IMG/VR virus record: IMGVR_UViG_3300030385_001875
Location: 905 to 64,904 of that record
Reading direction: 5' to 3' (one strand)
Length of the DNA stretch: 64,000 nt
From: a virus
Taxonomy: Duplodnaviria; Caudoviricetes
Shown here: piece after piece, positions 1 through 64,000 of the stretch
Numbering within the stretch: position 1 is the stretch's first letter
How the letters are laid out: each line of letters starts with the position of its first letter
The notes under the pieces: generated by a model
Seen by the model: only the letters and a program-made list of their open reading frames with translations
Database searches by the model: none
Told to the model about the DNA's origin: nothing
Translations under genes and position numbers: made by a program

Positions 1-1
1 T

Positions 2-3000
2 ATAGTACCCGTCGAAACGTGTTCCATCTGCTCCAAGGATTCATGGTGCATGGAATTTGTCAACGAAGCGGGACTAGCAGAGGCTTTTCTATGTCACAGA
101 GTGCCATCAGACAAGCCAGCGAAGACAGGCAACGGATATCTACATTTCCCTGATCAAAATACCAGCGAAACACGCCCCGTCAAGCCATCGGTACTACACA
201 CCACACCGAAAGAACGTAAAGCTTGTACCCGTATGACTTCCAAGGTGCTCAAAGAGCTCTGGAACATGACAACGTTGAACGATACACACAAGGCGAGGTT
301 ATTGGCTCGTGGTCTCAAGGATCTAACAAAGTATCGAAGTTATCCATCATACAATGAAACCAAGCATATAATGAAGCAATTGTCACAGCGTTACACTGAC
401 GCTGAAATGCTGACAGTCGCTGGGTTCTATCGCACTGCTAACGGTAGTGTTTGGATGCGAAGCGCAGAGAATGCAACGTTGATACCATGTGAAGACGAAC
501 GGGGCGAAATGGTCGGGGCGCAGATCAGGCACGACGACGGAACGGAGGGGTCAAAATACACATGGCTTTCTGTAAATCGACGAAAACGAAGGCGAGGCGG
601 TTCCAAAGCGGGACTCCGACTTCATGTCGCCCAACATCCACAGACCCACGTAACTCAGAATGAAAAATCGAAGGAACTCTACCTTACCGAAGGAATTTTA
701 AAAGCTGATCTCGTTTCGCAGGAACTGGGAATGGTGTGCCTAGGGATTGCGGGAGTGAGTGCATATGACCGTTCCGAACTGAAAAATACTATCGACAAAC
801 AACTTGCCTTGCGAGGAACGGTCAATATTGCATTTGATAATGATAGATTTAAGAATAATCAGGTAGCTAAAGCTTTAGACAGGTTAGCTAAACATATAAG
901 CTCATGGGGATTCAAAGTGCGGTTCTGTGAATGGGACTCAAACTATAAAGGGCTTGACGACTATTTGGTTTCTGCTGGCACTCCAGAAATTGGTTATGAA
1001 CCGTACACCCCACCAATTAGTATTAACTCTATGAGATCCGTACCGACCGTGGTTTTCGATGATGACGGTGAAGTTGTCAGGGAAAACGGGAAAATCGTTA
1101 AGAAAATTCAGGAAAAAATAAGGGTGGTAGACAGTAATTTCACTCCAGAAGAAGTTGAAGTTGATCTGGAAGGGTTAAGGAACTCTATGGGGTCCCGAAT
1201 TACTGATTTTTCTATTAACGGGGGTAGTAAGGGTTTATTAATGCGTGCTATACCCGGACTCGGTAAAACCCATACCAGTCGGATTGTCTTGGAGTCCCTA
1301 GCAGATAAAGGAACTCTAAGACCAGTATTCGCAATGCCTAGACACGATTTAATGGTTAATCTTAAAGATTGGAAACGGATACGTCCCCGACAACCAAGAT
1401 TGCATGAACAACGGTCTATCCCGTTACCTATCCTTCAGAATAGGATCGAAGACGCTATCGAAGAGGCTCATGTAACAGGTCAAGTTAACTATGGAACTCT
1501 ACCCAGTCTCTGTCATCAATGGGAACGAGCCAATCAACTCGCTTCCAGAGGATGGAACGTTGTAAGTAACCTCTGCATGACCGATTGCAGTATCGGGATG
1601 GGTGAATGCTTGTATTTCAACCAGTTTGAACAAACAGGGAGACTGGCTACTGTACATGAAACACTGTTCATCCCACGGTTCTGTAACTCTATATTTGGTC
1701 AGGAAGAAGAAAATATTGACGGTTGGCAAGATACAATCCCACGATTACCTTCCGTAGCAGTAATAGATGAACCTTCACCGTCCAAATGGATCAAGACCAT
1801 CGAGATCGGGTCTGAAGATATGACAAAAGCTATCGAAACTTGTTGGAGTGACGAGGTTTTGGAGCTTCTCAAGGTTGTCAGGGAAGGATATGAAGCGTTT
1901 GTTCGGGATATGGGTGGGTTGCGTACCGTTGGAGGTAAAGATCTAATCGATATACTCATCAAAACAGCAGGTGATCGTGACGTTTTGGACGAATTAGTAC
2001 GTAAATGTGACCCTGATAAGGTCATAAAGAACGAAACTGTGCTCGTTAAGTTCGATTCGCTTACCGTGAACAGGAAATCCAACTTTTCTGTCAGTATTGC
2101 AGGGGAAAACTACTATATTGATTCAGCAAAAGCTAAAATACGTGCAAAAAACCTGCTGGAAGTGGAAAAAGTATATGCACTCATTAAAGAACTCCCTATC
2201 CATAGCGAATTTGATGAATCTGAAGGGGTCCCACTTAACTTTCAATCAGATTTAGTGCGTGTGCTCGATAGAGAACTAAGCAACTATGATGAAAACGGTT
2301 ATAACTCCTCGATTTACTTTGATGTGCAAAAAGGTATTAGACTGAACCTCAAAAACGAACTGGCAGTTCCGTCACATGTACCTCTCATATGTCTCGATGG
2401 TCAAGGTGACCCGAAACTGCTCGAAATGTTAACGGGTAGACCGTTCGATGTCTGGTCTTACGATAAACTCCCTGATACTTCCATCGTGCAGATAGTAGAT
2501 GGTGCTTACGGAGTCACTTCCTTATGGAACTCTAAGACTAAAACGCCTAAGTTTTCCTTGGATAAACTACTCGATACTATCGTGTTGCCTAAAGTGACAG
2601 AGAAACCTGAAAAATGTCTCATAGTAACTTGGAAAGTTATCGCAGATTACCTTAAAGGTCTTCAAGATACTGGGGAACTTTCCGCAGCCGTTGGGATCGA
2701 ACATTATGGGAATCTCAGAGGATCTAACGAATATGAAGACAGAGAAACCGTAGTCCTTTTGGGGACTCCAAACATAAACACTAATCAGCTTGAAGAACAA
2801 GTTAACGCACTCTTTATCGGTGACGAAAGAGTGAATATGGATACCCATAGGGTCTGGGAACAATACGATTACCGTGACAGTAACGGTAAAGGATACCAAG
2901 TGCAAGTCCGAAGGTATCAGGATGAACGAGTTGAACGAATGGCGAGAATCTACAGAGAAAACGAAATGGTTCAAGCTGCTCACCGTGTCCGTCCCGTTGT

Positions 3001-3634
3001 CAATTCGGGTAGCCGAGAAGTAATCATTCTCAGTAACATACCTATCCCGCAACTCGCACCCACTCATTTAACCTCTGCCGAAGATTTATCGAAATCATCT
3101 ATGCCGATTGATCCGAGATCGATCAAATCCAATAAGGTTCTATTACGAGAGGCGACACGGATAGCGAAAGAGGTTATGTTTGAGAACGGATATATCCGAG
3201 CAGAATTACTCGAACCCGCACTACGACTTTGGTTCGACAATTACGCTAATAAGAATACCTTTGACGAAAATGTCGAACCACCGTCACTGTCTGGCTTTCC
3301 TGTATTAAGAACCTTGGAACGATGGGTGAAAAACATCGCTAACGAAGAAGGATGGGATAGTTTGCGGTGTACAGTAACGAATAGGTATGATTTTAACGGT
3401 ACAGGAACCGTAAACGTTGTCGTTTATCACGATGGAACAGTTGGAATTGAAGAAGTCTTGGAATGTGCGAAGACAGATTACCTCAATATGAAGAATATCA
3501 GTACCGAAGATGCAGAAGACTTATTGTTTGAATGGGAACTCTTTGAGAGCGGGCTAAACCCTGAAGATTTCCCAGTCGTAGAGCGGGGCGACCCCCCTTC
3601 AGAAGAAGTTCCAGATTGGTTTGAAAATATATAA
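2..3634 (+). CDS. Primase-helicase replication protein (Zn-ribbon + DUF3854/TOPRIM-like + SF2-like helicase), 5'-truncated by the window
   Basis: Frame is open upstream of ATG50 to base 2 (IVPVETCSICSKDSWC then ...LCHR, a Zn ribbon). TOPRIM-like motifs YLTEGILKAD, IAFDND, KGLDDYL. Walker A AIPGLGKT, Walker B-like VIDEP, late helicase-like motifs LRGSNEY and QAAHRVRP. Confidence 0.75.
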   Translation: MVPVETCSICSKDSWCMEFVNEAGLAEAFLCHRVPSDKPAKTGNGYLHFPDQNTSETRPVKPSVLHTTPKERKACTRMTSKVLKELWNMTTLNDTHKARLLARGLKDLTKYRSYPSYNETKHIMKQLSQRYTDAEMLTVAGFYRTANGSVWMRSAENATLIPCEDERGEMVGAQIRHDDGTEGSKYTWLSVNRRKRRRGGSKAGLRLHVAQHPQTHVTQNEKSKELYLTEGILKADLVSQELGMVCLGIAGVSAYDRSELKNTIDKQLALRGTVNIAFDNDRFKNNQVAKALDRLAKHISSWGFKVRFCEWDSNYKGLDDYLVSAGTPEIGYEPYTPPISINSMRSVPTVVFDDDGEVVRENGKIVKKIQEKIRVVDSNFTPEEVEVDLEGLRNSMGSRITDFSINGGSKGLLMRAIPGLGKTHTSRIVLESLADKGTLRPVFAMPRHDLMVNLKDWKRIRPRQPRLHEQRSIPLPILQNRIEDAIEEAHVTGQVNYGTLPSLCHQWERANQLASRGWNVVSNLCMTDCSIGMGECLYFNQFEQTGRLATVHETLFIPRFCNSIFGQEEENIDGWQDTIPRLPSVAVIDEPSPSKWIKTIEIGSEDMTKAIETCWSDEVLELLKVVREGYEAFVRDMGGLRTVGGKDLIDILIKTAGDRDVLDELVRKCDPDKVIKNETVLVKFDSLTVNRKSNFSVSIAGENYYIDSAKAKIRAKNLLEVEKVYALIKELPIHSEFDESEGVPLNFQSDLVRVLDRELSNYDENGYNSSIYFDVQKGIRLNLKNELAVPSHVPLICLDGQGDPKLLEMLTGRPFDVWSYDKLPDTSIVQIVDGAYGVTSLWNSKTKTPKFSLDKLLDTIVLPKVTEKPEKCLIVTWKVIADYLKGLQDTGELSAAVGIEHYGNLRGSNEYEDRETVVLLGTPNINTNQLEEQVNALFIGDERVNMDTHRVWEQYDYRDSNGKGYQVQVRRYQDERVERMARIYRENEMVQAAHRVRPVVNSGSREVIILSNIPIPQLAPTHLTSAEDLSKSSMPIDPRSIKSNKVLLREATRIAKEVMFENGYIRAELLEPALRLWFDNYANKNTFDENVEPPSLSGFPVLRTLERWVKNIANEEGWDSLRCTVTNRYDFNGTGTVNVVVYHDGTVGIEEVLECAKTDYLNMKNISTEDAEDLLFEWELFESGLNPEDFPVVERGDPPSEEVPDWFENI

Positions 3635-3652
3635 TTACGGAGGACAAAGATA

Positions 3653-3931
3653 GTGAGAATACCTAGTATAGAGAATCTGGATTCCACATATGCTTGGCTT
3701 CGGGGATGTAAACACGCCAAGGCGTTATATATTCCCCCCAAATCGGGTAGGTTTCTTTGGAGCGGTCTTACAGATACCGAAAAAGCGGAATGTGAGGCTA
3801 ATAACGGAAAACTCCCGTGGACATCATGGAACTCTGCGTGGAAAGCGTTTCTGGTGAATTACGAATACACGATGACGAAATTAATAGAATCTGGGCACAA
3901 AGTAAGAACCTTAAATAAGGAGAACCAGTAA
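3653..3931 (+). CDS. Hypothetical protein
   Basis: GGAGG RBS upstream of GTG; tightly packed in the operon. Confidence 0.6.
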   Translation: MRIPSIENLDSTYAWLRGCKHAKALYIPPKSGRFLWSGLTDTEKAECEANNGKLPWTSWNSAWKAFLVNYEYTMTKLIESGHKVRTLNKENQ

Positions 3932-3932
3932 T

Positions 3933-4346
3933 ATGGAAGACCAGTTTATTGTTAGCTTTAATGACGAACTTCATCCTGAAGGGGAGTTCAGGGGAGTTAT
4001 TGGTGATGTAGAGGTCGATGAGGGGCAGTTCGGAAGACAATACAAGTTCCATATAGATACAAATGAATCAGAAAGAGCCCTTTGGTTATGGACACAACTA
4101 AAGACGGGTGAGACCAGCAAATTAGGCAAACTGTTGATGGCACTCAAGAACTGTAACTACAAGGAACTGATGGAATTTCTGTCGAAGGATGGGGATAACC
4201 CCGAATTTGATGTCAGAAACACTATCGGGGCTGCATTAATGGTAACAGTTGAGCATAAAGAGAATCAACAAGGGCAAGCCAGAGCGTATATAACAGATTT
4301 TAAGGGTCTGGAAGGTGATATCGAGCAAGAGGAGATACCATTTTAA
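3933..4346 (+). CDS. Probable phage ssDNA-binding protein
   Basis: 137 aa, beta-rich, acidic C-terminal tail EQEEIPF typical of SSBs; AAGGAG RBS; replication context. Confidence 0.6.
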   Translation: MEDQFIVSFNDELHPEGEFRGVIGDVEVDEGQFGRQYKFHIDTNESERALWLWTQLKTGETSKLGKLLMALKNCNYKELMEFLSKDGDNPEFDVRNTIGAALMVTVEHKENQQGQARAYITDFKGLEGDIEQEEIPF

Positions 4347-5578
4347 TGGATGACAAAAAGATTAAAGTCCCTACAATATATCTTGCGGGAACCCATAGTA
4401 AGGACTGGAGAGGTGAAATTTGCAATTCTTTTCAGATAGAGGATAAAGCTAAGGATTATAACAACCTGCTATGGTCATCAGATTTTGCTGTTTTGGACAG
4501 GTTCAATGGTGTTGGGTTGAAAAGGTTCCATGAAGATTTTAATAATGATATTGACGAGGTTTCTGATTCGGATGGAATATGCAAATCGATTCGTCAGGCT
4601 ACGGAGAAAGCGGATCTTATATTTATTTATCTATCGACACCTCCCGACCCTCTAACCCTTTTAGAGGCAGGGGTGATTTTGGGACAGGAAAGAATCCCGA
4701 TTGAGGGGTTTGATCCGATGCAGCCACATTCCAGAGTCGTGGTGTACATGGATGAACTCGCACAAAAAAGGATAGCTAAAGATCCTGTCTACAGGTACTT
4801 GTCGGAATTAACTGTATATTCTCCTCCTGTGACAATAAATAACGCTTTAAAGAATTGGATATATAAATTTAACTATGACCTGCTTTTACACCCGGATAGT
4901 CCGATAGAGAAAGTGTTTTTTGAGTATTGGCTGGAAGAAATGTGGGCAGATCGGGATATCGGGACTCATCTGGAACCCAACTATCCTGTATACAACTCTG
5001 TAGCGGGACAGAATTTCTATATAGATTTCGTTCATCCTGAAACTCAGGTCGCTGTTGAGCTTGATGGGATGGGGCATTTCGGGGAGAATGTCCCTGAGGA
5101 TGCTGAAACTACGTACCGCAAATATCTGGATGAAGATAAAATCCAGAAACATTATCAACGCCACCGATTATTACAGGAAGATGGGTGGGAACTGGTAAGG
5201 TTTACGGGCCGAGAAGTGAATAACAATACTGTAGCTTGTTGCGAATTTGTCCAGAAGGTTATTAGGTCAAGGATGGGAGCGGTGAAGACACCTGACCCCG
5301 GATTGCTTCAGACAGGCAAAGAACTGAAACGGTTGCGTGTAGATGCGGGGTTAACCCAAAAGCAAGCCTCGGAAGTTACGGGTCTGCAAAGAAGAAGGTT
5401 CTCAGATTTCGAGCGAGGGTTGCTGTATCTGCCTTCTGATTCAGAGGCGTTACTGAGGAAGAAGTATCACGAATTAATCCAACCTAAGCTGGATCAAATC
5501 TTAGAAGAAGTTCCACTAACGTACTCTGATGAGGACAGGCTTGTTGAAACAGGGAACTTGGGGGAGGCTTCGGTATGA
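4346..5578 (+). CDS. Fusion: nucleoside deoxyribosyltransferase-like + DUF559/Vsr-type endonuclease + XRE HTH
   Basis: N-terminal IYLAG..WR...ADLIFIYL..LLEAG; central SPIE..F, YIDF..AVELDG..H, LQEDGWELVRF; C-terminal LKRLRVDAGLTQKQASEVTGL..SDFERG. Confidence 0.65.
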   Translation: MDDKKIKVPTIYLAGTHSKDWRGEICNSFQIEDKAKDYNNLLWSSDFAVLDRFNGVGLKRFHEDFNNDIDEVSDSDGICKSIRQATEKADLIFIYLSTPPDPLTLLEAGVILGQERIPIEGFDPMQPHSRVVVYMDELAQKRIAKDPVYRYLSELTVYSPPVTINNALKNWIYKFNYDLLLHPDSPIEKVFFEYWLEEMWADRDIGTHLEPNYPVYNSVAGQNFYIDFVHPETQVAVELDGMGHFGENVPEDAETTYRKYLDEDKIQKHYQRHRLLQEDGWELVRFTGREVNNNTVACCEFVQKVIRSRMGAVKTPDPGLLQTGKELKRLRVDAGLTQKQASEVTGLQRRRFSDFERGLLYLPSDSEALLRKKYHELIQPKLDQILEEVPLTYSDEDRLVETGNLGEASV

Positions 5579-6072
5579 AGGGGATAACCTTGACACAACA
5601 AGAGATGGTCTTGGGGTGTACCGTAGGGCTGACGAGGTATGCAGAAAGCATTTCCAAGAACAGGAAACCTCGGTTCCCAGAACAGTTTCCAGATCAAATG
5701 TTGCTTTTTCATCAGTTGGGCGCATGTGCTGAAGTCGCTTTTTGTAAGTTTGCAGGTCTATTTTATTCTCCTACGGTGAACAAGTTCGGTCACCCTGATA
5801 TCGGTGACGATATTGAGGTGAGATGGAGTAGTAGGGACACTTTAAAAGTTAGCCCTAAAGATAATAATGTTTACTGTATATCCATGAGTGGGAATTTACC
5901 AACGTTTGTGTATAACGGCTGGATTTGGTCGGAAGAAGCTAAACAGAAAAAGTGGGAAGCTGATCCGGGCGATTGGGGGAAACCAGCTTTTTTTGTTCCA
6001 GTAACCGATCTTCGTCAAGGTAAGATTGAGAGGGATGCGGAAGTTGTCGAAACCTCAACGGTTACGGGTTGA
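5575..6072 (+). CDS. Hypothetical protein, possible PD-(D/E)XK nuclease
   Basis: GACAEVAF...PDIGDDIEVR motif; ATGA overlap with the previous gene. Confidence 0.5.
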   Translation: MKGITLTQQEMVLGCTVGLTRYAESISKNRKPRFPEQFPDQMLLFHQLGACAEVAFCKFAGLFYSPTVNKFGHPDIGDDIEVRWSSRDTLKVSPKDNNVYCISMSGNLPTFVYNGWIWSEEAKQKKWEADPGDWGKPAFFVPVTDLRQGKIERDAEVVETSTVTG

Positions 6073-6463
6073 TCTCCAGAATTTAAAGTTCCCGTCGCTT
6101 AATGAGATGTACGGGGGGAACCATTTCGTCAGGGCCAAGATTAAGAAAACATTTGGGATAGTATTAAAAGCAATATTCAGGCGAGAATTTCGTCCTGTTA
6201 ACCAGTATCCCTTTAAGATCCAGTTTACTTGGTATTTCCCTGATTTTAGGACAGATCCTGATAATCGTGCTGGGGTTGGACAGAAAATAGTGCTTGACTC
6301 TTTACAGGATGCTGGCATTATTAGGAACGATACCTTGAAGGATGTGAACTATATTTCACATTCTTTTAGTCTCGATAGGGAAAATCCGAGATTAATAATC
6401 AGGTTAGATGAACCGCAACCTGAAAAGGAAGAGAGTTCGGATAACCAGTTAAGTTTTTTATAA
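6026..6463 (+). CDS. rusA: RusA-like Holliday junction resolvase
   Basis: PSLN, DPDN..QKIVLDSLQDAGIIRND catalytic Asp/Lys pattern, ENPRL.I. Start codon uncertain. Confidence 0.75.
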   Translation: MRGMRKLSKPQRLRVDLQNLKFPSLNEMYGGNHFVRAKIKKTFGIVLKAIFRREFRPVNQYPFKIQFTWYFPDFRTDPDNRAGVGQKIVLDSLQDAGIIRNDTLKDVNYISHSFSLDRENPRLIIRLDEPQPEKEESSDNQLSFL

Positions 6464-6473
6464 AGGAGAGTGT

Positions 6474-7100
6474 ATGTTAAGCGGGTTGAAATTTTCTTAC
6501 GTAGACGTTATCGAGGAGCTTCTTCAGGCAGAGGGACTATGGGTGGACGATCCTGACGATAAGGGAGGGGCAACTATGCGGGGTATAACGCTAAAATCTT
6601 ATTGTGCATATCTCGGTAGAGATGTCTCTAAAGATGAGTTGAGGGACCTATCCAAAGAAGATGCTGTTAAGTTCTATAAAGGAACGTATTGGGACGGTGC
6701 AAAAGTAGATACATTCAGTGATGAATTGAAGCATTTGTGGATGGATATGAGTGTCAACCACGGAAAACGGAACGCAGGTAAGATTTTGCAGCAAAGCGTT
6801 AATACGAAAGAGAATGCAAATGTTCTGGATGTGGACGGGATTGTAGGGAGTGGCACGTATAATGAAATAGGCATCCTTGGTATTAAGGATGTTTTAGTCG
6901 AAAGAGCAGTGTTTTTCGTTAATAATATCTTTGATGGGTCTCGATACCTAAAACGTACACCTCAAGCTAAATTTATACGTGGATGGTTCTTTCACAGGGT
7001 GTTCCATTTCCTCACTTATCCGTTGGAGGTTGTTATTAGGAAAAGGGATGCGGAAATCGAGGTATTAAATGAACGTGTTAAGGAGTTGGAGAATGCTTGA
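6474..7100 (+). CDS. Endolysin, glycoside hydrolase family 108 with peptidoglycan-binding domain
   Basis: EGLWVDDPDDKGGATMRGIT; DMSVNHG..AGKILQQ; VDGIVGSGT; KFIRGW. Confidence 0.85.
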   Translation: MLSGLKFSYVDVIEELLQAEGLWVDDPDDKGGATMRGITLKSYCAYLGRDVSKDELRDLSKEDAVKFYKGTYWDGAKVDTFSDELKHLWMDMSVNHGKRNAGKILQQSVNTKENANVLDVDGIVGSGTYNEIGILGIKDVLVERAVFFVNNIFDGSRYLKRTPQAKFIRGWFFHRVFHFLTYPLEVVIRKRDAEIEVLNERVKELENA

Positions 7101-7185
7101 AGCTGTTGCTGTTTCTGGTGGTGTTGTTTTAGTTACAGCTTTACTGATTCTATTTATACGAAGGTTACAGAGTGGGATTAGGTGA
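7093..7185 (+). CDS. 30-aa single-TM peptide after the endolysin (not in the ORF track)
   Basis: MLEAVAVSGGVVLVTALLILFIRRLQSGIR; AGGAG RBS; overlaps the endolysin stop. Confidence 0.45.
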   Translation: MLEAVAVSGGVVLVTALLILFIRRLQSGIR

Positions 7186-7426
7186 GATACTCAAGGGATA
7201 TCTATACTGGAAAGGATGGAGGTCTCTATGGAAAAGGGGCAGGAAAGCTAATCAAGAAGCTATTGAAGACCTTCTTAACCAAATTAGGATTTCTGGTAAG
7301 ACCGTTTCTGAGACCGAAGAAGTAGAGAGGGTTCCTATCATGGAAAGCAAATCTAAATCGTTTACTGACAGTGAACTTTATGAAAAGGAGCGTCAGGTAG
7401 GGATAGAAAATTACCATTGGTAGCTT

Positions 7427-7633
7427 ATGAAAACATACAGGATAACGTACACCCAAGCCAGCGAAAACACGGTTGAGATAGAGGCTTCTAATGCTAAGGA
7501 CGCATGGGAGCTAATCAAGAAGGGGGACCTTGAGAAGAATAAGAGTGTTCTGTGGAATATTCAAGGAAATAGTGTGTTCAAGGTCAAACTAACAGAAGAA
7601 ATAACGAAGCATATAGCGAGTAATCCAGCGTGA
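7427..7633 (+). CDS. Small DpnD/PcfM-like protein
   Basis: MKTYRI...TVEIEASNAKDAWELI pattern. Confidence 0.5.
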   Translation: MKTYRITYTQASENTVEIEASNAKDAWELIKKGDLEKNKSVLWNIQGNSVFKVKLTEEITKHIASNPA

Positions 7634-8061
7634 AAAAGGATAGGAATATATATACTATTTGCCCCACTTGTAACAAGGAGTTCTCTTATATACCTAGAAG
7701 TATCAAGAAACAGACGTATTGCAGCCATCCATGTTACTTGAACAATTCTGAGAACAAGTCTAAACGAAGGAAAGTTTTGAGCCATTATTATAATAAGGAT
7801 TGATAAGGATTGATATGGGTGATCTTTTCTGGTGGATTGCAACTCTGATCGTTGTTTCTATTATATTAATGTTTTCTATTATTGGATTAATCACAACAGT
7901 TGGATGGGTTGTAGTTCGCTTTTTGGGATGAGGTATCCCAAAAAGCGAAGGTTTAAGGTTGAATGGATAGAGAAAATCGTTGAGAAGAGACCTACCTTTT
8001 GGCGCAGGTTTATTATTTGGTTTAAGAAATCTTTTTGGGATAAATAGGTAAATTCAGTTAT

Positions 8062-8129
8062 GGGGCAGTTTTCCCGATTCACAGCGGGATAATAGGTCGG
8101 TTCGGCAGATCTGGCCTATTTACTGCCCC
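8062..8129 (+). ncRNA. Candidate structured RNA (three-way junction) between 26-bp direct repeats
   Basis: GGGGCAGT/ACTGCCCC closing stem; TCCCG/CGGGA hairpin; 13-position hairpin 8091-8120 with G-U pairs, one mismatch and a GGCA GNRA loop. Confidence 0.45.
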
Positions 8130-8250
8130 TTGGTTTAAAAAATCCTTTTGGGATAGGTCGTAATGTTTAGTTTTATATTAATGGTAGTTTCAGCTTTTGT
8201 TGTTATGTATGCTGCTGTATGGCTTATTAACGAGATATATAGGAGATAAT

Positions 8251-8487
8251 ATGGCTAAAGCGGGGAGGCCTTACTTGAAAGAGGTAAAGCCTGAACAATA
8301 CAAAGAAACTATAATTACGATGATGAGATATGGCACTAATGTAGACCAGATTGCGAAAAATTTAAATATGAATGAATCTACTTTGGGTGATTTCATCAGG
8401 AAAGAAGGTATAGATTGGGATTTAAGACGCAGGTCTTGGGGGTGGAAAACTGAAGGAAAGCTGAATAGGAGAAAGAGAGGTAGATAA
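8251..8487 (+). CDS. Small HTH DNA-binding protein
   Basis: AGGAG RBS before ATG8251 (the track starts it at 8197); GRP motif and NVDQIAKNLNMNESTL HTH. Confidence 0.6.
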   Translation: MAKAGRPYLKEVKPEQYKETIITMMRYGTNVDQIAKNLNMNESTLGDFIRKEGIDWDLRRRSWGWKTEGKLNRRKRGR

Positions 8488-8493
8488 GGAAAT

Positions 8494-9048
8494 ATGAATA
8501 ATTTGAAACGGACTTGGAAGTATTCAGAGGAAGAGAAACGTCATGGTGTGTTTCTTTATATGCTTTGCGGTAGATCGTTTCAACGTGCAGCGGAGATGAT
8601 GGGGGAGCCGTGTACCAGAGATCGTATACGGTCATGGGTCGAGACTTATAGGCATGATGGAAGGTTTGAAGAGATAACGGCTGAAGCGGAAGACTTGTTC
8701 GCTAAAACCCTAATGACTGCTGCGGGAACTACCCTTTCAGTTATGATGAGTAACTTGGAAGAAGCGGATTTAAGGACACAGTTACTTGTTTTTGACAGAG
8801 TTATGCACTATTATAATACGTTTAGGGATCAACCTGTACAGTTGACTGCACAGCATAAAACCGTTGTGAGTATCACTGAAGGTGAAGTAAAAAAAGAGAT
8901 AGAGAAGGTGTATGGTGGACTTATCAAATCAATCTCTAGTGGACCTGTGGGAAACGGCTTACCTGAATCATCCCCAGTTGTTAGTGGAAAACTTGGGGCA
9001 GATGACGGCAGCAATGGGAGCACTGTTAAAGGTACAGAGCAAGAGTAG
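8494..9048 (+). CDS. Probable terminase small subunit
   Basis: N-terminal HTH (YSEEEK...SFQRAAEMMG..IRSWV); directly upstream of TerL. Confidence 0.6.
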   Translation: MNNLKRTWKYSEEEKRHGVFLYMLCGRSFQRAAEMMGEPCTRDRIRSWVETYRHDGRFEEITAEAEDLFAKTLMTAAGTTLSVMMSNLEEADLRTQLLVFDRVMHYYNTFRDQPVQLTAQHKTVVSITEGEVKKEIEKVYGGLIKSISSGPVGNGLPESSPVVSGKLGADDGSNGSTVKGTEQE

Positions 9049-10681
9049 GGAACTCGTACCTTTTATCCCTAACGAAACCCAGATGAGGATCTATAGGGAA
9101 ATCTTCAGGCAACAGGAAGAAGGGAAACCTGTCCGTATCCTTGAGTTGAAAGGAAGACAGCAAGGTAGTTCTACAGGGATAGGGGCTTATAATTTCCTGC
9201 GTACTATCTGTGAACCGGGGACTAATAGCCTTATTATCACTGAAGAGAAGGGGGGGTCTGCCTCCAATATTTTCAGTATGTATAGACGGTTCCATCAGTA
9301 TTTACCCTTACCTGTATCTACAGAGTCAGCGAGAGAAGGGCATCTGTTGAAACTAGCCCCTCCTGTTAATAGTCAGATTAAGGTTGAAGGGGAAAAGAAC
9401 GTTACGTCCTATACCTTTCAGATGGTACATCTATCTGAAGCTGCGTTCTTTACTAATCTCTCCAAAACGTTAGCCATGCTTTTTCAGACAGTACCTGATG
9501 ACCCTTCCACATTGATAATACTTGAAACTACTGCTAATATGGCAGGGGACGATTTCGCTATTGAATGGACAAGAGCACAGGAAGGTAAATCTGATTTCTC
9601 TGCTTTGTTCATTCCGTGGTATGTTCATAACGAATATAAGACTCCGTTCAAAACAGATGCGTCCATGAAAAGGTTTGAAGATTCCGTAGGGACAGCAGCG
9701 AATGATATGTACGGTGATGAAAGACGGCTTTTCGAGCAGTACCCGGAGATGAGTCTTGAGAGTTTAAGTTGGAGAAGATCGGCAATAAGGAACCGTACTC
9801 AGGGCAGTATTTCGGAATTCATGCGACAGTACCCTGCCACAGCAGAAGAAGCGTTTCAGGCTAGTAATAACAGTATATTTGATATGGGGGTTCTTTCTCG
9901 TTGGTTGGAGAAAACTGTTCCCGCAGGGTATCGGGGTTACTTTGTTTCTAGAAACGGGGAGCCTCATTTTGAAGAAGACAGTGCTGGTATTGTTCATATC
10001 TGGGAAGAACCTCATCTTTATCTTGAATACGTTGCAGGGTCTGACCATGCGGAAGGGTTGGATAGTGGGGATTATTCGTGTTGCTTGATCTTTAAGCGGA
10101 TGCCGTTACAGCTTGTGGCTAAGATAAGAGGGTTTGACGGAAGACAAGTTCCCATAGACGAATTCGCAGAACAGATGTGGTTAATCTCACTTTATTATAA
10201 TCAGGCTTATTGTTGTCCTGAGAATAATGCGGATGGTGGTACGGTTGCACATATCCTTAGAAACGAATATACTTACCCGAATTTGATTACTGAAGAGATG
10301 TTAGGGTTGTTCGCTCACAAGACTGACAGGATAGGTTGGCGAAATACTTCAGCTACCCGTAGGAGAGTTGTCGCTAGGGTGCAGGAAGCTATTCATAATG
10401 AAGAAATGATTGTACCTGATGAGAAACTCATACGGGAATGCCAGACTTTTGTGGCAGTCAACGGAAGACCACAAGCGATGAAGAAAGGTAAAGGTAGACG
10501 GATCGGAGAACCTGAAGACGGGTACTATGATGATGAAGTCATTGCTTGTGGAGGATGTTTGTTGGCACACGATGCTTTACCATTACCGAAATCTTCGCAA
10601 TATTATGAGTCGAAGCATGAACCATTATGGTCGGACGTAGACAACCTTATAGGCGGGAAACATTATCTGGATTTAGTTTAA
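8912..10681 (+). CDS. terL: Terminase large subunit
   Basis: LKGRQQGSST Walker A, VHLSEAAF Walker B, ILETTAN coupling motif, RNase-H domain AGSDHAEG..DYS, PENN, YDDEVIA. Confidence 0.92.
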   Translation: MVDLSNQSLVDLWETAYLNHPQLLVENLGQMTAAMGALLKVQSKSRELVPFIPNETQMRIYREIFRQQEEGKPVRILELKGRQQGSSTGIGAYNFLRTICEPGTNSLIITEEKGGSASNIFSMYRRFHQYLPLPVSTESAREGHLLKLAPPVNSQIKVEGEKNVTSYTFQMVHLSEAAFFTNLSKTLAMLFQTVPDDPSTLIILETTANMAGDDFAIEWTRAQEGKSDFSALFIPWYVHNEYKTPFKTDASMKRFEDSVGTAANDMYGDERRLFEQYPEMSLESLSWRRSAIRNRTQGSISEFMRQYPATAEEAFQASNNSIFDMGVLSRWLEKTVPAGYRGYFVSRNGEPHFEEDSAGIVHIWEEPHLYLEYVAGSDHAEGLDSGDYSCCLIFKRMPLQLVAKIRGFDGRQVPIDEFAEQMWLISLYYNQAYCCPENNADGGTVAHILRNEYTYPNLITEEMLGLFAHKTDRIGWRNTSATRRRVVARVQEAIHNEEMIVPDEKLIRECQTFVAVNGRPQAMKKGKGRRIGEPEDGYYDDEVIACGGCLLAHDALPLPKSSQYYESKHEPLWSDVDNLIGGKHYLDLV

Positions 10682-10691
10682 GGGGGAGGTT

Positions 10692-12479
10692 ATGGCGAAA
10701 GGCAAGAATTTTGAGGAGATGACTAAAGAGGATGACATCCTTGAAGTTTTTAAGTCTATGCGTGATGAAGCACGTGAGAAGGTTGAACCCAGAGCAAAGG
10801 AAATACAGCGCAATTATCTGACGTATTTGGGGAACCATTATCTGAGAGAGAATGAAGAGGGGTGGACCGCTGATGATAAAGCACCTTCGTGGAGGTTCAG
10901 GGTTAAGAGGGATATTATAGGCCCTATGGTGGATACTTTACGCCCCATCCTAATGAGGGGATACCCTAAATATTACGTTGAAGCGGATTACCCTGAATTA
11001 CCTGCCATGATTGAGACGGAAGATGGTCAGCAGGTCCCTACGCCTATGCGAGAAGGTGACAGTGCTAGGTTTCTGCAAAATATTCTGGAAGCGTTCCATG
11101 AGGAACGAGGTGAAGGGATAGAGGTAGCTAAACTGCTGGTTGACGTTCTTGTTGGCGGGATTGCTTACCGAAAGGTGACGTTTTGTCCACAGACGAATAG
11201 GGTGAGGTTACCCCACTTGAATTTTGAAGATCTTTTGCCTGACCCTTACGGAACACGTAGCGATTTCGGGGACCATAAATATGTGATTATACGTAATGAG
11301 ATGGATTGTTATGATATTGAACGTATTTACGGGGTTAAAGAGAAGGATTTCGGTGGAGATAACGAGGATGATTTTGGTGACGGCTTATTCAAAACTGTTA
11401 AGACGATGTTTAATAAGAAGAGCAGCCAGAAGAAAGATACTGTTGATCAGAACGAAACATGGAAACGGAGAAGGTATGATGTGTGGGAGTTGTATTATAA
11501 TGAAATGACTCCGATGGAGACAGAGTTCGGTAAAGCTCCCCCTAAAGCTGTGCGTTACCCTAAAGGTAGGCATATTGTTATCATTAACGATAAGGTGGTT
11601 GCTGTAGACAGGGAGAACCCTTATTGGCATGGACAGTTCCCGTTAATTACATATAACGCTAACCCGCTACCACATGAGTTTTTTGGTAAAAGTGATGTGG
11701 ACTCAATGGTCTCTATTCAGAGTGCGGGGAACATTTTGCAGAACATGGTTATTCAGAACGCTATGTTGTCCACCAACACCCAATGGATTTATGAGGAGGG
11801 GGCATTGTCAGCCGAGGAACTGACAAATGAGCCCGGGCTAATGATACCAGTGGCTCCCGGGGGGATAGGTAGACTTCAACGATTAGAACCCGCAAGCATT
11901 AGTCGGGATGCAATGGCTTTGATAGAGCAACTTGAAGGTCATGCACGAAGCGATATTTCTGGGGTTCAGGATGTGATGATGGGAAGAGAACCGACATCCA
12001 ATTCGTCAGGGGTACTAGCGAATACATTGCAAAGTGCTGCATTGACAAGGCAGGGGTTCAAGATACAGTCACTTGATGAAGGGTATAAACGTCAAGCGAT
12101 ATTGGAAGTATCGTTAATACAGCAGTTTTATAATTTTGAAGACCCCCACGTTACACGTAAGATGCAGATGGGAGAGCTTATGCAATGGAATGAAGCGATA
12201 CGTAACCTGACATATGATGTTGTAGTGGAATCTAAAGCTGATATGCCACATAACGTGGTTTCTCGAATGAATATAGCTATGCAACTGATGCAGATGGGTG
12301 TATTCGATATCATGGAATTCTTGGATTATACGGGGTTGAAGATACGTGAAGATCTGAGGAACCAGTTGATTGGGGCCAGTTTAGGTGGTGGAGGTCAGCA
12401 AGGTCAAGGTCAGGGAGGTATTGCTGGTCAGGAGAATCTTGGATCAGGGGTTCCACAACAAGCGATACCATCTATGTAA
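10692..12479 (+). CDS. Portal protein (P22/podovirus-like)
   Basis: 595 aa directly after TerL; ENPYWHGQFP, FFGKS.VD..Q, DISGVQDVMMG. Confidence 0.85.
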   Translation: MAKGKNFEEMTKEDDILEVFKSMRDEAREKVEPRAKEIQRNYLTYLGNHYLRENEEGWTADDKAPSWRFRVKRDIIGPMVDTLRPILMRGYPKYYVEADYPELPAMIETEDGQQVPTPMREGDSARFLQNILEAFHEERGEGIEVAKLLVDVLVGGIAYRKVTFCPQTNRVRLPHLNFEDLLPDPYGTRSDFGDHKYVIIRNEMDCYDIERIYGVKEKDFGGDNEDDFGDGLFKTVKTMFNKKSSQKKDTVDQNETWKRRRYDVWELYYNEMTPMETEFGKAPPKAVRYPKGRHIVIINDKVVAVDRENPYWHGQFPLITYNANPLPHEFFGKSDVDSMVSIQSAGNILQNMVIQNAMLSTNTQWIYEEGALSAEELTNEPGLMIPVAPGGIGRLQRLEPASISRDAMALIEQLEGHARSDISGVQDVMMGREPTSNSSGVLANTLQSAALTRQGFKIQSLDEGYKRQAILEVSLIQQFYNFEDPHVTRKMQMGELMQWNEAIRNLTYDVVVESKADMPHNVVSRMNIAMQLMQMGVFDIMEFLDYTGLKIREDLRNQLIGASLGGGGQQGQGQGGIAGQENLGSGVPQQAIPSM

Positions 12480-12784
12480 TGAAGGAGATAAGCGAAGAAC
12501 TGGTTAGGTCATTATTAGAGGATGATAATGTACCTTTTGCAGAAATCAATTTAAAAAAACATAAAGGGACCCTTACTTATCTTGAGGTACGCTTGAAAGC
12601 GATAGATGAAGAAGGGATCGCTTGGATAATGAAGGTTTTGGATTATGCCAATCAGCGAAACAAAAAAAGCGCAGGATCTGGTGATAGAGTACAAGGTACG
12701 GTTGGAGGAAGCGTTGAAACCCAACGCAATCCTGAACCAAAGATTGATAAGGGTGATAGGCTTAAATACAGAGGTTCTTCTTGA
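12479..12784 (+). CDS. Hypothetical protein
   Basis: TAATG coupling to the portal stop. Confidence 0.5.
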   Translation: MKEISEELVRSLLEDDNVPFAEINLKKHKGTLTYLEVRLKAIDEEGIAWIMKVLDYANQRNKKSAGSGDRVQGTVGGSVETQRNPEPKIDKGDRLKYRGSS

Positions 12785-12864
12785 AAGCATGACGCAGACT
12801 GCACAGTTACGAGATGAAGTGGGTAGAATGCGGGCTGATATGAAGAGTATTGCTAAAAAAATTA

Positions 12865-12893
12865 TTGACAAATAGGTTTTGATGGTGTATTAG
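12865..12893 (+). promoter_or_regulatory. Candidate sigma70-type promoter for the head genes
   Basis: TTGACA-17 nt-TATTAG. Confidence 0.4.
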
Positions 12894-13031
12894 TTTTTAT
12901 ATTCGTATTTTCTCCTTCGTTTCGTTTGCCCGAAACGGTTGTCTGGTGCGTTGCCTCCGTAATGTACCAGACTGAAATCATAAATTTTAATGGACAAGTC
13001 GTTAAGACCCCAAAATAAAAAGGTGTAAAAA

Positions 13032-13823
13032 ATGTTAGAAGACCAAGGCTCACAAGCTGCTGAAGAAACAGGGAACTCCGATCAAGGAACAAACCCTGTT
13101 GCACAGGAGAGTACAGTCACCGCAACTCCAGAACTGGATGAAGCGGGAAGCGAACTGCAACTGATGCGTGACGAGATGGATAAGAAAAATGTCCATGCTC
13201 AGAGAAAGATTACGCAGATGGGGCAGGATAATTCACAGATGCGAGATGATCTAAGTCAAAGGGATGGTGAGGTGCAACAACTTCGCCAACAGGTGAACGA
13301 GCTACAATCTAACCAGTCCCAATATATGTCTAATTACGGTATGGAAAACGAGCAGGAAGCCAAAACAGGTGATAATGGTCGTATAGACATGCTTGAAAAG
13401 GCATTAGGTGACACGATTAACGAGATGTATAGTATGCGTGAAAATTTAGCTCAGGCTGATGCGGGCTCAAAGCAAACTCAACGGGTTCAACAGTACAAGG
13501 ATAATTACGGTATGACCGATGATGATGCTCAACTTGCGATCCAGTACGAGGATGCGGGAGAGTTTCCTAACGCTCACAAGGTTATTGAGTTAGCTTCAGC
13601 GCAGAACAGGTCACGGGAATCTGCAAACCAGAGACGAGGTTCATATTCTTCTACTGAGGGGAGTTCTTCTTCTTCTCTATTTAAGAGCGCAACTGACAAT
13701 AAGGCTGCTGTCGATAATATCTTAGGGGGTTCTAGGACTCCCGAAGAGGTGGCGAGTCTAATCGCTGATGATCCTAGCTTAATTGACAAGTTGGGCGACA
13801 GTTTAAAATTTAGCAGTGAGTAA
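13032..13823 (+). CDS. Probable capsid scaffolding protein
   Basis: Acidic, coiled-coil, disordered termini; lies between portal and capsid. Confidence 0.7.
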   Translation: MLEDQGSQAAEETGNSDQGTNPVAQESTVTATPELDEAGSELQLMRDEMDKKNVHAQRKITQMGQDNSQMRDDLSQRDGEVQQLRQQVNELQSNQSQYMSNYGMENEQEAKTGDNGRIDMLEKALGDTINEMYSMRENLAQADAGSKQTQRVQQYKDNYGMTDDDAQLAIQYEDAGEFPNAHKVIELASAQNRSRESANQRRGSYSSTEGSSSSSLFKSATDNKAAVDNILGGSRTPEEVASLIADDPSLIDKLGDSLKFSSE

Positions 13824-13913
13824 CTACAGTCAGGACGGGCCGGACTAGAGACTGGCCCGTCTTCTCTCTAGTGGGTGTAGTGAACAACTTTAATTCTATA
13901 GGAGTTTACTACA

Positions 13914-14975
13914 ATGCCAGCTATTCTTGACCAAATCAGTATAGCGACCTTAGCGATGCACCCTGACCTCAACACTAAACTGTTGAGTAGAGATTCTGCA
14001 CTCTTGCGGATCTTACAGGCTAAATCGTCTAGCATGACAGGGTCGCCTCTGAAAATTAAGGTCAGATATAAAAGAAATAATGGCGGTTGGTACGCAGGTT
14101 TCGATACTTTCAATACCGCAAGGGTTGAACAGTTAGCCGAAGGTAGCGTGAACTGGACTAATGTCTATGTTAACGTTACTGTAGACGAAGACACCTTGGT
14201 AACAAACGCTGGTATGACGATCAAAGACCTTTTGAGCGTCAATTCACTTAAAAACCTACCTAAACGTGACCGAGTTACCCTGATCAATATCTTTGGTGCT
14301 GAACTTGAAGGTGCGATAGACGACAAGCAACAATTGTTGAATTCTGCCATCTATACAGGTGCTTCAAGTGCCAAACAATTGACAGGTCTTGACGGTATCA
14401 TTGCAGGTTCAACAGCCCACCCCGGTGCTTACGCTGGTATGGCTGCTGCTGATCTAGGTACATTCGATGATGGACGTAGAGGGTTCCTTAGCGGGACTGA
14501 TGGTTCTTCTACTAAGGATAATGTATGGGCAGCTAAGACGAAAACATTTCTTCCTACGCAGTCTGTATTGCTTGAAAATCTAGCCGATGGTTTAAATGAC
14601 TGTAATCAAGGGTCTTCTGACGGAATTGATTATGTCATTATGCCACTCGATATTTGGTCTTCTTTAGAACTGCAACTTGAAGGTCAGAAGACTCGTCCTA
14701 ACGAGAACCTTTCTGCTATCGGGTTCCGCACAAATATCGAATGGGTAAGTTTCGGTTGTACTTTCGTTGCTGATCCTTTCTGCCCTGCTGGTACAGTTTA
14801 CGGTATCAACACTAATCATCTTAAACTAGCGACACATCCGGGTCTGCAAATGGAAATGTCACAGTTTAAAGAACCGACAGATCAAGCTGCTATTACAGCA
14901 CAGGTTAAGTCGAAGTTGCAAACATGGTGCGATGATCGTGCCAAGCACTTCAAAATAGACGGCTTAACTGCCTAA
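13914..14975 (+). CDS. Major capsid protein (HK97 fold inferred)
   Basis: 353 aa after the scaffold; AGGAG RBS; LNSAIYTG..KQLTGLDGII, VADPFCPAGTVYGINTNHLKL. Confidence 0.8.
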   Translation: MPAILDQISIATLAMHPDLNTKLLSRDSALLRILQAKSSSMTGSPLKIKVRYKRNNGGWYAGFDTFNTARVEQLAEGSVNWTNVYVNVTVDEDTLVTNAGMTIKDLLSVNSLKNLPKRDRVTLINIFGAELEGAIDDKQQLLNSAIYTGASSAKQLTGLDGIIAGSTAHPGAYAGMAAADLGTFDDGRRGFLSGTDGSSTKDNVWAAKTKTFLPTQSVLLENLADGLNDCNQGSSDGIDYVIMPLDIWSSLELQLEGQKTRPNENLSAIGFRTNIEWVSFGCTFVADPFCPAGTVYGINTNHLKLATHPGLQMEMSQFKEPTDQAAITAQVKSKLQTWCDDRAKHFKIDGLTA

Positions 14976-14987
14976 AGGGAGGATGAT

Positions 14988-15254
14988 ATGGCTACTTATA
15001 AGCGTAAAAAGACTCCAGATTCGTTAGGACTGGAAACTGTCACTGCTGCCGAATTACTTGCTGATACCACTTATGTAGGGTTGGTTGAAGTTACACCTGA
15101 TACAGGTGATGCTTTTACCGTTTCTAAAGTGGGGGCGATTTTCTGGTGGTTGATTGCTGCTGATGGGGCTGTACAGAAGCTCTATGCTTCTAATCGTGCA
15201 CCTGTGACGCTGATCACTGACGGTGTAGATCAAGGGGATATTGATCCAGATTGA
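14988..15254 (+). CDS. Hypothetical virion protein
   Basis: GGAGG RBS; follows the capsid gene. Confidence 0.6.
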   Translation: MATYKRKKTPDSLGLETVTAAELLADTTYVGLVEVTPDTGDAFTVSKVGAIFWWLIAADGAVQKLYASNRAPVTLITDGVDQGDIDPD

Positions 15255-15270
15255 TGAACTAAACTAAACT

Positions 15271-15305
15271 AAGGGTGCGGGGTTAGTTCCTCGCACCTTC
15301 TTTTT
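15271..15305 (+). terminator. Rho-independent terminator after the capsid operon
   Basis: GGTGCGGGG-ttagtt-CCTCGCACC stem then TTCTTTTT. Confidence 0.7.
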
Positions 15306-15341
15306 AACTGCCGTTATAAGGGTGGGAGATGGAGGAATTTA

Positions 15342-15869
15342 ATGGCTATTACTTTTACAAGAAGAAGAAACGCTTGGACGAGTTCTGAGAAGAATTCAGC
15401 CTATTCAGTAAACATACGTAAACGAGCTTTAGGGGCAACCTTAGATGCTAATGGTAACCTCAGTATTTATCGACCTGCATCAGGTGGGGGTTTAGGTCTC
15501 CATATTGAACAGGAAGGTACGGCTGCTTGTTTGCAACTCACAGGTGGTGGTATTCAACCTGCATATGAGACAATCGCTACCACAACTGCTAATATTACAG
15601 CCAAAGCCTTAACGACATACGGTGTCAGTGACATAAAGACAACGGCTTCATGGACTGTCACTGCGACTCTAGCTGATCTCGATGCTACAGCGGTAGGGAG
15701 GACAAAGACTGTTACTCATAGTGCTCATGGGGGTGTTGTTACGATTACCCCTGTCACTTTAGGGAATGGTCAGAATGTGCTCTTGAACACTGCGGGGGAA
15801 GCTGTAATATTTGTTTGGGATGGTATTCAATGGAACGCAATCCTTAGTAATACGGCTACTGTGTCATAA
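15342..15869 (+). CDS. Probable head decoration/fibre protein
   Basis: Thr/Ala-rich, ends in LNTAGEAVIFVWDGIQW; GGAGG RBS. Confidence 0.55.
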   Translation: MAITFTRRRNAWTSSEKNSAYSVNIRKRALGATLDANGNLSIYRPASGGGLGLHIEQEGTAACLQLTGGGIQPAYETIATTTANITAKALTTYGVSDIKTTASWTVTATLADLDATAVGRTKTVTHSAHGGVVTITPVTLGNGQNVLLNTAGEAVIFVWDGIQWNAILSNTATVS

Positions 15870-15881
15870 TAAGAGGTCTGT

Positions 15882-17183
15882 ATGTCTTTTACATTAAAAG
15901 ACCTCAAGACCGAATTGCGTCTACGTATAGGTGAACCGACAGATGGTACAGTCGGTTCATCTGTTACTTATCAGGACGAAACAGGTGTCGATGAGGCAAC
16001 TTTAGCTTTAAACCTTGCTCATAAGAAAGTCTGTGACGATGCTTTGTCCATAGGTTACGCTCTTCTACAGGGTCGTAAGAATATGGCAGTCGTTAACAGT
16101 ACGAGAGAATACTCTCTTCCTTCCGATTTCTCTTCTGTTTTAGACCTATTCCATTTACATGACGGTAGTTTTTACCGATTATCTCGTCATCCTTTACGCA
16201 TGATGAAAGACGGGTTGTCTGTCAATACGACTGGTACAACTTACACTCATTATGATGTGTTCGGTAGGGCTGGAGATGTCTTGGTGGAAAGTACGGTTAC
16301 TACGGGCTTAACCAGTTCATTCGTTGACAGTCTTAACGATTTCACTTCAGGGGCCTTGGGTGCTGTAGGTGATATTGTTTTTAATCTGACAGATGGAAGT
16401 CAGGGTACAATAACTGTGGTGAATGGGAACACGGTAACAGTAGACGGGTTAGTCGGTGGCAGAAACAATGAATTCGACCTTAATGACAGGTATCATATAG
16501 AAACCAAGGAACAGATACTGGATGTACTGCATGTGTATCCTGCGATTAGTGCTGGGTTTGATTTGTATACTGCACAAGCTACTGTTTCTTGGGGGAGTAA
16601 TGCAACTTTAAGCTGGACACCAACTGATGAAGTGATATTGTACTCGATTACTGTAACGTTAGGTTCGGCTATAAGTTCTCCTGCGAGGGTTTCAGTTACG
16701 AATTTAGCTAACGCAACAATAGGTTCAGCCGTTACGGGTGATAACGAAGCGGTCTTTGCTCAAGGGATTAAGCTGGATGCAGGGGTTGCTTATGATATTA
16801 CAGTAGCCGATAGTCTAGGGGCTTCGGTTACACCTACCTCTTACGGTATTAAAGGGTATACGGGATCAGAAGAATTAGAACTTCATTATTCCCGTGTTCC
16901 AATGGACATGTCAGCACTTACCGATTACTCTGAATTACCTGATTGGGCTAAAGAAGCGGTTTTGTTATGGGCTATATACCTTTCAACATGTAAGATGTTT
17001 GGGGGTGAAAGTAATCAGTCTGCTCAGGCCAGAACGCAATATGAGTTTGAATTACAGAAAGTGAAACGGTTTATGAGGGTTAAAGATCAAGATAGGCTTA
17101 ACCTTGTAACAGATGTTGTAGGGAGCAAGTCTATACCTACTCATAAGAATGTACCTATTAACATATCGTTACCATTAGGTTAG
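15882..17183 (+). CDS. Head-tail adaptor (P22 gp4-like) with beta-rich insertion
   Basis: TLKDLKTELRLRIGE..LNLAHKKV, REYSLPSDF, and C-terminal SELPDWAKEAVLLWA typical of podovirus adaptors. Confidence 0.6.
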   Translation: MSFTLKDLKTELRLRIGEPTDGTVGSSVTYQDETGVDEATLALNLAHKKVCDDALSIGYALLQGRKNMAVVNSTREYSLPSDFSSVLDLFHLHDGSFYRLSRHPLRMMKDGLSVNTTGTTYTHYDVFGRAGDVLVESTVTTGLTSSFVDSLNDFTSGALGAVGDIVFNLTDGSQGTITVVNGNTVTVDGLVGGRNNEFDLNDRYHIETKEQILDVLHVYPAISAGFDLYTAQATVSWGSNATLSWTPTDEVILYSITVTLGSAISSPARVSVTNLANATIGSAVTGDNEAVFAQGIKLDAGVAYDITVADSLGASVTPTSYGIKGYTGSEELELHYSRVPMDMSALTDYSELPDWAKEAVLLWAIYLSTCKMFGGESNQSAQARTQYEFELQKVKRFMRVKDQDRLNLVTDVVGSKSIPTHKNVPINISLPLG

Positions 17184-17192
17184 GAGAGAGAT

Positions 17193-17498
17193 ATGCCAAG
17201 GAAGATGGGGACTAAGCAAACTACGGAGAAAATATCAGCGAGTGGTAATTCGGTAATAGCGCAAGGCACAGCTACTCAGATACATCCGGGGGCATCTGCT
17301 CCTTGCAATATAGGGATAACACTTAAAGCGTATTCAGCGAACAGTGTTGACATTTTCGTAGGGAGTCTAGGTGTTTCGACTACAAGCGGGTTCGCTATAA
17401 GCCCCGGAGAAACTGTGTCTTTAAGACTGGATAATATCCAAGATATTTTTGCGATTACTACAACGGGATCACAGATCTTGTCATATATAGGAATGTAG
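17193..17498 (+). CDS. Small virion beta-sandwich protein, paralogous to the C-terminus of the next gene
   Basis: GITLKAYSANSVDIFVG..GVSTTSGFAISPG. Confidence 0.6.
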   Translation: MPRKMGTKQTTEKISASGNSVIAQGTATQIHPGASAPCNIGITLKAYSANSVDIFVGSLGVSTTSGFAISPGETVSLRLDNIQDIFAITTTGSQILSYIGM

Positions 17499-17507
17499 GA
17501 GGACACC

Positions 17508-20500
17508 ATGCCTAGAGCGCAAAGTGAATTTTCGGTAATGCAGGAACTCGGTAATGCTATCGGGCAAACTAATGAAGGTGAACTGGACGTTAATGTAGTA
17601 AACGCCTTGTCTACCGAAGATCTGAATAGTGCGATAGCTGATTTAGAAGCGATACGTGCTGCGTTGGTTGACGGTGGGGGTGTCAGTATTTCTGTAGCTA
17701 ACATGGATGTTGATCTCGATGATTTGGAGAAGATTTTTAATGGTGGATCATCTGTTGGTGTAGGGGGGCCTACTTTTGATATAGGTCAACTGATGACTGA
17801 CATTAAGGCATCTATTCAACTCTTGGACGATGCTGTAGGTACAACTAACGGCACTTCTCCCACTAAAGGGAAACTTGTTGGCGGGAAAGATAGCGGGGGA
17901 GATTTTCAGCCTCTAAAGATTGCTACAGATGGTACGTTGCAAGTAGATATAGGGTCCACTATAACAGAAACGAATTCAGCAGCTATCAAGACTGCGATAG
18001 ACACGATTACAGCAGCGGTTAATAGTAGTAAGATGGATGTTAATCTGTCAACTTCAGGGATAACTCTTCCTGTTAGTGGCAGCTTTTTTCCTGCCACGCA
18101 ACCTGTATCAGGGACGGTAGGGGTTTCTGGAACGGTAACGGTTGATGGAAGTGCTTCAACGCAGCCCGTATCAGGGACAGTTACAGAAACAAACTCAGCA
18201 GCTATAAAAACCTCGGTAGAAGCACTCGACAACGCTATTGCTGGTAACGAAATGCAGGTAGATGTAGTTACTATGCCTAACGTGACAGTAAATGGAACAG
18301 TAACTGCTAATGTGGGTACAGGGACTCAAGGTGTTTCGGGTACTGTTGCTGTTTCAGCTGTTTCAGGTACGGTAACCACTACTGAAGGTAGCGGAACAAC
18401 GATAGCTACTAACACAGCTAAAATAGATGACGTTCAAGCTGCTGATGCGGGTACTAACCCAGCCAAAGGCGTGATGATGGGGGGTACTGACGGTAGTAAT
18501 TTACAGTACCTTTTAACTGACGGTCAAGGTCATTTGCAAGTAGATGTCCTTTCAGGTGCTTCAGGGGGTACAGTAGATACGGAACTGACAATTGCTGACT
18601 TGGATACGGGTGTTGGAACTGACACCAAAGCTGTTGTGGGGGTAGCATTAGCAGAATCAGGTGGGGGTCAACTTTTAGGTTCAGCTAACCCTATGCCTGT
18701 AAGCGGGACGTTCTGGCAAACCACTCAACCTATAAGCGGTTCAGTTACAGAAGCGAATTCAGCAGCTATTAAAACTGCGGTAGAAGCACTCGATAACGCT
18801 ATTGGTGGTAACGAGATGCAGGTTGATGTTGTAGCTGCGTTACCAGCGGGAACTAACAATATCGGTGATGTTGATATAGCTTCAGCTTTACCTGCTGGAG
18901 GGAATAATATCGGTGATGTGGACATAGCGTCTGCAAGTTTCGAGGCTTCTGATGGGGCCACTGCACCCACCAAAGGTGTGATGATAGGAGGAAAAGACGG
19001 GGCTGATTTCCAAGTACTTAAAGTTAATAGTGACGGTGAGCTTGTGGTCAACCTTGAAGCATCCAGTCTTAATATCGGTGACGTAGACATAGCTTCTGAA
19101 CTTCCAGCAGGGTCTAATAATATAGGTAACGTTGATATTGCTTCTGCATTACCTGCTGGAGCTAATGCCATAGGTAAACTGGCAGCCAACGATGGAGTGG
19201 ATATAGGTAACGTTGATGTGACCAGTCTACCTTCAATACCAACAGGGGCTAATGCCATTGGTAAATTGGCAGCTAATTCGGGAGTGGATATCGGTGACGT
19301 TGATGTACTTACTCTTCCTCCGATACCAGCAGGGACTAATAACATAGGCGATGTGGATGTTGCTTCTGCCTCGTTTGAACATGCTGAAGATGAAGCACAT
19401 ACAACTGCTGATAAGGGTGTTCATATATTAGCAGTCAGGAAAGACACTGCTGCTGCTCAAACAAATGCTGATGGAGATTACAGTTCACTATTAACAGATT
19501 CTGATGGTAAGTTGCATGTTAATGCTGGACCAATGGCTGCTCAGATAGCGGGTGATGTCAATATTGGAGATGTTAGTCTCGCTCCAAGTCTTGCTGATGG
19601 GGGTTCATTAACGGGTGTTGAAGGTCTTGCTGTAGGTGGTAAGGATGGCAGTGGTAACTTCCAGATGCTAAAAGTTAACGCTGACGGGGAACTGGAAATT
19701 AACTTAGAGGCTTCCACTCTTAATATCGGTGATGTCGATATAGCTTCTGAACTTCCTGCTGGCACGAACAACATTGGTGACGTAGACATAGCTTCGGCAC
19801 TTCCTGCCGGGGCTAATGCGATAGGGAAATTAGCAGCTAACTCAGGTGTTGATATCGGAGATGTGGATGTACTTACTCTTCCAGCGTTACCCGCAGGGAC
19901 TAACAATATAGGTGATGTCGATATTGCCTCTGCCATACCAGCAGGTAACAATAATATAGGTAACGTAGATGTGGTTACTCTTCCTAGTTTAGCAGCCGGG
20001 ACTAATGCTATTGGCAAATTAGCTGCTAACTCAGGGATTGATATCGGTGATGTTGACGTAACCTCTTTACCGTCTTTAGCAGCGGGTACGAATAATATCG
20101 GTGATGTTGATATTGCCTCTGCTGGGTTTGAAGCTGTTGACGGAGCTACTGTTCCAAGTAAAGGCGTAATGATAGGCGGGAAAGATGGGTCTGATTTCCA
20201 AGCTGTAAAGGTCAATAGTGATGGCGAACTACTTGTTAATTTGGAAGCGTCTTCCATTAACATTGGAGATGTAGACATAGCTTCTGCATTACCCGCAGGA
20301 AACAATAATATAGGTAACGTGGACATAGCGTCTTCTTTACCCGCAGGTGCTAACGCTATAGGTAAATTAGCTGCCAATAGCGGAGTAGACATTGGCGATG
20401 TAGATGTCACATCTTTACCGTCTTTACCAGCGGGTGCTAACGCTATAGGTAAATTAGCTGCTAATAGCGGAGTGGATATCGGGGATGTGGACGTTACTAG

Positions 20501-21779
20501 CTTACCTTCACTACCCGCAGGGAATAATAATATAGGGAATGTGGACATTGTTACACTGCCGTCTTTAGCAGCAGGAACTAACGCTATTGGCAAATTAGCT
20601 GCTAACTCAGGGGTTGATATCGGTGACGTTGATGTAACGTCACTACCAGTACTTCCAGCGGGAAACAATAATATAGGGAATGTCGATATTGCGTCTTCTC
20701 TTCCTGCTGGGACTAATGCGATAGGCAAGTTATCAGCCAATAGCGGAGTAGATATTGGTGACGTTGATGTAACCAGTTTACCATCACTTCCAGCAGGGAA
20801 TAACAATATAGGTAACGTTGATATTGCCTCTGCTTTGCCCGCAGGTACTAATGCTATAGGCAAACTGGCTGCTAACACTGGCGTTGATATAGGCGATGTA
20901 GATGTAACATCGTTGCCATCAATCCCTGCGGGCACGAACAATATTGGTGACGTTGATATTGCATCTGCCAGTTTTGAAGCTGCGGATGGAGCTACTGCAC
21001 CAAGTAAAGGTGTAATGATAGGTGGGTTAGCTGGCACTGATTTTCAAGCACTTAAAGTTAATGCTGATGGAGAGCTTGTTGTTAATCTTGAAGCGTCCAC
21101 TCTTAATATCGGTGATGTCGATATAGCTTCTGAACTTCCTGCTGGCACTCAAAATATTGGGAATGTAGATATAGCCTCTGCTATACCTGCTGGGAATAAC
21201 AATATAGGCAATGTGGATATAGCTTCTGCGTTACCAGCGGGTAATAACAATATAGGTAACGTAGACATTGCGTCTTCTCTTCCTGCTGGGACTAATGCAA
21301 TTGGTAAATTATCAGCCAATAACGGGGTGGATATAGGTGACGTTGATGTTACTTCGTTGCCAGCATTACCAACTGGAAGCAATGCGATTGGTTCTGTAAC
21401 AGTTACTTCCGCACCAACAACTGCTGTAACAGGTAGTTTTTATCAGGGAACTCAACCCGTAAGCATAGCTTCTATGCCAACAACTGCTGTCACTACTGTA
21501 CAGAGTGCTTTCGATACAGGGCAAAATGCTGCTGTAGGTACTACTAGAGTACAAGTTAAATCAGCATCTCAGGCATTGCAATCTGGTATAACGGTTGTAG
21601 CTTCTAGTGCAAATACTGCTAGTATTTTTCTTGGTGATAATGGTGTTACTAGTAGTGGAGGCACTATAGGATTTGAGTTAGCTGCTGGTGCAGGGTTTAC
21701 TTTTAGTTTAAGTAATGCTAACTTGTTATATGCCATTTCAGCATCAGGAACTCAAACTGTAAACTTCGTATCAATGTAG
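17508..21779 (+). CDS. 1423-aa repeat-rich fibre/spike protein
   Basis: Dozens of IG(D/N)VD(I/V) repeats, LPAGxNAIGKLAANSGVD units and KGVMIGGKDG..FQ.LKVN.DGEL modules. Confidence 0.7.
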   Translation: MPRAQSEFSVMQELGNAIGQTNEGELDVNVVNALSTEDLNSAIADLEAIRAALVDGGGVSISVANMDVDLDDLEKIFNGGSSVGVGGPTFDIGQLMTDIKASIQLLDDAVGTTNGTSPTKGKLVGGKDSGGDFQPLKIATDGTLQVDIGSTITETNSAAIKTAIDTITAAVNSSKMDVNLSTSGITLPVSGSFFPATQPVSGTVGVSGTVTVDGSASTQPVSGTVTETNSAAIKTSVEALDNAIAGNEMQVDVVTMPNVTVNGTVTANVGTGTQGVSGTVAVSAVSGTVTTTEGSGTTIATNTAKIDDVQAADAGTNPAKGVMMGGTDGSNLQYLLTDGQGHLQVDVLSGASGGTVDTELTIADLDTGVGTDTKAVVGVALAESGGGQLLGSANPMPVSGTFWQTTQPISGSVTEANSAAIKTAVEALDNAIGGNEMQVDVVAALPAGTNNIGDVDIASALPAGGNNIGDVDIASASFEASDGATAPTKGVMIGGKDGADFQVLKVNSDGELVVNLEASSLNIGDVDIASELPAGSNNIGNVDIASALPAGANAIGKLAANDGVDIGNVDVTSLPSIPTGANAIGKLAANSGVDIGDVDVLTLPPIPAGTNNIGDVDVASASFEHAEDEAHTTADKGVHILAVRKDTAAAQTNADGDYSSLLTDSDGKLHVNAGPMAAQIAGDVNIGDVSLAPSLADGGSLTGVEGLAVGGKDGSGNFQMLKVNADGELEINLEASTLNIGDVDIASELPAGTNNIGDVDIASALPAGANAIGKLAANSGVDIGDVDVLTLPALPAGTNNIGDVDIASAIPAGNNNIGNVDVVTLPSLAAGTNAIGKLAANSGIDIGDVDVTSLPSLAAGTNNIGDVDIASAGFEAVDGATVPSKGVMIGGKDGSDFQAVKVNSDGELLVNLEASSINIGDVDIASALPAGNNNIGNVDIASSLPAGANAIGKLAANSGVDIGDVDVTSLPSLPAGANAIGKLAANSGVDIGDVDVTSLPSLPAGNNNIGNVDIVTLPSLAAGTNAIGKLAANSGVDIGDVDVTSLPVLPAGNNNIGNVDIASSLPAGTNAIGKLSANSGVDIGDVDVTSLPSLPAGNNNIGNVDIASALPAGTNAIGKLAANTGVDIGDVDVTSLPSIPAGTNNIGDVDIASASFEAADGATAPSKGVMIGGLAGTDFQALKVNADGELVVNLEASTLNIGDVDIASELPAGTQNIGNVDIASAIPAGNNNIGNVDIASALPAGNNNIGNVDIASSLPAGTNAIGKLSANNGVDIGDVDVTSLPALPTGSNAIGSVTVTSAPTTAVTGSFYQGTQPVSIASMPTTAVTTVQSAFDTGQNAAVGTTRVQVKSASQALQSGITVVASSANTASIFLGDNGVTSSGGTIGFELAAGAGFTFSLSNANLLYAISASGTQTVNFVSM

Positions 21780-21789
21780 AGGAAAAGAT

Positions 21790-24700
21790 ATGGTCCCTTT
21801 TGGATATATACCTCCCCCCTCATCTGGTGGTGGAGGTGGTGGCGGTGGAGCAGGTGAAGTAGAGATTGCTGTAACTGTTGCGACTAGCCCTAATAGATTT
21901 GTGATTGATGGAGTTTCACAACAGGATTTCACTATTCTTCCGGGTATGATCTACAAGTTTGATGTTAGTGCAAGTAGTAATTCTGGTCATGTATTAGCTC
22001 TTTCACTCACTGATAATAACTCTGGCAGTTCGGAATATACTTCAGGACGAACAAGATCAGGAACTCCCGGTACTACTGATGCTTATGTCCAATGGGATGT
22101 GCCTCTGAATGTAGCTGATACTGTCTATTATTATTGTACACAGCACTCTGCTATGGGTGGAGCTTTGACCAAGACAGGTACTGGTGGTGCTGCTGGTATT
22201 GCTGAAATGGAATTTACTACAGATGGGCTTGAAGATGATATCGCAGCTCTAGCATTTAAGGTTGCAGCTAATAGCAGTTTGGATGATTTCAGTTTATCTA
22301 ACCAAATAATAGATGATTTTAAAACAGAAGCTGATTCAAATATAGATACCAGCTTAAGTGTTGATGAACAATATTCTTCTACTAGGTGGGGTGGTTCTGT
22401 TGTAGGATCAGGTGCATTTACGACTACGGGTAACCCTACATCAGCAGAGGTTGGAAACGAGACAATCTTAACTTGGACCCAATCAGGTTCTTTTACCCCT
22501 ACTGCCACTATGTCTGTAGAATATTTTGTAGTTGCTGGTGGTGGAGGTGGTGGCGGTAGTAGAGGTGCTGGTGGTGGTGCTGGAGGTTACAGAACTGCAA
22601 CAGGTTTCTCCGCAACTGCACAGCAACATACTGTCACAATTGGATCAGGTGGATCTGGAACTGGAGCTGTGCAGCAAACGGGAGTAAGTGGTCAGTCCTC
22701 GGTATTTTCTTCAATTTCTACAGTTGGAGGGGGTGGTGGTGGTGGTGGTTTTAACCCCGGCTCATGGAGTCATGGATTAGTTGGTGGATCTGGTGGTGGT
22801 GGTGGAGCGAATAGTGGAAATGGTGGTGCTGGTACTAGTGGTCAAGGTTATGCAGGTGGTACCATGTCTGGTAATCAGGGTGCTGCTGGAGGTGGAGGTG
22901 GTGGTGCAGTTGGATCTAATCAATCAAATAATGGGAATGGGGGAGCTGGTGGTGTTGGTATAGCCACTTCTATTACTGGTTCATCCGTTTATTATGCTGG
23001 TGGCGGTGGTGGTGGAGCTAATGGTGGTAGTGCAGGAGCTGGTGGTAATGGAGGTGGTGGAAATGGTACTAATAACAGCTCAACTGCTACAGCTGGTACA
23101 GTAAATACTGGTGGTGGTGGTGGTGGAGCAGGTTCTGGCGGTACAGGTGGAGCAGGTGGATCAGGTAAAGTTATGATAAGATTTGCAACTCCAGTACCCG
23201 CAGCCAATAATGATATGGATTTAGTTTCTAATGCTTTTACTGTTTCTTCAGTTCCCACACAAGCTGATATAGTCTTGATGTATGATGATTCAACAGGAAC
23301 GGCAGTTTTAAATACTGATCTGAAAGTATGGGCCAGCAGAGATAATGGTAGTACTTGGACTCAAGGCACACTGTCAGGTAAAGAAGTAATGGGAACTGAG
23401 ATACTTACTTCTGCTCATGATATCTTAATAGCAGATCAGCCTAGTGGTACAGCTATGCGATATAAGATTTCTACTCATAATCAAGCTGTTACTTTAGTCA
23501 CAAGCATAGGTGCTGTCTCTTTAGGCTGGAAAGATCCTGCTACAGCTATTGTAACTGCTGGTGGTAGTGGTGGCATAACAGATTTAACAGTGGCAACTTC
23601 TGGCTTGGAAGATGATATCGCTGCCCTAGCATTCAAAGTTGCAGCAGCTAACAGCTTGGATGACTTTAATTTATCAAACCAGATGGTAGATGATTTCAAG
23701 ACACAAGCAGATTCTGCTATTGATGAGGCTGGTAGCACTAATATTACAATAGATTCATATGGTGCTTCTCAAGCTGGACTCCTAGATACTGGTAATAGAT
23801 GGAGTGGGTTTGTTGCAGGATCAGTAGCTGATTCAAATTGGAGCAGTGTTGGAACGCTTATAAACGGAACTGAAACTGTAGCTAGTGGTTCATTTCCTGA
23901 GACAAGTAGTACTGGACATACAGTTACATTAACAGGAGTTACACAAACAACTGGATCTGGTGGTAAATTTGGTGAAGGATATACTTTTGGTTCTTATGCC
24001 AGCAATCATTATATGGCTATGCCAGATCATGCTGATTTCAATTTTGCAGGTGGTAGTTTCACTATAGAATTCTGGATAAAATTCACTGCAACTCCAAGCA
24101 ATTATGCGACTATTTTTGGACAGGGTTCACAAACTGCTGAACACGCCCTTGTTTTGGGTGATTGGGGCGGTACTACAGATGAACATAATTTAGAATGGAT
24201 AGCTGAAGGTGGACTTGGGAGTGATATGAATATGAGGGGCAGTTCTGGTTCCAACCAAACTGGCCCACTTAACGTATTGAATACTTGGTATCATATTGCT
24301 GTAGTTAGAAATAGTGATTTGTGGAGTATATATATTAATGGTAATTTTAGAAAGAGTGAAACTCACTCAGGAACACTTTCAGATTTCAGTGATCCAATGG
24401 AGATTGGTAGAAGATCGTTAAACTCCGCATATAGAGGTAGTTTTGAGGGTGTTTTAGATGACTTTAGAATCACTAAAGGTGTAGCAAGATATTCTGGAAC
24501 AGTACAAACAGATTGGGGTAATTTTAGTGAAATAACAGCAGCCTTTCCTACTAGCGGAACCGCCAATAATCCTCAGTATAACAATATAGAATTAGTCTCT
24601 GATATACAGCCTGCATCAACTGCCCCTAGTTCAGGAGATGTGGTTCTCTTATATACTGATACTGTTGGCACTGCTGTTCTCAATACAGATCTTAAGGCTT

Positions 24701-26220
24701 GGGTAAGTAGAGATAATGGTACAACATGGACAGAAGGTGTATTAGCAGGTGGAGATGCAGTGGGTGATGAGAAACTTGCCTCTGCACATGATATAGATAT
24801 CTCAGGTCAGCCAAGTGGTACACAGGTTAGATATAAGATAACTACCCATAACCAATCTGCAACTAAGTTAATATCTATAGGTGGAGTAAGTCTTGGATGG
24901 ACTAATCCTACTGATGTAACTTACTCTACTGTAACTGCTGAACGTGGTGTATCTGTAGTAGCTAACAAGGCTGCATTACAAGCTATTACACCTTCTGGAA
25001 CTCTGGGACAATTCTATTTTGTTACTGCTACTAAAGCTATGTATTATTCCAATGGTAGTGTTTGGACACTTCTAGGGAGTAACGCTCCGGGTTGGGGTAG
25101 CTTTACAGAAGATTATGGAACACTTACACATACTAATTCAAGTAGTAATCCAGTAACTCATTATCCTACGGCTACGGGTGCAGCAAATAGTGGAGATCCA
25201 CAGGCAACTTCTATCTTAGCCGTTACTGATGAAGCTGAGAGTATTATTGTCTATGCAGCACCTACCAATATTATAGTTTCAGATTGTTCTCACTCGCCAT
25301 CACATACAGGAGCACAAACCTCTGTAGATGCTGGACTTGTTATTGGGTCTTCTTCTGGAGAAGTAGAAGTAACACCCCCAAGCGCATGGGTAGATGATAC
25401 TGTTACTGCTACTGTTACAGCTAGTGATGGTATTAATATTTTAGAAAAGAACATAACATGGAATATTGGTGGATTGTGGCCCGCTAATGATGCAGATTTT
25501 TCTGATGTCACTTTCTTATCACACCTTGATGGTGCAATTGCTGATGTAAGTAATGATAGTCGTGCAGCCGTTGCTGACACAATGGTATGGAGTACTGCTC
25601 AGAAGAAATGGGGTTCTGGCAGTGCAGACTGCACTACTGGAACAAGAAGATTATGGTATGCAGATTCTACTACCTATCCTATTACTAGAGAGTTTACATG
25701 GGAATGCTGGTTTAAATTAACAGGTTTAAATACTGGTGGTCAGATGTATAGAACTCAAACCCTTATGGGTAGAGGAAATAATTATTCTGGGCTCATTATA
25801 AAAAAAGATGCAGATCCGTCTGGTATCCCTAATATGACAGGTAGTCAACTATCAGGTCATAGTCTAGGGTTTTGGGTTGATACCCCAACACATACTTATC
25901 CTTTCTGGCCCCATCATACACTGATGACAGTAGATGGTCTTTGGCATCATGCTGCTGTTAGTTGTGATGCAACTAGGATTTATATGTTTCTGGATGGAGT
26001 TTTATCTACTGAGTCCCAAGTATCATCTTGGGCTTGGACAGGTCAGCATACAGATGCATGGTCATCTTCTGACACCAATAGAATGTCAATTGGTGGTGGA
26101 ATTTGGAACGAAGGTAGCATGCCCGCTTTAGGTTATATTGATGACTTCAGGACTACTATAGATACATGTCGGTATACAGCAGATTTTAATGCTCCCGCAG
26201 GAGCATTCCAAGATCAATAA
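21790..26220 (+). CDS. Tail fibre/receptor-binding protein with Gly-rich and two LamG/ConA-like domains
   Basis: VVAGGGGGG Gly-rich domain; FTIEFWIK..WYHIAVVR..YING..LDDFRITKGVARY; FTWECWFK..WHHAAVS..IDDFR. Confidence 0.75.
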   Translation: MVPFGYIPPPSSGGGGGGGGAGEVEIAVTVATSPNRFVIDGVSQQDFTILPGMIYKFDVSASSNSGHVLALSLTDNNSGSSEYTSGRTRSGTPGTTDAYVQWDVPLNVADTVYYYCTQHSAMGGALTKTGTGGAAGIAEMEFTTDGLEDDIAALAFKVAANSSLDDFSLSNQIIDDFKTEADSNIDTSLSVDEQYSSTRWGGSVVGSGAFTTTGNPTSAEVGNETILTWTQSGSFTPTATMSVEYFVVAGGGGGGGSRGAGGGAGGYRTATGFSATAQQHTVTIGSGGSGTGAVQQTGVSGQSSVFSSISTVGGGGGGGGFNPGSWSHGLVGGSGGGGGANSGNGGAGTSGQGYAGGTMSGNQGAAGGGGGGAVGSNQSNNGNGGAGGVGIATSITGSSVYYAGGGGGGANGGSAGAGGNGGGGNGTNNSSTATAGTVNTGGGGGGAGSGGTGGAGGSGKVMIRFATPVPAANNDMDLVSNAFTVSSVPTQADIVLMYDDSTGTAVLNTDLKVWASRDNGSTWTQGTLSGKEVMGTEILTSAHDILIADQPSGTAMRYKISTHNQAVTLVTSIGAVSLGWKDPATAIVTAGGSGGITDLTVATSGLEDDIAALAFKVAAANSLDDFNLSNQMVDDFKTQADSAIDEAGSTNITIDSYGASQAGLLDTGNRWSGFVAGSVADSNWSSVGTLINGTETVASGSFPETSSTGHTVTLTGVTQTTGSGGKFGEGYTFGSYASNHYMAMPDHADFNFAGGSFTIEFWIKFTATPSNYATIFGQGSQTAEHALVLGDWGGTTDEHNLEWIAEGGLGSDMNMRGSSGSNQTGPLNVLNTWYHIAVVRNSDLWSIYINGNFRKSETHSGTLSDFSDPMEIGRRSLNSAYRGSFEGVLDDFRITKGVARYSGTVQTDWGNFSEITAAFPTSGTANNPQYNNIELVSDIQPASTAPSSGDVVLLYTDTVGTAVLNTDLKAWVSRDNGTTWTEGVLAGGDAVGDEKLASAHDIDISGQPSGTQVRYKITTHNQSATKLISIGGVSLGWTNPTDVTYSTVTAERGVSVVANKAALQAITPSGTLGQFYFVTATKAMYYSNGSVWTLLGSNAPGWGSFTEDYGTLTHTNSSSNPVTHYPTATGAANSGDPQATSILAVTDEAESIIVYAAPTNIIVSDCSHSPSHTGAQTSVDAGLVIGSSSGEVEVTPPSAWVDDTVTATVTASDGINILEKNITWNIGGLWPANDADFSDVTFLSHLDGAIADVSNDSRAAVADTMVWSTAQKKWGSGSADCTTGTRRLWYADSTTYPITREFTWECWFKLTGLNTGGQMYRTQTLMGRGNNYSGLIIKKDADPSGIPNMTGSQLSGHSLGFWVDTPTHTYPFWPHHTLMTVDGLWHHAAVSCDATRIYMFLDGVLSTESQVSSWAWTGQHTDAWSSSDTNRMSIGGGIWNEGSMPALGYIDDFRTTIDTCRYTADFNAPAGAFQDQ

Positions 26221-27352
26221 GATTAAGCAAGCAAGGAAAATAACTGTTTTAGGGGCAGGTAGTTCAGGATGTATAGCTGCACTTCATTTCGCACTTGCAA
26301 GAAAATATTCATCATTAGGTTGGAAAATTCCAAGAGTTGAAGTTGAACTTATACATGATCCAGAAATATCTCCTGAACCTGTTGGTCTTGGTACTTTACC
26401 AAAAGTATCTACAGCTATCTGGTCTGCATTAAATCAGACTGATTGGCATACTAATCCTATGGATGCTGTACCTAAGTTGGGGGTATTGTATGAAGGTTGG
26501 GGAAATACGGAAGAAGCTTTTGCACCACTAGCATATGATTATGTTGCAATGCATTTCAAGCCATCAAAGTTTCAGGAATATATTTTAAATTCCAAACAGT
26601 TTGATGTGATTGAAGCTAATGTTAAAGATTATGAAAGTATTGATTCAGATCTTATTGTTGATTGCAGGGGTACTCCCACTGATTGGGATAATTATGATGA
26701 GTTATTGAACCCACTTAATACAGTATTGTTAGGTGAACTTGATGAACAAGATCCTAAACAATTATGGACAAGAGCAGTAGCAACACCAAATGGTTGGACT
26801 TTTGTAATACCTGTAGGAAATTCTACGTCATATGGATATCTGTATAATAATAAATTAACATCTGATGTTGATGCAATTTCCAATTTTGAAGAGATGTTTG
26901 GAATAAAAGAAACTAAGAAATTATCTTTCAAAAATTATATAGCTAAGAATCCTTTTGTTAATAATAGGATTGCGTTAAACGGTAACAGGTTATTTTTTAT
27001 AGAACCATTAGAAGCTACATCACTTATGACTCATTTAGATTGGTGTAGGATGCTTTGGAGATCTGTAATTATGAACAAAATGACAACTGATAATGCTACT
27101 AACCAACTTAAAAAATATGTTAATGAAGTAAAGAACTTTATACTTTGGCATTATCAAGTTGGATCAAAATATGACACACCTTTTTGGAATTACGCCAAAA
27201 CATTACAGATTGATGATCCCTCTTTTTATAATATAATAAAAGGAATAGAAAGTCCTAACTATGGATTTTATGAGAAAGACTCACAAGCTGTCTATGGACA
27301 GTGGGGTCTTCATCCTTTTAAAATGTGGTATGATAGGGTAATTTCAGCATGA
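26189..27352 (+). CDS. Flavin-dependent tryptophan halogenase (PrnA)-like protein
   Basis: VLGAGSSG FAD motif, VDCRG, GWTFVIP, GYLYN, GNRLFFIEPLEATS, FILWHY..GSKYDTPFW. Start codon uncertain. Confidence 0.8.
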   Translation: MLPQEHSKINKIKQARKITVLGAGSSGCIAALHFALARKYSSLGWKIPRVEVELIHDPEISPEPVGLGTLPKVSTAIWSALNQTDWHTNPMDAVPKLGVLYEGWGNTEEAFAPLAYDYVAMHFKPSKFQEYILNSKQFDVIEANVKDYESIDSDLIVDCRGTPTDWDNYDELLNPLNTVLLGELDEQDPKQLWTRAVATPNGWTFVIPVGNSTSYGYLYNNKLTSDVDAISNFEEMFGIKETKKLSFKNYIAKNPFVNNRIALNGNRLFFIEPLEATSLMTHLDWCRMLWRSVIMNKMTTDNATNQLKKYVNEVKNFILWHYQVGSKYDTPFWNYAKTLQIDDPSFYNIIKGIESPNYGFYEKDSQAVYGQWGLHPFKMWYDRVISA

Positions 27353-27375
27353 GAATCATAGCTCTAGAGATATAA

Positions 27376-27618
27376 ATGTCTGATAGTTGGGAGAAACATC
27401 AAGAGCATGTGTTATCTGAATTGCAGAGACTCGGTTCTAAGATAGAAGATATCGATAAAGAAATGAAAGAGTTTCACACTAACCATCTTTCAGGTATCAA
27501 AGGTCAGGTTGCTGAAATAAGGGCTACTGTTAGGCTTTATGGAGTTGTCGCTGTGGGGGCAGGACCTTTTGCTGTAGGGATAATTGAAGTTTACCTAAAG
27601 ATGACAGGTAAGGGGTGA
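27376..27618 (+). CDS. Small coiled-coil + C-terminal TM protein (holin-like)
   Basis: Coiled coil followed by a hydrophobic segment. Confidence 0.5.
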   Translation: MSDSWEKHQEHVLSELQRLGSKIEDIDKEMKEFHTNHLSGIKGQVAEIRATVRLYGVVAVGAGPFAVGIIEVYLKMTGKG

Positions 27619-28428
27619 ATGGTTGTTTTACAGCGTGTATCTCCGGGGATAGGGGACGCTATTATGATGCAACCTTTGATAGAAAACCTTTACAGGGATA
27701 ATCATAAGGACTTCGGGTTAGTAACTAAGTTTCCTGATCTATTCCGAGGAATGTATCCTATTTATGATACCCCTCCCGAATTCGCAGAAGTTATAGATGT
27801 TGACGATCCTTGCCCATGCAGTTTATATGAATCTGAGGTGAAGGTTATTAAGAAAGGCCGAACACAACTGTTCCTTGAAAGCGGTGGGTATACTTATAAA
27901 AAAGAAGCCCCTAGACTGGAACTGACAGCGGTGGAACAGGGGAAAGCCGAGGAGTTTAAAGGAGAGCAGGGTGTTCAGATCGGGTTGAGTACAACATCCG
28001 CTGCTTACGGGAACGTTCTTGATGGGTGGAGAGATTACCCGTACCCTGAAGCATTAGCGAAATCCTTAAGTTCTCTTGGGCATGTTGTTTGGATGCACAC
28101 AGAATCTTTACATAGTAAATATGCAGAAGATTTCAAAGGCTCGTTACGTGACCTTATGATAAGGATAAAGAGTCTGGACATAATGGTAGCTGTCGATACG
28201 GCTGCTGTTCATATAGCTGGAGCGTTAGGGGTGACAGTGTACGGGCTTTTCGGCCCGACTGACCCTGCTTTAAGGATAGCAGATTATACTTCTACGTTCT
28301 GGTTACCGAAATACGAAAAATGTGGCAGGGCATACTGTTGGTATGATCCCTGTAAATGGCGTTTTTGTTTGCAAAGCCTCAAACCTAAAACAATACAAAA
28401 AAAGGTAAAGGTACTTTTAAATGGATAA
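27619..28428 (+). CDS. Glycosyltransferase family 9 (heptosyltransferase-like)
   Basis: GIGDAIM..P and VAVDTAAVHIAGALGV..YGLFGPTDP. Confidence 0.85.
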   Translation: MVVLQRVSPGIGDAIMMQPLIENLYRDNHKDFGLVTKFPDLFRGMYPIYDTPPEFAEVIDVDDPCPCSLYESEVKVIKKGRTQLFLESGGYTYKKEAPRLELTAVEQGKAEEFKGEQGVQIGLSTTSAAYGNVLDGWRDYPYPEALAKSLSSLGHVVWMHTESLHSKYAEDFKGSLRDLMIRIKSLDIMVAVDTAAVHIAGALGVTVYGLFGPTDPALRIADYTSTFWLPKYEKCGRAYCWYDPCKWRFCLQSLKPKTIQKKVKVLLNG

Positions 28429-29056
28429 ACTGGAAATAGGTGGTGGGAGTAACCCTGCTGAAGGGTACTTAAACCTCGATATCAACGCTGATTGCAAACC
28501 TGATATAACAGGAGATGTGAGAGCGTTCTTTACACCTGATGTGGATCTGGAAGATTATCCTGATTTAATGGGAATCGATGAGTTTGTGTTTGACGAAATC
28601 AGGGCGACACATTTCGTTGAACATATCGAGTGGATATACCAGAAACCCATGTTTGAATGGTTTTACAAGGTATTGAAACCAAGCGGTAGAATTGTAATAG
28701 AGACCCCTAACTTGCACTGGATAATAAAGAGTTACCTTAAAAATTATGGTTCAGGAGAGTATCCCCAAGAAGACCACCCTGACCTTAACGGTACTAATGA
28801 TTTTGTCCCTTGGGTTAATTTTAAGCTGTTTTCTGGTTGCAGTCCCGGTGACTATCATCATGCTATGTTCGACAAAGTTTGGATGAGACGGGTTTTAAAA
28901 GAAACAGGGTTCACTCCTACGGTAAAGGCGAAAGGGGCGTACATACAGGCTATAGGGGTCAAGAAGGATTTGGGTTTGCCAGAGGAAGAGTATTATGTTC
29001 CACGAAATAATCGAAGATGGTGGGATGCGTTTAAGATGGGGCAGTGGATAAAATGA
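28421..29056 (+). CDS. SAM-dependent methyltransferase (Methyltransf_11-like)
   Basis: KLEIGGG..YLNLDI..PD..GD, FDEIRATHFVEH, KVLKPSG..ETPN. Confidence 0.8.
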   Translation: MDKLEIGGGSNPAEGYLNLDINADCKPDITGDVRAFFTPDVDLEDYPDLMGIDEFVFDEIRATHFVEHIEWIYQKPMFEWFYKVLKPSGRIVIETPNLHWIIKSYLKNYGSGEYPQEDHPDLNGTNDFVPWVNFKLFSGCSPGDYHHAMFDKVWMRRVLKETGFTPTVKAKGAYIQAIGVKKDLGLPEEEYYVPRNNRRWWDAFKMGQWIK

Positions 29057-29982
29057 AGGTACAACCTCTGTTTGAGTTAGGGATGTTTTCAAATAACCGT
29101 ATACATGCGACCTTAAAGAAATACGCACCTGAGACAGTAGTGTTCACAGGCGAATACGGAAGAACCCCTAACGGTATGCATTCTAGATGGGGGATAGATA
29201 CTTCCTGTGATGCCTATATTTTTCATGCAACCCCCGGAGGTGATTCTTACCGACAACTGTTCTGGGGTGAGAAGGACTGGGTTGTGACGTTGATGGAAGA
29301 GGTTGAAAGGAAACCTAAAATAATCTTGTTTGAAGTACACGACCTACTGGTTATGTACCCTGAATGGATTAAAGATAAAGATGTTATTCAGTCTTATAAG
29401 ATGTCGGATTGGTTTCCTGAACACCCTAACTTGATTTCCTATCCTATGCCCGGAAGCGGAAGGTGGATCGATGAAGATATATTTTACAGGAAAGAAGAGA
29501 TTGGGAAGAATCAGGGTCGCATTCTTGTGAGTTGTGACCAGTTGAAACGCAATCTATACGAAACCATATCTTCTATGGGGCATCCCCTGCATATTCTAGG
29601 TACGAGCAATCAGCGTTTTTTGGGGCAGATGAAAGAGAATGATACTTGTGGTACTATATATCCGCAAGACTCGGATAAGCTAAACGATCTCTATAACACT
29701 CTTGACTATGCAGTGAATTTTCAGGTTGTCGGGTTTGAAAGCTGGTTGGTTGAAGCGAGATTCTGCGGGGTGAAATGCTATTATCCTGACTGTGATCATG
29801 CAAGATCCCTTTTCGGTGATGAGAATGTAGGATTCTTTGATCTTGAAGATATAGAAGGGACGCTCAACCTTGAGAACGATATGACTGAGAGTGATATCGC
29901 TTACAGCAGACAGAAATGGGGTGCGGAACACAGAGTACCTTTGTTTTGGGAAGAGGTACGGAGCAGGATAATCCCTGAATAG
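29053..29982 (+). CDS. Probable GT-B glycosyltransferase
   Basis: IDEDIFY, LNDLYN..Y, GFESWLVEARFCGV (ExxxCG acceptor motif); cluster context. Start either 29044 or 29053. Confidence 0.55.
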   Translation: MKVQPLFELGMFSNNRIHATLKKYAPETVVFTGEYGRTPNGMHSRWGIDTSCDAYIFHATPGGDSYRQLFWGEKDWVVTLMEEVERKPKIILFEVHDLLVMYPEWIKDKDVIQSYKMSDWFPEHPNLISYPMPGSGRWIDEDIFYRKEEIGKNQGRILVSCDQLKRNLYETISSMGHPLHILGTSNQRFLGQMKENDTCGTIYPQDSDKLNDLYNTLDYAVNFQVVGFESWLVEARFCGVKCYYPDCDHARSLFGDENVGFFDLEDIEGTLNLENDMTESDIAYSRQKWGAEHRVPLFWEEVRSRIIPE

Positions 29983-30275
29983 CAGGATTAATAGGATGAG
30001 ACGTTGTGAGAAGAAGTTATTGGTTTTATCTGGCGATAAAATTTGTCGAAACGTTTTATTTCTCGGCTTATTGGAGAAAAACGAAAGGGCCATCTCTCTC
30101 CACGTCAGCTTGGTCACCGACAGTTACGGAATATACTTCGAGGGCTTCGAGGGCTTCGTGGGACGGGATTACTGTTGACAGGTCAGAGGGAGCTTGGTCG
30201 AAAGAAAAGGGAACCCGATCAGATTGGGGACCAGAAAAAGCTCCCAAGAAAAGTGATTGGGAAAGGTGAAAGGGA

Positions 30276-32786
30276 ATGTTAAAGAAAGCATATGCGAATT
30301 TCTCGTTAGGCATACACGGCAGTGCTGGATCTCAGCCTAGCGTAAGAGAAGTTGCTGCCAGAGAGATCCGTAACATGGATGTTGATCTCGATGGGAGGCT
30401 TGTACGCAGGTTAGGTAAGGATCGTAAATGGGCTACCCAGTTAGCGGGAGATATCAAAAGAGTTATCCCTGCTTACTATACGGGAACCAACGAACTCTTC
30501 ACTACTGAACGTACTCACCTTTTTGTTCAGACAACCACCAATATGTATCATTGGAACGGATCAGCTTTTACAACCTTGACTCTTCCAACAGGTGTAACCC
30601 CCGCAACGGATTTCACGGATTCGTTCAGTTACTCGACAGCAGGAGGAAGACTGTTTCTTGCCAATGGCAAGGTAACTCTGTGGGTGGATATATCTCTACC
30701 AAATCCAGTGGTCTACTACTGGGGGGCGACCCCACACAAATCTCCCAGTGGGGGATCATCCTACCAAATAGATGGTGCTGATCTGGAAGGGATGCCTAAA
30801 CTTAACGTGCAAGCGATAGAGAGAAAAACGGGTGACGTTAAACACCAAGGGGTAGGTGTAGGGTATCTAAGTACGGATTCAATGTATGCTTACTCTTTCG
30901 CTTATTACAACGAAAGCTGGGGAATATTTAGCGGGTTATCTGATCGAGTGATATTCAAACCAGAGGATGATTTTCAGACAGCGTTCCTTACTGGGATGGA
31001 ATATAATCCTGATCCGCAAATCACGCATATAATAATTTATAGGTCAGATAGTGTTGCTGTCTTACCAGAGCTTAATAGTCCTGCTAATAGCAGAACGAAC
31101 AGTGCGAACATAGAAGTTTTAATGAAAACGGCTCCTTTATATGCTTTTGCTAAGATTGAGAACAAGGCTCCTATTGTAGGAGTTGCATCCCATACTTCAG
31201 ACCAAACTCTTGATACAGAAACCTTAGTCGTTAGCAGTATGAACTTTAAAACCCACGGAGTTGTTGTCGGTCAAAAAGTTAGAAACACAACGGCAAATGA
31301 AGGCTATGAAGTTATCGGGATACACACAACGCACACTCAATACGACACGCTCTATTTAACGAGAGCACCTCAAGTACTACAAGCATTCAGTGCTGGTGAT
31401 GGTTACCAGATACTGTTTGATAGCTTTTATGATAAAGGAAGGATAACAGGTGTCGCTCAACCGGGAACCAGTGGGGCTTCCGGGGAAGAATCAGAGAAAC
31501 TTTTGGTTGACGGCACAAAACCTGATTGGGCTAAAGCACCTTATGACCCCACAGGTAGGGATATCATCTTCTGGGACACTTCTACTGCTAGTGAAGAAGG
31601 GCATGTTCTTTCTATTAAAGATGATAACAGTTACATGGATGCAGACAGGTTTACCCACACCATACAAGATACAGCTTTCGTTGCAGGTAAATTGTATCAG
31701 GTACGATACGGTAAAACGGATCAGGCAGTAGAAGGGAGTAACCCACCTTTCGACACAGCACATATAGCTCATCATGCAGGGAAACTCTGGGCAGCACAAG
31801 CTAAGAGTTCTACAGTTATCTTCTGCGGGATGAACACGACAGGAGATGGTATCTATGATTTGTTTCCTGACGAAGATGCCGAGATGCCTCATATAATTTA
31901 TATCAACAGAGGTGATGGAACAGAGATAACGGGATTGCAACCTGCACATGACGGTCAAGTTCTTCATGTATTAAAGGAAGCAAGCCTAACCCATATCAGG
32001 GGTAGCGGGGTGATATCGGGAATGTATAATGTAGGGAGATCTGCTTCTCCTGTACAGATAGATCTCGATGCCAGTGCTACCAGTCACGCAGCAGGATGTG
32101 TCGCCCCAAGATCAGTTGCTAATGTAGGGGGTGATCTAGTCTATTTCTTCGCTAGAGATAAACAGATATGGGGAGCAGCAGGAACACAGATTCAGCCAGT
32201 AAGCCTTTCCATACAGAGACATTTAAACCAGATACCTGATAACAAGGTAAGTGAAGTTGTTTCTTGGGGGTACAAGAACAAGTTGCATGTAGCCTTTACT
32301 GACGGATCGGTTGCGTATAACAACAGGGTTGCAGTCCTTGATCCGCAACGGAAGATGTGGACGATGTACGATTCATGGAATATCAGGGATGCTGTCTGGA
32401 GTCAAGGCGGGACTGATGATGGAGTGTCGTTTGCTGGAACTACAGATGGGTTTAACGATTATGTAGATGTCTTGTATACGGGAACAACAGATAACGGGTC
32501 AACTTTTAAAGGAAGTTATACGACTAACGAACTTCAGTTTCAACAGGAAACGGTTCTAATGGGAGTTTATGTTTACTCCTTAACGAGTACAGGACTATTA
32601 GCGGTGACTGTTACGGCTAATAATGTTACAGTAGCTAATCAGGTAGCGTTTACGCCCGTAGCTTCTAATAGATATAGGTTAGGGGTTCATGCCAGAGGAA
32701 GAGTTTTTACTATCAAAGTGGAAGGCACAGGGTTAGACCTTATAGACAGGATAGAGTACGAATATCAGGTTAGAGGACAACGATGA
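30276..32786 (+). CDS. Tail hub/nozzle (P22 gp10 / tubular protein B-like)
   Basis: NFSLGI..AREIRNMDVDLDGRLVRRLG; GCVAPRSVANVG..VYF; beta-propeller-like composition. Confidence 0.65.
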   Translation: MLKKAYANFSLGIHGSAGSQPSVREVAAREIRNMDVDLDGRLVRRLGKDRKWATQLAGDIKRVIPAYYTGTNELFTTERTHLFVQTTTNMYHWNGSAFTTLTLPTGVTPATDFTDSFSYSTAGGRLFLANGKVTLWVDISLPNPVVYYWGATPHKSPSGGSSYQIDGADLEGMPKLNVQAIERKTGDVKHQGVGVGYLSTDSMYAYSFAYYNESWGIFSGLSDRVIFKPEDDFQTAFLTGMEYNPDPQITHIIIYRSDSVAVLPELNSPANSRTNSANIEVLMKTAPLYAFAKIENKAPIVGVASHTSDQTLDTETLVVSSMNFKTHGVVVGQKVRNTTANEGYEVIGIHTTHTQYDTLYLTRAPQVLQAFSAGDGYQILFDSFYDKGRITGVAQPGTSGASGEESEKLLVDGTKPDWAKAPYDPTGRDIIFWDTSTASEEGHVLSIKDDNSYMDADRFTHTIQDTAFVAGKLYQVRYGKTDQAVEGSNPPFDTAHIAHHAGKLWAAQAKSSTVIFCGMNTTGDGIYDLFPDEDAEMPHIIYINRGDGTEITGLQPAHDGQVLHVLKEASLTHIRGSGVISGMYNVGRSASPVQIDLDASATSHAAGCVAPRSVANVGGDLVYFFARDKQIWGAAGTQIQPVSLSIQRHLNQIPDNKVSEVVSWGYKNKLHVAFTDGSVAYNNRVAVLDPQRKMWTMYDSWNIRDAVWSQGGTDDGVSFAGTTDGFNDYVDVLYTGTTDNGSTFKGSYTTNELQFQQETVLMGVYVYSLTSTGLLAVTVTANNVTVANQVAFTPVASNRYRLGVHARGRVFTIKVEGTGLDLIDRIEYEYQVRGQR

Positions 32787-33157
32787 GGGGCAGGGGTTCT
32801 AAGTTAGCAAAAGCAAACAAGCATCCGTTAAACCAATTATGCAGGGAAAAGATGGAAGAGGCGGGAGAAGGGGTTAACGGAGGAGCACAGTATCACCATC
32901 AAGCTATAGCGTTAACATTATATGATTCAGAAGAGATGTGGGATTACTCTTTACTTGAAGAAAAGTTCGCTCATATGGAAAGATATGGAGACCCGCTAGA
33001 ATCTTTAAAGGATATGCTTGACGCTGGCCCATCTATTGACAATGAAAGCACGTTAGAAGAAATTTCGGAAACATTAATGGAGTCTTGGGTAAGCAAACTG
33101 CAAGAAGAAGGGTCTTGGTCTCCGATGGAAGACTCTCGTTTAACCATAAGGGGGTAG
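32783..33157 (+). CDS. Hypothetical protein
   Basis: ATGA overlap with the previous gene. Confidence 0.55.
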   Translation: MRGRGSKLAKANKHPLNQLCREKMEEAGEGVNGGAQYHHQAIALTLYDSEEMWDYSLLEEKFAHMERYGDPLESLKDMLDAGPSIDNESTLEEISETLMESWVSKLQEEGSWSPMEDSRLTIRG

Positions 33158-33163
33158 GTTGTT

Positions 33164-35521
33164 ATGACGATGACGGCAAACAATAATGTCAGGGAGCGAA
33201 TACAAAAATCTTTCACTGACGCTGCAAAAAAGACAGGGGTTCCTGTTAAGCTTCTGAAGATGGTAGCAGCGATAGAAAGTTCTGGACGACCAGACGTTAC
33301 GTCCGAAACAGGTGCTCAGGGTGTCATGCAGATAATGCCTAAAACCAAAGAAGATATTATCAAGAGACTGGCCCCTAAAGGAGCATTCCCTACGAATGCA
33401 GAAGGATGGGATACAGGGAATGTTGAACAGAATGTTCTTCTGGGAGCGTATTACTTGAAGGATATCTTGGGAATGAAGGGTATTGATAATGATTGGGAAC
33501 GGGCTATGGCTGCATACAATATAGGTCCCGGGAACAGATGGATTAAAAAACCAAACTGGAAAGAAGATAAAAGGTACAGTGCTGCTCGGATGGGGTCTGA
33601 GAATTATAGTGTTAAGACCTATATTGACAGAGCAAACCAGCTAGTCGGAGACAGGGGATGGAGCGATGTTCCTATGTCATCAGTAATAGGAGGTGGTGGG
33701 TCTGGGATGCAACCTGCTTCAGCACCACCTGCTTCAGCACCACCTGCTTCAGCACCACCTAATGCTCCTGCTGCTGGAACGGACATTAACCGTACTCTTA
33801 ACCCCCCATCGCAATACGATCCTTTAGTAACAGAAACTGATGCACCTCCTGTATGGAACGAGCCAGCATTAGATCCTTATAGTGAAAGAAACTATGAATC
33901 TGAGATTGCTGAACAGGCAAGAAACTTTATCGATACTAATAAGTACGTAAATAAGCTCTATCAGAACGAAACCCCTGAACAACAAGCGATAAGGCGAGAT
34001 ACGTTAATAGCTACGTTAAATCGGGATACAGGAATTGGAGGAGACGCTGTAGATTTGTCTCAGGTTGATGATACGAGGAGCCCAAAAACAAGCTTTGAAA
34101 GCCTTGAAGCCTTACCCGCAAATTTTGGGGCTTACGCAATGGGGGGAGAGAATCCTACAAGAATAGGTCTCACTTCAAATGAGCCTATGAGTTGGGACCA
34201 ACAAGTTCGGACACATGTCCAATCGGAGAACCCATTTCCAACAGAGTATAACAAAATGGGTTATGGAGAACTAACAAGGGATACCTTTCAAGGGGGACAA
34301 GATACATATAAGCCTCTATCTCCGATTGGATCACAGGCTGCTGCGAGTCCTCAAGTTGGAGCACAGGCTGCTGCGAGTCCTCAAGTTGGAGCACCTATCG
34401 GACAGATGCAGACGAATATTCCTCAGGGGCTTGAGATCCCACCAGTGAATTATGGGTACACTTCTAATATAGATAAGTTTATGGAAGGGTATGAGCCGGG
34501 AGATATCACTGCTGCTTCTACTGCACCTCCTCTTTCTACGGATACTACTACTGCTGCTGCTTCAACTGATCCTGCTGCTGCTTCAGCATCCCAACCTGTT
34601 GACCCTTTAGTCAAGATAGCAGCGAAGCTGGGCTTTAGTATCCTGCCTAGAGGTGGGGGTAACGAAAAGAAACATATGGATTTCTCTTCTGTGACAGGAA
34701 GTGATAAACCTGAAGAGCAATCTTGGCTGAGAAAAGCGTGGGAAACAGGTGAGAAGTATCTTGAACCTGTAGCTGAATACGGTAAGTATCTTCCTATCCC
34801 TTATGTTCAACAAGGACTTACTGCTATTGACGCTATGTATGATGCGGAAGACGCAGTCACCGCTGCTAACAGGGGAGATTATCTCGGAGCGGTGATGGAA
34901 GGATCAGGAGCCGTCGGTGGAGCTAAAGATTTTCAAGCGTTACAGCAGGGTGGAGGACCTAATCCTCTCAGCGGTTACAACTTACTGGGAGATCACGCTG
35001 AAAGTAGTGATCTGATGAAAGGGATACAGAAAACTGCGACTAAGATCGGGACAGATGTTGCAGGTAAAGCAATCTCGGGAGGATACGGTGGTGGTAGCGG
35101 GGGAAGAGGATCAAGTTCTCCTTATATGGATCAAGCCGATAGTGCTGCTAACAGGTATCGACAACAAGCCCAGAGAGCAAACCAAGATTATCAAAGGTTA
35201 ACAGGTGGTAGACTTTCTGCTCAAGGGATACAAGGACCAACACGAGAAGGTATTATAGGTCGTCAAGCTGCTAACTTAACATCTGCTACTCAACAAAACG
35301 TAACAGGTCTTTATAACCAAGCAGCTTATAGGGAACAAACAGCAAATATGATGAGAGATCAGGAAGATAAACGTAACTGGATGGGGTTACTTGATAACCT
35401 ATCTCAGATCTATGCGATTTCCGAAATGGATCTCGGGGATGACACAGCAACGACAACGGAAGAGAACCCCTTGGGAAACTTCACCTCTCAGATCTTTAGT
35501 ATTCTAGAGGAGGAGATATAA
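33164..35521 (+). CDS. Internal virion/ejection protein with N-terminal lytic transglycosylase (SLT)
   Basis: AAIESSG..SETGAQGVMQIMPKT, NVLLGAYYLK, AMAAYNIGPG. Confidence 0.85.
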   Translation: MTMTANNNVRERIQKSFTDAAKKTGVPVKLLKMVAAIESSGRPDVTSETGAQGVMQIMPKTKEDIIKRLAPKGAFPTNAEGWDTGNVEQNVLLGAYYLKDILGMKGIDNDWERAMAAYNIGPGNRWIKKPNWKEDKRYSAARMGSENYSVKTYIDRANQLVGDRGWSDVPMSSVIGGGGSGMQPASAPPASAPPASAPPNAPAAGTDINRTLNPPSQYDPLVTETDAPPVWNEPALDPYSERNYESEIAEQARNFIDTNKYVNKLYQNETPEQQAIRRDTLIATLNRDTGIGGDAVDLSQVDDTRSPKTSFESLEALPANFGAYAMGGENPTRIGLTSNEPMSWDQQVRTHVQSENPFPTEYNKMGYGELTRDTFQGGQDTYKPLSPIGSQAAASPQVGAQAAASPQVGAPIGQMQTNIPQGLEIPPVNYGYTSNIDKFMEGYEPGDITAASTAPPLSTDTTTAAASTDPAAASASQPVDPLVKIAAKLGFSILPRGGGNEKKHMDFSSVTGSDKPEEQSWLRKAWETGEKYLEPVAEYGKYLPIPYVQQGLTAIDAMYDAEDAVTAANRGDYLGAVMEGSGAVGGAKDFQALQQGGGPNPLSGYNLLGDHAESSDLMKGIQKTATKIGTDVAGKAISGGYGGGSGGRGSSSPYMDQADSAANRYRQQAQRANQDYQRLTGGRLSAQGIQGPTREGIIGRQAANLTSATQQNVTGLYNQAAYREQTANMMRDQEDKRNWMGLLDNLSQIYAISEMDLGDDTATTTEENPLGNFTSQIFSILEEEI
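33713..33760 (+). repeat. Tandem 15-bp repeat x3 (PASAP) in the SLT protein linker
   Basis: cctgcttcagcacca x3. A 30-bp x2 repeat (QAAASPQVGA) also lies near 34332-34393. Confidence 0.85.
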
Positions 35522-35522
35522 G

Positions 35523-37220
35523 ATGGCTAAGTTTACAGAAGCTGAACTTGGATTGGGCGCATCAGCTATCGTTAAAAACATAATGACTTACAAGACGATG
35601 GCAGATAAAGCTCGTACAAGTCGAAGAAGAGACGAAAGTAAACAGCTTTTTCAAAGAGCGAATTTAGAGCTTGATAAGCTAAAGACCGTGATCGATGTTA
35701 AAAAGCTCCAACAGGATCAAGCATACAAAAAAGGTATCCTAGCCCATCAGGACAAAATTCTTCAGTTTAAACTTAATAATGAAAACAGCGTAGAGAACAG
35801 ACAGAAATCTGTTCAGAGTCTAATAAAAAATGAAGCTGTCGGCTTAACTCCTGCACAGATAAAGAACCTCCATATCTGGGCAGCTACAGACAACTCTAGT
35901 TTAATAGATGACATTCTTTCTGGACCTCAAAGCAAGCAACCTAGTGTTAATGATAGAAGCAATTTAAATAAATTGGGAGTTGACCTCCAATCCGAAGTAC
36001 ACGGGGTTCCTGCTACAAAGTCCCAGCAAGAGGCAGAGGGCTATGAAGGTGGGGGGTACGCATCCCGAAAGCATAAACCTCTCTCAGACCTAGTTAAAGA
36101 TTACATTACAGATTACAATACTCCCGACGAAACTCGGGCTTTAGTTCACAAAGTAAGAAACTTGCAGATGCTGGTAAGCAATTTTGCTAAACCTGAGAAT
36201 GCACGATGGATAGGTGGTTCAGAAGATATGGCATTAGACCAAATTGAAAGAGCGTTAAGTTCTCTCAATACTGTCGAAAACCCGCTTAACCCTAAACAGG
36301 GTCGGCACGGTTTCATGTGGCATAAAAAGGCAGGAGGCCAGATAACCGACAAACTAGCTAAAGAAGCTGGGCAACAGTTTGGTCAAGTATGGAATACTGC
36401 TGCCGACTATGAAGTGGGAATGGCAAAGGAACTGAACAACCTGCGATTAATGGTTAAAGCTGCAAAGGGTAAAGGACAGCCCCAGCAACAACAAGGACAA
36501 GCCCAGCAACAACAAGGGCAACCCGGAGAACAGAAAGTCCGTGAAGGTGCAGCAACAGATATATGGAATAGCCAATCGGAAGCTCTTAAGGAAGAGGATC
36601 AGGGTGGGCTTTCTAGTAAAATGACGGAAGGTGTCGGTCCTAGAGATAAGGATCAGCCTAAAGTTTATGAGAAGCTAAGTCGTAGACAGCAAGGAAGATC
36701 AGGTCGTGAAGGAGATCTAGGGGACACGACACAAAATCCTGCTGTTTTACGAGCGCATCTGGGAGAAGACATGACGAGCGAGGAATCATCTGGAGATTAC
36801 CATTTCAAACCAGAGGGTAATAGAGGGCTCATCAAGGACGTAGTAGATAAGGCAGCATCATTTTGGAATACTAGAGGAGGTCAAGAGCTCGAGATTAAGG
36901 ACCGCATAAATTCTATCCAAACGATGGTGACATCTCTTGAAAGGGGTGAAGGTCCTCCTAGACATCAGAAAAAAGTATTTGAAGATATGATGAGTTACGC
37001 TCACGCTCTAGGTTGGCCTGAACCAGAACAGTCAGACTTAAGACTTTCTGAAGAATGGAAATCAAGGATGTTAGCCTTACTCAAAAAATTCACTCGAAAA
37101 GAGATTAAAGCACCTACAGAGAGAAGAGACATGAGTGGAAGTCTTTTAAAAGACACACAAGGTCAATGGTACAACAATATCAATAAGGGGGGTAACAGTG
37201 GCTACCAACAAAACTACTGA
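35523..37220 (+). CDS. Probable internal virion (ejection) protein
   Basis: Helical, Q-rich; sits between the SLT and giant proteins; GGAGG RBS. Confidence 0.55.
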   Translation: MAKFTEAELGLGASAIVKNIMTYKTMADKARTSRRRDESKQLFQRANLELDKLKTVIDVKKLQQDQAYKKGILAHQDKILQFKLNNENSVENRQKSVQSLIKNEAVGLTPAQIKNLHIWAATDNSSLIDDILSGPQSKQPSVNDRSNLNKLGVDLQSEVHGVPATKSQQEAEGYEGGGYASRKHKPLSDLVKDYITDYNTPDETRALVHKVRNLQMLVSNFAKPENARWIGGSEDMALDQIERALSSLNTVENPLNPKQGRHGFMWHKKAGGQITDKLAKEAGQQFGQVWNTAADYEVGMAKELNNLRLMVKAAKGKGQPQQQQGQAQQQQGQPGEQKVREGAATDIWNSQSEALKEEDQGGLSSKMTEGVGPRDKDQPKVYEKLSRRQQGRSGREGDLGDTTQNPAVLRAHLGEDMTSEESSGDYHFKPEGNRGLIKDVVDKAASFWNTRGGQELEIKDRINSIQTMVTSLERGEGPPRHQKKVFEDMMSYAHALGWPEPEQSDLRLSEEWKSRMLALLKKFTRKEIKAPTERRDMSGSLLKDTQGQWYNNINKGGNSGYQQNY

Positions 37221-40200
37221 GTCTCTTATATTTGGGGGGCAGACATATTCATATAAACTTCCTCGAGACCTTACTGAAGAAGAACAAGTTAGGATTAGCA
37301 GCTACACAAAGACTTTCCCTGAACTCGAGCCTTTGATTCAACAGAGACTTAACGATAAAGGGGCAGATGAGCTTATGAGGTTTTTTGATAGGCTCGATAC
37401 CCCTGAGAACATAATCAAGTCCATTAAAAAGGTTCAAAGCGGTGAAGTAAGCTCAGAGAGATTTTATGGAGACATAGCAGCAGGAACACAGACAGGTCTT
37501 GCTGCTGACCAATCACTAGGTGGGACACTTAGAGCAGAGGCTACACAGAGAGCTCCACATTTGGTGAAAACGTTCGCTAAGAATTCCCGAGATATCATGG
37601 TGAACCTGAAAGAAGACCCTGTTAAGTTCCTTAAGGAAATCGGTTGGTCTATGATAACCTCACCTATTGTCATAGCAGCAGGTGGACTTGAGACAACAGG
37701 GAAACTGTTTTCTGGAGATTATGCGACTGATCCTGATTGGAGTTGGAGACCGTTAACAGGTACAGGTGAGAAAGGGAAAGGGGTAGGGTTAGCTGGTGCT
37801 TTACAATTTGTACCTATGCTTGGTGCTGCTACCAGAGCAAGCCGATGGGCAAGGAACCTGAAAGGGTTCAGTGCAACAACCAAAGCGGGTAAAGTTATGA
37901 GCGGAGCGTCAATAGCTCTAGGTAAAGCTGCTCGGTTTACTCCTGAAAGGGCTGTAGGGTACAAGCTTTCTAACACTCTTGCTGATTTACCTTTAGCTTG
38001 GAGAGATGCACTTTCAACCGCTGGTAACCTCGCTGAAATAGATCCTCTTGAACTAGTAGCTGACCTGCCTTTCCAACTGATGTTGAATGCTCCTCAGAGA
38101 ATAGGTCTTCCTACCTTTGCCAGATACATTAAGAAGAGACAACTCAGGAAACAGGCAACCCAAGCAGCAACCCAAGCAGAAGCTGCTGCTAAAGATCCTA
38201 CACAGGTTCATAGGGCAGATATCACTCCCGAAAACTTTGATGAAGAGTTTTCTAACCTGATTGATACCATCACAACGATGGCAGAAGAAAAGGTAGGCCC
38301 AAAAGGTGTTTACACACCGTATAGAGATTTCCTGATGAATCTGGGTGACCAGCTTACGGAAATGGAGATGACTCCTGAAGGGTTAACGGAAGCTAGACAT
38401 CTCGTTGATGCTGCTAAAGAGGTTATCGATGAACTCACTACTAACGTCAGATCTATACTTGAAAACGCTGAACAACATGACCAAGTTCAGGAGATGCGTA
38501 GAGGGCAAGGATGGGGCGAAGAAGAAGTTAAAAATGGACTATCTGTTGTTGCAGCCACGATTAATCAGGAAATACAAAGATTAACAGAAGCTCCGTTCGC
38601 AACCAAAGGAACTGTAACAGCAGAAGAAGCAGAGGGAGTAAAAGCAGATAACGCTAAAAGATTAGAAACCCTGAAAGATGCTTTAGGGCAAATCAGCGGG
38701 TTTGAGCCCACCTTAGAAAACCTTACCTTGGCAGAACGGTTGATGGAATTTACTATCGATCCAGCAAACGTTGGGTATGAGGGTATAGGTGAAAGCATCA
38801 CCTCCGTAACTGAACATCTAGAAGAGTTAGCTTTAGGGTTACTTAGTAACAGTATGGGACAACAAGCCAAAAGCGGTGAAGTGTTAGATGATATTTTTTC
38901 GGACTTCCCGTTTGAAGCTTATACAGATATGAGTCGGTTCTCTAACCGTCCTTTCAGGTTCATAACTGCTCTTGATCAGATGGCAAGCGAAGAACTGGGA
39001 AGAGAAGCTACCAGAGCAGAAAAAGACGCTTACACTCGACGATTCGCTGCTAGTCTTATTAAGATGGCTGGAGCACTCCGTAATGATGGACCTACAATGA
39101 CCACGCTTGTTAATAGTGTTAACATTATTCGTGAGATTATTGCTGGAGTCTTCTCAACACCAGAGAGGACTCAAGGGTTACTTGAAACTGATGTTGCTTA
39201 TATTCCTCAAGGACCTGCTGTAGTAGGGAAACCTTATTCAGGTTGGAATCCTCCCACTGAACAGGAGGCAACGCAGGAAGTAAACGAGGAGGATAAAGAT
39301 GTAGAGGTAGAGGAAGAGGTAGAGGAAAAGGTAGAGGAAGAGGTAGAGGTAGAGGAAAAGGTAGAGGGAGATGTAGAGGAACCTGCACCTATTCACGTCT
39401 CCCTAGATGACATCCTTGCAGACGACACAGTAGTAGCAGACGACACAGTAGAAGAGGTAGAGGAAAAGGAAGAGGTAAAACCACTTACGGGTAAGATCGC
39501 AGCAGAAATAGATAAGTTTGGCGGTCTTGATGACATGTTTAGTGCTGCCCCTTCAATGGCAGACGAAGAATTACGTTCACAAACCCCTCTTACTGATGCT
39601 CAAAAAGAAGAGAAAGCACGTCAATTCGCCTTAAAAATTGGAGTGCTACTCTTTAAGGAAAAGGTCAATGATTTCGGTGAATTTCTCGACTCAATGGTGG
39701 AGCTCCTAGTAAAAAGCCCTGAAGATATCCGCAAACTTGAGATAATGAAGGGGCCTATGGTATCTACTTGGGGGCAACTGCAAGGAGAGGCATATGGGAA
39801 AGGAGACACAGATTTTGCCAACAGCATGACACCATTAGCAGAAGTTGCTGCCTTGGTAGATAAAAGGATGTTTGATCTAACAGGTGAAGCTTTAGAAGAA
39901 GGAGATGAAGATGAATCCAGTGATGATGCTGGTCCAGAAAGGACGGGAGCTCAAGGAACGAGAACGGGTATTCAGGGAGATGCAGAAGCAGGAGGAGGAG
40001 AAGCAACGGATGGAGAAACTGTTTCAGGAGACAGAGGAGAAACTGAAGGAGACCCAGTTATTGGGGACGAAAGAGTCGGAGAAGATATTGCAGTCGATCC
40101 AGAACCATCTCCAGAAGAAGGCCCCGTAGAACAACCCAAACAACCTATTATCCAGAGAATTAAGGATTTCTTCTTAACACCTGTCAGTCAGTCGGATCGT

Positions 40201-43200
40201 CGTGTTCAGCAAGAGTTATCAGAACAGAAAGAACATATATCCTATCAAGCTCAAGACATCTTAACCCCTGATGGGGAATATGCGTTCGCTAATGAAGACG
40301 GGACTGATGCTGCCCATGACCATAAAGCGAAACTGGTTACTTCTTCCACTCTAGGTATGACAGTCTCCCCGCAAATAACTTATATTCCTGAAGGGCTAGA
40401 CACAAATGTACAGGTCGTAACAAGGGATGAGACAGGAGCGATTGTCAAAGATGCAGAAGGTAATCCTGTCTCCGAGACAAAGAACATTGTTAGGGACGGG
40501 TTACTAAGTAAGGTTCAGTTAGAAGCTATAGCTGTTGCAGGACAAACATGGTTGACACGAACGTATCAAGGGTTCCGCAAAGCGATAATGTGGGGACACG
40601 GAACAGGTTCTGGTAAAGGAAGAATGATTGCGGGTGCTATCGTAGAGGCTTTCTCTAGAGTTCCCTCAAACGGGAAACGCAGGGCTTTATGGATAACAGA
40701 ATCTAAGTCGTTAGCTGAAACTGATGCGATGAGAGACTGGGAAGCTTTAGGCCAAGATCCCGAAATGATCTTCAATTTTGATAAAAGTAAGTGGGATAAA
40801 AAGACAGCCAACACTACCAAGAGAGATGAGCAGGGTGTCACAGGTAACGTGGTTAACTTCTTACCTGATGAAGGGGTAATGACTATTACCTATCATTCGT
40901 TGGGGTCAGGGGGAGGAGCAATTTCTGATATATTAAAGAACACTAATTTGTCTACTGAAGAAATGGATCGACAGATAGATGAAATTCTCCAGAAAAAGAA
41001 GGGGACCCAGTATCACAATTTAGTTACAGTTTTGAACTGGTTAACTTTTGGAGAGAAACAACGGATTACTTCTCACAAAACGATGAAAGATTCTCATCTG
41101 AAATGGAAAGATTTTAGCGGTGTTATCGCTTTTGATGAAGCTCATACCATGAAAAAAGTGGGGACAGGAGCAGGGGCGGGAAGTAATGCGATGATAGCAT
41201 TAGGGCTCCAACACCAAACACCTGAAAGCAGAATAGTTTATGCTACTGCGACGGCTGCATCTGAAGTAGATAATTTCCGTTATGCTTCTCGATTAGGGTT
41301 ATGGGGTGAAGGGACAGAATTCGATAACGCTGATGATTTCATTACACATGTAGGTCGAACAGGTGTGGCAGGGCTGGAAATCCTAACTAAAGACATGAAA
41401 GCGTTAGGTCTTTATGTTGCAGCACAACTCAGTTTTGAAGGTGTAGAAGTTGATCCTCTTCATATCGAATTAGATGATCAAGAGATAGAACGTTATAACA
41501 CTTTCGTTAAAGCGTTAGATGACGGGTATAAAGTTCTGGAACAGATTCTAGCTGACAACAGGATGAACCTCAGTAAAAATGATATAACCCAGATGAGGAG
41601 TCAATGGTGGGGCGAACATCAACGACTCGTTAATTCCTATCAAGCAGGATTGGTCACCAGTCAGATGCTGGACGATTTCCAGAATAACTACGGATCTGAA
41701 AACTACACCCCTGTTTTCCAGATGATCTCTACTGGAGAAACATCGTTTGAAAGAAGTATTGACAGGTTATTGTCTAACCCTAAATATACTGACAAGAACG
41801 GTAATATCACTATTCCGCAAGACGAAAACGGTAATTATATTCTATCTGAAGAGATGGTTAATGAAATCGATATTACAGGGAAACAAGATCTCATAGCCCA
41901 GATAGATAAGATGACAGATATACGTCCTTGGTCTGTAGGGCCTGACGGAGATAAGTCTATAAGTGCTAATCGGAAGGATGATTTAAAAGCTGATGGACAA
42001 AAGTATGGGGCTGAGATACCCGCACCTATAGAAGACCTTGTACTGATTAAGGCCCGATTAATGGAAAGTCTCGAAACTGTTACACTTGCCACAATGCCGT
42101 TACATAGTCTCATAGAACATTTCGGTGCTGAGAACATAGCAGAAGCTACAGGAAGAAATCGAAGACTTATTAGCCGACCTAAAAAAGGTGGAGCAGAAGG
42201 TGAAAGAGAATACATTATAGAGAGGCACGGAAATAAAGGGAAATCGTCCGATATACTGGACTTCAAAAACGATGACAAAGAAGCTATTGTCTTCTCTATA
42301 GCAGGTGCTACAGGGCAAAGCTATCACGCTAGTAACGAATACAAGAACAAACGACAGCGAGTTCATTACGTCCTGCAACCCGGATGGGAAGCTGATAAAA
42401 CAATGCAGGGTTTCGGTAGGACTAACAGGACTGATCAGGCATCTGCACCTATCTATCGTATTCTTTCAACCAACCTACCTTCTTCCAAAAGGTTTTCTTC
42501 TGTTATTGCTAAAAGACTGCAAATGTTAGGAGCGTTATCAGAAGGAACACAAAAAGCTGGTGCAGCAGAGATGTTCTCAGGGGCTGAAAGTATCCTGCTA
42601 ACACAAGAAGGAGTTCAAGTTTTAAGGAACTTCATCCGTGATACATGGTTCCGTTCTACTGGAACTGGTTGGAACCCTAGATCTCTTGCTAATCAAGAAA
42701 TTATAAACGATTACTTAATAAACTTACAACATGAACCTGAAAAGACTCTTGTCCTAAGTAATCCCGACGGGTCATTATCCAAGCTTCAGAGCCTAGAAGT
42801 AGAGACAGGACTTGACTTAACAGAATTAGCGCAGATAGAGACAGACATCTCGTTAATCACGCAGGTATATGAAGCAGTAGCAGAACAGTTCGATTTCGCT
42901 AACGAAGCGTATAACAGAATGGGGTTAGAATGGGATATAGCAAATCAGGATGAGATTAATAGTGATCCAATGACTGATCCAGTATACATGCCTGTTCTTG
43001 GAGGCGGTACTGTTGATATGTCTCAATGGTTAAACAGGATGATGACACTTCCTTTCGGTTGGCAGAATTCTATTTTCGGTCTTATTGCGGGTAGAATACA
43101 ATCAGAATGGGATCAAGCGTTATCATTGGGGATTGCTGACACGGGGATTGAATCTGTAACAGCACATAAGATTAAACTCAATCCAAAGATGGAAGATGTC

Positions 43201-46200
43201 CCTATCTTCACAGGAACTGCTGCCCAGACTTTTGCACATCAAGTAGACTTGGAACTTCCTCAAACAGAGACTCGTCTTTCAGGTATCGTTGAAAGGTTGA
43301 GAAACAATCTAGCTGAGTACCGAACCTTCAAGGGAATATTTAAAGATGGAGACGGTCAAGTTATGGCAGCATTCGCCAGTACTGTTTTGGAAGGGGAAGA
43401 AAGAAAAGGCAAGATCACAGCTATCTATCCGTCAAGGAAAAATGACTCAGCTTTGAAGGTGGTGGGTAACAACATGTCTTTATTTTACCTTGATGGCATC
43501 ACCCAACTCATCAGCCGAGAAGAGTTCTTGAAAAACTTTGTGGACGGGGAAAGCGTTATTAGCCCTGATTGGGATGGGTCTCCTATGATGAACACTCCTT
43601 TTGGGCAAGAAGGGAGAGAAGGGCTTCAAAGAGGTGTTGAAGAATGGGTTAATCAACTGGTCGATGGGTATACTAAAAACGCTGTCGGTGTCCCCCTCCC
43701 TGAAGGGCAAACAAATAAAGATGCAGAAGGTAATCCTATATCTCTATACAAAGAGTCTCGGTGGTACATAACAGGAGCGCATCTACCTCTCTGGAAAAAG
43801 ATAATGCCCAAATCAACATCGAGAGACAAAAAAAATGCTCCCCTCCCTATTATCAGAAGAATCTCCTTACCTTTTAAAGACGGTACTCAAGAACGAATAG
43901 CTGTAGAAATAGCATCAAATAAGCTTTTTACCACGGCAACCGCTGAAGTAAAGGCGAAAGCTGTTATGGGGGCAGTAACACCTAAAACAAAGTATATGGA
44001 CAAAGACGCTCCTCATTTTGAAGGGGTGATTGATGAAGCGACAGGTATTTATCACGAACTTACCAGATGGTTTGACGAAGCATCTGAAAAAAAAGTACTT
44101 GTATTGACTGACGGTTCTGTTCTGGTAGATTATCCTTATCAGTCTTTTGATTCTGAATCTGGACAAGAAGCAACTTTACACAGAATATACCTGTTTTCAG
44201 CTAAAGAAAACCCTCAAGTGCAAAATGAGATAAATTCTTCGGATAATTCTTTCTTTGTCTCTGAACATGCAGGGTTAGGGTTTGAAAGTGAAGGAAGAAC
44301 AGACGATTTCCGTAAAAATGTGGAATGGTTCAAAGATAAAGGGTTCATTATTCATGCTGAAGAAGGGCAGTTAGTTCTCCCTTCAAGTAGGCACGACGCA
44401 GTTAAGGCTTTAGCTAACGTTCTAAATGAGTTCTATATAGATCATGGACACATTGAAGGTACTGTTCATAAGATGTTCCCTGCTTCAACATTAAAAGCTT
44501 CAGCTTATAAACCTATCTATTTTGACACTCTTCCTTCAATGGAAACCCCTCCTGTAGGTCGTGTCTCAGAAATGATGTTTGACAGCATACCGCAAATGTT
44601 AACCTCGGGCTTTGTTGTCAATGATGATCTTACTGGGGAACGCAAAGTGCTTTTCAACGCTGGGGAGACCAAGGTAGGTTATCCGGGGCACGAGAGAAAC
44701 TTAAACGTAGACGACCTGTTTGCTAACGAGGAAGATATTAAGTGGATAGAGGAAAAACAACCCAATATAGCTGAATTACTCTTTTTTGAAGAGATGTGGG
44801 ATGACGTTCCTCCTTCTGGAGGGTTCCGAGACCTGAGCTCAGGAGATCCTGTTTCTGGGGGCTATTTAAATAGTGGAGTTCAACATGTCTCAGTCCATTT
44901 CTTAGGAGGTAAAACAGGAACTCACTTAGCGGAATACGGGTATATGGTAACTGTTTACAGACCATTACAGAAAAACCCTGAAACAGGTGAGGAAATCGCC
45001 CATAGTGTTCAGTCAGTTATTGTTCCTGCATATGTATCTAAAGATGGTACACCCAAATTCCTAGAAGAAAACATGTCGGAAATGGAGAATCTTCTAGGCT
45101 CAAACAGACACTCAGAAAACCAACCCACAACAATCTTAAAAAGATTTAGTGGAAACCTTAACATACACCCGACAAGCAGGACATCTCGCAGAGTGATGCA
45201 ATTCCTGAATATCGCTATGCTGCAAGAGAAGAAAAGAAACATGGAACACAGGGCTGGACCTTTTGATCCGACACGGACTAAAAGGGTTTTTGATCACGGG
45301 GATACAGGGCATGAAAAAACTGTTTACGCAACTGAAAGCGTTCCAGAGAACCTGTTTAACATGGCTGGTAGATTCGCTAAAGTGTTAGGGTTCCATTTCG
45401 GAACAAACAAACACCTTGCTCCCACAAATCTCAAAGACACGCAAAAGGTACTGTGGGAGGACGAAGCTGGGAAACACAAAACCCACCGAGAAATAAGACA
45501 ACGTCCTCAAACAGCTTCAAAGATACTTATCTATACCGACGTTGATTCAGGAGAAGCTGCTTCTTCTTGGGTAGAAGTAGATAGCATTAAAGATGGTCAA
45601 GGAACTAAGTACCGTAACTCTTTAAACATAAGAATGCCGTCAACTTATACCAGAGCATCTACCTACGACCATCATCCTGACCATGCTGAAGCTAAAATCA
45701 CTGTTTCACCTGCAACTGCTGCTAGGTTTAGGTTGAAAGCGTATGGAAGTTACTGGAATATCTTCTCTCCTCTAAGAGGAGAAGATGTTATGGGTAAATT
45801 CACACCTAATCTCGGTAACAGTAGAACTGATGGCTCCATATGTTTCAGGACACAAACCGCTGAAGACTCAACAATAGATGAACCTCAACAAGTAATGACG
45901 TTAGCCCATGAAATGGGACATGCTTTTCACTACACGGTACTTGACTCTTTAAACTGGCAGTTCCAAGAACCTCTCTATCACTTGTTCAGAAAACTACATG
46001 CTAAGATAGGTAAAGAAAAATGGACGGAAGAGATGCTCATTTATGCAGCGTCTAATCCGCAATATGCTAAAGACTTTTTAGAAGCTTTAAAAGCTTATGA
46101 TTTACCTCCAGATTCGCTCACAGACCCCGACAAAGTTAGAGCAGCACTCATTGCTGAAGGGGAACGGGGTGGAGAGTATGCCCAATACCTTTTAAGCCAT

Positions 46201-49200
46201 GTGGAGTTGTTCGCCAACCAAATAGCTAAATGGGCTTTAGATGTCGGTGCTCTGGATAAAGATTTCCAAAAAGCCAGTAACAGTATAGATCCAGATAAAC
46301 GTCCGTTCTTAGCGATACTCAAGGAAGTGTTTAAAGACATTATCAAGTCGCTTAAAAAACTTTACAACGAAGTGCTAATCGCCTTAAAGGTACGTTTTCA
46401 AGGTGACTCCAGAAGCGAAGGGTTGGAATACCTAACAGTAAAACCGATGGTTTCATTTGCTGAATGGATGGACAATTGGGTTACAAGAGTAGAAGGTCAC
46501 CGAGAAACAAAAAGAAAAACAGCAGGTGATGTAAAAAGGTTCTTTACATGGAAAAAAGATGATTACAACACTCTAAGAATCTTGCCAGAAGACCCTATAC
46601 TCCCTGATGAAGTTAAAGATGACCCTAGAGGAAAGATAGAAGATCACCAGATACCTAAAAGTGTCTTTGGAGAAAACGGAGACGCTAACGTTTTCCCGCA
46701 AGGGCTCGAACAAATAGATGTAGCTAGAGCGATGGCTCGTCGAAATATCTCCCCTGCTCCAGACAGTGATCCCGCAAGGGCAGAAGAAATTGAGAGTATG
46801 GCTATGGGGACAGGAGACTTTGTTAATAAAGCTAGAAATGTTATGGGTGAAGCGTGGAAAAAGGGCTGGCTTCCTATTGAACAAAAAACAGGGGCGGGTG
46901 ACTTTTTCTTCACGATGGCTGTCCAACTAAGGAATCGAGGTTACGGATGGATGGTGGACCTCATAGAAGAAGTCAGGGATAACTCCCAAAGAAAATGGGG
47001 GGAAGCGAACATCAAGATGTTAAAAGGTGAAGCCGAATTGCAGGGTGGATTCTGGAAGGGGTGGTACAGGAAATTCGGGGTCTATAATATTAAGGGAGTA
47101 GGGGTCCCAAAGAAGAACCAATACATGAAAGATGTAATGCCCCTGATTCGTAAGTTTATGGAGACAGGATATGAAAGGACATATAATAAAGGAACGAAAC
47201 ACGAACGACAGTTTGATGAAGAAGGTAACCGACTACTGCATCCTGTTGTTGTTGGGATTGACCTTAAAACAGCTTGGGGAACATTGGCAACATCAGAACA
47301 ACGACGACCCGCAAAAACAGAAAAAGAAGCGTACCAATTGTTACTCGCTCATATCTCACACGTAGCGGAAGGTAAGGAAGAAGCGTTACTAGCTCCAGTT
47401 CTTGATATTGTCGCAGCGTGGAAAGAAAATAGAGAAGAGTTAGCTAACAAGATATTAGAGATCAGTGCCACTAACAAAGATATGGGTAAGTTAGGGGAGA
47501 AAGTAGATCCTGACGAAGAGTTAGCTGAACTGCTTATGTCTATAGCATTAGGCCCAGCTAACGGTAATAACCCTCCAGCAAAAGCGCAACTGGCTAACTT
47601 ACTTAACTCTAATTTTGGTGTCAGTATTACACCTGAACTAATCATTAGAGAAGCTACAAAAGATAACCTTATTAAAAGAGGTGTCTTGTTCCTTGTCCAA
47701 GATGTCGCTAATCAATACGCTGTGGCATATGATAACGGGAAAGTAATAATATATGACCACAAAAGAATGAGAGACCCTGTTTGGTTATATGACGGAAACC
47801 TAAAAATTAAGAGCGAATGGTCACCTCACAAAGCGGATTACTTACCTCACATGTTCGATCTGGAAAAATTGGGGATGGACAACCCAGCTTCCGCAAAATG
47901 GAAAGCTAGTGTTAAAGCTTTCATGGATGCGAACCCTGACAAGAATTGGGATGAAGCTATGGCAGCACAAAAGCTGTCGAGTTATATCGTAAATTCAAGG
48001 AGTAACAAATTCGGTAACCTTGAATTCACAAGAGAATACAATATCCCTTGGTATGAAGAAGACTTCTTTAAAATCACTTCAATCTACTTGTCCCGTGCAT
48101 GGAGACGGGCCTACGAGATAGAGGCTTTTGGTCAAAACAACGAAATCTATGAAGAGATGATGCTCGACTTTGCTTCGGGCCAAACAGACACAAGATCTGT
48201 ATCTCCAAGCCTGTTCAAGCTCAATAGACAACATAAAGCGACCCGTAAACTACGAGATGCGATGGGGTTCAACACCCCTTGGGCTCAAAGTTTACGGGGG
48301 TTGATTGATAACGCTATGCCGTTAGCAGCAGAACAAGAGAGAGGGTCTAAACTCTACTCAACTTTCTTTAACCCTGAAACAGGTGAACCGTACCATCTTA
48401 ACAAAGATGAACCTCAGTTTCAGTATATGTCACTTAGGGATTGGGAGACTCTTGAAGAGGCAGGGATTCTTAACGCTAACAGGGATAATGCGGGTAACAT
48501 TCAGTCATATAATGCTGTACCAGAAACTGCACACGTAGTTAATGCGCTCTTCGAGATAACTCCTGAAGGTATTGATAACGACAGTATAGCACGAAAGTGG
48601 ATTGATAGGCAGATAGGAAGCGTCCATTCCTCCAGTGAAGAACGTCGGTTAGATGATCTGTATAAAGAGTTAAAAACGGCTGCTGCATGGGCATTCCTTT
48701 CCCGAGCATGGACTTCTAATATCTCTCAACCAGCGAACGCTGTCAGGTGGACAGGAATGCGGTCTTTCTTGGAAGCTGTCCGAGACATCTTCAAAGAACA
48801 AGACCGAGATTGGGCTGCTGCCACAGGTGCATTAACCAGTGATATCGCTGCTTTTTACAGTGGAGGTGTTTTCAGTGCTGATGTCCTTCTTCGTAGATGG
48901 ACACCATTCCAGTTTATTGAAGCCAAGATTAACCGTCAAATCTCAGCACTTGCTGGTAGAAACTATCTGGTAGTAGCATTAAAGAAATTCCAGAAGAACC
49001 CTGATGCCAAAGAATTACGACGGTTTACGGAACTGGATTTAGTTAGGTTATCAGATGAAGAGCTCGGTGCACTCGGGGCAACAGCAACAGAGAAAGATAT
49101 CGATAGAGCAAAAGCAGAGAAAACAAAAGAACTGCTTTTTGATGCTATAGGTGAGAACGGGGTTACAGAAGAAGAGATCAATATAGCGAAAAGCTTTGCC

Positions 49201-49974
49201 TCAAATGTTCTTCCATACGTTACGAAAGATGCAGACGGAAAAGCTGTCCTAACTGAAGAGAAGGATAGTAACGGTAACCGTATAGTTAAAGGTGACTACA
49301 CGCATCTCCAAAAACTTTCGCAAATAATTTCGAGAGGTGCGTTACGGATTTCAAATAAGACCCAGTTCAAAACAGAACCTATCGATCTTCCTCCATCGTA
49401 CACTGCATCTCCTCTGGGTAAACTGATGGGCCAGTTTACAACGTTCACCATCAAACAAGCACAGTTCACTAAAGATGCGCTTTGGAGAGATTGCAAGAAC
49501 TTCAGGAACGATCCGTTCGGTGTCCTACCTCCGATGTTGTCATTTCTAGTTGCAGCAGGAGGTTTGGGAATGGTGTCCAATATCATTGGTTCACTGTTCA
49601 ACGCTGATATAGACGAAGCTAAGAAATGGATCTATGAATCAAACGAAATTCAAAACCTTCTTGCACACTGGAACCGAGCAGCAGCGTTTGGAGCAATCTC
49701 CTACTTATTAGATGTAGGGAATATCCCGGGAGCAATAGGCGGGTTCTTTAGTATCCGTGCATTCGGCCTTGCTGAAAGGTTGTACAGGTATCCACAGAAA
49801 GCTCCGAGACTAATCCCTGTAGTTGGACCTGCAATACAAACAACTTTAGATAGAGGTTTCAAGGAAGGTTTCTGGGGAGGAGATGAAGATTACGGTACTC
49901 CTGCTATGAATCAGGTTATGGGAAGAAGAGGCCGAGGTGGGGGTAGAGGTAGAGGCAGAGACACACGGAGATAG
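37198..49974 (+). CDS. 4258-aa polyvalent injected protein: Strawberry-notch SF2 helicase + zincin metallopeptidase-like domain
   Basis: LSKVQLEAI, GHGTGSGKGR, FDEAH, VYATATAASE, YASRLGLWGEGT, AEATGR, AGATGQSYHA, QRVHY.LQPGW.AD..QGFGRTNR.DQ, RFSSVIAKRL; LAHEMGHAFH at about 45907. Confidence 0.85.
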   Translation: MATNKTTESLIFGGQTYSYKLPRDLTEEEQVRISSYTKTFPELEPLIQQRLNDKGADELMRFFDRLDTPENIIKSIKKVQSGEVSSERFYGDIAAGTQTGLAADQSLGGTLRAEATQRAPHLVKTFAKNSRDIMVNLKEDPVKFLKEIGWSMITSPIVIAAGGLETTGKLFSGDYATDPDWSWRPLTGTGEKGKGVGLAGALQFVPMLGAATRASRWARNLKGFSATTKAGKVMSGASIALGKAARFTPERAVGYKLSNTLADLPLAWRDALSTAGNLAEIDPLELVADLPFQLMLNAPQRIGLPTFARYIKKRQLRKQATQAATQAEAAAKDPTQVHRADITPENFDEEFSNLIDTITTMAEEKVGPKGVYTPYRDFLMNLGDQLTEMEMTPEGLTEARHLVDAAKEVIDELTTNVRSILENAEQHDQVQEMRRGQGWGEEEVKNGLSVVAATINQEIQRLTEAPFATKGTVTAEEAEGVKADNAKRLETLKDALGQISGFEPTLENLTLAERLMEFTIDPANVGYEGIGESITSVTEHLEELALGLLSNSMGQQAKSGEVLDDIFSDFPFEAYTDMSRFSNRPFRFITALDQMASEELGREATRAEKDAYTRRFAASLIKMAGALRNDGPTMTTLVNSVNIIREIIAGVFSTPERTQGLLETDVAYIPQGPAVVGKPYSGWNPPTEQEATQEVNEEDKDVEVEEEVEEKVEEEVEVEEKVEGDVEEPAPIHVSLDDILADDTVVADDTVEEVEEKEEVKPLTGKIAAEIDKFGGLDDMFSAAPSMADEELRSQTPLTDAQKEEKARQFALKIGVLLFKEKVNDFGEFLDSMVELLVKSPEDIRKLEIMKGPMVSTWGQLQGEAYGKGDTDFANSMTPLAEVAALVDKRMFDLTGEALEEGDEDESSDDAGPERTGAQGTRTGIQGDAEAGGGEATDGETVSGDRGETEGDPVIGDERVGEDIAVDPEPSPEEGPVEQPKQPIIQRIKDFFLTPVSQSDRRVQQELSEQKEHISYQAQDILTPDGEYAFANEDGTDAAHDHKAKLVTSSTLGMTVSPQITYIPEGLDTNVQVVTRDETGAIVKDAEGNPVSETKNIVRDGLLSKVQLEAIAVAGQTWLTRTYQGFRKAIMWGHGTGSGKGRMIAGAIVEAFSRVPSNGKRRALWITESKSLAETDAMRDWEALGQDPEMIFNFDKSKWDKKTANTTKRDEQGVTGNVVNFLPDEGVMTITYHSLGSGGGAISDILKNTNLSTEEMDRQIDEILQKKKGTQYHNLVTVLNWLTFGEKQRITSHKTMKDSHLKWKDFSGVIAFDEAHTMKKVGTGAGAGSNAMIALGLQHQTPESRIVYATATAASEVDNFRYASRLGLWGEGTEFDNADDFITHVGRTGVAGLEILTKDMKALGLYVAAQLSFEGVEVDPLHIELDDQEIERYNTFVKALDDGYKVLEQILADNRMNLSKNDITQMRSQWWGEHQRLVNSYQAGLVTSQMLDDFQNNYGSENYTPVFQMISTGETSFERSIDRLLSNPKYTDKNGNITIPQDENGNYILSEEMVNEIDITGKQDLIAQIDKMTDIRPWSVGPDGDKSISANRKDDLKADGQKYGAEIPAPIEDLVLIKARLMESLETVTLATMPLHSLIEHFGAENIAEATGRNRRLISRPKKGGAEGEREYIIERHGNKGKSSDILDFKNDDKEAIVFSIAGATGQSYHASNEYKNKRQRVHYVLQPGWEADKTMQGFGRTNRTDQASAPIYRILSTNLPSSKRFSSVIAKRLQMLGALSEGTQKAGAAEMFSGAESILLTQEGVQVLRNFIRDTWFRSTGTGWNPRSLANQEIINDYLINLQHEPEKTLVLSNPDGSLSKLQSLEVETGLDLTELAQIETDISLITQVYEAVAEQFDFANEAYNRMGLEWDIANQDEINSDPMTDPVYMPVLGGGTVDMSQWLNRMMTLPFGWQNSIFGLIAGRIQSEWDQALSLGIADTGIESVTAHKIKLNPKMEDVPIFTGTAAQTFAHQVDLELPQTETRLSGIVERLRNNLAEYRTFKGIFKDGDGQVMAAFASTVLEGEERKGKITAIYPSRKNDSALKVVGNNMSLFYLDGITQLISREEFLKNFVDGESVISPDWDGSPMMNTPFGQEGREGLQRGVEEWVNQLVDGYTKNAVGVPLPEGQTNKDAEGNPISLYKESRWYITGAHLPLWKKIMPKSTSRDKKNAPLPIIRRISLPFKDGTQERIAVEIASNKLFTTATAEVKAKAVMGAVTPKTKYMDKDAPHFEGVIDEATGIYHELTRWFDEASEKKVLVLTDGSVLVDYPYQSFDSESGQEATLHRIYLFSAKENPQVQNEINSSDNSFFVSEHAGLGFESEGRTDDFRKNVEWFKDKGFIIHAEEGQLVLPSSRHDAVKALANVLNEFYIDHGHIEGTVHKMFPASTLKASAYKPIYFDTLPSMETPPVGRVSEMMFDSIPQMLTSGFVVNDDLTGERKVLFNAGETKVGYPGHERNLNVDDLFANEEDIKWIEEKQPNIAELLFFEEMWDDVPPSGGFRDLSSGDPVSGGYLNSGVQHVSVHFLGGKTGTHLAEYGYMVTVYRPLQKNPETGEEIAHSVQSVIVPAYVSKDGTPKFLEENMSEMENLLGSNRHSENQPTTILKRFSGNLNIHPTSRTSRRVMQFLNIAMLQEKKRNMEHRAGPFDPTRTKRVFDHGDTGHEKTVYATESVPENLFNMAGRFAKVLGFHFGTNKHLAPTNLKDTQKVLWEDEAGKHKTHREIRQRPQTASKILIYTDVDSGEAASSWVEVDSIKDGQGTKYRNSLNIRMPSTYTRASTYDHHPDHAEAKITVSPATAARFRLKAYGSYWNIFSPLRGEDVMGKFTPNLGNSRTDGSICFRTQTAEDSTIDEPQQVMTLAHEMGHAFHYTVLDSLNWQFQEPLYHLFRKLHAKIGKEKWTEEMLIYAASNPQYAKDFLEALKAYDLPPDSLTDPDKVRAALIAEGERGGEYAQYLLSHVELFANQIAKWALDVGALDKDFQKASNSIDPDKRPFLAILKEVFKDIIKSLKKLYNEVLIALKVRFQGDSRSEGLEYLTVKPMVSFAEWMDNWVTRVEGHRETKRKTAGDVKRFFTWKKDDYNTLRILPEDPILPDEVKDDPRGKIEDHQIPKSVFGENGDANVFPQGLEQIDVARAMARRNISPAPDSDPARAEEIESMAMGTGDFVNKARNVMGEAWKKGWLPIEQKTGAGDFFFTMAVQLRNRGYGWMVDLIEEVRDNSQRKWGEANIKMLKGEAELQGGFWKGWYRKFGVYNIKGVGVPKKNQYMKDVMPLIRKFMETGYERTYNKGTKHERQFDEEGNRLLHPVVVGIDLKTAWGTLATSEQRRPAKTEKEAYQLLLAHISHVAEGKEEALLAPVLDIVAAWKENREELANKILEISATNKDMGKLGEKVDPDEELAELLMSIALGPANGNNPPAKAQLANLLNSNFGVSITPELIIREATKDNLIKRGVLFLVQDVANQYAVAYDNGKVIIYDHKRMRDPVWLYDGNLKIKSEWSPHKADYLPHMFDLEKLGMDNPASAKWKASVKAFMDANPDKNWDEAMAAQKLSSYIVNSRSNKFGNLEFTREYNIPWYEEDFFKITSIYLSRAWRRAYEIEAFGQNNEIYEEMMLDFASGQTDTRSVSPSLFKLNRQHKATRKLRDAMGFNTPWAQSLRGLIDNAMPLAAEQERGSKLYSTFFNPETGEPYHLNKDEPQFQYMSLRDWETLEEAGILNANRDNAGNIQSYNAVPETAHVVNALFEITPEGIDNDSIARKWIDRQIGSVHSSSEERRLDDLYKELKTAAAWAFLSRAWTSNISQPANAVRWTGMRSFLEAVRDIFKEQDRDWAAATGALTSDIAAFYSGGVFSADVLLRRWTPFQFIEAKINRQISALAGRNYLVVALKKFQKNPDAKELRRFTELDLVRLSDEELGALGATATEKDIDRAKAEKTKELLFDAIGENGVTEEEINIAKSFASNVLPYVTKDADGKAVLTEEKDSNGNRIVKGDYTHLQKLSQIISRGALRISNKTQFKTEPIDLPPSYTASPLGKLMGQFTTFTIKQAQFTKDALWRDCKNFRNDPFGVLPPMLSFLVAAGGLGMVSNIIGSLFNADIDEAKKWIYESNEIQNLLAHWNRAAAFGAISYLLDVGNIPGAIGGFFSIRAFGLAERLYRYPQKAPRLIPVVGPAIQTTLDRGFKEGFWGGDEDYGTPAMNQVMGRRGRGGGRGRGRDTRR

Positions 49975-50418
49975 ATGAATACAAGTAAGGAAGACTTTAA
50001 TGATTTTCTAAATGAGGTTAATTTAGAAGAGGAAGATCCTGATAAGAGAAGGGATAAAGAGTTTGATACCTTTCAGGAACTTGATAAAGATAATAGGTTA
50101 ATAGACCCCGAACATAATGGTGTAGCAGCTAGGGCGCATGAATTAAACCTTGAACTGATTGAGATTATCAAGTATCGTAACTCTAAGAAATGGCATCTGT
50201 CTTTCTTTCTAGTACTGATATTGTTTATGATTATCTTCCTGATGATGGCGATGGTTGCTGTTGGGAAAGATGTAACTGAAGAATGGAAGGAAGTACTCCT
50301 AGTATTATTAGGGGCGTTCGTGGCGAGCTTTAGTAAACTTATAGATTTCTGGTTTAACAACCAAGAAGCAGAAAATGCCTTACTTAAAGCAGCGCAAGAT
50401 GTGAATGGTGATGAATGA
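49975..50418 (+). CDS. Two-TM membrane protein (holin-like)
   Basis: Two hydrophobic helices, LLGAFVASFSKLIDFWF. Confidence 0.55.
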   Translation: MNTSKEDFNDFLNEVNLEEEDPDKRRDKEFDTFQELDKDNRLIDPEHNGVAARAHELNLELIEIIKYRNSKKWHLSFFLVLILFMIIFLMMAMVAVGKDVTEEWKEVLLVLLGAFVASFSKLIDFWFNNQEAENALLKAAQDVNGDE

Positions 50419-50683
50419 GAAAACTCATAAAGAAAACTTTAAGAAAATTAAAGATGATATCAAGAAAGAAGTTGAATCTAACCCTCAACACAAGAGTGAC
50501 AAGGTACAGGCGCATGCTGCTGGTGGTCTCGGCATTACTGGGATGTTGGGGTGCGCTGGTGCTGAAGCTCTTGAATTGATAGGTGGACACGTAACAGAAA
50601 TAGTTGGAGGAGGAACAGGGATCGGCATAATACTGTTCTTCCTCTTTAAATTCTTTGCCATAGAAATGGAGGAATTACACTAA
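50405..50683 (+). CDS. Small membrane protein
   Basis: Gly-rich hydrophobic segments. Confidence 0.5.
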   Translation: MVMNEKTHKENFKKIKDDIKKEVESNPQHKSDKVQAHAAGGLGITGMLGCAGAEALELIGGHVTEIVGGGTGIGIILFFLFKFFAIEMEELH

Positions 50684-50874
50684 TGGAAATCATCAATAAC
50701 TCTACTAGGAAATTTGGTGAGAACGCATCTTACATCTTCTTGAAAGACAATCTGGGAGATGAAGACGATAAAGCCTACCTTTTCACCCGTCACGAACTCT
50801 GGCAAGCAGAACAACGGGCCAAGAGGAAAAGCGGGCTGATCCCAAAGAGTTTCTGGAATCGCATCTTTAGATAA
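50683..50874 (+). CDS. Hypothetical protein
   Basis: GGAGG RBS; TAATG coupling. Confidence 0.55.
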   Translation: MEIINNSTRKFGENASYIFLKDNLGDEDDKAYLFTRHELWQAEQRAKRKSGLIPKSFWNRIFR

Positions 50875-50906
50875 GATATAATAAATGAGCGATTCTAAGG
50901 AGGACC

Positions 50907-51842
50907 ATGAATAACCTAGCATTGACAAATCAGGAATTGGTAAAACCGATATCAGTGCTCTTCAAGGACAGGGTTTATCCTATCCATGTCAAGTTTAACC
51001 CCGCTACTGTTTGTAATATTCGTTGCACTTTCTGCAATAATGATGATTATAATTATTTGAGTCCTGATGCTAAAAATCTGGCAAACATCCCAGATACCAT
51101 CAAGATGTTTAAAGGGTTGCGTGATCGTGGCACAAAGGCTGTTAGTATCGAAGGTGGTGGTGAGCCTACAGTTCATCCTGATTTCAACTTACTGGTTTCA
51201 TCATTGGCAGGTTTGGGTCTTGAGGTAGGGTTGTTAACCAATGGCACTCGATTAAAATCAATTGAGCCTGTGATGGGCTTGTTCACTTGGGTAAGGGTAA
51301 GTTTCTCTGATGAATATGAAGATATAACAGCAAATGACCTGACATTGGACCTAGTTCTGGATCAGGTCTCAAGCTGGATAAAAACTGAGCAGCAGGTCGA
51401 TATCAGTTTCAATTTCGTGGATATGGGGATCGATAACGTTATATGGGACGGGGTTGTTGAGTTCATAGCCGAACATCAGGGATACAGCAACTTCTTGGGG
51501 ATGAGGGTCTCACCTGATGATACTCAAGATAAAGGATTGACTAAAGAGTCTGATCTTGAAAGTGTTATCTTTACAGGGGGAGTAACTGAAGACACTCCCA
51601 TACCTAAAGGGGGTCGATGTAAGGTAGGGTTAGCCAGACCCGTGATAACCCCTAATCATACGGTATACGCTTGTTGTCGCCTGATGGAAGGGTTCAACTT
51701 CTCTGCACCTTATAAAGAAGACATCTTAACGATAATTGATAAGCAGATAGAATACACATGTTCTCTTACCGAATGCCCTTTCAACAGCTTAAGAGAGACC
51801 CTAAACAGTATTGACGAGGTGAGGCATCCGAATTTTGTTTGA
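50907..51842 (+). CDS. Radical SAM protein with SPASM/twitch-like C-terminus
   Basis: CNIRCTFC, EGGGEPTVHP, LLTNG, WVRVS; C..VYACC..C...C. Confidence 0.9.
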   Translation: MNNLALTNQELVKPISVLFKDRVYPIHVKFNPATVCNIRCTFCNNDDYNYLSPDAKNLANIPDTIKMFKGLRDRGTKAVSIEGGGEPTVHPDFNLLVSSLAGLGLEVGLLTNGTRLKSIEPVMGLFTWVRVSFSDEYEDITANDLTLDLVLDQVSSWIKTEQQVDISFNFVDMGIDNVIWDGVVEFIAEHQGYSNFLGMRVSPDDTQDKGLTKESDLESVIFTGGVTEDTPIPKGGRCKVGLARPVITPNHTVYACCRLMEGFNFSAPYKEDILTIIDKQIEYTCSLTECPFNSLRETLNSIDEVRHPNFV

Positions 51843-51851
51843 ATTCAAACG

Positions 51852-52832
51852 TTGAAAGGAATAGTTGCAGTTGTTCATGGGGAACCGCCCAACTCATATG
51901 ATAACCCTATGCCTGAACACCTTCTGGATCAAGTAAAGTTAGGCCCACAGGGAGCAACCGATCCTGCCACTAATCTTATGGATAGAGGGTTTACATATCA
52001 ATATCATAACTGGGAGATCTTACCACTTTTAGGGGAGGGTTATGAGTTCAGGAACATGTCTCTCGACAAAGTTCCTAACCATGTCATCGAGTATGCTTTT
52101 ATATATGTAGGCAATTTTCATCTAGAGACATCTTTGTCGTTCTTGTCCTCTGCTTTTGATTCTTGCCGTAATGTTTTTCTTTTTCACGATTTAAACTCTT
52201 TTTGGCTATTGTCTACAGCTCTTGTTTTTCTGGAAGAACATAAAGAAAAAATAACGGGGCTTATTGTTCAGAACCCTGATATAGTTAATGTTGTTGAAAA
52301 GGTAACTGGTATAAAAACTTTGGTAGCCGTAAGTACCACTGACGGATTGGAAGAGGATATCAAACAGGTACAAGAGCCAACTAAAGAGTTATTGGTTGCT
52401 GGAGGGCCAAATGAACGGGGTGGTATCGTTGGCAACACTTTTGCAGAATACCATTTCAAAGGCAATTATGATGTTATCCAAAGATACCCGCATGAACTCC
52501 CAAAAGTGTTAGATGGTTGTGCGAATTTTTATGAACATATGGAACTGGATGCTTGGCGAAAGTTTATTGTTGATTATAAATATATAATTGATGGTACAAA
52601 TGGGGGGTGTTCTTATGGTCGTGTAGGTTGGGATGCTTTTTGTTCGGGCCGTAGTTTTATTAGTGTTAAGAATAGAAGCTACGCATCTTACCTGTTTGAT
52701 GCCATCTCTATTAATTCTGAGGTTGACTTGGCTGACTGGGAAGATATTGGTTGGCAAGAGGCACATAAATTAGCCAAAGAACGGTTAGTCACTAAAGAAG
52801 ATCTACATGCTATGTGGTTACAGGTTCTTTAA
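51852..52832 (+). CDS. Probable glycosyltransferase-like protein
   Basis: C-terminal YKYIID..SYGRVGWDAFCSG resembles GT-B; cluster context. Confidence 0.4.
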   Translation: MKGIVAVVHGEPPNSYDNPMPEHLLDQVKLGPQGATDPATNLMDRGFTYQYHNWEILPLLGEGYEFRNMSLDKVPNHVIEYAFIYVGNFHLETSLSFLSSAFDSCRNVFLFHDLNSFWLLSTALVFLEEHKEKITGLIVQNPDIVNVVEKVTGIKTLVAVSTTDGLEEDIKQVQEPTKELLVAGGPNERGGIVGNTFAEYHFKGNYDVIQRYPHELPKVLDGCANFYEHMELDAWRKFIVDYKYIIDGTNGGCSYGRVGWDAFCSGRSFISVKNRSYASYLFDAISINSEVDLADWEDIGWQEAHKLAKERLVTKEDLHAMWLQVL

Positions 52833-52854
52833 ATAAAATACAGGAGATAGTAAT

Positions 52855-53496
52855 ATGGAAACGTTGACCGAGGTAAGGAATCACTGGGTTGAAAAGGGTT
52901 GGCATATTGGTAATCAGAAGTCGGGGATAGGTTATTTGGAGAATTTTTATGATAAGGTTTTCCCCCCATTAAGAGAAAATTGCAAAGCCTTATTGGAAAT
53001 AGGTGTTTGGCATGGAGGCAGTTTAGACCTATGGAGGGCATACTTTCCTGACGAAACTGAAATATATGGTATCGACAATCTCCCAGAAAACGTCCTCTAT
53101 CGTTCAGAGGTAGAGGGTCACCACCTCGAAGGTGATGAAATTAAAGGGGCAACGCTTATTGTAGGGGATGCTTATTCAGATGAAGTCGTGAACCAGCTTC
53201 AAGATAACTATTTTGATATTATTATAGACGATGGTAACCACGCATATACGTCTTGGGAAATCCTGATAGTCAAGTATTACCCTAAATTAAAGACTGGGGG
53301 AATAATGATTATTGAAGATCTGATGTCCACCCTCGATATTGGCTCCACGGAGAGGGAATCTTTAAAGGCTAAGGCAGAAGAGGTGGGATTTTCCTCTGTT
53401 GAAGAGCACGATATGAGTGGATTCGCCAATGGTGCACATTTTGATAATAACCCTATGCTTCAGGGGGAGACTTTTATATTAAAACTAGAAAAATAA
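52855..53496 (+). CDS. Class I SAM methyltransferase (Methyltransf_24-like)
   Basis: LLEIGVWHGGSLDLWRAYFP..IYGID, FDIIIDDGNH, LKTGGIMIIED. Confidence 0.9.
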   Translation: METLTEVRNHWVEKGWHIGNQKSGIGYLENFYDKVFPPLRENCKALLEIGVWHGGSLDLWRAYFPDETEIYGIDNLPENVLYRSEVEGHHLEGDEIKGATLIVGDAYSDEVVNQLQDNYFDIIIDDGNHAYTSWEILIVKYYPKLKTGGIMIIEDLMSTLDIGSTERESLKAKAEEVGFSSVEEHDMSGFANGAHFDNNPMLQGETFILKLEK

Positions 53497-54279
53497 ATGT
53501 TAAACCTCTGGAACTCTCAAACCCCCCAGACGATTATTATGACTTCAGCTATGTATACAGGGACAACTTTCCTGAGAGAACTTTTGATATCGATACCGCA
53601 CTTGGTAACAACCCTAACCAGAGACCTAGCCAATGACAAGTCGGGGCCTTTTTATTTGCAGGATTGCACAGGTAAGGTTTGGAATTCACCTCAAATTAAC
53701 TTAACTGATCTTAATAGCTATTTAACTAAACTGAAGAGAGGTAATGGCAAGATATTATTCCTAGAAGGGCATATCCATGAACATTGGATGCACAGTCTTG
53801 TCTTTTTTGTGACTTTTAATCATAAAGTCATATCCCCCATAAGACATCCATTTGATTCGTTGCTAACGAAATACCTGAGACAAGAACCTCATATCCTAAA
53901 TACTGACCCTTACGACAGGCATCCGGGTTGGCTTTGGTCTTACTTGCAGATCCTAGCCTTACAAAAGAATCGACCTAAAGATGTAGTTTTGGTTCCTGTT
54001 GATTTATTAGGTCAAAAACCTGAAGAGGAACGGGTAACCGAACTTGTTTCTTTGTTAGCTAGTATTGGTGTCAAGGTCAGTGAAAAGAAAAATCAGGAAT
54101 TTTACCAGTTAGCTAGGGAATGGAAACCAACAAACACTCACACTTCACAGTTTCAAGAAGAAAAGAGAGCAGTCAGCGATGAAGTGTATCAAGAAATTAC
54201 TGACAGGTTAGAGAAATCCAATGTTTACTACTATTTGGAACAAGCAGGGATTCATTACCCCATAAAAAAAAGACCCTAG
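53497..54279 (+). CDS. Sulfotransferase-like protein
   Basis: 5'-PSB-like TSAMYTGTTFLRELL and 3'-PB-like IRHPFDSLLT. Confidence 0.65.
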   Translation: MLNLWNSQTPQTIIMTSAMYTGTTFLRELLISIPHLVTTLTRDLANDKSGPFYLQDCTGKVWNSPQINLTDLNSYLTKLKRGNGKILFLEGHIHEHWMHSLVFFVTFNHKVISPIRHPFDSLLTKYLRQEPHILNTDPYDRHPGWLWSYLQILALQKNRPKDVVLVPVDLLGQKPEEERVTELVSLLASIGVKVSEKKNQEFYQLAREWKPTNTHTSQFQEEKRAVSDEVYQEITDRLEKSNVYYYLEQAGIHYPIKKRP

Positions 54280-54302
54280 TGAATGAGACTAGGATCTTTT
54301 TT
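54264..54302. terminator. Bidirectional terminator at the convergence of the two genome arms
   Basis: A8-GACCCTAGT-loop-ACTAGGATC-T6. Confidence 0.7.
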
Positions 54303-54387
54303 ATTGTTTGAAAATAACAAAGGAGAAGCAATATGAACGAGCGATGTCTGAAAACGCTATGACTGAAGCACACATTGCAACATAAAC

Positions 54388-54416
54388 AGTCTAACTCAAC
54401 AGAACAGTCTTGTCAA
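54388..54416 (-). promoter_or_regulatory. sigma70-like promoter pointing toward the 54264 terminator
   Basis: TTGACA (54416-54411), 17-nt spacer, TAGACT (54393-54388). Confidence 0.55.
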
Positions 54417-54421
54417 GAGTC

Positions 54422-54968
54422 GTATCGTTGTGTCCCGTCTCGTCGCATTGTTATGTTGTGGGATGTCGCATTGTGTTATGTCGCATTGTCCAGTAACGTC
54501 CTGATCCGTCCCGTCTCGTCGCAGTGTCAAGTGCAGTCCGGTCCCGTAAAGTCGCATTGTATTGTTTGGGCTAGTTTCGTACTGTATTGGTTACGTCGCA
54601 ATGGCAAGTCAAATAGCGTATAGTTTGGTCGCATTGTGATGTCAAGTGAAGTCTGGTCGGGTCCCGTCCAGTCGCATTGTCCCGTACAGTTGCGTTCTGT
54701 TTAGTCGCATTGTCAAGTCACGTTCGGGGTGAAGGCTCGTCCTGTCGCATTGTGAAGTCCTGTCGTGTCATGTCCAGTCCCGTCGCATTGTATCGTATTG
54801 TCCTGTCTTTGTCTGGTCATGTCGCATTGTACCGTATCGGTGCGTCAAGTCTTGTCGCATAATGTATCGTCGCATTGTTCGGTAGCGGATAAGTTAGGTC
54901 CTGTCGCATTGTTTCGTTTTGTTTTGTCCAGTAACGCCCTGTTTCGTTCCGTCGCATTGTAATGTAAT
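54422..54968. repeat. Pentamer-periodic array 1: (GT-NNN)n blocks punctuated by GTCGCATTGT; candidate guide-RNA array
   Basis: 16 motif copies (13 exact; variants at 54518, 54595, 54854). Start-to-start spacings 23,15,38,33,44,33,43,33,40,38,39,33,15,34,48. GT recurs every 5 nt between motifs. Confidence 0.92.
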
Positions 54969-54982
54969 TGAACTTTTTTCGT

Positions 54983-55020
54983 AAAAAAAAGCGATTTGGC
55001 GAATTTTTCGAGAATTGCTT
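54983..55020 (-). terminator. Terminator-like hairpin + U8 between the epimerase and array 1
   Basis: AAGCGATT...AATTGCTT stem with inner CGAA/TTCG; A8 run on the + strand. Confidence 0.5.
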
Positions 55021-55063
55021 CGTATAGGGTCGGAACAGGGGCTGTTAGAGTAGCCCCCACCCC

Positions 55064-55072
55064 ATTATAGCA
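55064..55072 (-). promoter_or_regulatory. Extended -10 promoter (TGnTATAAT) facing array 1
   Basis: Minus strand TG-C-TATAAT immediately after the epimerase stop. Confidence 0.5.
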
Positions 55073-55074
55073 CA

Positions 55075-56082
55075 TTAGCACCAATCGTGATAATCTTTGT
55101 ACCAATCCACGAAATTTTGTACCCCCACCTTAATAAAAGTGCGAGGTCGGTAAGTCGTCACTTCCTGCAATTTACTGATATCTGCATTGGTGAAACTGAT
55201 ATCTCCCAGTTGATAATCTGTTAGCTTGATTTTCAGCTTTTTCCCCGTTGCATCTTCAATCGCTTTCACAAAGTGATACTTACCCTGCCAATCCTCTGAA
55301 TAAAGCGGGACGGGATTGTTTGATCCCACGTTGAAGATATGATGATAAAATGGCCTTGGGTTTTCTATACCACTCAACCCTCGTTCCATCGCTAAGACCA
55401 AACCTTCTACCGCATCATCGACGTAGGTAAAGTCTCTGGCTTGGGAGCCAGACCCATACAACTCTACCTCTTCATCTTCAAGGATAGCTTTAGTGAATTT
55501 CCATAAAGCCATATCGGGTCTACCCCAAGGCCCGTAAACAGAAAATAACCTTAAACCTGTGCAAGGAATTCCGTACATGCGGGAATAAGCTTCTGCTGTC
55601 ACCTCGTTACTCTTCTTGGTAGCAGCATACAGCGAATAAGGGTGATCTGTGTTATCAGTTTCCTTGTACCCTGTGGATGTACTAACCCCATAAACACTTC
55701 CTGAAGAAGCGTACACCAAATGAGGTGTCGGGTTCATGTTTCGAGCAGTTTCCAGTACCGATTGGAAGCCTGTGATGTTAGGCAGGTATTCTTCAGGATG
55801 ATCGATTGAATGGCGAACACCCGCTTGTGCAGCAAGATGAATAATCACATCTATACCACGAAAAGTCAGGTCCTCTTTCTCCATCCCCACAACATCCATA
55901 TGTTTGAACTCGAATTTCCAGTTGTCCATCCATTCAAGATTACCGATCCTATCTTTTTTCAGCTTAACGTTATAGTAGTTATTGATGTTATCGATACCTA
56001 TAACGTTATGGTTATCGGATAACAATCTCTTAGTAACGTGATAACCAATAAACCCAGCGCAACCTGTAACTAGAATCTTCAT
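55075..56082 (-). CDS. NAD-dependent sugar epimerase (UDP-glucuronate 4-epimerase-like)
   Basis: VTGCAGFIG, HLAAQAGVR, YASSGSVYG, YAATKK, VYGPWGRPDMA, RDFTYVDD. Confidence 0.92.
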   Translation of the reverse strand: MKILVTGCAGFIGYHVTKRLLSDNHNVIGIDNINNYYNVKLKKDRIGNLEWMDNWKFEFKHMDVVGMEKEDLTFRGIDVIIHLAAQAGVRHSIDHPEEYLPNITGFQSVLETARNMNPTPHLVYASSGSVYGVSTSTGYKETDNTDHPYSLYAATKKSNEVTAEAYSRMYGIPCTGLRLFSVYGPWGRPDMALWKFTKAILEDEEVELYGSGSQARDFTYVDDAVEGLVLAMERGLSGIENPRPFYHHIFNVGSNNPVPLYSEDWQGKYHFVKAIEDATGKKLKIKLTDYQLGDISFTNADISKLQEVTTYRPRTFIKVGVQNFVDWYKDYHDWC

Positions 56083-56606
56083 CCCTTACCTCCTATCCTA
56101 CCTTTCCATTCACGTTTAGGGCTCCAGTCACCTGCAAAAAGGATGGTGAAATCCAGTAACCCTAATTTACTGATGGGAGAATCTTTTGAAAGAATTTCTG
56201 TCCCTCCATTGACAGCTAACGCTCGAGGTAAAATCCGAAAATATCCACCGTTACAGATAAGTTCTGATGTTTGAAGTTCCCCGAAAACGAAGCTAAAGTC
56301 TTTGTCCCAGACCCCCTCTTCAAGTTCCTCCCTGAGCAAGTCATAATTTTCGCCACATCCCAAAAAATCTTGGATATCGCAAATACCGAACACAAGCAGT
56401 TCATGTGAGCTTTGCGGAAAACTGACAGAAGCAGTAAACCTGCCTGAATCTAATGTCCCATCAAACTTTATTTTCAGGTCCATTAAAGCGACGCTTCGTT
56501 TCCCTTGCTCAAATAGCATCTCTGCAAAGTCTTTAGGGAACAAACTCAACTGCAAGGACTTTAACGATCCTGATTGGGATTTATTCGTCGATATCTTGAT
56601 CTCCAT
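56079..56606 (-). CDS. Hypothetical protein
   Basis: Likely start MEIKIS at 56606 (the track starts it at 56750); ATGA overlap with the epimerase. Confidence 0.5.
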   Translation of the reverse strand: MEIKISTNKSQSGSLKSLQLSLFPKDFAEMLFEQGKRSVALMDLKIKFDGTLDSGRFTASVSFPQSSHELLVFGICDIQDFLGCGENYDLLREELEEGVWDKDFSFVFGELQTSELICNGGYFRILPRALAVNGGTEILSKDSPISKLGLLDFTILFAGDWSPKREWKGRIGGKG

Positions 56607-57000
56607 CTTCTTCTTCCTTCCTTTTATAGTAAGCTTTCTGTTTACATGTATTAGAACAATACATCGCCCGTTTATGACGGGTCTCGAATCGTGCTCCGCA
56701 ATGAACACATGCTCTGCCGTCACCAAAGACGGCATCATCCCTGTTTTCATCTGTGATACGTTCTATCTTAAAGTTGCAGATACGCACGGGAGGATTCTCA
56801 GGGTGAGAAAACAGTCTCCCCTGATTGGCATTGAAAATCTCCAGCAAAGTCAAAGCTGGATCATCCGTTAAAACCTCCAGATTGATTATCAACCTTGCGT
56901 TAGAAGGAGTTCTGCTATGAGCTCCCGCTACCGCATTAAGATGCTGTTTGTTGGAATCAGTGTCCCGATCCCAATAGTGGATCACTTTTTCTCTAGGCAT
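56581..57000 (-). CDS. Zn-finger protein (CxxC...YCSxxCK)
   Basis: CVHCGARF..RAMYCSNTCKQKAYYKR; AAGGAG RBS before MPREK. Confidence 0.65.
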   Translation of the reverse strand: MPREKVIHYWDRDTDSNKQHLNAVAGAHSRTPSNARLIINLEVLTDDPALTLLEIFNANQGRLFSHPENPPVRICNFKIERITDENRDDAVFGDGRACVHCGARFETRHKRAMYCSNTCKQKAYYKRKEEEDGDQDIDE

Positions 57001-57553
57001 CTCCTTCACCCTCCTTTTCAATCCAATCTACCATCTCATTAAGTTCCTCAATCTCAAGTGATCGGACAGTATTTCTATGCATCTCCATAGCGTGTGCCTG
57101 AACCTTGTCGTTGGGAACACTCTTCTCCTTCATCTTTACCCGAAGCATCTCCAGTAAAGTTTCCCGTTTATCTTCCTGCACTTCACGGGCTTTGGTTTTG
57201 GATTCGATGCGTGACATCTCTTCCGCTGACGCATACTCGCTTCCGCTTAATCCCGCTGCTGCGAGTGCTCTCCCAATAGCAGATGTCTCACAATTTTCAG
57301 TATAAGAAGCGAAATTAACGTTCTGCTTGTTTGTCTTCTCGATGAACTCCAACGCATGACCCACAAAAACGTCAGGTTGTTCCTGATCCTTCTTATGGTG
57401 GGTTACCGTTGATTTCATCAAGATGAAGGTGTCGTTAAGTTCTTCAATCTCTGTCTCAACCGAAACTGAATCACCTTCATCCCTTTTCTCATGGAACATA
57501 ACCATCCGTTCCGCAACAGTACGATACTCTTTACCACGAATTTTGATAGGCAT
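56993..57553 (-). CDS. Probable ssDNA-annealing recombinase (Rad52/Sak/ERF-like)
   Basis: IRGKEYRTVAER, GHALE..NCETSAIGRALAAAG, YASAEEM. Confidence 0.65.
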   Translation of the reverse strand: MPIKIRGKEYRTVAERMVMFHEKRDEGDSVSVETEIEELNDTFILMKSTVTHHKKDQEQPDVFVGHALEFIEKTNKQNVNFASYTENCETSAIGRALAAAGLSGSEYASAEEMSRIESKTKAREVQEDKRETLLEMLRVKMKEKSVPNDKVQAHAMEMHRNTVRSLEIEELNEMVDWIEKEGEGDA

Positions 57554-57554
57554 C

Positions 57555-57755
57555 TCAATTCTCCTCCTCAGATTCTACGATTGTGTGACAGGCAACTTCC
57601 AGAAATCGCATATAAGGTCCAGTTAAAACTTGATAGTTCGTCTGGTCAATCTTCTTTTCGACTTCTTTAATCGCATCTTCCCTGTCACTAGCTTCTACCT
57701 CAAGTAATTGCTCCATCGTTAGCTGGAGCACCGCTACGTATTTATTTTTCTTCAT
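57555..57755 (-). CDS. Small DpnD/PcfM-like protein
   Basis: KYVAVL..LLEVEASDREDAIKEV; GAGGA RBS. Confidence 0.55.
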   Translation of the reverse strand: MKKNKYVAVLQLTMEQLLEVEASDREDAIKEVEKKIDQTNYQVLTGPYMRFLEVACHTIVESEEEN

Positions 57756-57787
57756 AAAACTTCCTCCTCTTACTTAATAATGGGCAC

Positions 57788-57834
57788 AAAAAAAGCGTGA
57801 AAACTAACCGTTTTAGAGGCTAATTTTCACGCTT
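57788..57834 (-). terminator. Terminator immediately 3' (minus strand) of array 2
   Basis: AAGCGTGAAAA/TTTTCACGCTT stem + U7. Confidence 0.7.
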
Positions 57835-57840
57835 ACCAAT

Positions 57841-58241
57841 GTCACGTTTTGTGAAGTGTCGTACCGTTCTGTTTGGTCGCATTGTAAAGTACAGTGGGGT
57901 TGCGTGACGTTCCGTCGCATTGTAGAGTACAGTGTCGTAAGGTTTCGTCGCATTGTTGGGTGTTGGAACAGAAAGTATCGTCATGTCGCATTGTCTTGTT
58001 ATGTGGTGTATCGTATTGTCATGTCGCATTGTTACGTACTGTTTTGTCGCATTGTATAGTATCGTCTTGTCGCATTGTGAAGTTTTGTCCAGACTGCGTT
58101 GCGTCTCAGCTTGTCGCATTGTAAAGACATGAGAGTAAGCCTAGGCGCACCTAGGCTTATCTTTCATCCGTTTTTAGGCTTACGTTACCTTACTCATGGT
58201 ATAGTATCGTCTTGTCCTGTCGCATTGTTACGTTTCGTCGT
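57841..58241. repeat. Pentamer-periodic array 2, same GTCGCATTGT punctuation
   Basis: 9 exact copies at 57876, 57914, 57947, 57985, 58023, 58046, 58069, 58113, 58219. Spacings 38,33,38,38,23,23,44,106. Blocks such as gt-aaa gt-aca gt-ggg gt-tgc gt-gac gt-tcc. Confidence 0.92.
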
Positions 58242-58252
58242 ATTTGGGTTTG

Positions 58253-58780
58253 TCAACGGTAATACGGTTTTTGCTCAGGGAACTGTGACGGGAGGTATCC
58301 TTTGAACACCTCCGCTGTTATTTTCCCTTCACAAAGAACTGAATTCAGATCACTAAAGCTTCCCCTACCGTTGAACCTAGGATTCAATTTCTGTTGCAAG
58401 GCATGTCGGTATCGATGGGCATCTTCAAGCGTCTTGAATTTCTTCTTTATCGCATGTTTCAAGACACCTGAGTTGTACCACCATCCACCTTCTTCCTTAC
58501 CTCCAAACAGACGGTCAGTATCGTAGATTCCTACCCAGTAGGTTCCTTCATCCCTCAAAAGATGACTACGCCAGACCGCACCGTCACTAATATGGTCAAC
58601 GTGGATTTCTGACTCAACAGTCTTACTACACCCTTCACAGATGTAGAGATGGTCTCCCTTAAAAAGGAAAAGCCCGTCTGTTTTGCTCTGGGGCTCATCC
58701 CACGGGATGTCTGCCAACGTATCACAGTCAACGCATTCGATAACCCGTCTCAACTGAGTCTTGTGTTTATGTTTGTTCAT
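58253..58780 (-). CDS. Hypothetical protein with N-terminal Zn finger
   Basis: AAGGAGG RBS before ATG58780 (the track's GTG lies inside a terminator); CVDC...CEGC; FGGKEEGGWWY. Confidence 0.65.
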   Translation of the reverse strand: MNKHKHKTQLRRVIECVDCDTLADIPWDEPQSKTDGLFLFKGDHLYICEGCSKTVESEIHVDHISDGAVWRSHLLRDEGTYWVGIYDTDRLFGGKEEGGWWYNSGVLKHAIKKKFKTLEDAHRYRHALQQKLNPRFNGRGSFSDLNSVLCEGKITAEVFKGYLPSQFPEQKPYYR

Positions 58781-58808
58781 TGTTATTTCCTCCTTTCTAT
58801 TTTTAGGC

Positions 58809-58848
58809 AAAAAAAAATGGGTGAGAACAGAACTCCCTGCTCTCACCC
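58809..58848 (-). terminator. Rho-independent terminator
   Basis: GGGTGAGA/TCTCACCC + U9. Confidence 0.75.
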
Positions 58849-58854
58849 TTGGTG

Positions 58855-59061
58855 CTAATCTTCTGCATCCAGCTTCTCTTCGATCCTACGGAGTTGGTCT
58901 AGCACACCGTCCAGCTTTCGATTTAAGAGACTGAATGCGCTATGGAGACCATATCCCTCACGGAGGTGTTCATTGACCCCTTGAAGCACTCCTCGATGCA
59001 AATGGTCTACCGTTAAAGGTTCCTTGTCTTTATCTTTGAACCATAAGTGTTCGGGTTCCAT
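58855..59061 (-). CDS. Hypothetical protein
   Basis: AAGGAG RBS; C-terminal coiled coil. Confidence 0.6.
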   Translation of the reverse strand: MEPEHLWFKDKDKEPLTVDHLHRGVLQGVNEHLREGYGLHSAFSLLNRKLDGVLDQLRRIEEKLDAED

Positions 59062-59072
59062 ATCTTCTCCTT

Positions 59073-59405
59073 CTAGTTGAATACTGCTTTTTCCTTTTTT
59101 CGGTCACCAACAATCGTCATCCCGAAAAAGACCAATGCTTCATCTGCGAAATCCTTTGCTGATGCTTGTATCTTCTCGCTTCCAATTTCACGAAGAAATT
59201 CTTGGTGATGCTTCAGCAAAACGTCTTCGTTTGCGTCCCAGAACATTTGGGATACTTCCTCAAACTCTTCATGCTTGAAGACGAACTTGCAAAGGTTCTT
59301 GAAGTTAGCAAGAGGTGGAGCCTCCCCCACCCTCGCTACTGCCCAGTTGACTGGGATCTTCAACATCGCATATTCCTCGTTGTCGAGTACATCAAATGGA
59401 TTCAT
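59073..59405 (-). CDS. Hypothetical protein downstream of the RAMP gene
   Basis: TAATG coupling to the upstream 32-aa ORF. Confidence 0.6.
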   Translation of the reverse strand: MNPFDVLDNEEYAMLKIPVNWAVARVGEAPPLANFKNLCKFVFKHEEFEEVSQMFWDANEDVLLKHHQEFLREIGSEKIQASAKDFADEALVFFGMTIVGDRKKEKAVFN

Positions 59406-59503
59406 TATTGTGCTCCCACGACAATAGACATTACTTTCAAAAAGACTAGCACCCCCATACTACCAGCTATCAGGGTGAAAATGTCTGCGAAGAATGTTTT
59501 CAT
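59405..59503 (-). CDS. 32-aa single-TM peptide coupled to the RAMP gene (not in the ORF track)
   Basis: MKTFFADIFTLIAGSMGVLVFLKVMSIVVGAQ; ATGA overlap with the RAMP stop. Confidence 0.55.
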   Translation of the reverse strand: MKTFFADIFTLIAGSMGVLVFLKVMSIVVGAQ

Positions 59504-60177
59504 TTTTTCGCTCCCCTCTTCTTCTTCGCAGGTGGATCTATTTCTTCAAACACTACTACGTCGAACTTCCCTTTCTCAAAGCTTCGTTGGGAGCCCAGCC
59601 CAACTTCCTGTCCCAACTCAAGGATTTCTTGCAGGTGCTCGGGGTTAATGTCTTTAGTGCCTTCCATCCTCACACTGAGACACCAGATTTGAAACTCAAG
59701 GGTTGGCTTGATAAGATACTCCGCACTCTTGAGGATTGACCGCATCCCTTGCATGGTCTGAACGTGACCAGCAAAGTCCTCGATACCGTCTTCCTTGGGT
59801 CGGAACGGTTGAAATATAATCTTCTCTTCCGTGAACTCCTCCCCAATCCGTCCCTTCACCGCTGTCCCTTCACGAAGCGTCTGCTTACTTCCCCTGAGAA
59901 GTACAGTTAGCTTCAGTAGGGAAATGCACTGCTTCATCATCGCCTTGACAGCGTAGTCTCCAATATATAAAGCGTCTCTTTCAGTGCATCGCTTGAAGCC
60001 TGTTCGTACCTTCTCCTCCTCCTCTTCCAGATCCAAATCAGTTTCCACAATGGAGGTATCCTCTGACCCGAATTTCGCTTCCACGTAATTCTTGACGAGC
60101 TCTTTCGATTTCGGGAGCCCACCGTAGATACGGTTGCGGAATTCCAGCTTCACATTAAACTTCCTGAATATACTCAT
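59500..60177 (-). CDS. Stand-alone Cas7/Csm3-like RAMP-fold protein
   Basis: beta1 FNVKLEFRNRIYGGLP; LYIGDYAVKAMMK (cf. Csm3 PYIPGSSLKG); SAEYLIKPTLEFQI; C-terminal Gly-loop GLGSQRSFEKGKFDV; 225 aa; AAAGGAG RBS. Confidence 0.75.
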   Translation of the reverse strand: MSIFRKFNVKLEFRNRIYGGLPKSKELVKNYVEAKFGSEDTSIVETDLDLEEEEEKVRTGFKRCTERDALYIGDYAVKAMMKQCISLLKLTVLLRGSKQTLREGTAVKGRIGEEFTEEKIIFQPFRPKEDGIEDFAGHVQTMQGMRSILKSAEYLIKPTLEFQIWCLSVRMEGTKDINPEHLQEILELGQEVGLGSQRSFEKGKFDVVVFEEIDPPAKKKRGAKK

Positions 60178-60189
60178 TTGCTTCTCCTT

Positions 60190-60453
60190 TTATTGGTACA
60201 TCATGTCATCAAATTCTCTCGCACAGTTCACGAGATATTGTTTTGTGCGGGCAATCCGCACATTCAGACTTTCTTTTCGCCACGTTTGATGCTGGAGGTA
60301 CTTGAAAACCTTCTTCATCCATCCGTAATCTGGTAGAGACACAACTAGTCTCTTCAAGCTACCAGCGTCATTATACTCGAATACTATTGAATGCTCTCCC
60401 CCAGAGTGGCATGGTTCAAATACTATCGTGCCACGCTCGTCTGAGAATCTCAT
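60190..60453 (-). CDS. Hypothetical protein
   Basis: GGAGG RBS; ATGA coupling. Confidence 0.55.
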   Translation of the reverse strand: MRFSDERGTIVFEPCHSGGEHSIVFEYNDAGSLKRLVVSLPDYGWMKKVFKYLQHQTWRKESLNVRIARTKQYLVNCAREFDDMMYQ

Positions 60454-60647
60454 TCCTCCTCCTCCTCGTGGTTATCCTCCCAATCACACCAAGCAGTATA
60501 ATCCCTCATCTCTGCCTTGGTCATTTTGTCGAGAAGTAGATTAAGATGCTTCTTCATCCCCTCAAGTTCCGATTGCAGTAAATCAATTTGTCGCACCTTC
60601 TTCGATACCTTCAACAGCAATCGTTTGGTCATTAAATCTTTCAACAT
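60450..60647 (-). CDS. Hypothetical coiled-coil protein
   Basis: AAGGAGG RBS. Confidence 0.6.
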   Translation of the reverse strand: MLKDLMTKRLLLKVSKKVRQIDLLQSELEGMKKHLNLLLDKMTKAEMRDYTAWCDWEDNHEEEEE

Positions 60648-60670
60648 GGTTCCTCCTTCTACTAATGGGC

Positions 60671-60704
60671 AAAAAAAAAGCCCCTCCGAAGCGGAGAGGC
60701 TTTT
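60671..60704 (-). terminator. Rho-independent terminator
   Basis: AGCCCCTCCG/CGGAGAGGCT + U9. Confidence 0.75.
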
Positions 60705-60707
60705 ACC

Positions 60708-60989
60708 CTATATCAGGATAGTATTGTCACCCTTGACGGTAACCTTCTTAGCCTTGGGATCTACCTGACTGAATAGCAGTCCCATGCCGATAAATTCTTT
60801 CCTCTCTCGAGTGCTTTCAAAGCTATCGAAGTAGGTAACCGTTGAGGTATCTCCACCAAAGAGATCTGGAGTCCAATCCCCTGACCCAACACCTTTTTGA
60901 GGGTGTTGGCTGGGGTCTCCCTTGAAACACTCGAACTCCCACTTATCATTCTCAATGGTAGTCTTAAGCATGAACTTATTCATGTCCAT
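60708..60989 (-). CDS. Hypothetical protein
   Basis: AAAGGAGGTG RBS before MDMNK. Confidence 0.55.
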   Translation of the reverse strand: MDMNKFMLKTTIENDKWEFECFKGDPSQHPQKGVGSGDWTPDLFGGDTSTVTYFDSFESTRERKEFIGMGLLFSQVDPKAKKVTVKGDNTILI

Positions 60990-61003
60990 AATCTCACCTC
61001 CTT

Positions 61004-61570
61004 TCATATCATTTTCTTGTATCCTCGTTCTTCATAATCCTCCACCTCTGACTCCAGCACCAACTGTCGGCAAGGATGTGGTGCTGGGAGCAACACAGAT
61101 GTATGTTTGATATCTTCTTCCCCGTCAAAATCTTCTATGAATGCCACTTGATTCCTCGTTGTCGAGTTTATAAACTGGGTCTCCTTTCCTTCCTTGTCCC
61201 GCCTTCGTTTACTCGTGCTGATCATAGGCACGATTTCGATAGGCTCATCCACTGGGTTCCGCTTGAGTCGGTTCCTATCTGACGGTGATAATGCGTCAAA
61301 GTTCCTGATGAACTCCCGTACACCTTCTGAGTGACCGTAATCCACCCGCCTTGTGTCATCCTCGTAAGCGTCGTTCGTGTTGATCCGTTCCACTTGGGTG
61401 AAATGTACCCGCACATCCAACCAGCCAGTATACTCGTTGCCATCCCCCAACAAGAGAGCTTCTTTTTCGCTGTCTTTAAGACTGTCTTTCAATAGAAGTG
61501 CAATCGGACAGGATTTGCTGTTGTTGGTTTTCCCTTTGTCGAGATGAGTCCCTTCCATTTTGAGTCTCAT
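61004..61570 (-). CDS. Hypothetical protein
   Basis: AAAGGAG RBS; G..NNSKSCPIALLLK motif. Confidence 0.6.
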   Translation of the reverse strand: MRLKMEGTHLDKGKTNNSKSCPIALLLKDSLKDSEKEALLLGDGNEYTGWLDVRVHFTQVERINTNDAYEDDTRRVDYGHSEGVREFIRNFDALSPSDRNRLKRNPVDEPIEIVPMISTSKRRRDKEGKETQFINSTTRNQVAFIEDFDGEEDIKHTSVLLPAPHPCRQLVLESEVEDYEERGYKKMI

Positions 61571-61737
61571 TCGTTTTCTCCTTTGTGTTTACCCAAAACA
61601 TATTCCAAAGCTTCTATCCAACCATTCAGTATTCCTTCTTCAATAGTCGCAGGATAGTCTCCTTCGTCGAATTTCCATTTCTCTCTATCCTCATAAAGCT
61701 CTTGAAGATGTTCTGTTATCTGCTCCTTACTCTTCAT
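61567..61737 (-). CDS. 56-aa hypothetical protein (not in the ORF track)
   Basis: MKSKEQI...GWIEALEYVLG; AAAGGAG RBS; ATGA overlap with the next gene. Confidence 0.6.
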   Translation of the reverse strand: MKSKEQITEHLQELYEDREKWKFDEGDYPATIEEGILNGWIEALEYVLGKHKGENE

Positions 61738-61821
61738 GTTGTTTTTCTCCTTTTGATTGATTTAACTGATCCTCTACCCTTAGGGTATGTCAAACTATTG
61801 CTTAAATCGAATCCTCATACC

Positions 61822-61867
61822 AAAAAAAAGGGCTCAGACCCCAGTTCACCTGAGATTTGAGCCCTTT
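61822..61867 (-). terminator. Rho-independent terminator
   Basis: AAAGGGCTCA/TGAGCCCTTT + U8. Confidence 0.7.
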
Positions 61868-61948
61868 GACTATTTTACGCCATGACCAAGATTGCGATTG
61901 CTATCCACACGGTCATGGTTACGAAGAAGCCAACGGTTTCTAGGATGG

Positions 61949-62959
61949 TCATTCTCGGTCATCCTTTACGGAGTTATAGTTATCAACATCCTCTTGTGTT
62001 ATTAATCCTATTTCTCCTTTTTGTTTTCTCTCTACCAGTTCCTCAAGATACACCGTCATCCTTCGGAGTTCGTACATGGCTTCTGTACCCATGATCCCCA
62101 AGTGATCGAGTGCTTTGACAAACTGTACCAGAGGTTCATCCTTATCCTTATCCTCTTCCTCTGGAACCTCTACCTCTTTTAAAGGTAGCTGGAGAGGTGC
62201 TTGTCTATTGAGCGCACACATTTTGAATGCCTCATTGATCTCGTTACGGATGGCTGACTCTATCCTCTCCAGTTTCTCATCTGTCTCCCTTCTCGCTTCG
62301 TTGACGTATTCCTTCACCTCGCTCTCAGTCGGGAGTACTCTCACTCGCTCATTGATTTCCCAGAGGATGCTTTGTAACTCCCTTGTATGGGCTGTAATCT
62401 CTGAAGAAACTTTCTCTCTTAGAGATCCTTCGAGCTCATCCAGTCTCTTGAAGATGTCCACTCCCAATCGGTCTACGTTGACGTTGGAGGTATCAATCTC
62501 GATATGCTGGGCTATGTCTTCAGCGTCAATAGCGAGATGCCTTGCTACGTCTTCAGCGTCGATGTTGATAGATATATCACTGGTATCAATCTCCAGATCA
62601 TTTGCGAGATGGTCGGCAATCTCTGAAGCGTCAATGTTGCTGGCAATATTCTCGCTCGATATCTCTTCAGATTCAAACGTGGCTCCGATCAGATCCCTGA
62701 GACCATTGATCGTGCCAACCAAATCCGTGGTCGCTTCCGCTTGTCCTTGCCCAGTGCTGGCTTCGAGAGCTAACTTTTTCATATCCACTCTCATGTCAGC
62801 AGAGAATGAACCTTGAAGGAAGTTTTTCATTATGTCGCTTTGACCGTGTAGCATATCTGAGATGCCAGAATATTCCACTCCACCGTTGATAACGGAGGTG
62901 TTCTCTTTAAGGGCTTCTACTATGCTTGTAATTCCTGATTCTATCTTGCTGTAATCCAT
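61949..62959 (-). CDS. Acidic coiled-coil protein with IDAxDIA repeats
   Basis: AAAGGAG RBS; internal short repeats. Confidence 0.65.
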   Translation of the reverse strand: MDYSKIESGITSIVEALKENTSVINGGVEYSGISDMLHGQSDIMKNFLQGSFSADMRVDMKKLALEASTGQGQAEATTDLVGTINGLRDLIGATFESEEISSENIASNIDASEIADHLANDLEIDTSDISINIDAEDVARHLAIDAEDIAQHIEIDTSNVNVDRLGVDIFKRLDELEGSLREKVSSEITAHTRELQSILWEINERVRVLPTESEVKEYVNEARRETDEKLERIESAIRNEINEAFKMCALNRQAPLQLPLKEVEVPEEEDKDKDEPLVQFVKALDHLGIMGTEAMYELRRMTVYLEELVERKQKGEIGLITQEDVDNYNSVKDDRE

Positions 62960-63028
62960 TTGTTTCTCCTTTGGTACTTACTACGGTACATTTCAGCACC
63001 GCTGAGTGCAGTGCCTTCACTTATAGGC

Positions 63029-63060
63029 AAAAAAAAAGCGAGGGAGTTTAAGCCCTCGCT
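63029..63060 (-). terminator. Rho-independent terminator
   Basis: AGCGAGGG/CCCTCGCT + U9. Confidence 0.75.
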
Positions 63061-63067
63061 ATTGGTG

Positions 63068-63220
63068 TTACTCGATGATGTTATTCTTGATGGTCTCTAG
63101 TTGTTCAGTATCCGTTACTTCGATACTGAACTCGTCCATTTCCATCAGATCTTGGTCTGAGTCCATGAGTTCCATTAGTTCCTCCAGATCGAGATCTGGG
63201 AACAGTAGGATGTCTATCAT
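63068..63220 (-). CDS. 50-aa highly acidic protein (not in the ORF track)
   Basis: MIDILLFPDLDLEELMELMDSDQDLMEMDEFSIEVTDTEQLETIKNNIIE; ATGA overlap; AAGGAG RBS. Confidence 0.6.
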   Translation of the reverse strand: MIDILLFPDLDLEELMELMDSDQDLMEMDEFSIEVTDTEQLETIKNNIIE

Positions 63221-63402
63221 CTCTTCTTCTCCTTTATTGGTGCTACTGATTTAATCGATGGACTTAACAGTCCAGCCCTAAGCCATGCATTGTCGTGGGC
63301 AAAGTTTAGTCGTGCTAACTTCTTAGTGGGAGCCAGCACATACTCTCTGTCTCCCGCTATTGAGGTTACCTGCCACTTCCTTACTGCTGGTATTCTACTC
63401 AT
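63217..63402 (-). CDS. Hypothetical basic protein
   Basis: GGAG RBS; 61 aa. Confidence 0.55.
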   Translation of the reverse strand: MSRIPAVRKWQVTSIAGDREYVLAPTKKLARLNFAHDNAWLRAGLLSPSIKSVAPIKEKKR

Positions 63403-63489
63403 ATCATCTCCATCTCATCTTTGACATCTCTTCGCTTCTCCCTTGCATCTCTTGCATCTGCATCTAGTTTTATGCTTCTACTAATAGGC

Positions 63490-63520
63490 AAAAAAAAAGC
63501 GGAGGTTTTACCCCCCGCTT
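63490..63520 (-). terminator. Rho-independent terminator
   Basis: AAGCGG/CCGCTT stem + U9. Confidence 0.7.
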
Positions 63521-63522
63521 GG

Positions 63523-63999
63523 TTATGCTGATAGTCGTAGCAATTTGCTTTTGTTGCTACCGTGGCTCAATACTGCTATGTTCTTCGCTTTTATGCTGTT
63601 ACCAGCGCATAAACCGCAGTCTTTGCACTGTATCAGTGGGTTCTTGATATGTGGACAGAGAATTTCATCCGCTTCAAGGTTGGCTTCATCCTCTATCGTT
63701 CGATAGGTTCGGAAGCCAAGCTCGTTGGCTTGCTCTTTTTCTTCGACCGTATGAACTGATGCCATGCAGTCTCTAGCAAGCTTTTTCCCGTTTTCCTTCA
63801 TCCAATGATGAGTATAACCAACGTGGTTCTTTGTCGGATATTCTTCACGGAATTGCAACGTTGATTCCAGCGTTGCATATGGATCGCCCCAACCACCTAA
63901 GCGGACACCTTTATAGGCTAATTCTGCCCGTACCATTCCCTGCTCTTCTTCGCTTAGATCATGGTAGTGCACTGCTTTCTGATACTTCGCTAGAAATGC
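63523..63999 (-). CDS. Cys-rich phage protein (Gp88-like), 5'-truncated by the window
   Basis: Frame open to the window end; VRLGGWGDP, GYTHHW, CMASV, ILCP..CKDCGLC..IAVLSHG. Confidence 0.6.
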   Translation of the reverse strand, partial: AFLAKYQKAVHYHDLSEEEQGMVRAELAYKGVRLGGWGDPYATLESTLQFREEYPTKNHVGYTHHWMKENGKKLARDCMASVHTVEEKEQANELGFRTYRTIEDEANLEADEILCPHIKNPLIQCKDCGLCAGNSIKAKNIAVLSHGSNKSKLLRLSA

Positions 64000-64000
64000 A

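Follow-up and report, generated by a model that had tools for sequence, protein, structure and literature searches.

We believe this locus is very probably a VIPR system, made up of GU-NNN arrays and a single Vipr protein; it belongs to a tailed marine phage whose 64.8-kb genome is complete. VIPR is a CRISPR-related, RNA-guided DNA silencer described in 2026 (bioRxiv 10.64898/2026.04.26.720920). As the preprint texts describe it, it uses GGY/NN pentamers with one protomer on each repeat, the fixed bases being sequestered and the variable ones displayed, and the Vipr structures show a grip on two syn guanines and a pyrimidine (10.64898/2026.04.26.720920, 10.64898/2026.04.26.720927). Our assignment follows from the array grammar together with like arrays in relatives, of the AC/GT type and, in distant ones, of the GG type. 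The comparisons below show the protein P0001 to be a Vipr, a minimal Cas7-like RAMP, and the arrays to have the pentamer grammar of vrRNA genes. What stands out here is the fixed 8-nt punctuation, arrays lying opposite to the vipr strand, and three equally variable bases. The finding by itself confirms a published kind of system. The original prediction correctly gave 5-nt GGY-NN repeats for VIPR, as both preprints agree, but it overstated the case in calling this locus a distinct variant. In its text the preprint has seven types, a consensus that allows "a related consensus" including YNNNG, a type classification in the methods that already holds YNNNG, NNNGG and NNNNG repeats, and "staggered" tail-less vrRNA arrays given as a variant (10.64898/2026.04.26.720920).

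The window, the whole 64,000-nt stretch of DNA that was analysed, lacks only 904 bases of its 64,904-base contig. This contig has about 135 bases of terminal overlap, so the phage genome is complete, and terminase, portal and major head genes are present. No cas1, cas2, cas3, cas5, cas6 or cas10 had been recognised in the window, and PADLOC agrees, finding no Cas family in its 48 other ORFs; TRF found no CRISPR-like repeat. Rfam on 54000-60700 gave three chance-level matches and no ribozyme, and 54300-60300 matched none of 50,697 phage records by blastn. Array 1 occupies the gap where the + strand late arm and the - strand arm both end. The features of the locus are these:

54275..54293, + strand: weak terminator, a 6-pair stem followed by ATCTTTTTTA, which closes the late (structural) arm and leaves 128 nt to array 1
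54422..54968, probably + strand (the G/U-bearing one): vrRNA array 1, with 16 punctuation marks and about 16 GT-NNN guide units
57793..57834, - strand: strong intrinsic terminator, a 17-pair stem with TTTTTGTGCC after it, directly next to the left end of array 2
57841..58250, probably + strand (the G/U-bearing one): vrRNA array 2, with 9 GTCGCATT marks
58121..58218, no strand assigned: non-pentamer insert in array 2, 98 nt with a hairpin of about 25 bp, also found in the relative L001
59500..60177, - strand: vipr gene (P0001), a 225-aa Cas7-fold RAMP with a G-rich loop at G193-F205 (GLGSQRSFEKGKF)

Two non-coding arrays with a GT-NNN grammar had been predicted and they are indeed there. The + strand of each reads as runs of GT-NNN pentamers broken by the 8-mer GTCGCATT, giving about 25 short guides over both. 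This 8-mer occurs 23 times in the window, always on the + strand, and 22 of the copies are inside the arrays (13 + 9); shuffles have a mean of 1.14 and 0 of 100 reach 23. Array 1 has GTCGCAGT, GTCGCAAT and GTCGCATA as marks besides its 13 copies, while array 2 consists of about 8 regular units (57841-58120), the insert with its long hairpin, and short terminal units (58219-58250). Taking GTCGCA plus any two bases as the mark gives 16 + 9 = 25 marks and 23 internal units. Fifteen of the 23 are clean multiples of five, and their 79 pentamers have G at 0.97 and T at 0.91 with positions 3-5 near-uniform; the other eight are degenerate, being either not a multiple of five or lacking the GT. Apart from some degenerate units, lengths are 15, 25, 30, 35 or 40 nt, in line with the predicted runs of mostly 3-8 pentamers. 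A GT is followed by another GT at +5 in 60/94 cases in array 1 and 42/65 in array 2, against 186/3004, 12/328 and 11/154 outside the arrays. Around the mark, GT stands at -5, -10, +8 and +13 (192 distinct punctuation contexts), and the fixed 8-nt punctuation shifts the 5-nt register by +3. The GGY/NN (YNNGG) consensus is not matched, since only G and T are fixed and three positions vary. No structured 3' tail follows the repeats, guides being separated only by the 8-nt linear motif, and Rfam came back empty-handed.

P0001 has the RRM core, thumb and glycine-rich loop by which a minimal RAMP is recognised as Vipr. The ORF encoding it is unbroken and conserved, its cluster having 11 members on as many as 12 contigs, and there are 30 close homologues and 532 cluster representatives at E<=1e-3. 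Searches of Pfam, PHROGs and PDB sequences gave nothing usable, and the A1 and A3 profiles against the PDB gave only sub-threshold G-loop matches to Cas6 and Csm4. The link to a known protein comes from hhalign of the P0001-family profile (A3, 70 sequences) against the SUSP1-Vipr family (A2, 30 relatives), which gives 95.5% (E 1.5e-8, 134 columns) over helix 1, the thumb region and the G-loop. This bears out the claim that the 225-aa ORF is a RAMP of the Cas7 family. The wider profiles are needed because A1, compared with SUSP1 Vipr as a single sequence, falls short of significance (probability 1.4%). Judged from the profiles, the P0001 family is homologous to the SUSP1 Vipr family. The SUSP1 reference gene is identical to PDB 36pp_D, "SUSP1 Vipr protein", and has H17, R138, D177, W178 and R179, agreeing with the structure preprint. 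R198 of P0001 aligns to the pyrimidine-pocket residue R179 and is invariant in 31/31 sequences. D177, which contacts G1 in SUSP1, is replaced in the GU-type clade and also in the GG-type relative Mae-JY09, so we rule out these residue changes as the cause of the relaxed G1.

The original prediction staked itself on homologues carrying 5-nt arrays, and they do. Relatives at 38-95% identity have the same GT-type kind just after the gene, and those at 26-31% have GG-type pentamers with a related punctuation mark; the marks GTCGCATT, GTCGCAAGG and GTCTCTTGG are akin across clades. In Microcystis phage Mae-JY09 the gene of a homologue (hhalign 99.8%) is followed by a GG-type array. Our co-occurrence sample was 47 loci, several of which duplicate one another or the window and 7 of which have less than 100 nt past the gene. 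Directly downstream and read on the gene strand, 22 of these loci have AC-type arrays and 4 have CC-type, equivalent to GT and GG on the opposite strand; 0 loci showed a G-type array on the same strand as the gene, bar one fold-back assembly artefact in L034. The window and 14 loci together give 369 pentamers with G at 0.95, T at 0.91 and positions 3-5 near-uniform. No array was seen within 10 kb at nine Poribacteria MAG loci whose protein is 48-50% identical. In relatives at 58-63% the array abuts the gene; here array 2 and array 1 end 1.25 kb and 4.5 kb downstream of vipr, as had been claimed (1.3 and 4.5 kb). A vap gene is "typically" part of VIPR loci according to the preprint text (10.64898/2026.04.26.720920), and no such conserved neighbour stands beside vipr across the 17 loci compared.

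The closest known system is type II VIPR of Escherichia phage SUSP1. Both are phage-encoded with one small RAMP and no other cas genes, both have guide genes of tandem pentamers with fixed and hypervariable positions, the protein families are related at the profile level, and the G-loop arginine is common to them (R179 in SUSP1, R198 in P0001). They differ in the fixed bases (GU plus three variable here, GGY plus two variable in SUSP1), the number of repeats in a guide (3-8 against 9-16), the boundary (an 8-nt linear mark against a pseudoknot tail of about 40 nt), the strand of the G-bearing array (opposite to vipr against the same), and protein length (225 aa against 195); no conserved vap gene was found here. 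Comparison with the alternative-repeat forms rests on the preprint's text and legends (figs S17-S18). There, U-NNN-G is a YNNNG repeat, which is GU-NNN in another register, and guides here are consecutive without long tails like those of the staggered arrays. By the legend neighbouring vrRNAs of staggered arrays overlap by 1 nt, whereas here there is a fixed 8-mer and a +3 shift. With the Cas7 backbone subunits (Csm3, Cmr4, type VII Cas7 and the Cas7-11 domains) P0001 shares a G-rich loop, but identity is 7-16% and the fold alone is in common. One protomer for each fixed step of guide RNA is established for Cas7 and would be expected of P0001, with a step of 5 nt here against 6 nt in type III and type VII Cas7. 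Those effectors also differ in that CRISPR repeats, Cas10, Cas5, Cas6, Cas1 and Cas2 are absent here, and a type III or type VII CRISPR-Cas effector does not fit, there being no repeat-spacer array by TRF and no partner subunits (Cas10 or Cas14, Cas5, Cas6, small subunit) by PADLOC in the 48 other ORFs.

By homology with SUSP1, the array RNA would have the sequence of the G/U-bearing strand, here the + strand, opposite to vipr. One Vipr protomer would load on each pentamer and hold the fixed G and U as G2 and Y3 of the published G1-G2-Y3-N4-N5, with the G1 position relaxed to give a "YNNNG" repeat. The variable bases would be displayed for gapped pairing with the dsDNA of a rival phage or mobile element, which would then be silenced. 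The motif GUCGCAUU can be read as a GU-CGC pentamer in register, to which three bases are added. By interrupting the 5-nt register it would split the arrays into short guides of 3-8 protomers, and it may serve as a handle, a cleavage site or a stop for the filament.

The guides themselves turn over. The window and its 95%-identical relative L001 are syntenic (83-98% DNA identity) and have the same array 1 scaffold with different guides: only 3 of 16 L001 units are common to both, and the replaced units keep GT and punctuation. The array 2 guide at 57884-57913 is present in L001's other array, and contigs from three other studies, in a comparison that took in the contigs of 4 DNA runs, have different guide-like letters between the same marks. 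We infer that guides are swapped as cassettes between related phages while the scaffold is kept. Among homologous guides, variable columns at positions 3/4/5 number 26/31/27, with 9 and 13 for the fixed G and T. Coding targets read in threes would be expected to concentrate the substitutions on a single position; no phase-locked substitutions were found in the guide families (maxima sum 38/66 against a null of 36.6, P 0.36).

An alternative we consider unlikely accepts the VIPR system but puts the arrays on the vipr strand, so that guides would be NNN-AC units with AAUGCGAC as their boundary, and the bases held by Vipr of this clade would be A and C. The array does follow vipr on vipr's own strand in every array-bearing locus, and SUSP1 has its arrays and vipr on one strand. 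Array 2 is flanked by the gene at 58253-58781 (-) and the terminator at 57834-57793 (-), and the stretch from gene to array has no terminator. Two - strand promoter-like sites, 55093-55064 (10/12 matches, TG) and 54985-54956, aim into array 1. Such sites are at chance level, however (10 against 10.7 in shuffles), and the published protein grips two syn guanines and a pyrimidine, the pocket of the latter being lined up with the invariant R198. Distant relatives have GG on the strand that has GT here, with related punctuation and equal orientation, so the G-bearing strand is the homologous one. A stable hairpin also lies between the vipr stop codon and the array in two separate clades (L002, L005, L008, L012 and L013; L034, L035 and L037), which opposes read-through. 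For our own choice of the G/U strand, there is no convincing + strand promoter-like site before array 1 or array 2, and a comparison of leaders across loci found no convincing common promoter. None of 23 sequencing runs listed was an RNA run containing this stretch. The terminator at 57793..57834 (-) is relevant to the direction of array 2 transcription. We count against the G/U strand that the SUSP1 G-strand shares the vipr strand and is opposite here, and that array 2 has a - strand gene on one side and a strong - strand terminator on the other, which fits AC-strand transcription too.

It is very improbable that the arrays are a decayed or orphaned remnant, recognisable yet no longer expressed or used by the protein. 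Eight of 23 internal units are degenerate, the arrays stand apart from a gene that they abut in the 58-63% relatives, and our target scans are blank. Yet 22 exact 8-mers are kept and the fixed G and T maintained (0.97 and 0.91), the ORF is intact and conserved, and a scaffold kept while guides are replaced among near-identical phages indicates use, not decay. We give still less credence to the arrays acting as DNA, that is, as iterated protein-binding sites for an origin, partition or packaging. The repeats are dense and phased, and array 1 is at the junction of the two converging gene arms, where such sites are often located. But a 5-bp phase with three free bases and an 8-mer at irregular 23-48-bp spacing is not iteron-like, variable bases are replaced in cassettes, each genome has two arrays, and the arrays travel with a Cas7-fold RNA-binding protein over 26-95% identity. 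The identical grammar is shown as RNA in SUSP1, according to the preprint text (10.64898/2026.04.26.720920).

Returning to the VIPR reading, we looked for targets with 44 clean guides under 9 rules in 416 kb of local DNA (the phage's own genome, 14 phage loci and the nine Poribacteria loci), where real guides did no better than shuffled guides. The sole perfect 15/15 match was unmasked array DNA and we reject it. Exact 0-skip and 1-skip NNN scans with the 7-pentamer guide at 54636-54670 gave 0 matches in IMG/VR and 0 in GTDB genomes, and a 7-pentamer guide common to several clades gave 0 in IMG/VR. These blanks say little because exact matching is far stricter than the 80% criterion in the preprint text (10.64898/2026.04.26.720920). 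A co-linear (2-skip) rule is unlikely a priori, since array DNA would presumably be its own target. The lack of a target, of a 3' tail, of a conserved vap and of arrays in the Poribacteria loci is counted against our explanation.

In the text of the two preprints the reading rule is demonstrated for the GGY/NN type only (10.64898/2026.04.26.720920, 10.64898/2026.04.26.720927). We tentatively raise the idea, which we hold at somewhat less than even, that the GU-NNN branch reads all three variable bases, by a pairing rule then unlike dinucleotide-plus-one-skip, and that GUCGCAUU is a filament-delimiting handle. Like composition and like rates of change at positions 3, 4 and 5 support the three-base reading. 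If it is true, guides of 5-8 protomers gain a CRISPR-like specificity of 15-24 nt, and a handle comparable to the 8-nt tag of crRNA would let one transcript hold many independent guides. A different code would, if true, broaden the design space of small programmable DNA binders. The locus is a compact, complete and well-conserved VIPR of the GU-NNN branch, with a 225-aa protein, about 25 guides, a sharp 8-nt mark and many natural variants. It is therefore convenient for asking whether three bases are read per protomer, what sets the guide boundaries when no structured tail is present, and how phages exchange guides.

The insert in array 2 could be a terminator or processing element. The RNA of 58100-58230 folds at -41.9 kcal/mol (z -3.8); none of 200 shuffles is as stable.

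The locus discussed here consists of two non-coding arrays and one gene of the phage genome.

54422-54968, plus strand: array 1, GT-initiated five-base units broken up by the mark GTCGCATT
57841-58250, plus strand: array 2, built of the same units and broken up by the same mark
58121-58218: 98-nt insert in array 2, a hairpin of ~25 bp (z -3.8), conserved in a close relative (L001, with a P0001 homologue 95% identical)
59500-60177, minus strand: the vipr ORF, encoding P0001, 225 aa

We believe that this is probably a VIPR (Viral Interference Programmable Repeat) system with guides carried on the GU strand. VIPR systems are described in two 2026 preprints (10.64898/2026.04.26.720920; 10.64898/2026.04.26.720927). 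According to these, Vipr is a small phage-encoded RAMP that places one protomer per repeat along guide RNAs (vrRNAs) of GGY-NN pentamers. It hides G1, G2 and Y3, whereas N4 and N5 are exposed to double-stranded DNA, in which one target base is skipped, and its natural targets are rival phages and satellites (10.64898/2026.04.26.720920; 10.64898/2026.04.26.720927).

Direct searches with P0001 (Pfam, PHROGs and the PDB by sequence) found nothing. Its C-terminal third has a weak match to Csm4 (PADLOC, E 2.1e-4), and NCBIfam returns the same family below its cut-off. P0001 has 30 close homologues, and an exhaustive HMMER scan gives 532 cluster representatives at E<=1e-3. The AlphaFold model built from 70 relatives is confident (pLDDT 92.8, pTM 0.87), and Foldseek aligns it with 99 PDB chains at E<=0.001. 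The matches listed come from CRISPR effectors, namely Cmr-beta, type VII, Csm and Cas7-11 complexes, so the RAMP/Cas7 fold claimed in the original prediction is borne out for the modelled structure.

The link to Vipr itself comes from a comparison of profiles. Our reference was the locus of phage SUSP1 (KT454805.2), where the gene encodes 195 aa with H17, R138, D177, W178 and R179, in agreement with the structure paper, and a product that matches PDB chain 36pp_D ('SUSP1 Vipr protein') exactly. When 70 P0001 relatives are aligned with 30 relatives of SUSP1 Vipr, hhalign gives 95.5% (E 1.5e-8) for a 134-column match that extends from helix 1 to the G-loop; a narrower P0001 profile shows no significant match to SUSP1 Vipr as a single sequence. 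In the profile alignment R198 of P0001, invariant in 31/31 sequences, pairs with R179, and the pyrimidine-pocket residues E71 and M72 correspond to D74 and Y75. D177 and W178 are replaced by S196 and Q197.

The five-base structure of the arrays is clear. A second GT follows at +5 for 60/94 GTs in array 1 and 42/65 in array 2, against 186/3004, 12/328 and 11/154 in the remaining window. The 8-mer GUCGCAUU occurs 23 times in the window, always on the plus strand, with 22/23 copies inside the two arrays; dinucleotide-preserving shuffles give a mean of 1.14, and 0/100 reach 23. Counting marks as GTCGCA plus two free bases yields 16 + 9 marks and 23 internal units, 15 of which are exact multiples of five (15-40 nt, 79 pentamers). 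These 79 clean pentamers have G at position 1 (0.97) and T at position 2 (0.91), with every base at or below 0.35 at positions 3-5. Among the remaining eight units, which are degenerate or have indels of one or two bases, is the 98-nt hairpin insert, which could be a GU-strand terminator or an RNase III-type processing site. Lengths of 25, 30, 35 and 40 nt predominate among the units of the window and 14 loci; 61/95 distinct segments are multiples of five, and most of the longer ones are two units joined by a degenerate mark. The signal barely registers in TRF, and an Rfam search over both arrays gave no match.

Over 192 distinct contexts the mark reads GTCGCA, then T/G/A, then T, and the register holds on both sides of it, with GT at -5 (0.97/0.93), -10, +8 (0.95/0.94) and +13. 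Because the flanking register is kept, we read the mark as an in-phase pentamer with fixed variable bases (GT-CGC) followed by three extra bases. These +3 shifts interrupt the five-base period, so the arrays cannot be coding sequence. Since the Vipr filament steps by five in the published account, the shift would have to end or restart it, and the units would then act as separate guides of 3-8 protomers whether the RNA is cut or not.

The original prediction also expected homologues to have five-base periodic arrays near the gene, and many of them do. The comparison covered 47 loci (IMG/VR 2, metagenomes 36, GTDB genomes 9), several of which duplicate one another or the window itself (L003, L020 and L026) and seven of which have <100 bases after the gene. 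At 22 loci (38-100% identity) AC is the most frequent dinucleotide in five-base phase on the gene strand, which makes it GT when read on the opposite strand, and the arrays begin within ~60-220 bases after the stop codon. At >=58% identity the mark is identical to that of the window, AATGCGAC; on the G strand, loci at 38-53% have GTCGCAAGG or GTCGCAATG in its place. Loci at 26-31% identity have pentamers ending in GG, with GTCTCTTGG or GTCGCWWSG as the mark. An unannotated Vipr homologue (hhalign 99.8% to the P0001 family) with a GG-type array after it occurs in Microcystis phage Mae-JY09. In this isolated cyanophage (PP395641.1, 5962-7225) the homologue is the last annotated gene (WWT39994.1, 'hypothetical protein'), and the array fills the ~500 unannotated bases from there to the record end, on the opposite strand. 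When aligned on the punctuation, GT- and GG-type arrays have their invariant G at the same place, and the GU-NNN unit would thus map onto the published one as [N]-G2-Y3-N4-N5. By this sequence comparison the G1 position would be relaxed, giving what may be the 'YNNNG' repeat named in the methods of one preprint (10.64898/2026.04.26.720920).

In SUSP1 the gene and arrays share one strand, whereas here the G strand of the arrays lies opposite vipr. This, together with a strong minus-strand terminator beyond array 2, speaks for guides read as AC on the vipr strand; promoter-like sites at chance level also count against the GU strand. However, the published Vipr grips guanines (10.64898/2026.04.26.720927), GG-type relatives are oriented the same way as the GT arrays, and in two clades hairpins stand between the vipr stop codon and the array. 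We consider AC-strand guides unlikely and favour the GU strand. G-type arrays on the strand of the gene itself are absent from all fetched loci. An apparent one in L034 (~1000-1068) is an assembly artefact, a contig-end fold-back in which the array runs on into its own reverse complement.

Nine Candidatus Poribacteria MAG loci (48-50% identity, searched over 10 kb) and L019 have no array. The Poribacteria loci (L039-L047, ~10630-10850 in each), some on 5-Mb chromosomes, have a conserved ~130-nt tract after the gene that ends in a bidirectional terminator. On the opposite strand this tract has a few pentamers that begin with G and a mark resembling GTCGCC/GTCGCA; gene and tract may be a domesticated single-guide form.

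The guides turn over between related phages. The window and L001 are syntenic at 83-98% DNA identity, and only 3 of L001's 16 units are common to both. In the array 1 alignment GT and the mark persist in replaced units, almost all of whose variable bases have changed, and one guide lies in array 2 of the window and array 1 of L001. Contigs of three further studies have joints between the two arrays, and the letters that stand between their marks are guide-like but different, which we take only as a sign of variant arrays because they were assembled across repeats. In 34 families of homologous guides the variable columns at pentamer positions 1 to 5 number 9, 13, 26, 31 and 27. Positions 3-5 change alike, and none acts as a free, unread base. 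The substitutions show no phase-locking (P 0.36). A local target test of 44 guides under nine rules found no difference from shuffled guides, and exact scans for two guides of seven pentamers, with NNN read contiguously or with one skip (IMG/VR, and for one guide also GTDB genomes), gave 0 matches. The degenerate unit at 54595-54627, GTCGCAAT then GGCAA GTCAA ATAGC GTATA GTTTG, of the window recurs nearly unaltered in two other clades (loci L008 and L012/L013), and partly in L001; most guides around it have been replaced. Possible roles are those of an internal promoter or of a guide to a common target.

A GT-NNN code with fixed punctuation had been proposed as a distinct variant. The fixed 8-nt mark stands as a particular of this locus, along with the convergent arrays and three equally variable bases, when set against the text and legends of the preprint. 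The kind itself is already published, since that text names YNNNG repeats and tail-less 'staggered' arrays (10.64898/2026.04.26.720920). P0001 is present among NCBI sequences and so may already belong to the preprint's set. We value the locus chiefly as a clean model in which the GU-NNN code could be solved.

The phage record is 64,904 bases long and its ends overlap by ~135 bases, so the genome is complete; among its products are terminase, portal and major head proteins. No neighbour gene of vipr is conserved among the 17 loci compared. The structural arm includes a match to a tryptophan halogenase PHROG (26189-27352, plus strand; phrog_2928, E 1.8e-74) and a transglycosylase-domain internal virion protein (33164-35521) ahead of a single 4258-aa ORF (37198-49974, plus strand) that PADLOC assigns to no family. 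A radical-SAM protein resembling prokaryotic viperins (50907-51842, plus strand; PADLOC pVip, E 5.4e-12) is followed by a methyltransferase gene (52855-53496). Between array 1 and the remaining minus-strand arm lies an NAD-dependent nucleotide-sugar epimerase/dehydratase gene (55075-56082, minus strand; Pfam PF01370, E 9e-51), which is missing from the otherwise syntenic L001 and is thus a recent gain or loss.

What the first reader, a model, noticed from the sequence alone, without database searches (positions are those of the whole stretch)
54422..54968. Array 1: the 'spacers' are themselves periodic, with spacing quantised at 8+5n
16 GTCGCATTGT-like motifs. Nine of 15 intervals are exactly 8+5n (23, 33, 38, 43, 48) and the rest are 1-2 nt off. 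Example 54636-54670: gt-gat gt-caa gt-gaa gt-ctg gt-cgg gt-ccc gt-cca. All four bases occur in the variable positions, unlike a microsatellite, and the period of 5 is incompatible with codon structure. A 10-nt repeat is too short for CRISPR. Conserved phase with free variable content implies selection on an information-carrying scaffold. The transcribed strand is unresolved.
Basis: seen in the sequence. Interest (0 to 1): 0.88.

Follow-up and report, generated by a model that had tools for sequence, protein, structure and literature searches.

The report
Phage VIPR guide-RNA array, GU-NNN type
The five-base rhythm is real and marks a guide-RNA array of a VIPR system, a CRISPR-like phage weapon first described in 2026, here in a divergent form with two fixed and three free bases per unit.

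Summary
Array 1 (54406-54965) holds 16 GTCGC-type marks, and 9 of 15 intervals are 8+5n. GT recurs at lag 5 61 times, against 16.4 +/- 3.4 in shuffles. A second array in the same grammar lies at 57840-58238.

It is not an unknown kind of element. It is a vrRNA array of a VIPR system (Viral Interference Programmable Repeat; bioRxiv 10.64898/2026.04.26.720920, April 2026). In that system a lone Cas7-like Vipr protein polymerises one protomer per 5-nt unit, hides the fixed bases, and shows the variable bases for gapped pairing to the DNA of rival mobile elements.

The partner gene is the 225-aa ORF at 59500-60177 (-). Its model matches Cas7/Csm3 at Z 13.7. Its family profile matches, at 96.8% probability, a family that hits the solved SUSP1 Vipr at E 5e-23.

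In 24 of 38 related loci an array follows the vipr gene. The GT phase is kept (G 93%, T 88%) while the three other positions carry about 0.1 bit or less.

Differences from the type II reference:
- The scaffold is GU/NNN, not GGY/NN. This is the published 'YNNNG' variant.
- Guides are short, mostly 5-7 units.
- The end mark is 8 nt (GUCGCAUU) rather than a structured tail.
- The arrays are antisense to vipr.

The RNA strand (probably +) and the targets remain unproven. This scan has noted VIPR on other DNA many times (744 notes).

The parts
54406..54965 (+). vrRNA array 1. About 16 units of (GTNNN)n, each closed by GTCGCATT or a near-copy, with 62 in-phase pentamers. The strand given is the G-rich strand, inferred to be the RNA sense.
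57840..58238 (+). vrRNA array 2. Same grammar, 9 exact GTCGCATTGT and 42 in-phase pentamers. Six of 8 intervals are 8+5n.
58123..58198 (+). Insert of about 76 nt with a GC-rich hairpin that interrupts array 2 before its last unit. It is conserved in the 95% relative. Its role is unknown.
   Evidence: read from the sequence. The terminator scan did not list it.
59500..60177 (-). vipr gene: a 225-aa stand-alone Cas7-like RAMP with a G-rich loop near residues 193-204.
   Evidence: No Pfam or PHROG hit.
58253..59405 (-). Two ORFs (58253-58846, 197 aa; 59073-59405, 110 aa) between vipr and array 2. They are possible accessory (vap) genes, but no evidence supports this.
   Evidence: no informative family; not conserved next to vipr in relatives.
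57793..57834 (-). Intrinsic-terminator-like hairpin (17 pairs plus a T run) on the - strand, abutting the left end of array 2.
54275..54293 (+). Terminator-like hairpin that closes the + strand late genes, about 110 nt before array 1.

Best explanation
Arrays 1 and 2, together with the 225-aa gene at 59500-60177, form a VIPR system.

Shown here:
- The arrays are 5-nt tandem units with two fixed bases (G, T) and three free bases.
- The units are grouped into blocks of mostly 5-7 and closed by a conserved 8-nt mark, GTCGCA plus 2 nt.
- The neighbouring protein is a lone Cas7-like RAMP related to solved Vipr.
- Gene and array travel together in relatives, while guide content turns over by whole units.

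Inferred from the published type II mechanism:
- The array is transcribed, most likely the G-rich + strand, giving (GUNNN)n-GUCGCAUU units.
- It is cut or used as short vrRNAs.
- Vipr protomers bind one per pentamer in a helical filament and sequester the fixed bases. By the published notation 'YNNNG' these are G2 and Y3, with G1 free.
- The filament presents the variable bases for gapped pairing to double-stranded DNA of competing phages or satellites, and silences them.

The short mark takes the place of the structured 3' tail, as in the published 'staggered' tail-less arrays.
For: Protein:
- The AlphaFold model has pLDDT 82.3 and pTM 0.78.
- Foldseek top hits are all Cas7/Csm3/Cmr4, with E 1.4e-7 and lower-ranked. 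VIA-align gives Z 13.7 over 172-174 residues to type VII Cas7 and Csm3.
- hhalign of its family (A1, 31 sequences) against a family of array-adjacent phage proteins (A2, phrog_4652) gives probability 96.8% and E 2.2e-10 over 134 columns, including the G-loop.
- A2 hits PDB 36pp 'SUSP1 Vipr protein' at E 5.4e-23.

Co-occurrence:
- Of 45 loci with diverse GTNNN arrays, 29 carry a phrog_4652 ORF within 4 kb, and 3 more carry the window's family.
- Of 38 loci encoding the window's family, 24 have an array. In every one it lies downstream of vipr with the G-rich strand antisense.

Grammar across the clade:
- 214 of 270 GTCGC intervals are 8+5n, with modes at 38, 33 and 43 nt.
- Over 884 pentamers, G is 93% and T 88%. 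Positions 3-5 carry 0.11, 0.02 and 0.08 bit.

Literature:
- 10.64898/2026.04.26.720920 (Results and Methods sections read) describes vrRNAs, one protomer per repeat, the alternative repeats NNNGG, YNNNG and NNNNG, and staggered arrays.
- 10.64898/2026.10.21.760802 (passages read) lists WGT/NN among non-canonical motifs.

Strand:
- Distant relatives (L294, L295, L299) have GG-NNN pentamers in phase with the same GTCGC/GTCTC mark, on the same strand relative to vipr. Mapped vrRNAs carry the G motif.
Against: - No RNA data: the transcribed strand, the unit ends and expression are all untested.
- A strong - strand terminator sits directly after array 2 in the - sense. All arrays of this clade are antisense to vipr if the G-rich strand is the RNA. 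Canonical loci such as L188, L215 and L264 have array and vipr on one strand.
- The promoter scan found no + strand promoter before either array, and its total (8 sites) was no higher than in shuffles (9.4).
- The family profile A1 alone finds no solved structure by sequence, so the link to Vipr is transitive.
- No accessory vap gene was recognised.
- No target was found. Real guides scored no better than shuffled guides.
- The canonical GGY scaffold and the structured tail are absent.
Confidence: 0.88

Rival explanations
1. Same VIPR system, but the RNA is the - strand, co-directional with vipr and the early operon. The units would read (NNNAC)n after an 8-nt AAUGCGAC-type mark, so the fixed bases would be A and C.
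For: - Array 2 lies inside the - strand operon, and a 17-pair terminator with a T run follows it in the - sense.
- In 24 of 24 clade loci with an array, the array lies just downstream of vipr, which is where co-transcription would put it.
- GAC/NN and CAC/NN motifs are listed as non-canonical VIPR units in 10.64898/2026.10.21.760802 (passages only; how that paper assigned the strand was not seen).
Against: - In the 59-63% relatives, a terminator-like hairpin stands between the vipr stop and the array in the vipr sense (read from the sequence).
- Distant relatives would then have a CC-based scaffold, whereas every mapped vrRNA has G.
- GTC-type arrays occur in both orientations relative to vipr (L264 and L161 same strand; L179 and L239 opposite). 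Orientation to vipr is therefore not a guide to the RNA strand.
Confidence: 0.2
2. The arrays work mainly as decoy or solo guides that redirect the Vipr of competing phages, rather than arming this phage's own Vipr.
For: - Solo vrRNAs with that role are described in 10.64898/2026.10.15.759431 (abstract and section 17 read).
- Array 1 lies 4.5 kb from vipr, behind unrelated cargo genes.
Against: - The phage has an intact vipr of the matching clade.
- The same end mark is shared by arrays next to vipr in all close relatives.
Confidence: 0.05
3. A double-stranded DNA site array (origin iterons, a packaging or partition site, or a run of primase GTN sites) read by a DNA-binding protein, not an RNA.
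For: - The arrays sit at the switch of gene strands and GC skew.
- They are strand-asymmetric.
- The phage has a DUF3854/Toprim-like 1194-aa protein.
Against: - The arrays co-occur with a Cas7-like RAMP across unrelated phages.
- Hypervariable content between near-identical phages is not expected of iterons.
- A 5-bp step with free triplets has no known DNA-site counterpart (my own knowledge).
Confidence: 0.03
4. Neutral slippage product of one ancestral pentamer (a decaying microsatellite).
For: None beyond the 5-nt period. True pentamer microsatellites do exist among the scan hits, for example L213 and L216 with a single pentamer type.
Against: - 61 of 64 triplets are used, while the GT phase is kept at 88-93% over 884 pentamers in diverged loci.
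- A conserved 8-nt mark recurs at quantised spacing.
- A protein partner is linked to the arrays.
Confidence: 0.01

Closest known systems
VIPR type II system of Escherichia phage SUSP1 (Vipr plus vrRNA; bioRxiv 10.64898/2026.04.26.720920 and .720927; PDB 36pp)
   Same: - A lone minimal RAMP.
- 5-nt tandem units with fixed scaffold bases and hypervariable bases.
- Phage-borne, with several guides in arrays.
- One protomer per repeat in the published mechanism.
   Different: - The scaffold is GU plus three free bases instead of GGY plus two.
- Guides are mostly 5-7 units, not 9-16.
- The end mark is 8 nt instead of a pseudoknotted tail of a roughly 100-nt RNA.
- The arrays are antisense to vipr and split by cargo genes.
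- The protein is so diverged that only profile-profile and fold comparison link it.
- No vap gene was recognised.
Published non-canonical VIPR arrays: 'YNNNG' and 'NNNGG' repeats and 'staggered' tail-less arrays (10.64898/2026.04.26.720920, Methods and the legend of fig. S18), and WGT/NN units (10.64898/2026.10.21.760802)
   Same: - The GU-NNN unit is the YNNNG pattern read cyclically.
- Units abut without long tails.
- A Vipr-like fold lies next to the array.
   Different: I could see only the text and legends, not the figures or tables. Whether this clade, its GUCGCA mark or its orientation is among those shown is unknown.
Class 1 CRISPR Cas7 backbone on crRNA (Csm3, Cmr4, type VII Cas7)
   Same: - The fold matches (Z 13.7).
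- Periodic protein binding along a guide.
- A short fixed tag next to a variable guide of about 25-40 nt.
   Different: - The period is 5, not 6.
- There are no repeats of 23 nt or more.
- No other cas family appeared among the ORFs tested.
- The fixed bases lie inside the guide.
TRAP on trp leader RNA (recalled from general knowledge, not tested)
   Same: A protein oligomer reads a short fixed motif repeated about every 5 nt in RNA.
   Different: TRAP is a closed ring with 11 fixed sites, carries no variable information, and has an unrelated fold.

Membership tests
VIPR system | A stand-alone minimal RAMP (Vipr: RRM core, G-loop, thumb) encoded near the array | tested here: met
   The model has pLDDT 82.3. 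Cas7/Csm3 are the top matches, at E 1.4e-7 and Z 13.7. The G-loop is invariant at G193, R198 and G203. The gene lies 1.26 kb from array 2.
VIPR system | Sequence relationship to an experimentally defined Vipr | tested here: met
   The link is transitive. A1 against A2 by hhalign gives 96.8% and E 2.2e-10. A2 against PDB 36pp SUSP1 Vipr gives E 5.4e-23. A1 searched directly against PDB sequences found nothing at E<=1.
VIPR system | Tandem 5-nt units with conserved scaffold bases alternating with hypervariable bases | tested here: met
VIPR system | Canonical GGY/NN unit | tested here: not met
   The unit is G(93%) T(88%) N N N. The base before G is free: in array 1 it is T 20, C 20, A 15, G 7 of 62. 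This fits the published alternative 'YNNNG'.
VIPR system | Repeat tract followed by an invariant structured 3' tail (type II) | tested here: not met
   Only an 8-nt mark, GTCGCA plus 2 nt, separates the tracts. There is no Rfam family in 54100-58400. The published staggered arrays also lack tails (legend).
VIPR system | Array and vipr co-inherited in relatives | tested here: met
   24 of 38 loci of the family have an array downstream of vipr. Twelve of the 14 without one are contigs of 3 kb or less.
VIPR system | Accessory vap gene beside vipr | tested here: inconclusive
   No family was found for the ORFs at 58253-58846, 59073-59405, 60708-61570. The roughly 200-aa ORF upstream of vipr in 8 relatives has no match in the window.
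VIPR system | vrRNAs expressed and bound by Vipr | not testable with these tools
   No RNA run was listed.
VIPR system | Guides match rival mobile elements by a gapped (1-nt skip) rule | tested here: inconclusive
   138 guides were run against 0.30 Mb and 2.68 Mb of held DNA under four read-outs and two periods. Real guides did no better than shuffled guides. The database is tiny, so the test has little power.
CRISPR array | Direct repeats of about 23-50 nt separated by unique spacers, with cas1/cas2 or effector genes | tested here: not met
   The fixed mark is 8-10 nt and the 'spacers' are themselves periodic. No cas family other than the lone RAMP appeared among the 29 window ORFs scanned. 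A full cas search was not run.

The most novel reading that the evidence does not exclude
In this Vipr clade each protomer may read all three free bases of its GU-NNN unit (3 paired, 2 sequestered) instead of two. That would place it between the VIPR code (2 paired of 5) and the Cas7 code (5 paired of 6).

Grounds:
- All three positions are equally information-free (0.11, 0.02, 0.08 bit).
- Guides are only 5-7 units long. Two read bases per unit would give 10-14 specifying bases. In my own control, 58-65 of 138 shuffled guides found perfect two-of-three matches in 2.7 Mb.
- Three read bases per unit give 15-21 specifying bases, close to the canonical 18-32.
- The protein sits very close to Csm3 and type VII Cas7 in fold (Z 13.7).

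Nothing here tests this directly. The stop-codon hint that seemed to support it vanished under a first-order null.
Probability: 0.22. Interest if true: 0.7.

Novelty: new member of a known kind. Interest (0 to 1): 0.36.

Why it matters
VIPR is a months-old class, and only type II has been worked out by experiment. This locus gives a complete 65-kb marine phage with a diverged Vipr and 22 or more short guides. Its scaffold has only two fixed bases and an 8-nt end mark.

Relatives give a natural series, from GG-NNN to GU-NNN with the same mark, for asking how the protein reads its scaffold and how many bases per unit specify the target. The whole-unit turnover between 95% identical phages shows that the guide set evolves fast, as expected of a weapon between competing elements.

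As a finding of the scan it is a correct blind rediscovery, not a new kind of system.

Tried and rejected
Searches that found nothing:
- BLAST of the array and of 50-60 kb against INPHARED phages gave no match.
- A motif-plus-two-pentamer scan of IMG/VR returned 118 stretches, almost all single chance hits. Only L095 and L096 were real. A stricter pattern returned 21 stretches, again with only L095 and L096 holding several matches, and L140 weakly.
- RNA evidence: no RNA holder was listed.
- Rfam at E<=1 over 54100-58400 gave only two sub-threshold hits outside the arrays.

Tests that did not help:
- The promoter scan was not above shuffles.
- The target search was negative and underpowered.
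- Codon idea: triplets whose reverse complement is a stop looked depleted (15 observed against 34 expected). Under a first-order expectation this becomes 15 against 20.7 (P 0.12), and TA depletion explains it. Correlation with the phage's codon usage was weak (best rho 0.28).
- vap search: no conserved partner was found.
- I mapped the SUSP1 G1/G2/Y3-contact residues onto the window's G-loop (S-Q-R in place of D-W-R). The GG-type relatives do not keep D-W-R either, so I draw no register from it.

Ideas dropped once the Vipr link appeared: primase GTN sites, a TRAP-like ring, Chi-like protection, iterons or a pac site, and a likeness of the - strand mark to a crRNA tag (recalled only).

Not seen: the supplementary figures, tables and data of all four preprints. 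These may already show this clade, its motif logo or its type.

Full report
WHAT IS THERE

The window is bases 905-64904 of a 64,904-nt virus record that CheckV rates complete. Late genes sit on the + strand: terminase 8912, portal 10692 and major head protein 13914. An early arm sits on the - strand from about 55 kb on.

The region 54406-54965 lies between the terminator of the + strand genes and the stop of a - strand epimerase gene. Read on the + strand, it is a string of five-base pieces that begin with GT, broken at intervals by GTCGCATT.

- There are 16 GTCGC marks, 13 of them exact GTCGCATTGT.
- Nine of 15 intervals equal 8+5n, and the other six are 1-2 nt off.
- GT recurs at lag 5 61 times, against 16.4 +/- 3.4 (max 29) in 1000 dinucleotide-preserving shuffles.
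- No other 300-nt window outside the two arrays exceeds 4 such steps, against 36 here.
- A second array with 9 exact marks lies at 57840-58238 on the same strand.
- All 22 exact marks are on the + strand and none on the - strand.

HOW THE IDENTITY WAS FOUND

Many hits were not microsatellites. Forty-five loci, counting the window and its relatives, held arrays with many different pentamers and their own end marks. Clustering the ORFs within 4 kb of these arrays gave one dominant family of about 200 aa. It was present at 29 of the 45 loci, and the window's 225-aa ORF (59500-60177, - strand) grouped with the array-adjacent ORFs of L096 and L140.

The dominant family is phrog_4652, annotated 'unknown function'. 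A profile of 15 members hits one solved structure, PDB 36pp 'SUSP1 Vipr protein', at E 5.4e-23.

That name led to four 2026 preprints. I read the following:
- 10.64898/2026.04.26.720920: the Results, Methods sections 18 and 20, and passages that include supplementary figure legends.
- 10.64898/2026.04.26.720927: sections 5 and 6.
- 10.64898/2026.10.15.759431: the abstract and section 17.
- 10.64898/2026.10.21.760802: passages only.

They describe VIPR as follows. A lone ancestral RAMP protein, Vipr, polymerises along a vrRNA made of 5-nt units, one protomer per unit. It sequesters the fixed GGY and exposes the NN bases. Those bases pair with double-stranded DNA while skipping every third target base, and this silences rival phages and satellites.

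The papers also list alternative units (NNNGG, YNNNG, NNNNG; WGT/NN, TGH/NN, GAC/NN, CAC/NN). They mention 'staggered' arrays, in which the end of one vrRNA is the start of the next.

IS THE WINDOW'S LOCUS A MEMBER?

The protein:
- The 225-aa ORF has no Pfam or PHROG hit, but it has 30 homologues in metagenomes.
- With that alignment AlphaFold gives pLDDT 82.3 and pTM 0.78.
- Foldseek against the PDB returns only Cas7-family chains at the top, at E 1.4e-7. VIA-align gives Z 13.7 over 172-174 residues to type VII Cas7 and Csm3.
- Profile-profile comparison with the phrog_4652 group gives 96.8% probability and E 2.2e-10 over 134 columns, ending in the shared G-rich loop.
- The direct profile search of PDB sequences found nothing, so the link to solved Vipr is transitive.

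Context:
- Scans of IMG/VR and metagenome contigs gave 38 loci that encode the family.
- Twenty-four of them hold a pentamer array. Each array lies downstream of vipr with the G-rich strand antisense to the gene.
- Twelve of the 14 loci without an array are contigs of 3 kb or less. L296 and L298 have room for an array but none was detected.

THE GRAMMAR OF THIS CLADE

Over 13 array segments, some from near-duplicate contigs, 214 of 270 GTCGC-to-GTCGC intervals are 8+5n. The modes are 38 nt (77 intervals), 33 nt (63) and 43 nt (29), so most blocks hold 5-7 free pentamers.

In 154 distinct in-phase units (884 pentamers):
- Position 1 is G in 93% and position 2 is T in 88%.
- Positions 3-5 carry 0.11, 0.02 and 0.08 bit, and 61 of 64 triplets are used.
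- The mark is GTCGC (by construction), then A (95%), then two weakly conserved bases.

Read cyclically, this is the published 'YNNNG' unit: the canonical G2 and Y3 are kept and G1 is free.

More distant relatives (26-31% protein identity: L294, L295, L299) have GG-NNN pentamers in phase with the same GTCGC/GTCTC-type mark. The mark is therefore older than the GU scaffold.

TURNOVER

The TARA scaffold L268 carries both arrays identically.

The phage behind L266/L095 has a 95% identical Vipr and near-identical flanks, yet it shares only 3 pieces of array 1. Those are the degenerate ones of 23, 15 and 44 nt. The rest are different in-phase units. One of its array-1 units equals a unit of the window's array 2.

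Only 2 of the window's 15 in-phase units recur in other loci.

WHICH STRAND?

For the + (G-rich) strand:
- Every mapped vrRNA carries the G motif.
- The GG relatives place it on this same strand relative to vipr and to the mark.
- GTC-type arrays of the phrog_4652 group occur in both orientations to their vipr, so gene orientation is not decisive.
- In the 59-63% relatives a terminator-like hairpin separates the vipr stop from the array in the vipr sense (read by eye).

For the - strand:
- Array 2 is embedded in the - strand operon, and a 17-pair terminator follows it in that sense.
- No + strand promoter was predicted before either array. The scan as a whole was also no better than shuffles.

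No RNA run could be listed. I put the + strand at about 0.75-0.8.

TARGETS AND CODE

I built target strings inside scripts only. I scored 138 guides against 0.30 Mb (the window plus relatives) and 2.68 Mb (all held loci). I used target periods of 3 and 4 and four read-outs. Real guides never beat guides with shuffled unit order. The database is far too small to call this evidence.

One by-product matters. With two read bases per unit, 58-65 of 138 shuffled guides still found perfect matches in 2.7 Mb. Such short guides would therefore be poorly specific unless the third free base also counts. That is the basis of the bolder reading, and nothing here tests it.

A hint that triplets avoid reverse-complement stop codons disappeared once TA depletion was allowed for.

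VERDICT

The element belongs to a class in print since April 2026.

It is a new and diverged member rather than a new kind. It has a GU-NNN scaffold, short guides, an 8-nt mark, arrays antisense to vipr and split by cargo genes, and no recognisable vap. The scan's own index shows 744 earlier notes that mention VIPR in at least 476 genomes.

Noticed in passing
IMG/VR loci L146-L265 (for example L188, L215, L179, L262, L264, L190): Diverse pentamer arrays are common in viral contigs, each clade with its own fixed bases and end mark: GGT-NN with a 13-nt or roughly 27-nt mark, GTC-NN, GTT-NN. Besides phrog_4652 (29 loci), two small families recur beside the arrays: phrog_15946 (11 loci) and phrog_5926-like (5 and 4 loci). 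These are candidate accessory genes.
   Followed up: partly
L304-L312 (nine Candidatus Poribacteria genome contigs): Homologues of the window's Vipr at 48-50% identity sit in bacterial chromosomes between ABC-2 transporter genes. No pentamer array was detected within 5 kb. Only a short degenerate stretch ending in a GTCGCC-type mark lies next to the gene's 3' end in L307. This may be a solo or domesticated copy.
   Followed up: partly
L294, L295, L299: Distant relatives of the window's Vipr use GG-NNN pentamers but the same GTCGC/GTCTC-type end mark. In L299 the base before GG is mostly a pyrimidine.
   Followed up: partly
window 57876-57913 and L266 array-1 homologue: An identical 38-nt unit sits in array 2 of the window and in array 1 of the 95% relative, so units move between arrays.
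   Followed up: no
window 50907-56082: A radical SAM gene (50907), a methyltransferase (52855) and an NAD-dependent sugar epimerase/dehydratase (55075-56082, - strand) flank array 1. The relative L095 has a shorter gap between its arrays (2039 against 2925 nt), so the cargo between the arrays differs.
   Followed up: no
window 50-3634 and 37198-49974: A 1194-aa protein with a DUF3854 (Toprim-like) domain has no PHROG hit. A 4258-aa ORF follows the internal-virion transglycosylase gene.
   Followed up: no
window 54264-54416, - strand: A near-consensus promoter (10 of 12 matches) at 54416-54388 fires away from array 1 towards the terminator at 54293-54275. The only Rfam match is sub-threshold (ncr1015, 29.8 bits against a gathering score of 60).
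   Followed up: no
L268 (TARA scaffold, 14,263 nt): A marine metagenome scaffold carries vipr and both arrays 100% identical to the window.
   Followed up: yes

Follow-up and report, generated by a model that had tools for sequence, protein, structure and literature searches.

Two intergenic arrays in this phage genome repeat one short motif at one 5-base period, and the question that they raise is what such a scaffold is for and which gene it serves. The window, that is, the whole stretch of DNA analysed here (64,000 bases), is made up of bases 905-64904 of a 64,904-base IMG/VR virus record that CheckV rates as complete. An initial annotation, made from the letters of the window, had described the second array as a copy of the first with different content, had read it as a minus-strand RNA co-oriented with a RAMP gene, and had argued that two separate loci on one scaffold point to function. 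In this paper we count the motif in the whole record, compare the arrays and the RAMP (here protein X) with those of related loci, and weigh the possible readings. The following features carry the argument.

54420 to 54965, no strand assigned: array 1, with the same grammar as array 2 and different content; 16 GCGAC cores in the parse, 13 of them the exact 10-mer.
57793 to 57834, minus strand: intrinsic-terminator-like hairpin of 17 pairs, then TTTTT; it directly abuts the last array 2 pentamer.
57841 to 58122, no strand assigned: array 2 main block, read on the plus strand as (GTNNN)n units closed by GTCGCATT and on the minus strand as AAT-GCGAC-(NNNAC)n.
58123 to 58198 (76 bases), no strand assigned: structured insert of array 2, a long hairpin around TAAGCCTAGG-CGCA-CCTAGGCTTA.
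58199 to 58252, no strand assigned: distal mini-block of array 2, with one exact core (58219-58228) and in-phase pentamers on either side.
58253 to 58846, minus strand: ORF between X and array 2, function not assigned, with two CxxC pairs near the N-terminus.
59500 to 60177, minus strand: protein X (225 aa), a RAMP of Cas7 fold that resembles Vipr; its RRM core bears a long beta-hairpin 'thumb' (residues 131-156) and the glycine-rich loop GLGSxRSFExGKF.

A scan of the entire 64,904-base record gave 22 exact copies of GTCGCATTGT, 22 forward and 0 reverse, with 13 at 54442-54960 in array 1 and nine at 57876-58228 in array 2, all on the plus strand; the control pattern gave 0 matches in the same record. 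A search of the rest of the genome for further clusters had been proposed in the initial annotation, and every one of the 22 copies lies within arrays 1 and 2. When up to one mismatch is allowed the window holds 25 copies, against 2.48 expected (sd 1.65, largest 8; none of 100 shuffles reached 25). Start-to-start intervals in array 2 are 38, 33, 38, 38, 23, 23, 44 and 106 bases, and the scan thus reproduces both the nine exact motifs and the six of eight intervals equal to 8+5n that had been reported. Read on the minus strand, the units of the main block measure 48, 38, 33, 38, 38, 23, 23 and 44 bases; those of array 1 range from 15 to 70, with 10 of the 16 equal to 8+5n, and the motif scan and the unit parse together support the description of the arrays as two copies of one scaffold. 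Runs of at least four GT at period 5 occur 14 times on the plus strand and nowhere outside arrays 1 and 2. One of these runs contains the perfect GT blocks previously noted at 57841-57875, with 8 GT in phase at 57841-57877. The control dinucleotide AC formed three runs of four at period 5 on the plus strand, all of them outside the arrays.

Array 2 fills, as had been stated, the gap between a gene stop (58253) and a minus-strand terminator. Its distal mini-block extends into the stop codon of ORF 58253-58846, the first in-phase pentamer overlapping the stop, and at its other end the terminator-like site runs from 57834 to 57793 into its run of T. The insert folds at -37.2 kcal/mol on the plus strand (z -5.9, 0 of 200 shuffles as good) and at -28.2 on the minus strand (z -3.1), and bases 58123-58198 are unchanged in a 95%-identical relative; it may be the 3' tail or terminator of a plus-strand RNA, or a small mobile insert. 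The true start of ORF 58253-58846 is probably the ATG at 58780, after a purine-rich stretch encoding KEEIT, rather than the listed GTG, because that GTG lies inside a further terminator-like element (58848-58819).

58819 to 58848, minus strand: terminator-like hairpin and T9, which would end the X operon ahead of the 58780 gene.

With this start and this terminator, the 58780 gene and array 2 would form a transcription unit of their own. Three genes, small and unrelated, separate X from array 2 and five more lie between array 2 and array 1; ORF 58253-58846 is not kept beside X in other loci. A search of Rfam (E up to 1, 50-64 kb) returned three sub-threshold chance matches and nothing else, and the 54.3-58.3 kb region had no blastn match in a set of 50,697 phage records.

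The 'RAMP gene' of the initial annotation proved to be well named, since 59500-60177 encodes a Cas7 fold by model, by Foldseek and by VIA-align. When the AlphaFold2 model of X (pLDDT 81.5, pTM 0.77) was compared with the PDB by Foldseek, all matches listed were CRISPR Cas7-type chains or complexes, including Cmr4 (6s6b_I, E 2.5e-7), type VII (9j9e, 8z4j) and Csm3 (6xn3_F, 6ifl_F), each at probability 1.0. The top matches in VIA-align (48,161 chains) were type VII Cas7 (Z 12.4), Csm3 (11.7) and Cmr4 (11.3 and 11.0), and in BFVD X matched predicted viral RAMPs at E 2.8e-11 and 1.6e-10. By sequence it has no match in Pfam or PHROGs, and a profile search of the PDB gave only a weak match to a Cas6 G-loop (E 0.61). 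The 30 homologues of X are every one metagenomic. Their alignment holds invariant glycines and arginines in the YGG.P motif, the G..RSILK hairpin tip and the GLGS.RSFE.GKF loop, with G193, R198 and G203 invariant in the G-loop and G137, G144 and R146 in the thumb. X is the only RAMP found among the 21 ORFs at 50.9-64 kb. The predicted complex of three X copies scored 0.32 (mark 0.42) and carries no weight either way.

Whether the arrays belong with X can be judged from other loci. We compared 28 X loci, 5 from IMG/VR and 23 from metagenomes, some of them copies of one phage; relatives of X sought in one genome per species across 185,579 prokaryote species numbered none (43 candidate stretches). 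In 25 of the 28 loci the flank measures 100 nt or more, and all but one of these 25 have an adjacent period-5 array. The array is downstream of X in 22, mostly 20-90 bases past the stop, and just upstream in 2 (L197, L198); at L199, where the X gene is cut at the contig end, there is no array in the 4 kb downstream. All 24 array loci share one orientation, with the C-anchored strand in the sense of X and the G-anchored strand opposite to it. At a BLASTP E of 1e-5 the window and 14 other loci have X alone in common, and divergent or non-homologous accessory genes may exist. The presence of same-grammar arrays beside homologues of X supports the earlier claim of a functional element tied to the RAMP gene. 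This link extends to distant relatives: in two high-GC temperate phages (L176, L177) whose X is 25% identical, units of 33 and 38 bases are built of three bases, NCGAC and pentamers, the anchor being CC in L176, fixed at 96% and 70%, and a lone C in L177, fixed at 94%. The same grammar at only 25% protein identity implies that it is old and under selection, and the arrays are real, conserved and, almost certainly, functional.

The grammar itself was parsed from the arrays of this phage and of 14 related loci, which gave 202 distinct units. On the minus strand a unit opens with three bases, which are AAT in 99 of the 202, and goes on with GCGAC and then NNNAC pentamers; on the plus strand it reads as (GTNNN)n, GTCGC and then three bases. 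The length is 3 mod 5 (8+5n) in 163 of the 202, with peaks at 38 (60 units), 33 (46), 43 (24), 28 (11) and 48 (9). The 928 pentamers of the 159 in-phase units keep the consensus base at the two anchor positions in 90% and 94% of cases, with AC in 784; the three other positions are near-random, the anchor's own base is depleted there and 61 of the 64 triplets occur. The base preceding the GT anchor on the plus strand is G in only 13%. The canonical GGY/NN (YNNGG) consensus is absent from the units, whose anchor is GT on the plus strand and AC on the minus strand, and so are CRISPR-type direct repeats of about 23-55 bases: the constant part measures 8-10 bases and the 'spacers' are themselves phased pentamers. 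The minus-sense RNA is the less structured (-13 to -16 versus -21 to -37 kcal/mol per 100 nt), and structure is avoided on both strands in seven of eight strand-by-array tests (z +1.2 to +4.8), the exception being the antisense strand of L176 (z -0.9).

The units turn over in the manner of cassettes. A relative with a 95%-identical X has the same flanks, an array 2 that is shorter by about 89 alignment columns (manual count) and in which one unit is swapped for a different one, and an array 1 that carries a unit found in array 2 of this phage. One unit is nearly the same, by eye, in a phage whose X is only 59% identical. Metagenome contigs of four DNA runs break inside arrays, with joints between units and between the two arrays; at 85% likeness these joints are weak and hint at unit turnover only. 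The period of 5, a change of about 89 columns, which is not a multiple of 3, and BLASTP matches of the array 'ORFs' in frames of both strands all argue that the arrays are not protein-coding. The overlapping ORFs to which the initial annotation had drawn attention were checked for conservation at the protein level, and none is conserved.

Several candidates were dropped along the way. Coding repeats and a TRAP-like attenuator explain neither the RAMP link nor the 8+5n rule, and Chi or primase sites and a type III toxin-antitoxin RNA leave the same two features unexplained. A two-copy 10-mer pattern occurs in at least 120 stretches of genome contigs, and most of the 22 viral ones listed are tandem repeats of another kind that show no period-5 runs. 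The viral contig IMGVR_UViG_3300024251_000018 (L009/L025) carries a long tandem repeat of 12 bases, GTCGCAWTGNNC, which shares the GTCGCA core without the 5-base grammar.

We file the system as VIPR-type because it combines a solitary RAMP of viral origin with pentamer arrays beside it, in which some positions are fixed and others hypervariable, and with units that turn over like cassettes; it belongs to a kind published in 2026 and is not categorically new. In VIPR, according to the accessible parts of the preprints, phage-encoded RAMPs (Vipr) polymerise on RNAs of 9-16 YNNGG repeats with a 3' tail (bioRxiv 10.64898/2026.04.26.720920, 10.64898/2026.04.26.720927, 10.64898/2026.10.15.759431). 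One protomer sits on each repeat with GGY buried, and the NN bases pair with dsDNA under a one-base-skip rule, so that rival phages and satellites are silenced (bioRxiv 10.64898/2026.04.26.720920, 10.64898/2026.04.26.720927). The same accessible text names seven types, lists the alternative repeats NNNGG, YNNNG and NNNNG as well as 'staggered' arrays of abutting guides, surveys 667 systems, with staggered arrays outside those confirmed by RNA sequencing, and states that RAMPs share little sequence similarity (10.64898/2026.04.26.720920). Two other sources, as far as they are accessible, deal with other repeat systems (PMC10910872 and 10.64898/2026.09.22.753630), and a search of the literature on phage or solo Cas7 and on 5-nt periodicity found nothing relevant. 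On the present analysis it is quite likely that arrays 1 and 2 form with X a VIPR-type guide-RNA system, whichever strand supplies the RNA. What speaks against this assignment is that no sequence similarity to SUSP1 Vipr was detected, that GGY/NN is absent from the units, that no vap gene, an accessory which most though not all VIPR loci have, is conserved among the loci and that no targets were found in the searches described below.

Escherichia phage SUSP1 (NC_028808.2; VIPR type II, with Vipr, Vap1 and vrRNAs) allows a closer comparison. Its vipr gene lies at 28474-29061 (minus), GGTNN repeats occur on the vipr strand both upstream and downstream, and the structure of its Vipr is PDB 36pp. 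The phage studied here is like SUSP1 in several respects: it encodes a small RAMP in which an RRM core is joined by a G-loop and a thumb; its arrays are non-coding and flank the gene or follow it; the 5-base repeat combines fixed with hypervariable positions; cas genes are absent, here from the 21 ORFs at 50.9-64 kb; and array content varies between close relatives. Unlike SUSP1, it has GU (or AC) as anchor in place of GGY and three variable bases in place of two; its units comprise 3-8 pentamers and an 8-base mark, whereas SUSP1 has 9-16 repeats with a structured tail of about 40 nt and its own leader; and its G strand is antisense to the protein gene, with no conserved vap gene and no detectable sequence similarity. 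By hhalign a profile of 32 X sequences matched SUSP1 Vipr at a probability of 1.5% (E 0.033). In a hand alignment SUSP1 R138 and R179, which contact G2 and Y3, would correspond to the invariant R146 and R198 of X, and D177 and W178, which contact G1 and G2, would be without such a counterpart; a loop that keeps the arginines but not the Asp-Trp pair might go with an anchor shortened to G-Y. On their G strand the arrays resemble other VIPR types named in the accessible part of the preprint, being YNNNG in the marine group, NNNGG in L176 and NNNNG in L177. As in the staggered VIPR arrays, which the preprint's text describes apart from its figures and data files, the units abut without spacers.

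The best structural matches of X are the Cas7 backbones of types III, IV and VII (Csm3, Cmr4, Csf2 and type VII Cas7). Such backbones are filaments of RAMPs in which the thumb kinks the RNA at a fixed period, and mature crRNAs consist of an 8-base handle and a guide, in size ladders. Unlike in Cas7 effectors, the period here is 5 and not 6, the periodic anchor is carried by the RNA itself, the constant part is 8-10 bases against a repeat of 23-55 bases, and Pfam and PHROGs identify none of Cas5, Cas6, Cas10, cas1 and cas2 among the 21 ORFs at 50.9-64 kb.

The comparison establishes the grammar, its tie to a RAMP even in distant relatives and the cassette-like turnover; that the array is transcribed, that each pentamer takes one subunit, that DNA is the target, and which strand serves as the RNA, we infer. 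By analogy with SUSP1, the array would be transcribed and then cut or terminated into short units. One X subunit would occupy each 5-base repeat, with the two fixed bases buried in protein and the three variable bases shown in a row, and gapped recognition of rival phage or satellite DNA would lead to silencing. The 8-base punctuation GUCGC-AUU would shift the 5-base register by 3 and set the ends of the protein filament, in which case the 8+5n lengths would be 3-8 variable pentamers plus the core pentamer. It is rather doubtful that this lineage follows a separate code, in which each subunit buries two bases and displays three and the DNA is read by another rule than the one-base skip, perhaps ungapped or with other gaps. 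The target search recommended in the initial annotation was run: no targets were found in 331 kb or, with one guide, in IMG/VR. Gapped targets with a 2-base skip in this phage's own genome were equal to shuffled controls, and with skips of 0-3 in 196 kb and 331 kb (this phage and its relatives) they were equal to shuffled triplets; the few perfect skip-2 matches that were checked lay in arrays missed by masking. One 7-triplet guide, sought exactly in IMG/VR with skips of 0 and 1, gave 0 matches each; 331 kb is a small space to search, and an exact match is a strict demand.

Which strand would be the RNA depends in part on the signals around array 1.

55064 to 55093, minus strand: the most promoter-like sequence of the region, with TTATCA and TG-n-TATAAT 18 nt apart (10/12), a consensus match only.
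54388 to 54416, minus strand: promoter-like TTGACA-17-TAGACT at the far end of array 1, directed away from the array.
54262 to 54300, no strand assigned: hairpin preceded by an A-run and followed by a T-run, which would end the plus-strand operon and any minus-strand RNA leaving array 1.

We lean weakly towards a VIPR-type system with a plus-strand guide RNA, to which we give somewhat less than an even chance. Such an RNA would read (GUNNN)n and then GUCGCAUU, the 'YNNNG' type of the preprint's accessible text, and would be transcribed towards the X gene. The lean comes from the G-anchored guides of the published VIPR systems and from the match of three lineages to the three alternative types listed in that text. 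The variable tract would then stand ahead of the constant element, as it does in the vrRNAs that the text describes. The hairpin that follows the array 2 main block is the more stable on the plus strand, the G strand of the L174 group likewise has a conserved hairpin after its array, and the counterparts of SUSP1 R138 and R179 in the hand alignment may point the same way. Against the plus strand stand the antisense orientation of the G-anchored strand relative to X in 24 of 24 loci, when SUSP1 guides lie on the vipr strand; the position of array 2, wedged between a stop codon and a minus terminator; and the finding of no plus-strand promoter-like site ahead of array 1 or array 2. The arrays of L195, L176 and L177 also tell against it, since they start 3 to about 50 nt past the X stop with no terminator-like hairpin noticed by eye in this short gap, so that a minus-sense RNA must exist there.

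These last observations favour the reading of the initial annotation, a VIPR-type system with a minus-strand RNA, 5'-AAUGCGAC-(NNNAC)n, that is, ACAAUGCGAC-(NNNAC)n, co-transcribed with the upstream genes, which we hold to be possible, if tentatively. It would give a crRNA-like 8-base 5' handle with an AC anchor (elsewhere CC or C), a code that is absent from the accessible part of the preprint. We take AAUGCGAC to resemble the 8-base 5' handles of type I and type III crRNAs. On the minus strand array 2 is bounded by the stop of ORF 58253-58846, inside which it starts, and by a strong terminator; the most promoter-like sequence of the region, some 100 nt ahead of array 1, points into that array; the orientation relative to X is that of SUSP1 guides relative to vipr, and the RNA would be by far the less structured of the two. 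Set against this, the region holds 8 promoter-like sites where shuffles lead one to expect 9.9, the insert hairpin of array 2 is the weaker on this strand, the repeat types named in the accessible text are all G-anchored, and in the L174 group a terminator-like hairpin and U-rich run separate X from the array and leave no room for a promoter. A guide may be lacking altogether, X coating the array RNA as a scaffold, a sponge or an autoregulatory particle while the triplets drift freely; near-random variable positions, the want of a target under any skip rule and the want of a conserved accessory or effector gene are what this unlikely explanation has in its favour. Free drift sits poorly with units that are identical or nearly so, by eye, between phages with X only 59% identical, and with whole units swapped like cassettes; the relatives described in the accessible VIPR text are programmable guides, and the target search spanned only 331 kb and two exact-match scans.

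Two other explanations dispense with a VIPR-type guide. A Cas7 mimic and a repeat-handle-like RNA could poison host type I or III complexes in the manner of RNA anti-CRISPRs, as the Cas7 fold of X, the phage-borne setting and the presumed resemblance of the 8-base core to a crRNA handle would allow; yet CRISPR Cas7 backbones keep a 6-base register where the period here is 5, the core of only 8 to 10 bases falls short of a full repeat, and the grammar is kept in low-GC marine and in high-GC phages, each with its own anchor, which makes a decoy very improbable. The arrays might instead be DNA elements, iterons of a split replication origin or a partition or packaging site for a DNA-binding protein. 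Two separated clusters of one motif do recall split origins such as P4 ori and crr, and the setting is an early or replication region, where in L176 X is preceded by genes for a DnaG-type zinc finger and a VRR-NUC protein. Nonetheless the polarity relative to X is strict in 24 of 24 loci, the sole conserved partner has an RNA-binding fold, a 5-base period would put successive sites on opposite faces of the duplex, both strands avoid structure in 7 of 8 tests and unit content turns over rapidly, and we regard a DNA element as extremely improbable.

On the VIPR-type reading, the system would be a compact and little studied marine-phage branch of a family that, in the accessible text of its 2026 publication, was tested only with GGY/NN guides. 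The branch is marked by a two-base anchor, three programmable bases per subunit, short self-delimiting units of 8+5n, an inverted orientation of gene and array, and no conserved accessory gene. If its code differs, the rules for gapped RNA-guided DNA recognition would be wider and the guide denser, with 3/5 informative bases against 2/5, and the 8-base punctuation may bear on the origin of crRNA handles. If the minus strand is the true one, each unit would be an 8-base 5' handle AAUGCGAC and a guide measured by a Cas7-like filament, and the system would stand, as a form still alive today, midway from VIPR guides to CRISPR RNAs.

Some neighbouring features deserve mention. A 151-aa ORF in L167 (2049-2504, minus) lies between the X homologue and its array; it bears what we take to be an HNH-like motif, and may encode a homing endonuclease or else an accessory nuclease of the sort that some VIPR types have. 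The palindrome CGAAC-N4-GTTCG occurs between the array and a tyrosine integrase gene in L176 (about 7295-7312) and L177 (about 7232-7248). It looks to us like an actinobacterial LexA (SOS) box, a hint that DNA damage may induce the array or int. Elements similar to the far-end promoter-like site, TTGACA-17-TAnnnT, occur just after the arrays of L174, L183, L187 and L188. In these loci and in the window the element is followed by a stretch of 110-330 bases, ORF-less by eye, that ends in a terminator, and this stretch may encode another small RNA or a peptide that goes with the system. Array 1 is flanked by radical SAM, methyltransferase and NAD-epimerase/dehydratase genes (50907-56082), a cluster that suggests sugar or nucleotide modification by the phage. 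The NAD-dependent epimerase gene (55075-56082) is reduced in the close relative L022 (about 1800-1870) to an 18-codon remnant in which, by our own reading of the alignment, the first 12 codons are joined to the last 6, as an internal deletion would leave them.
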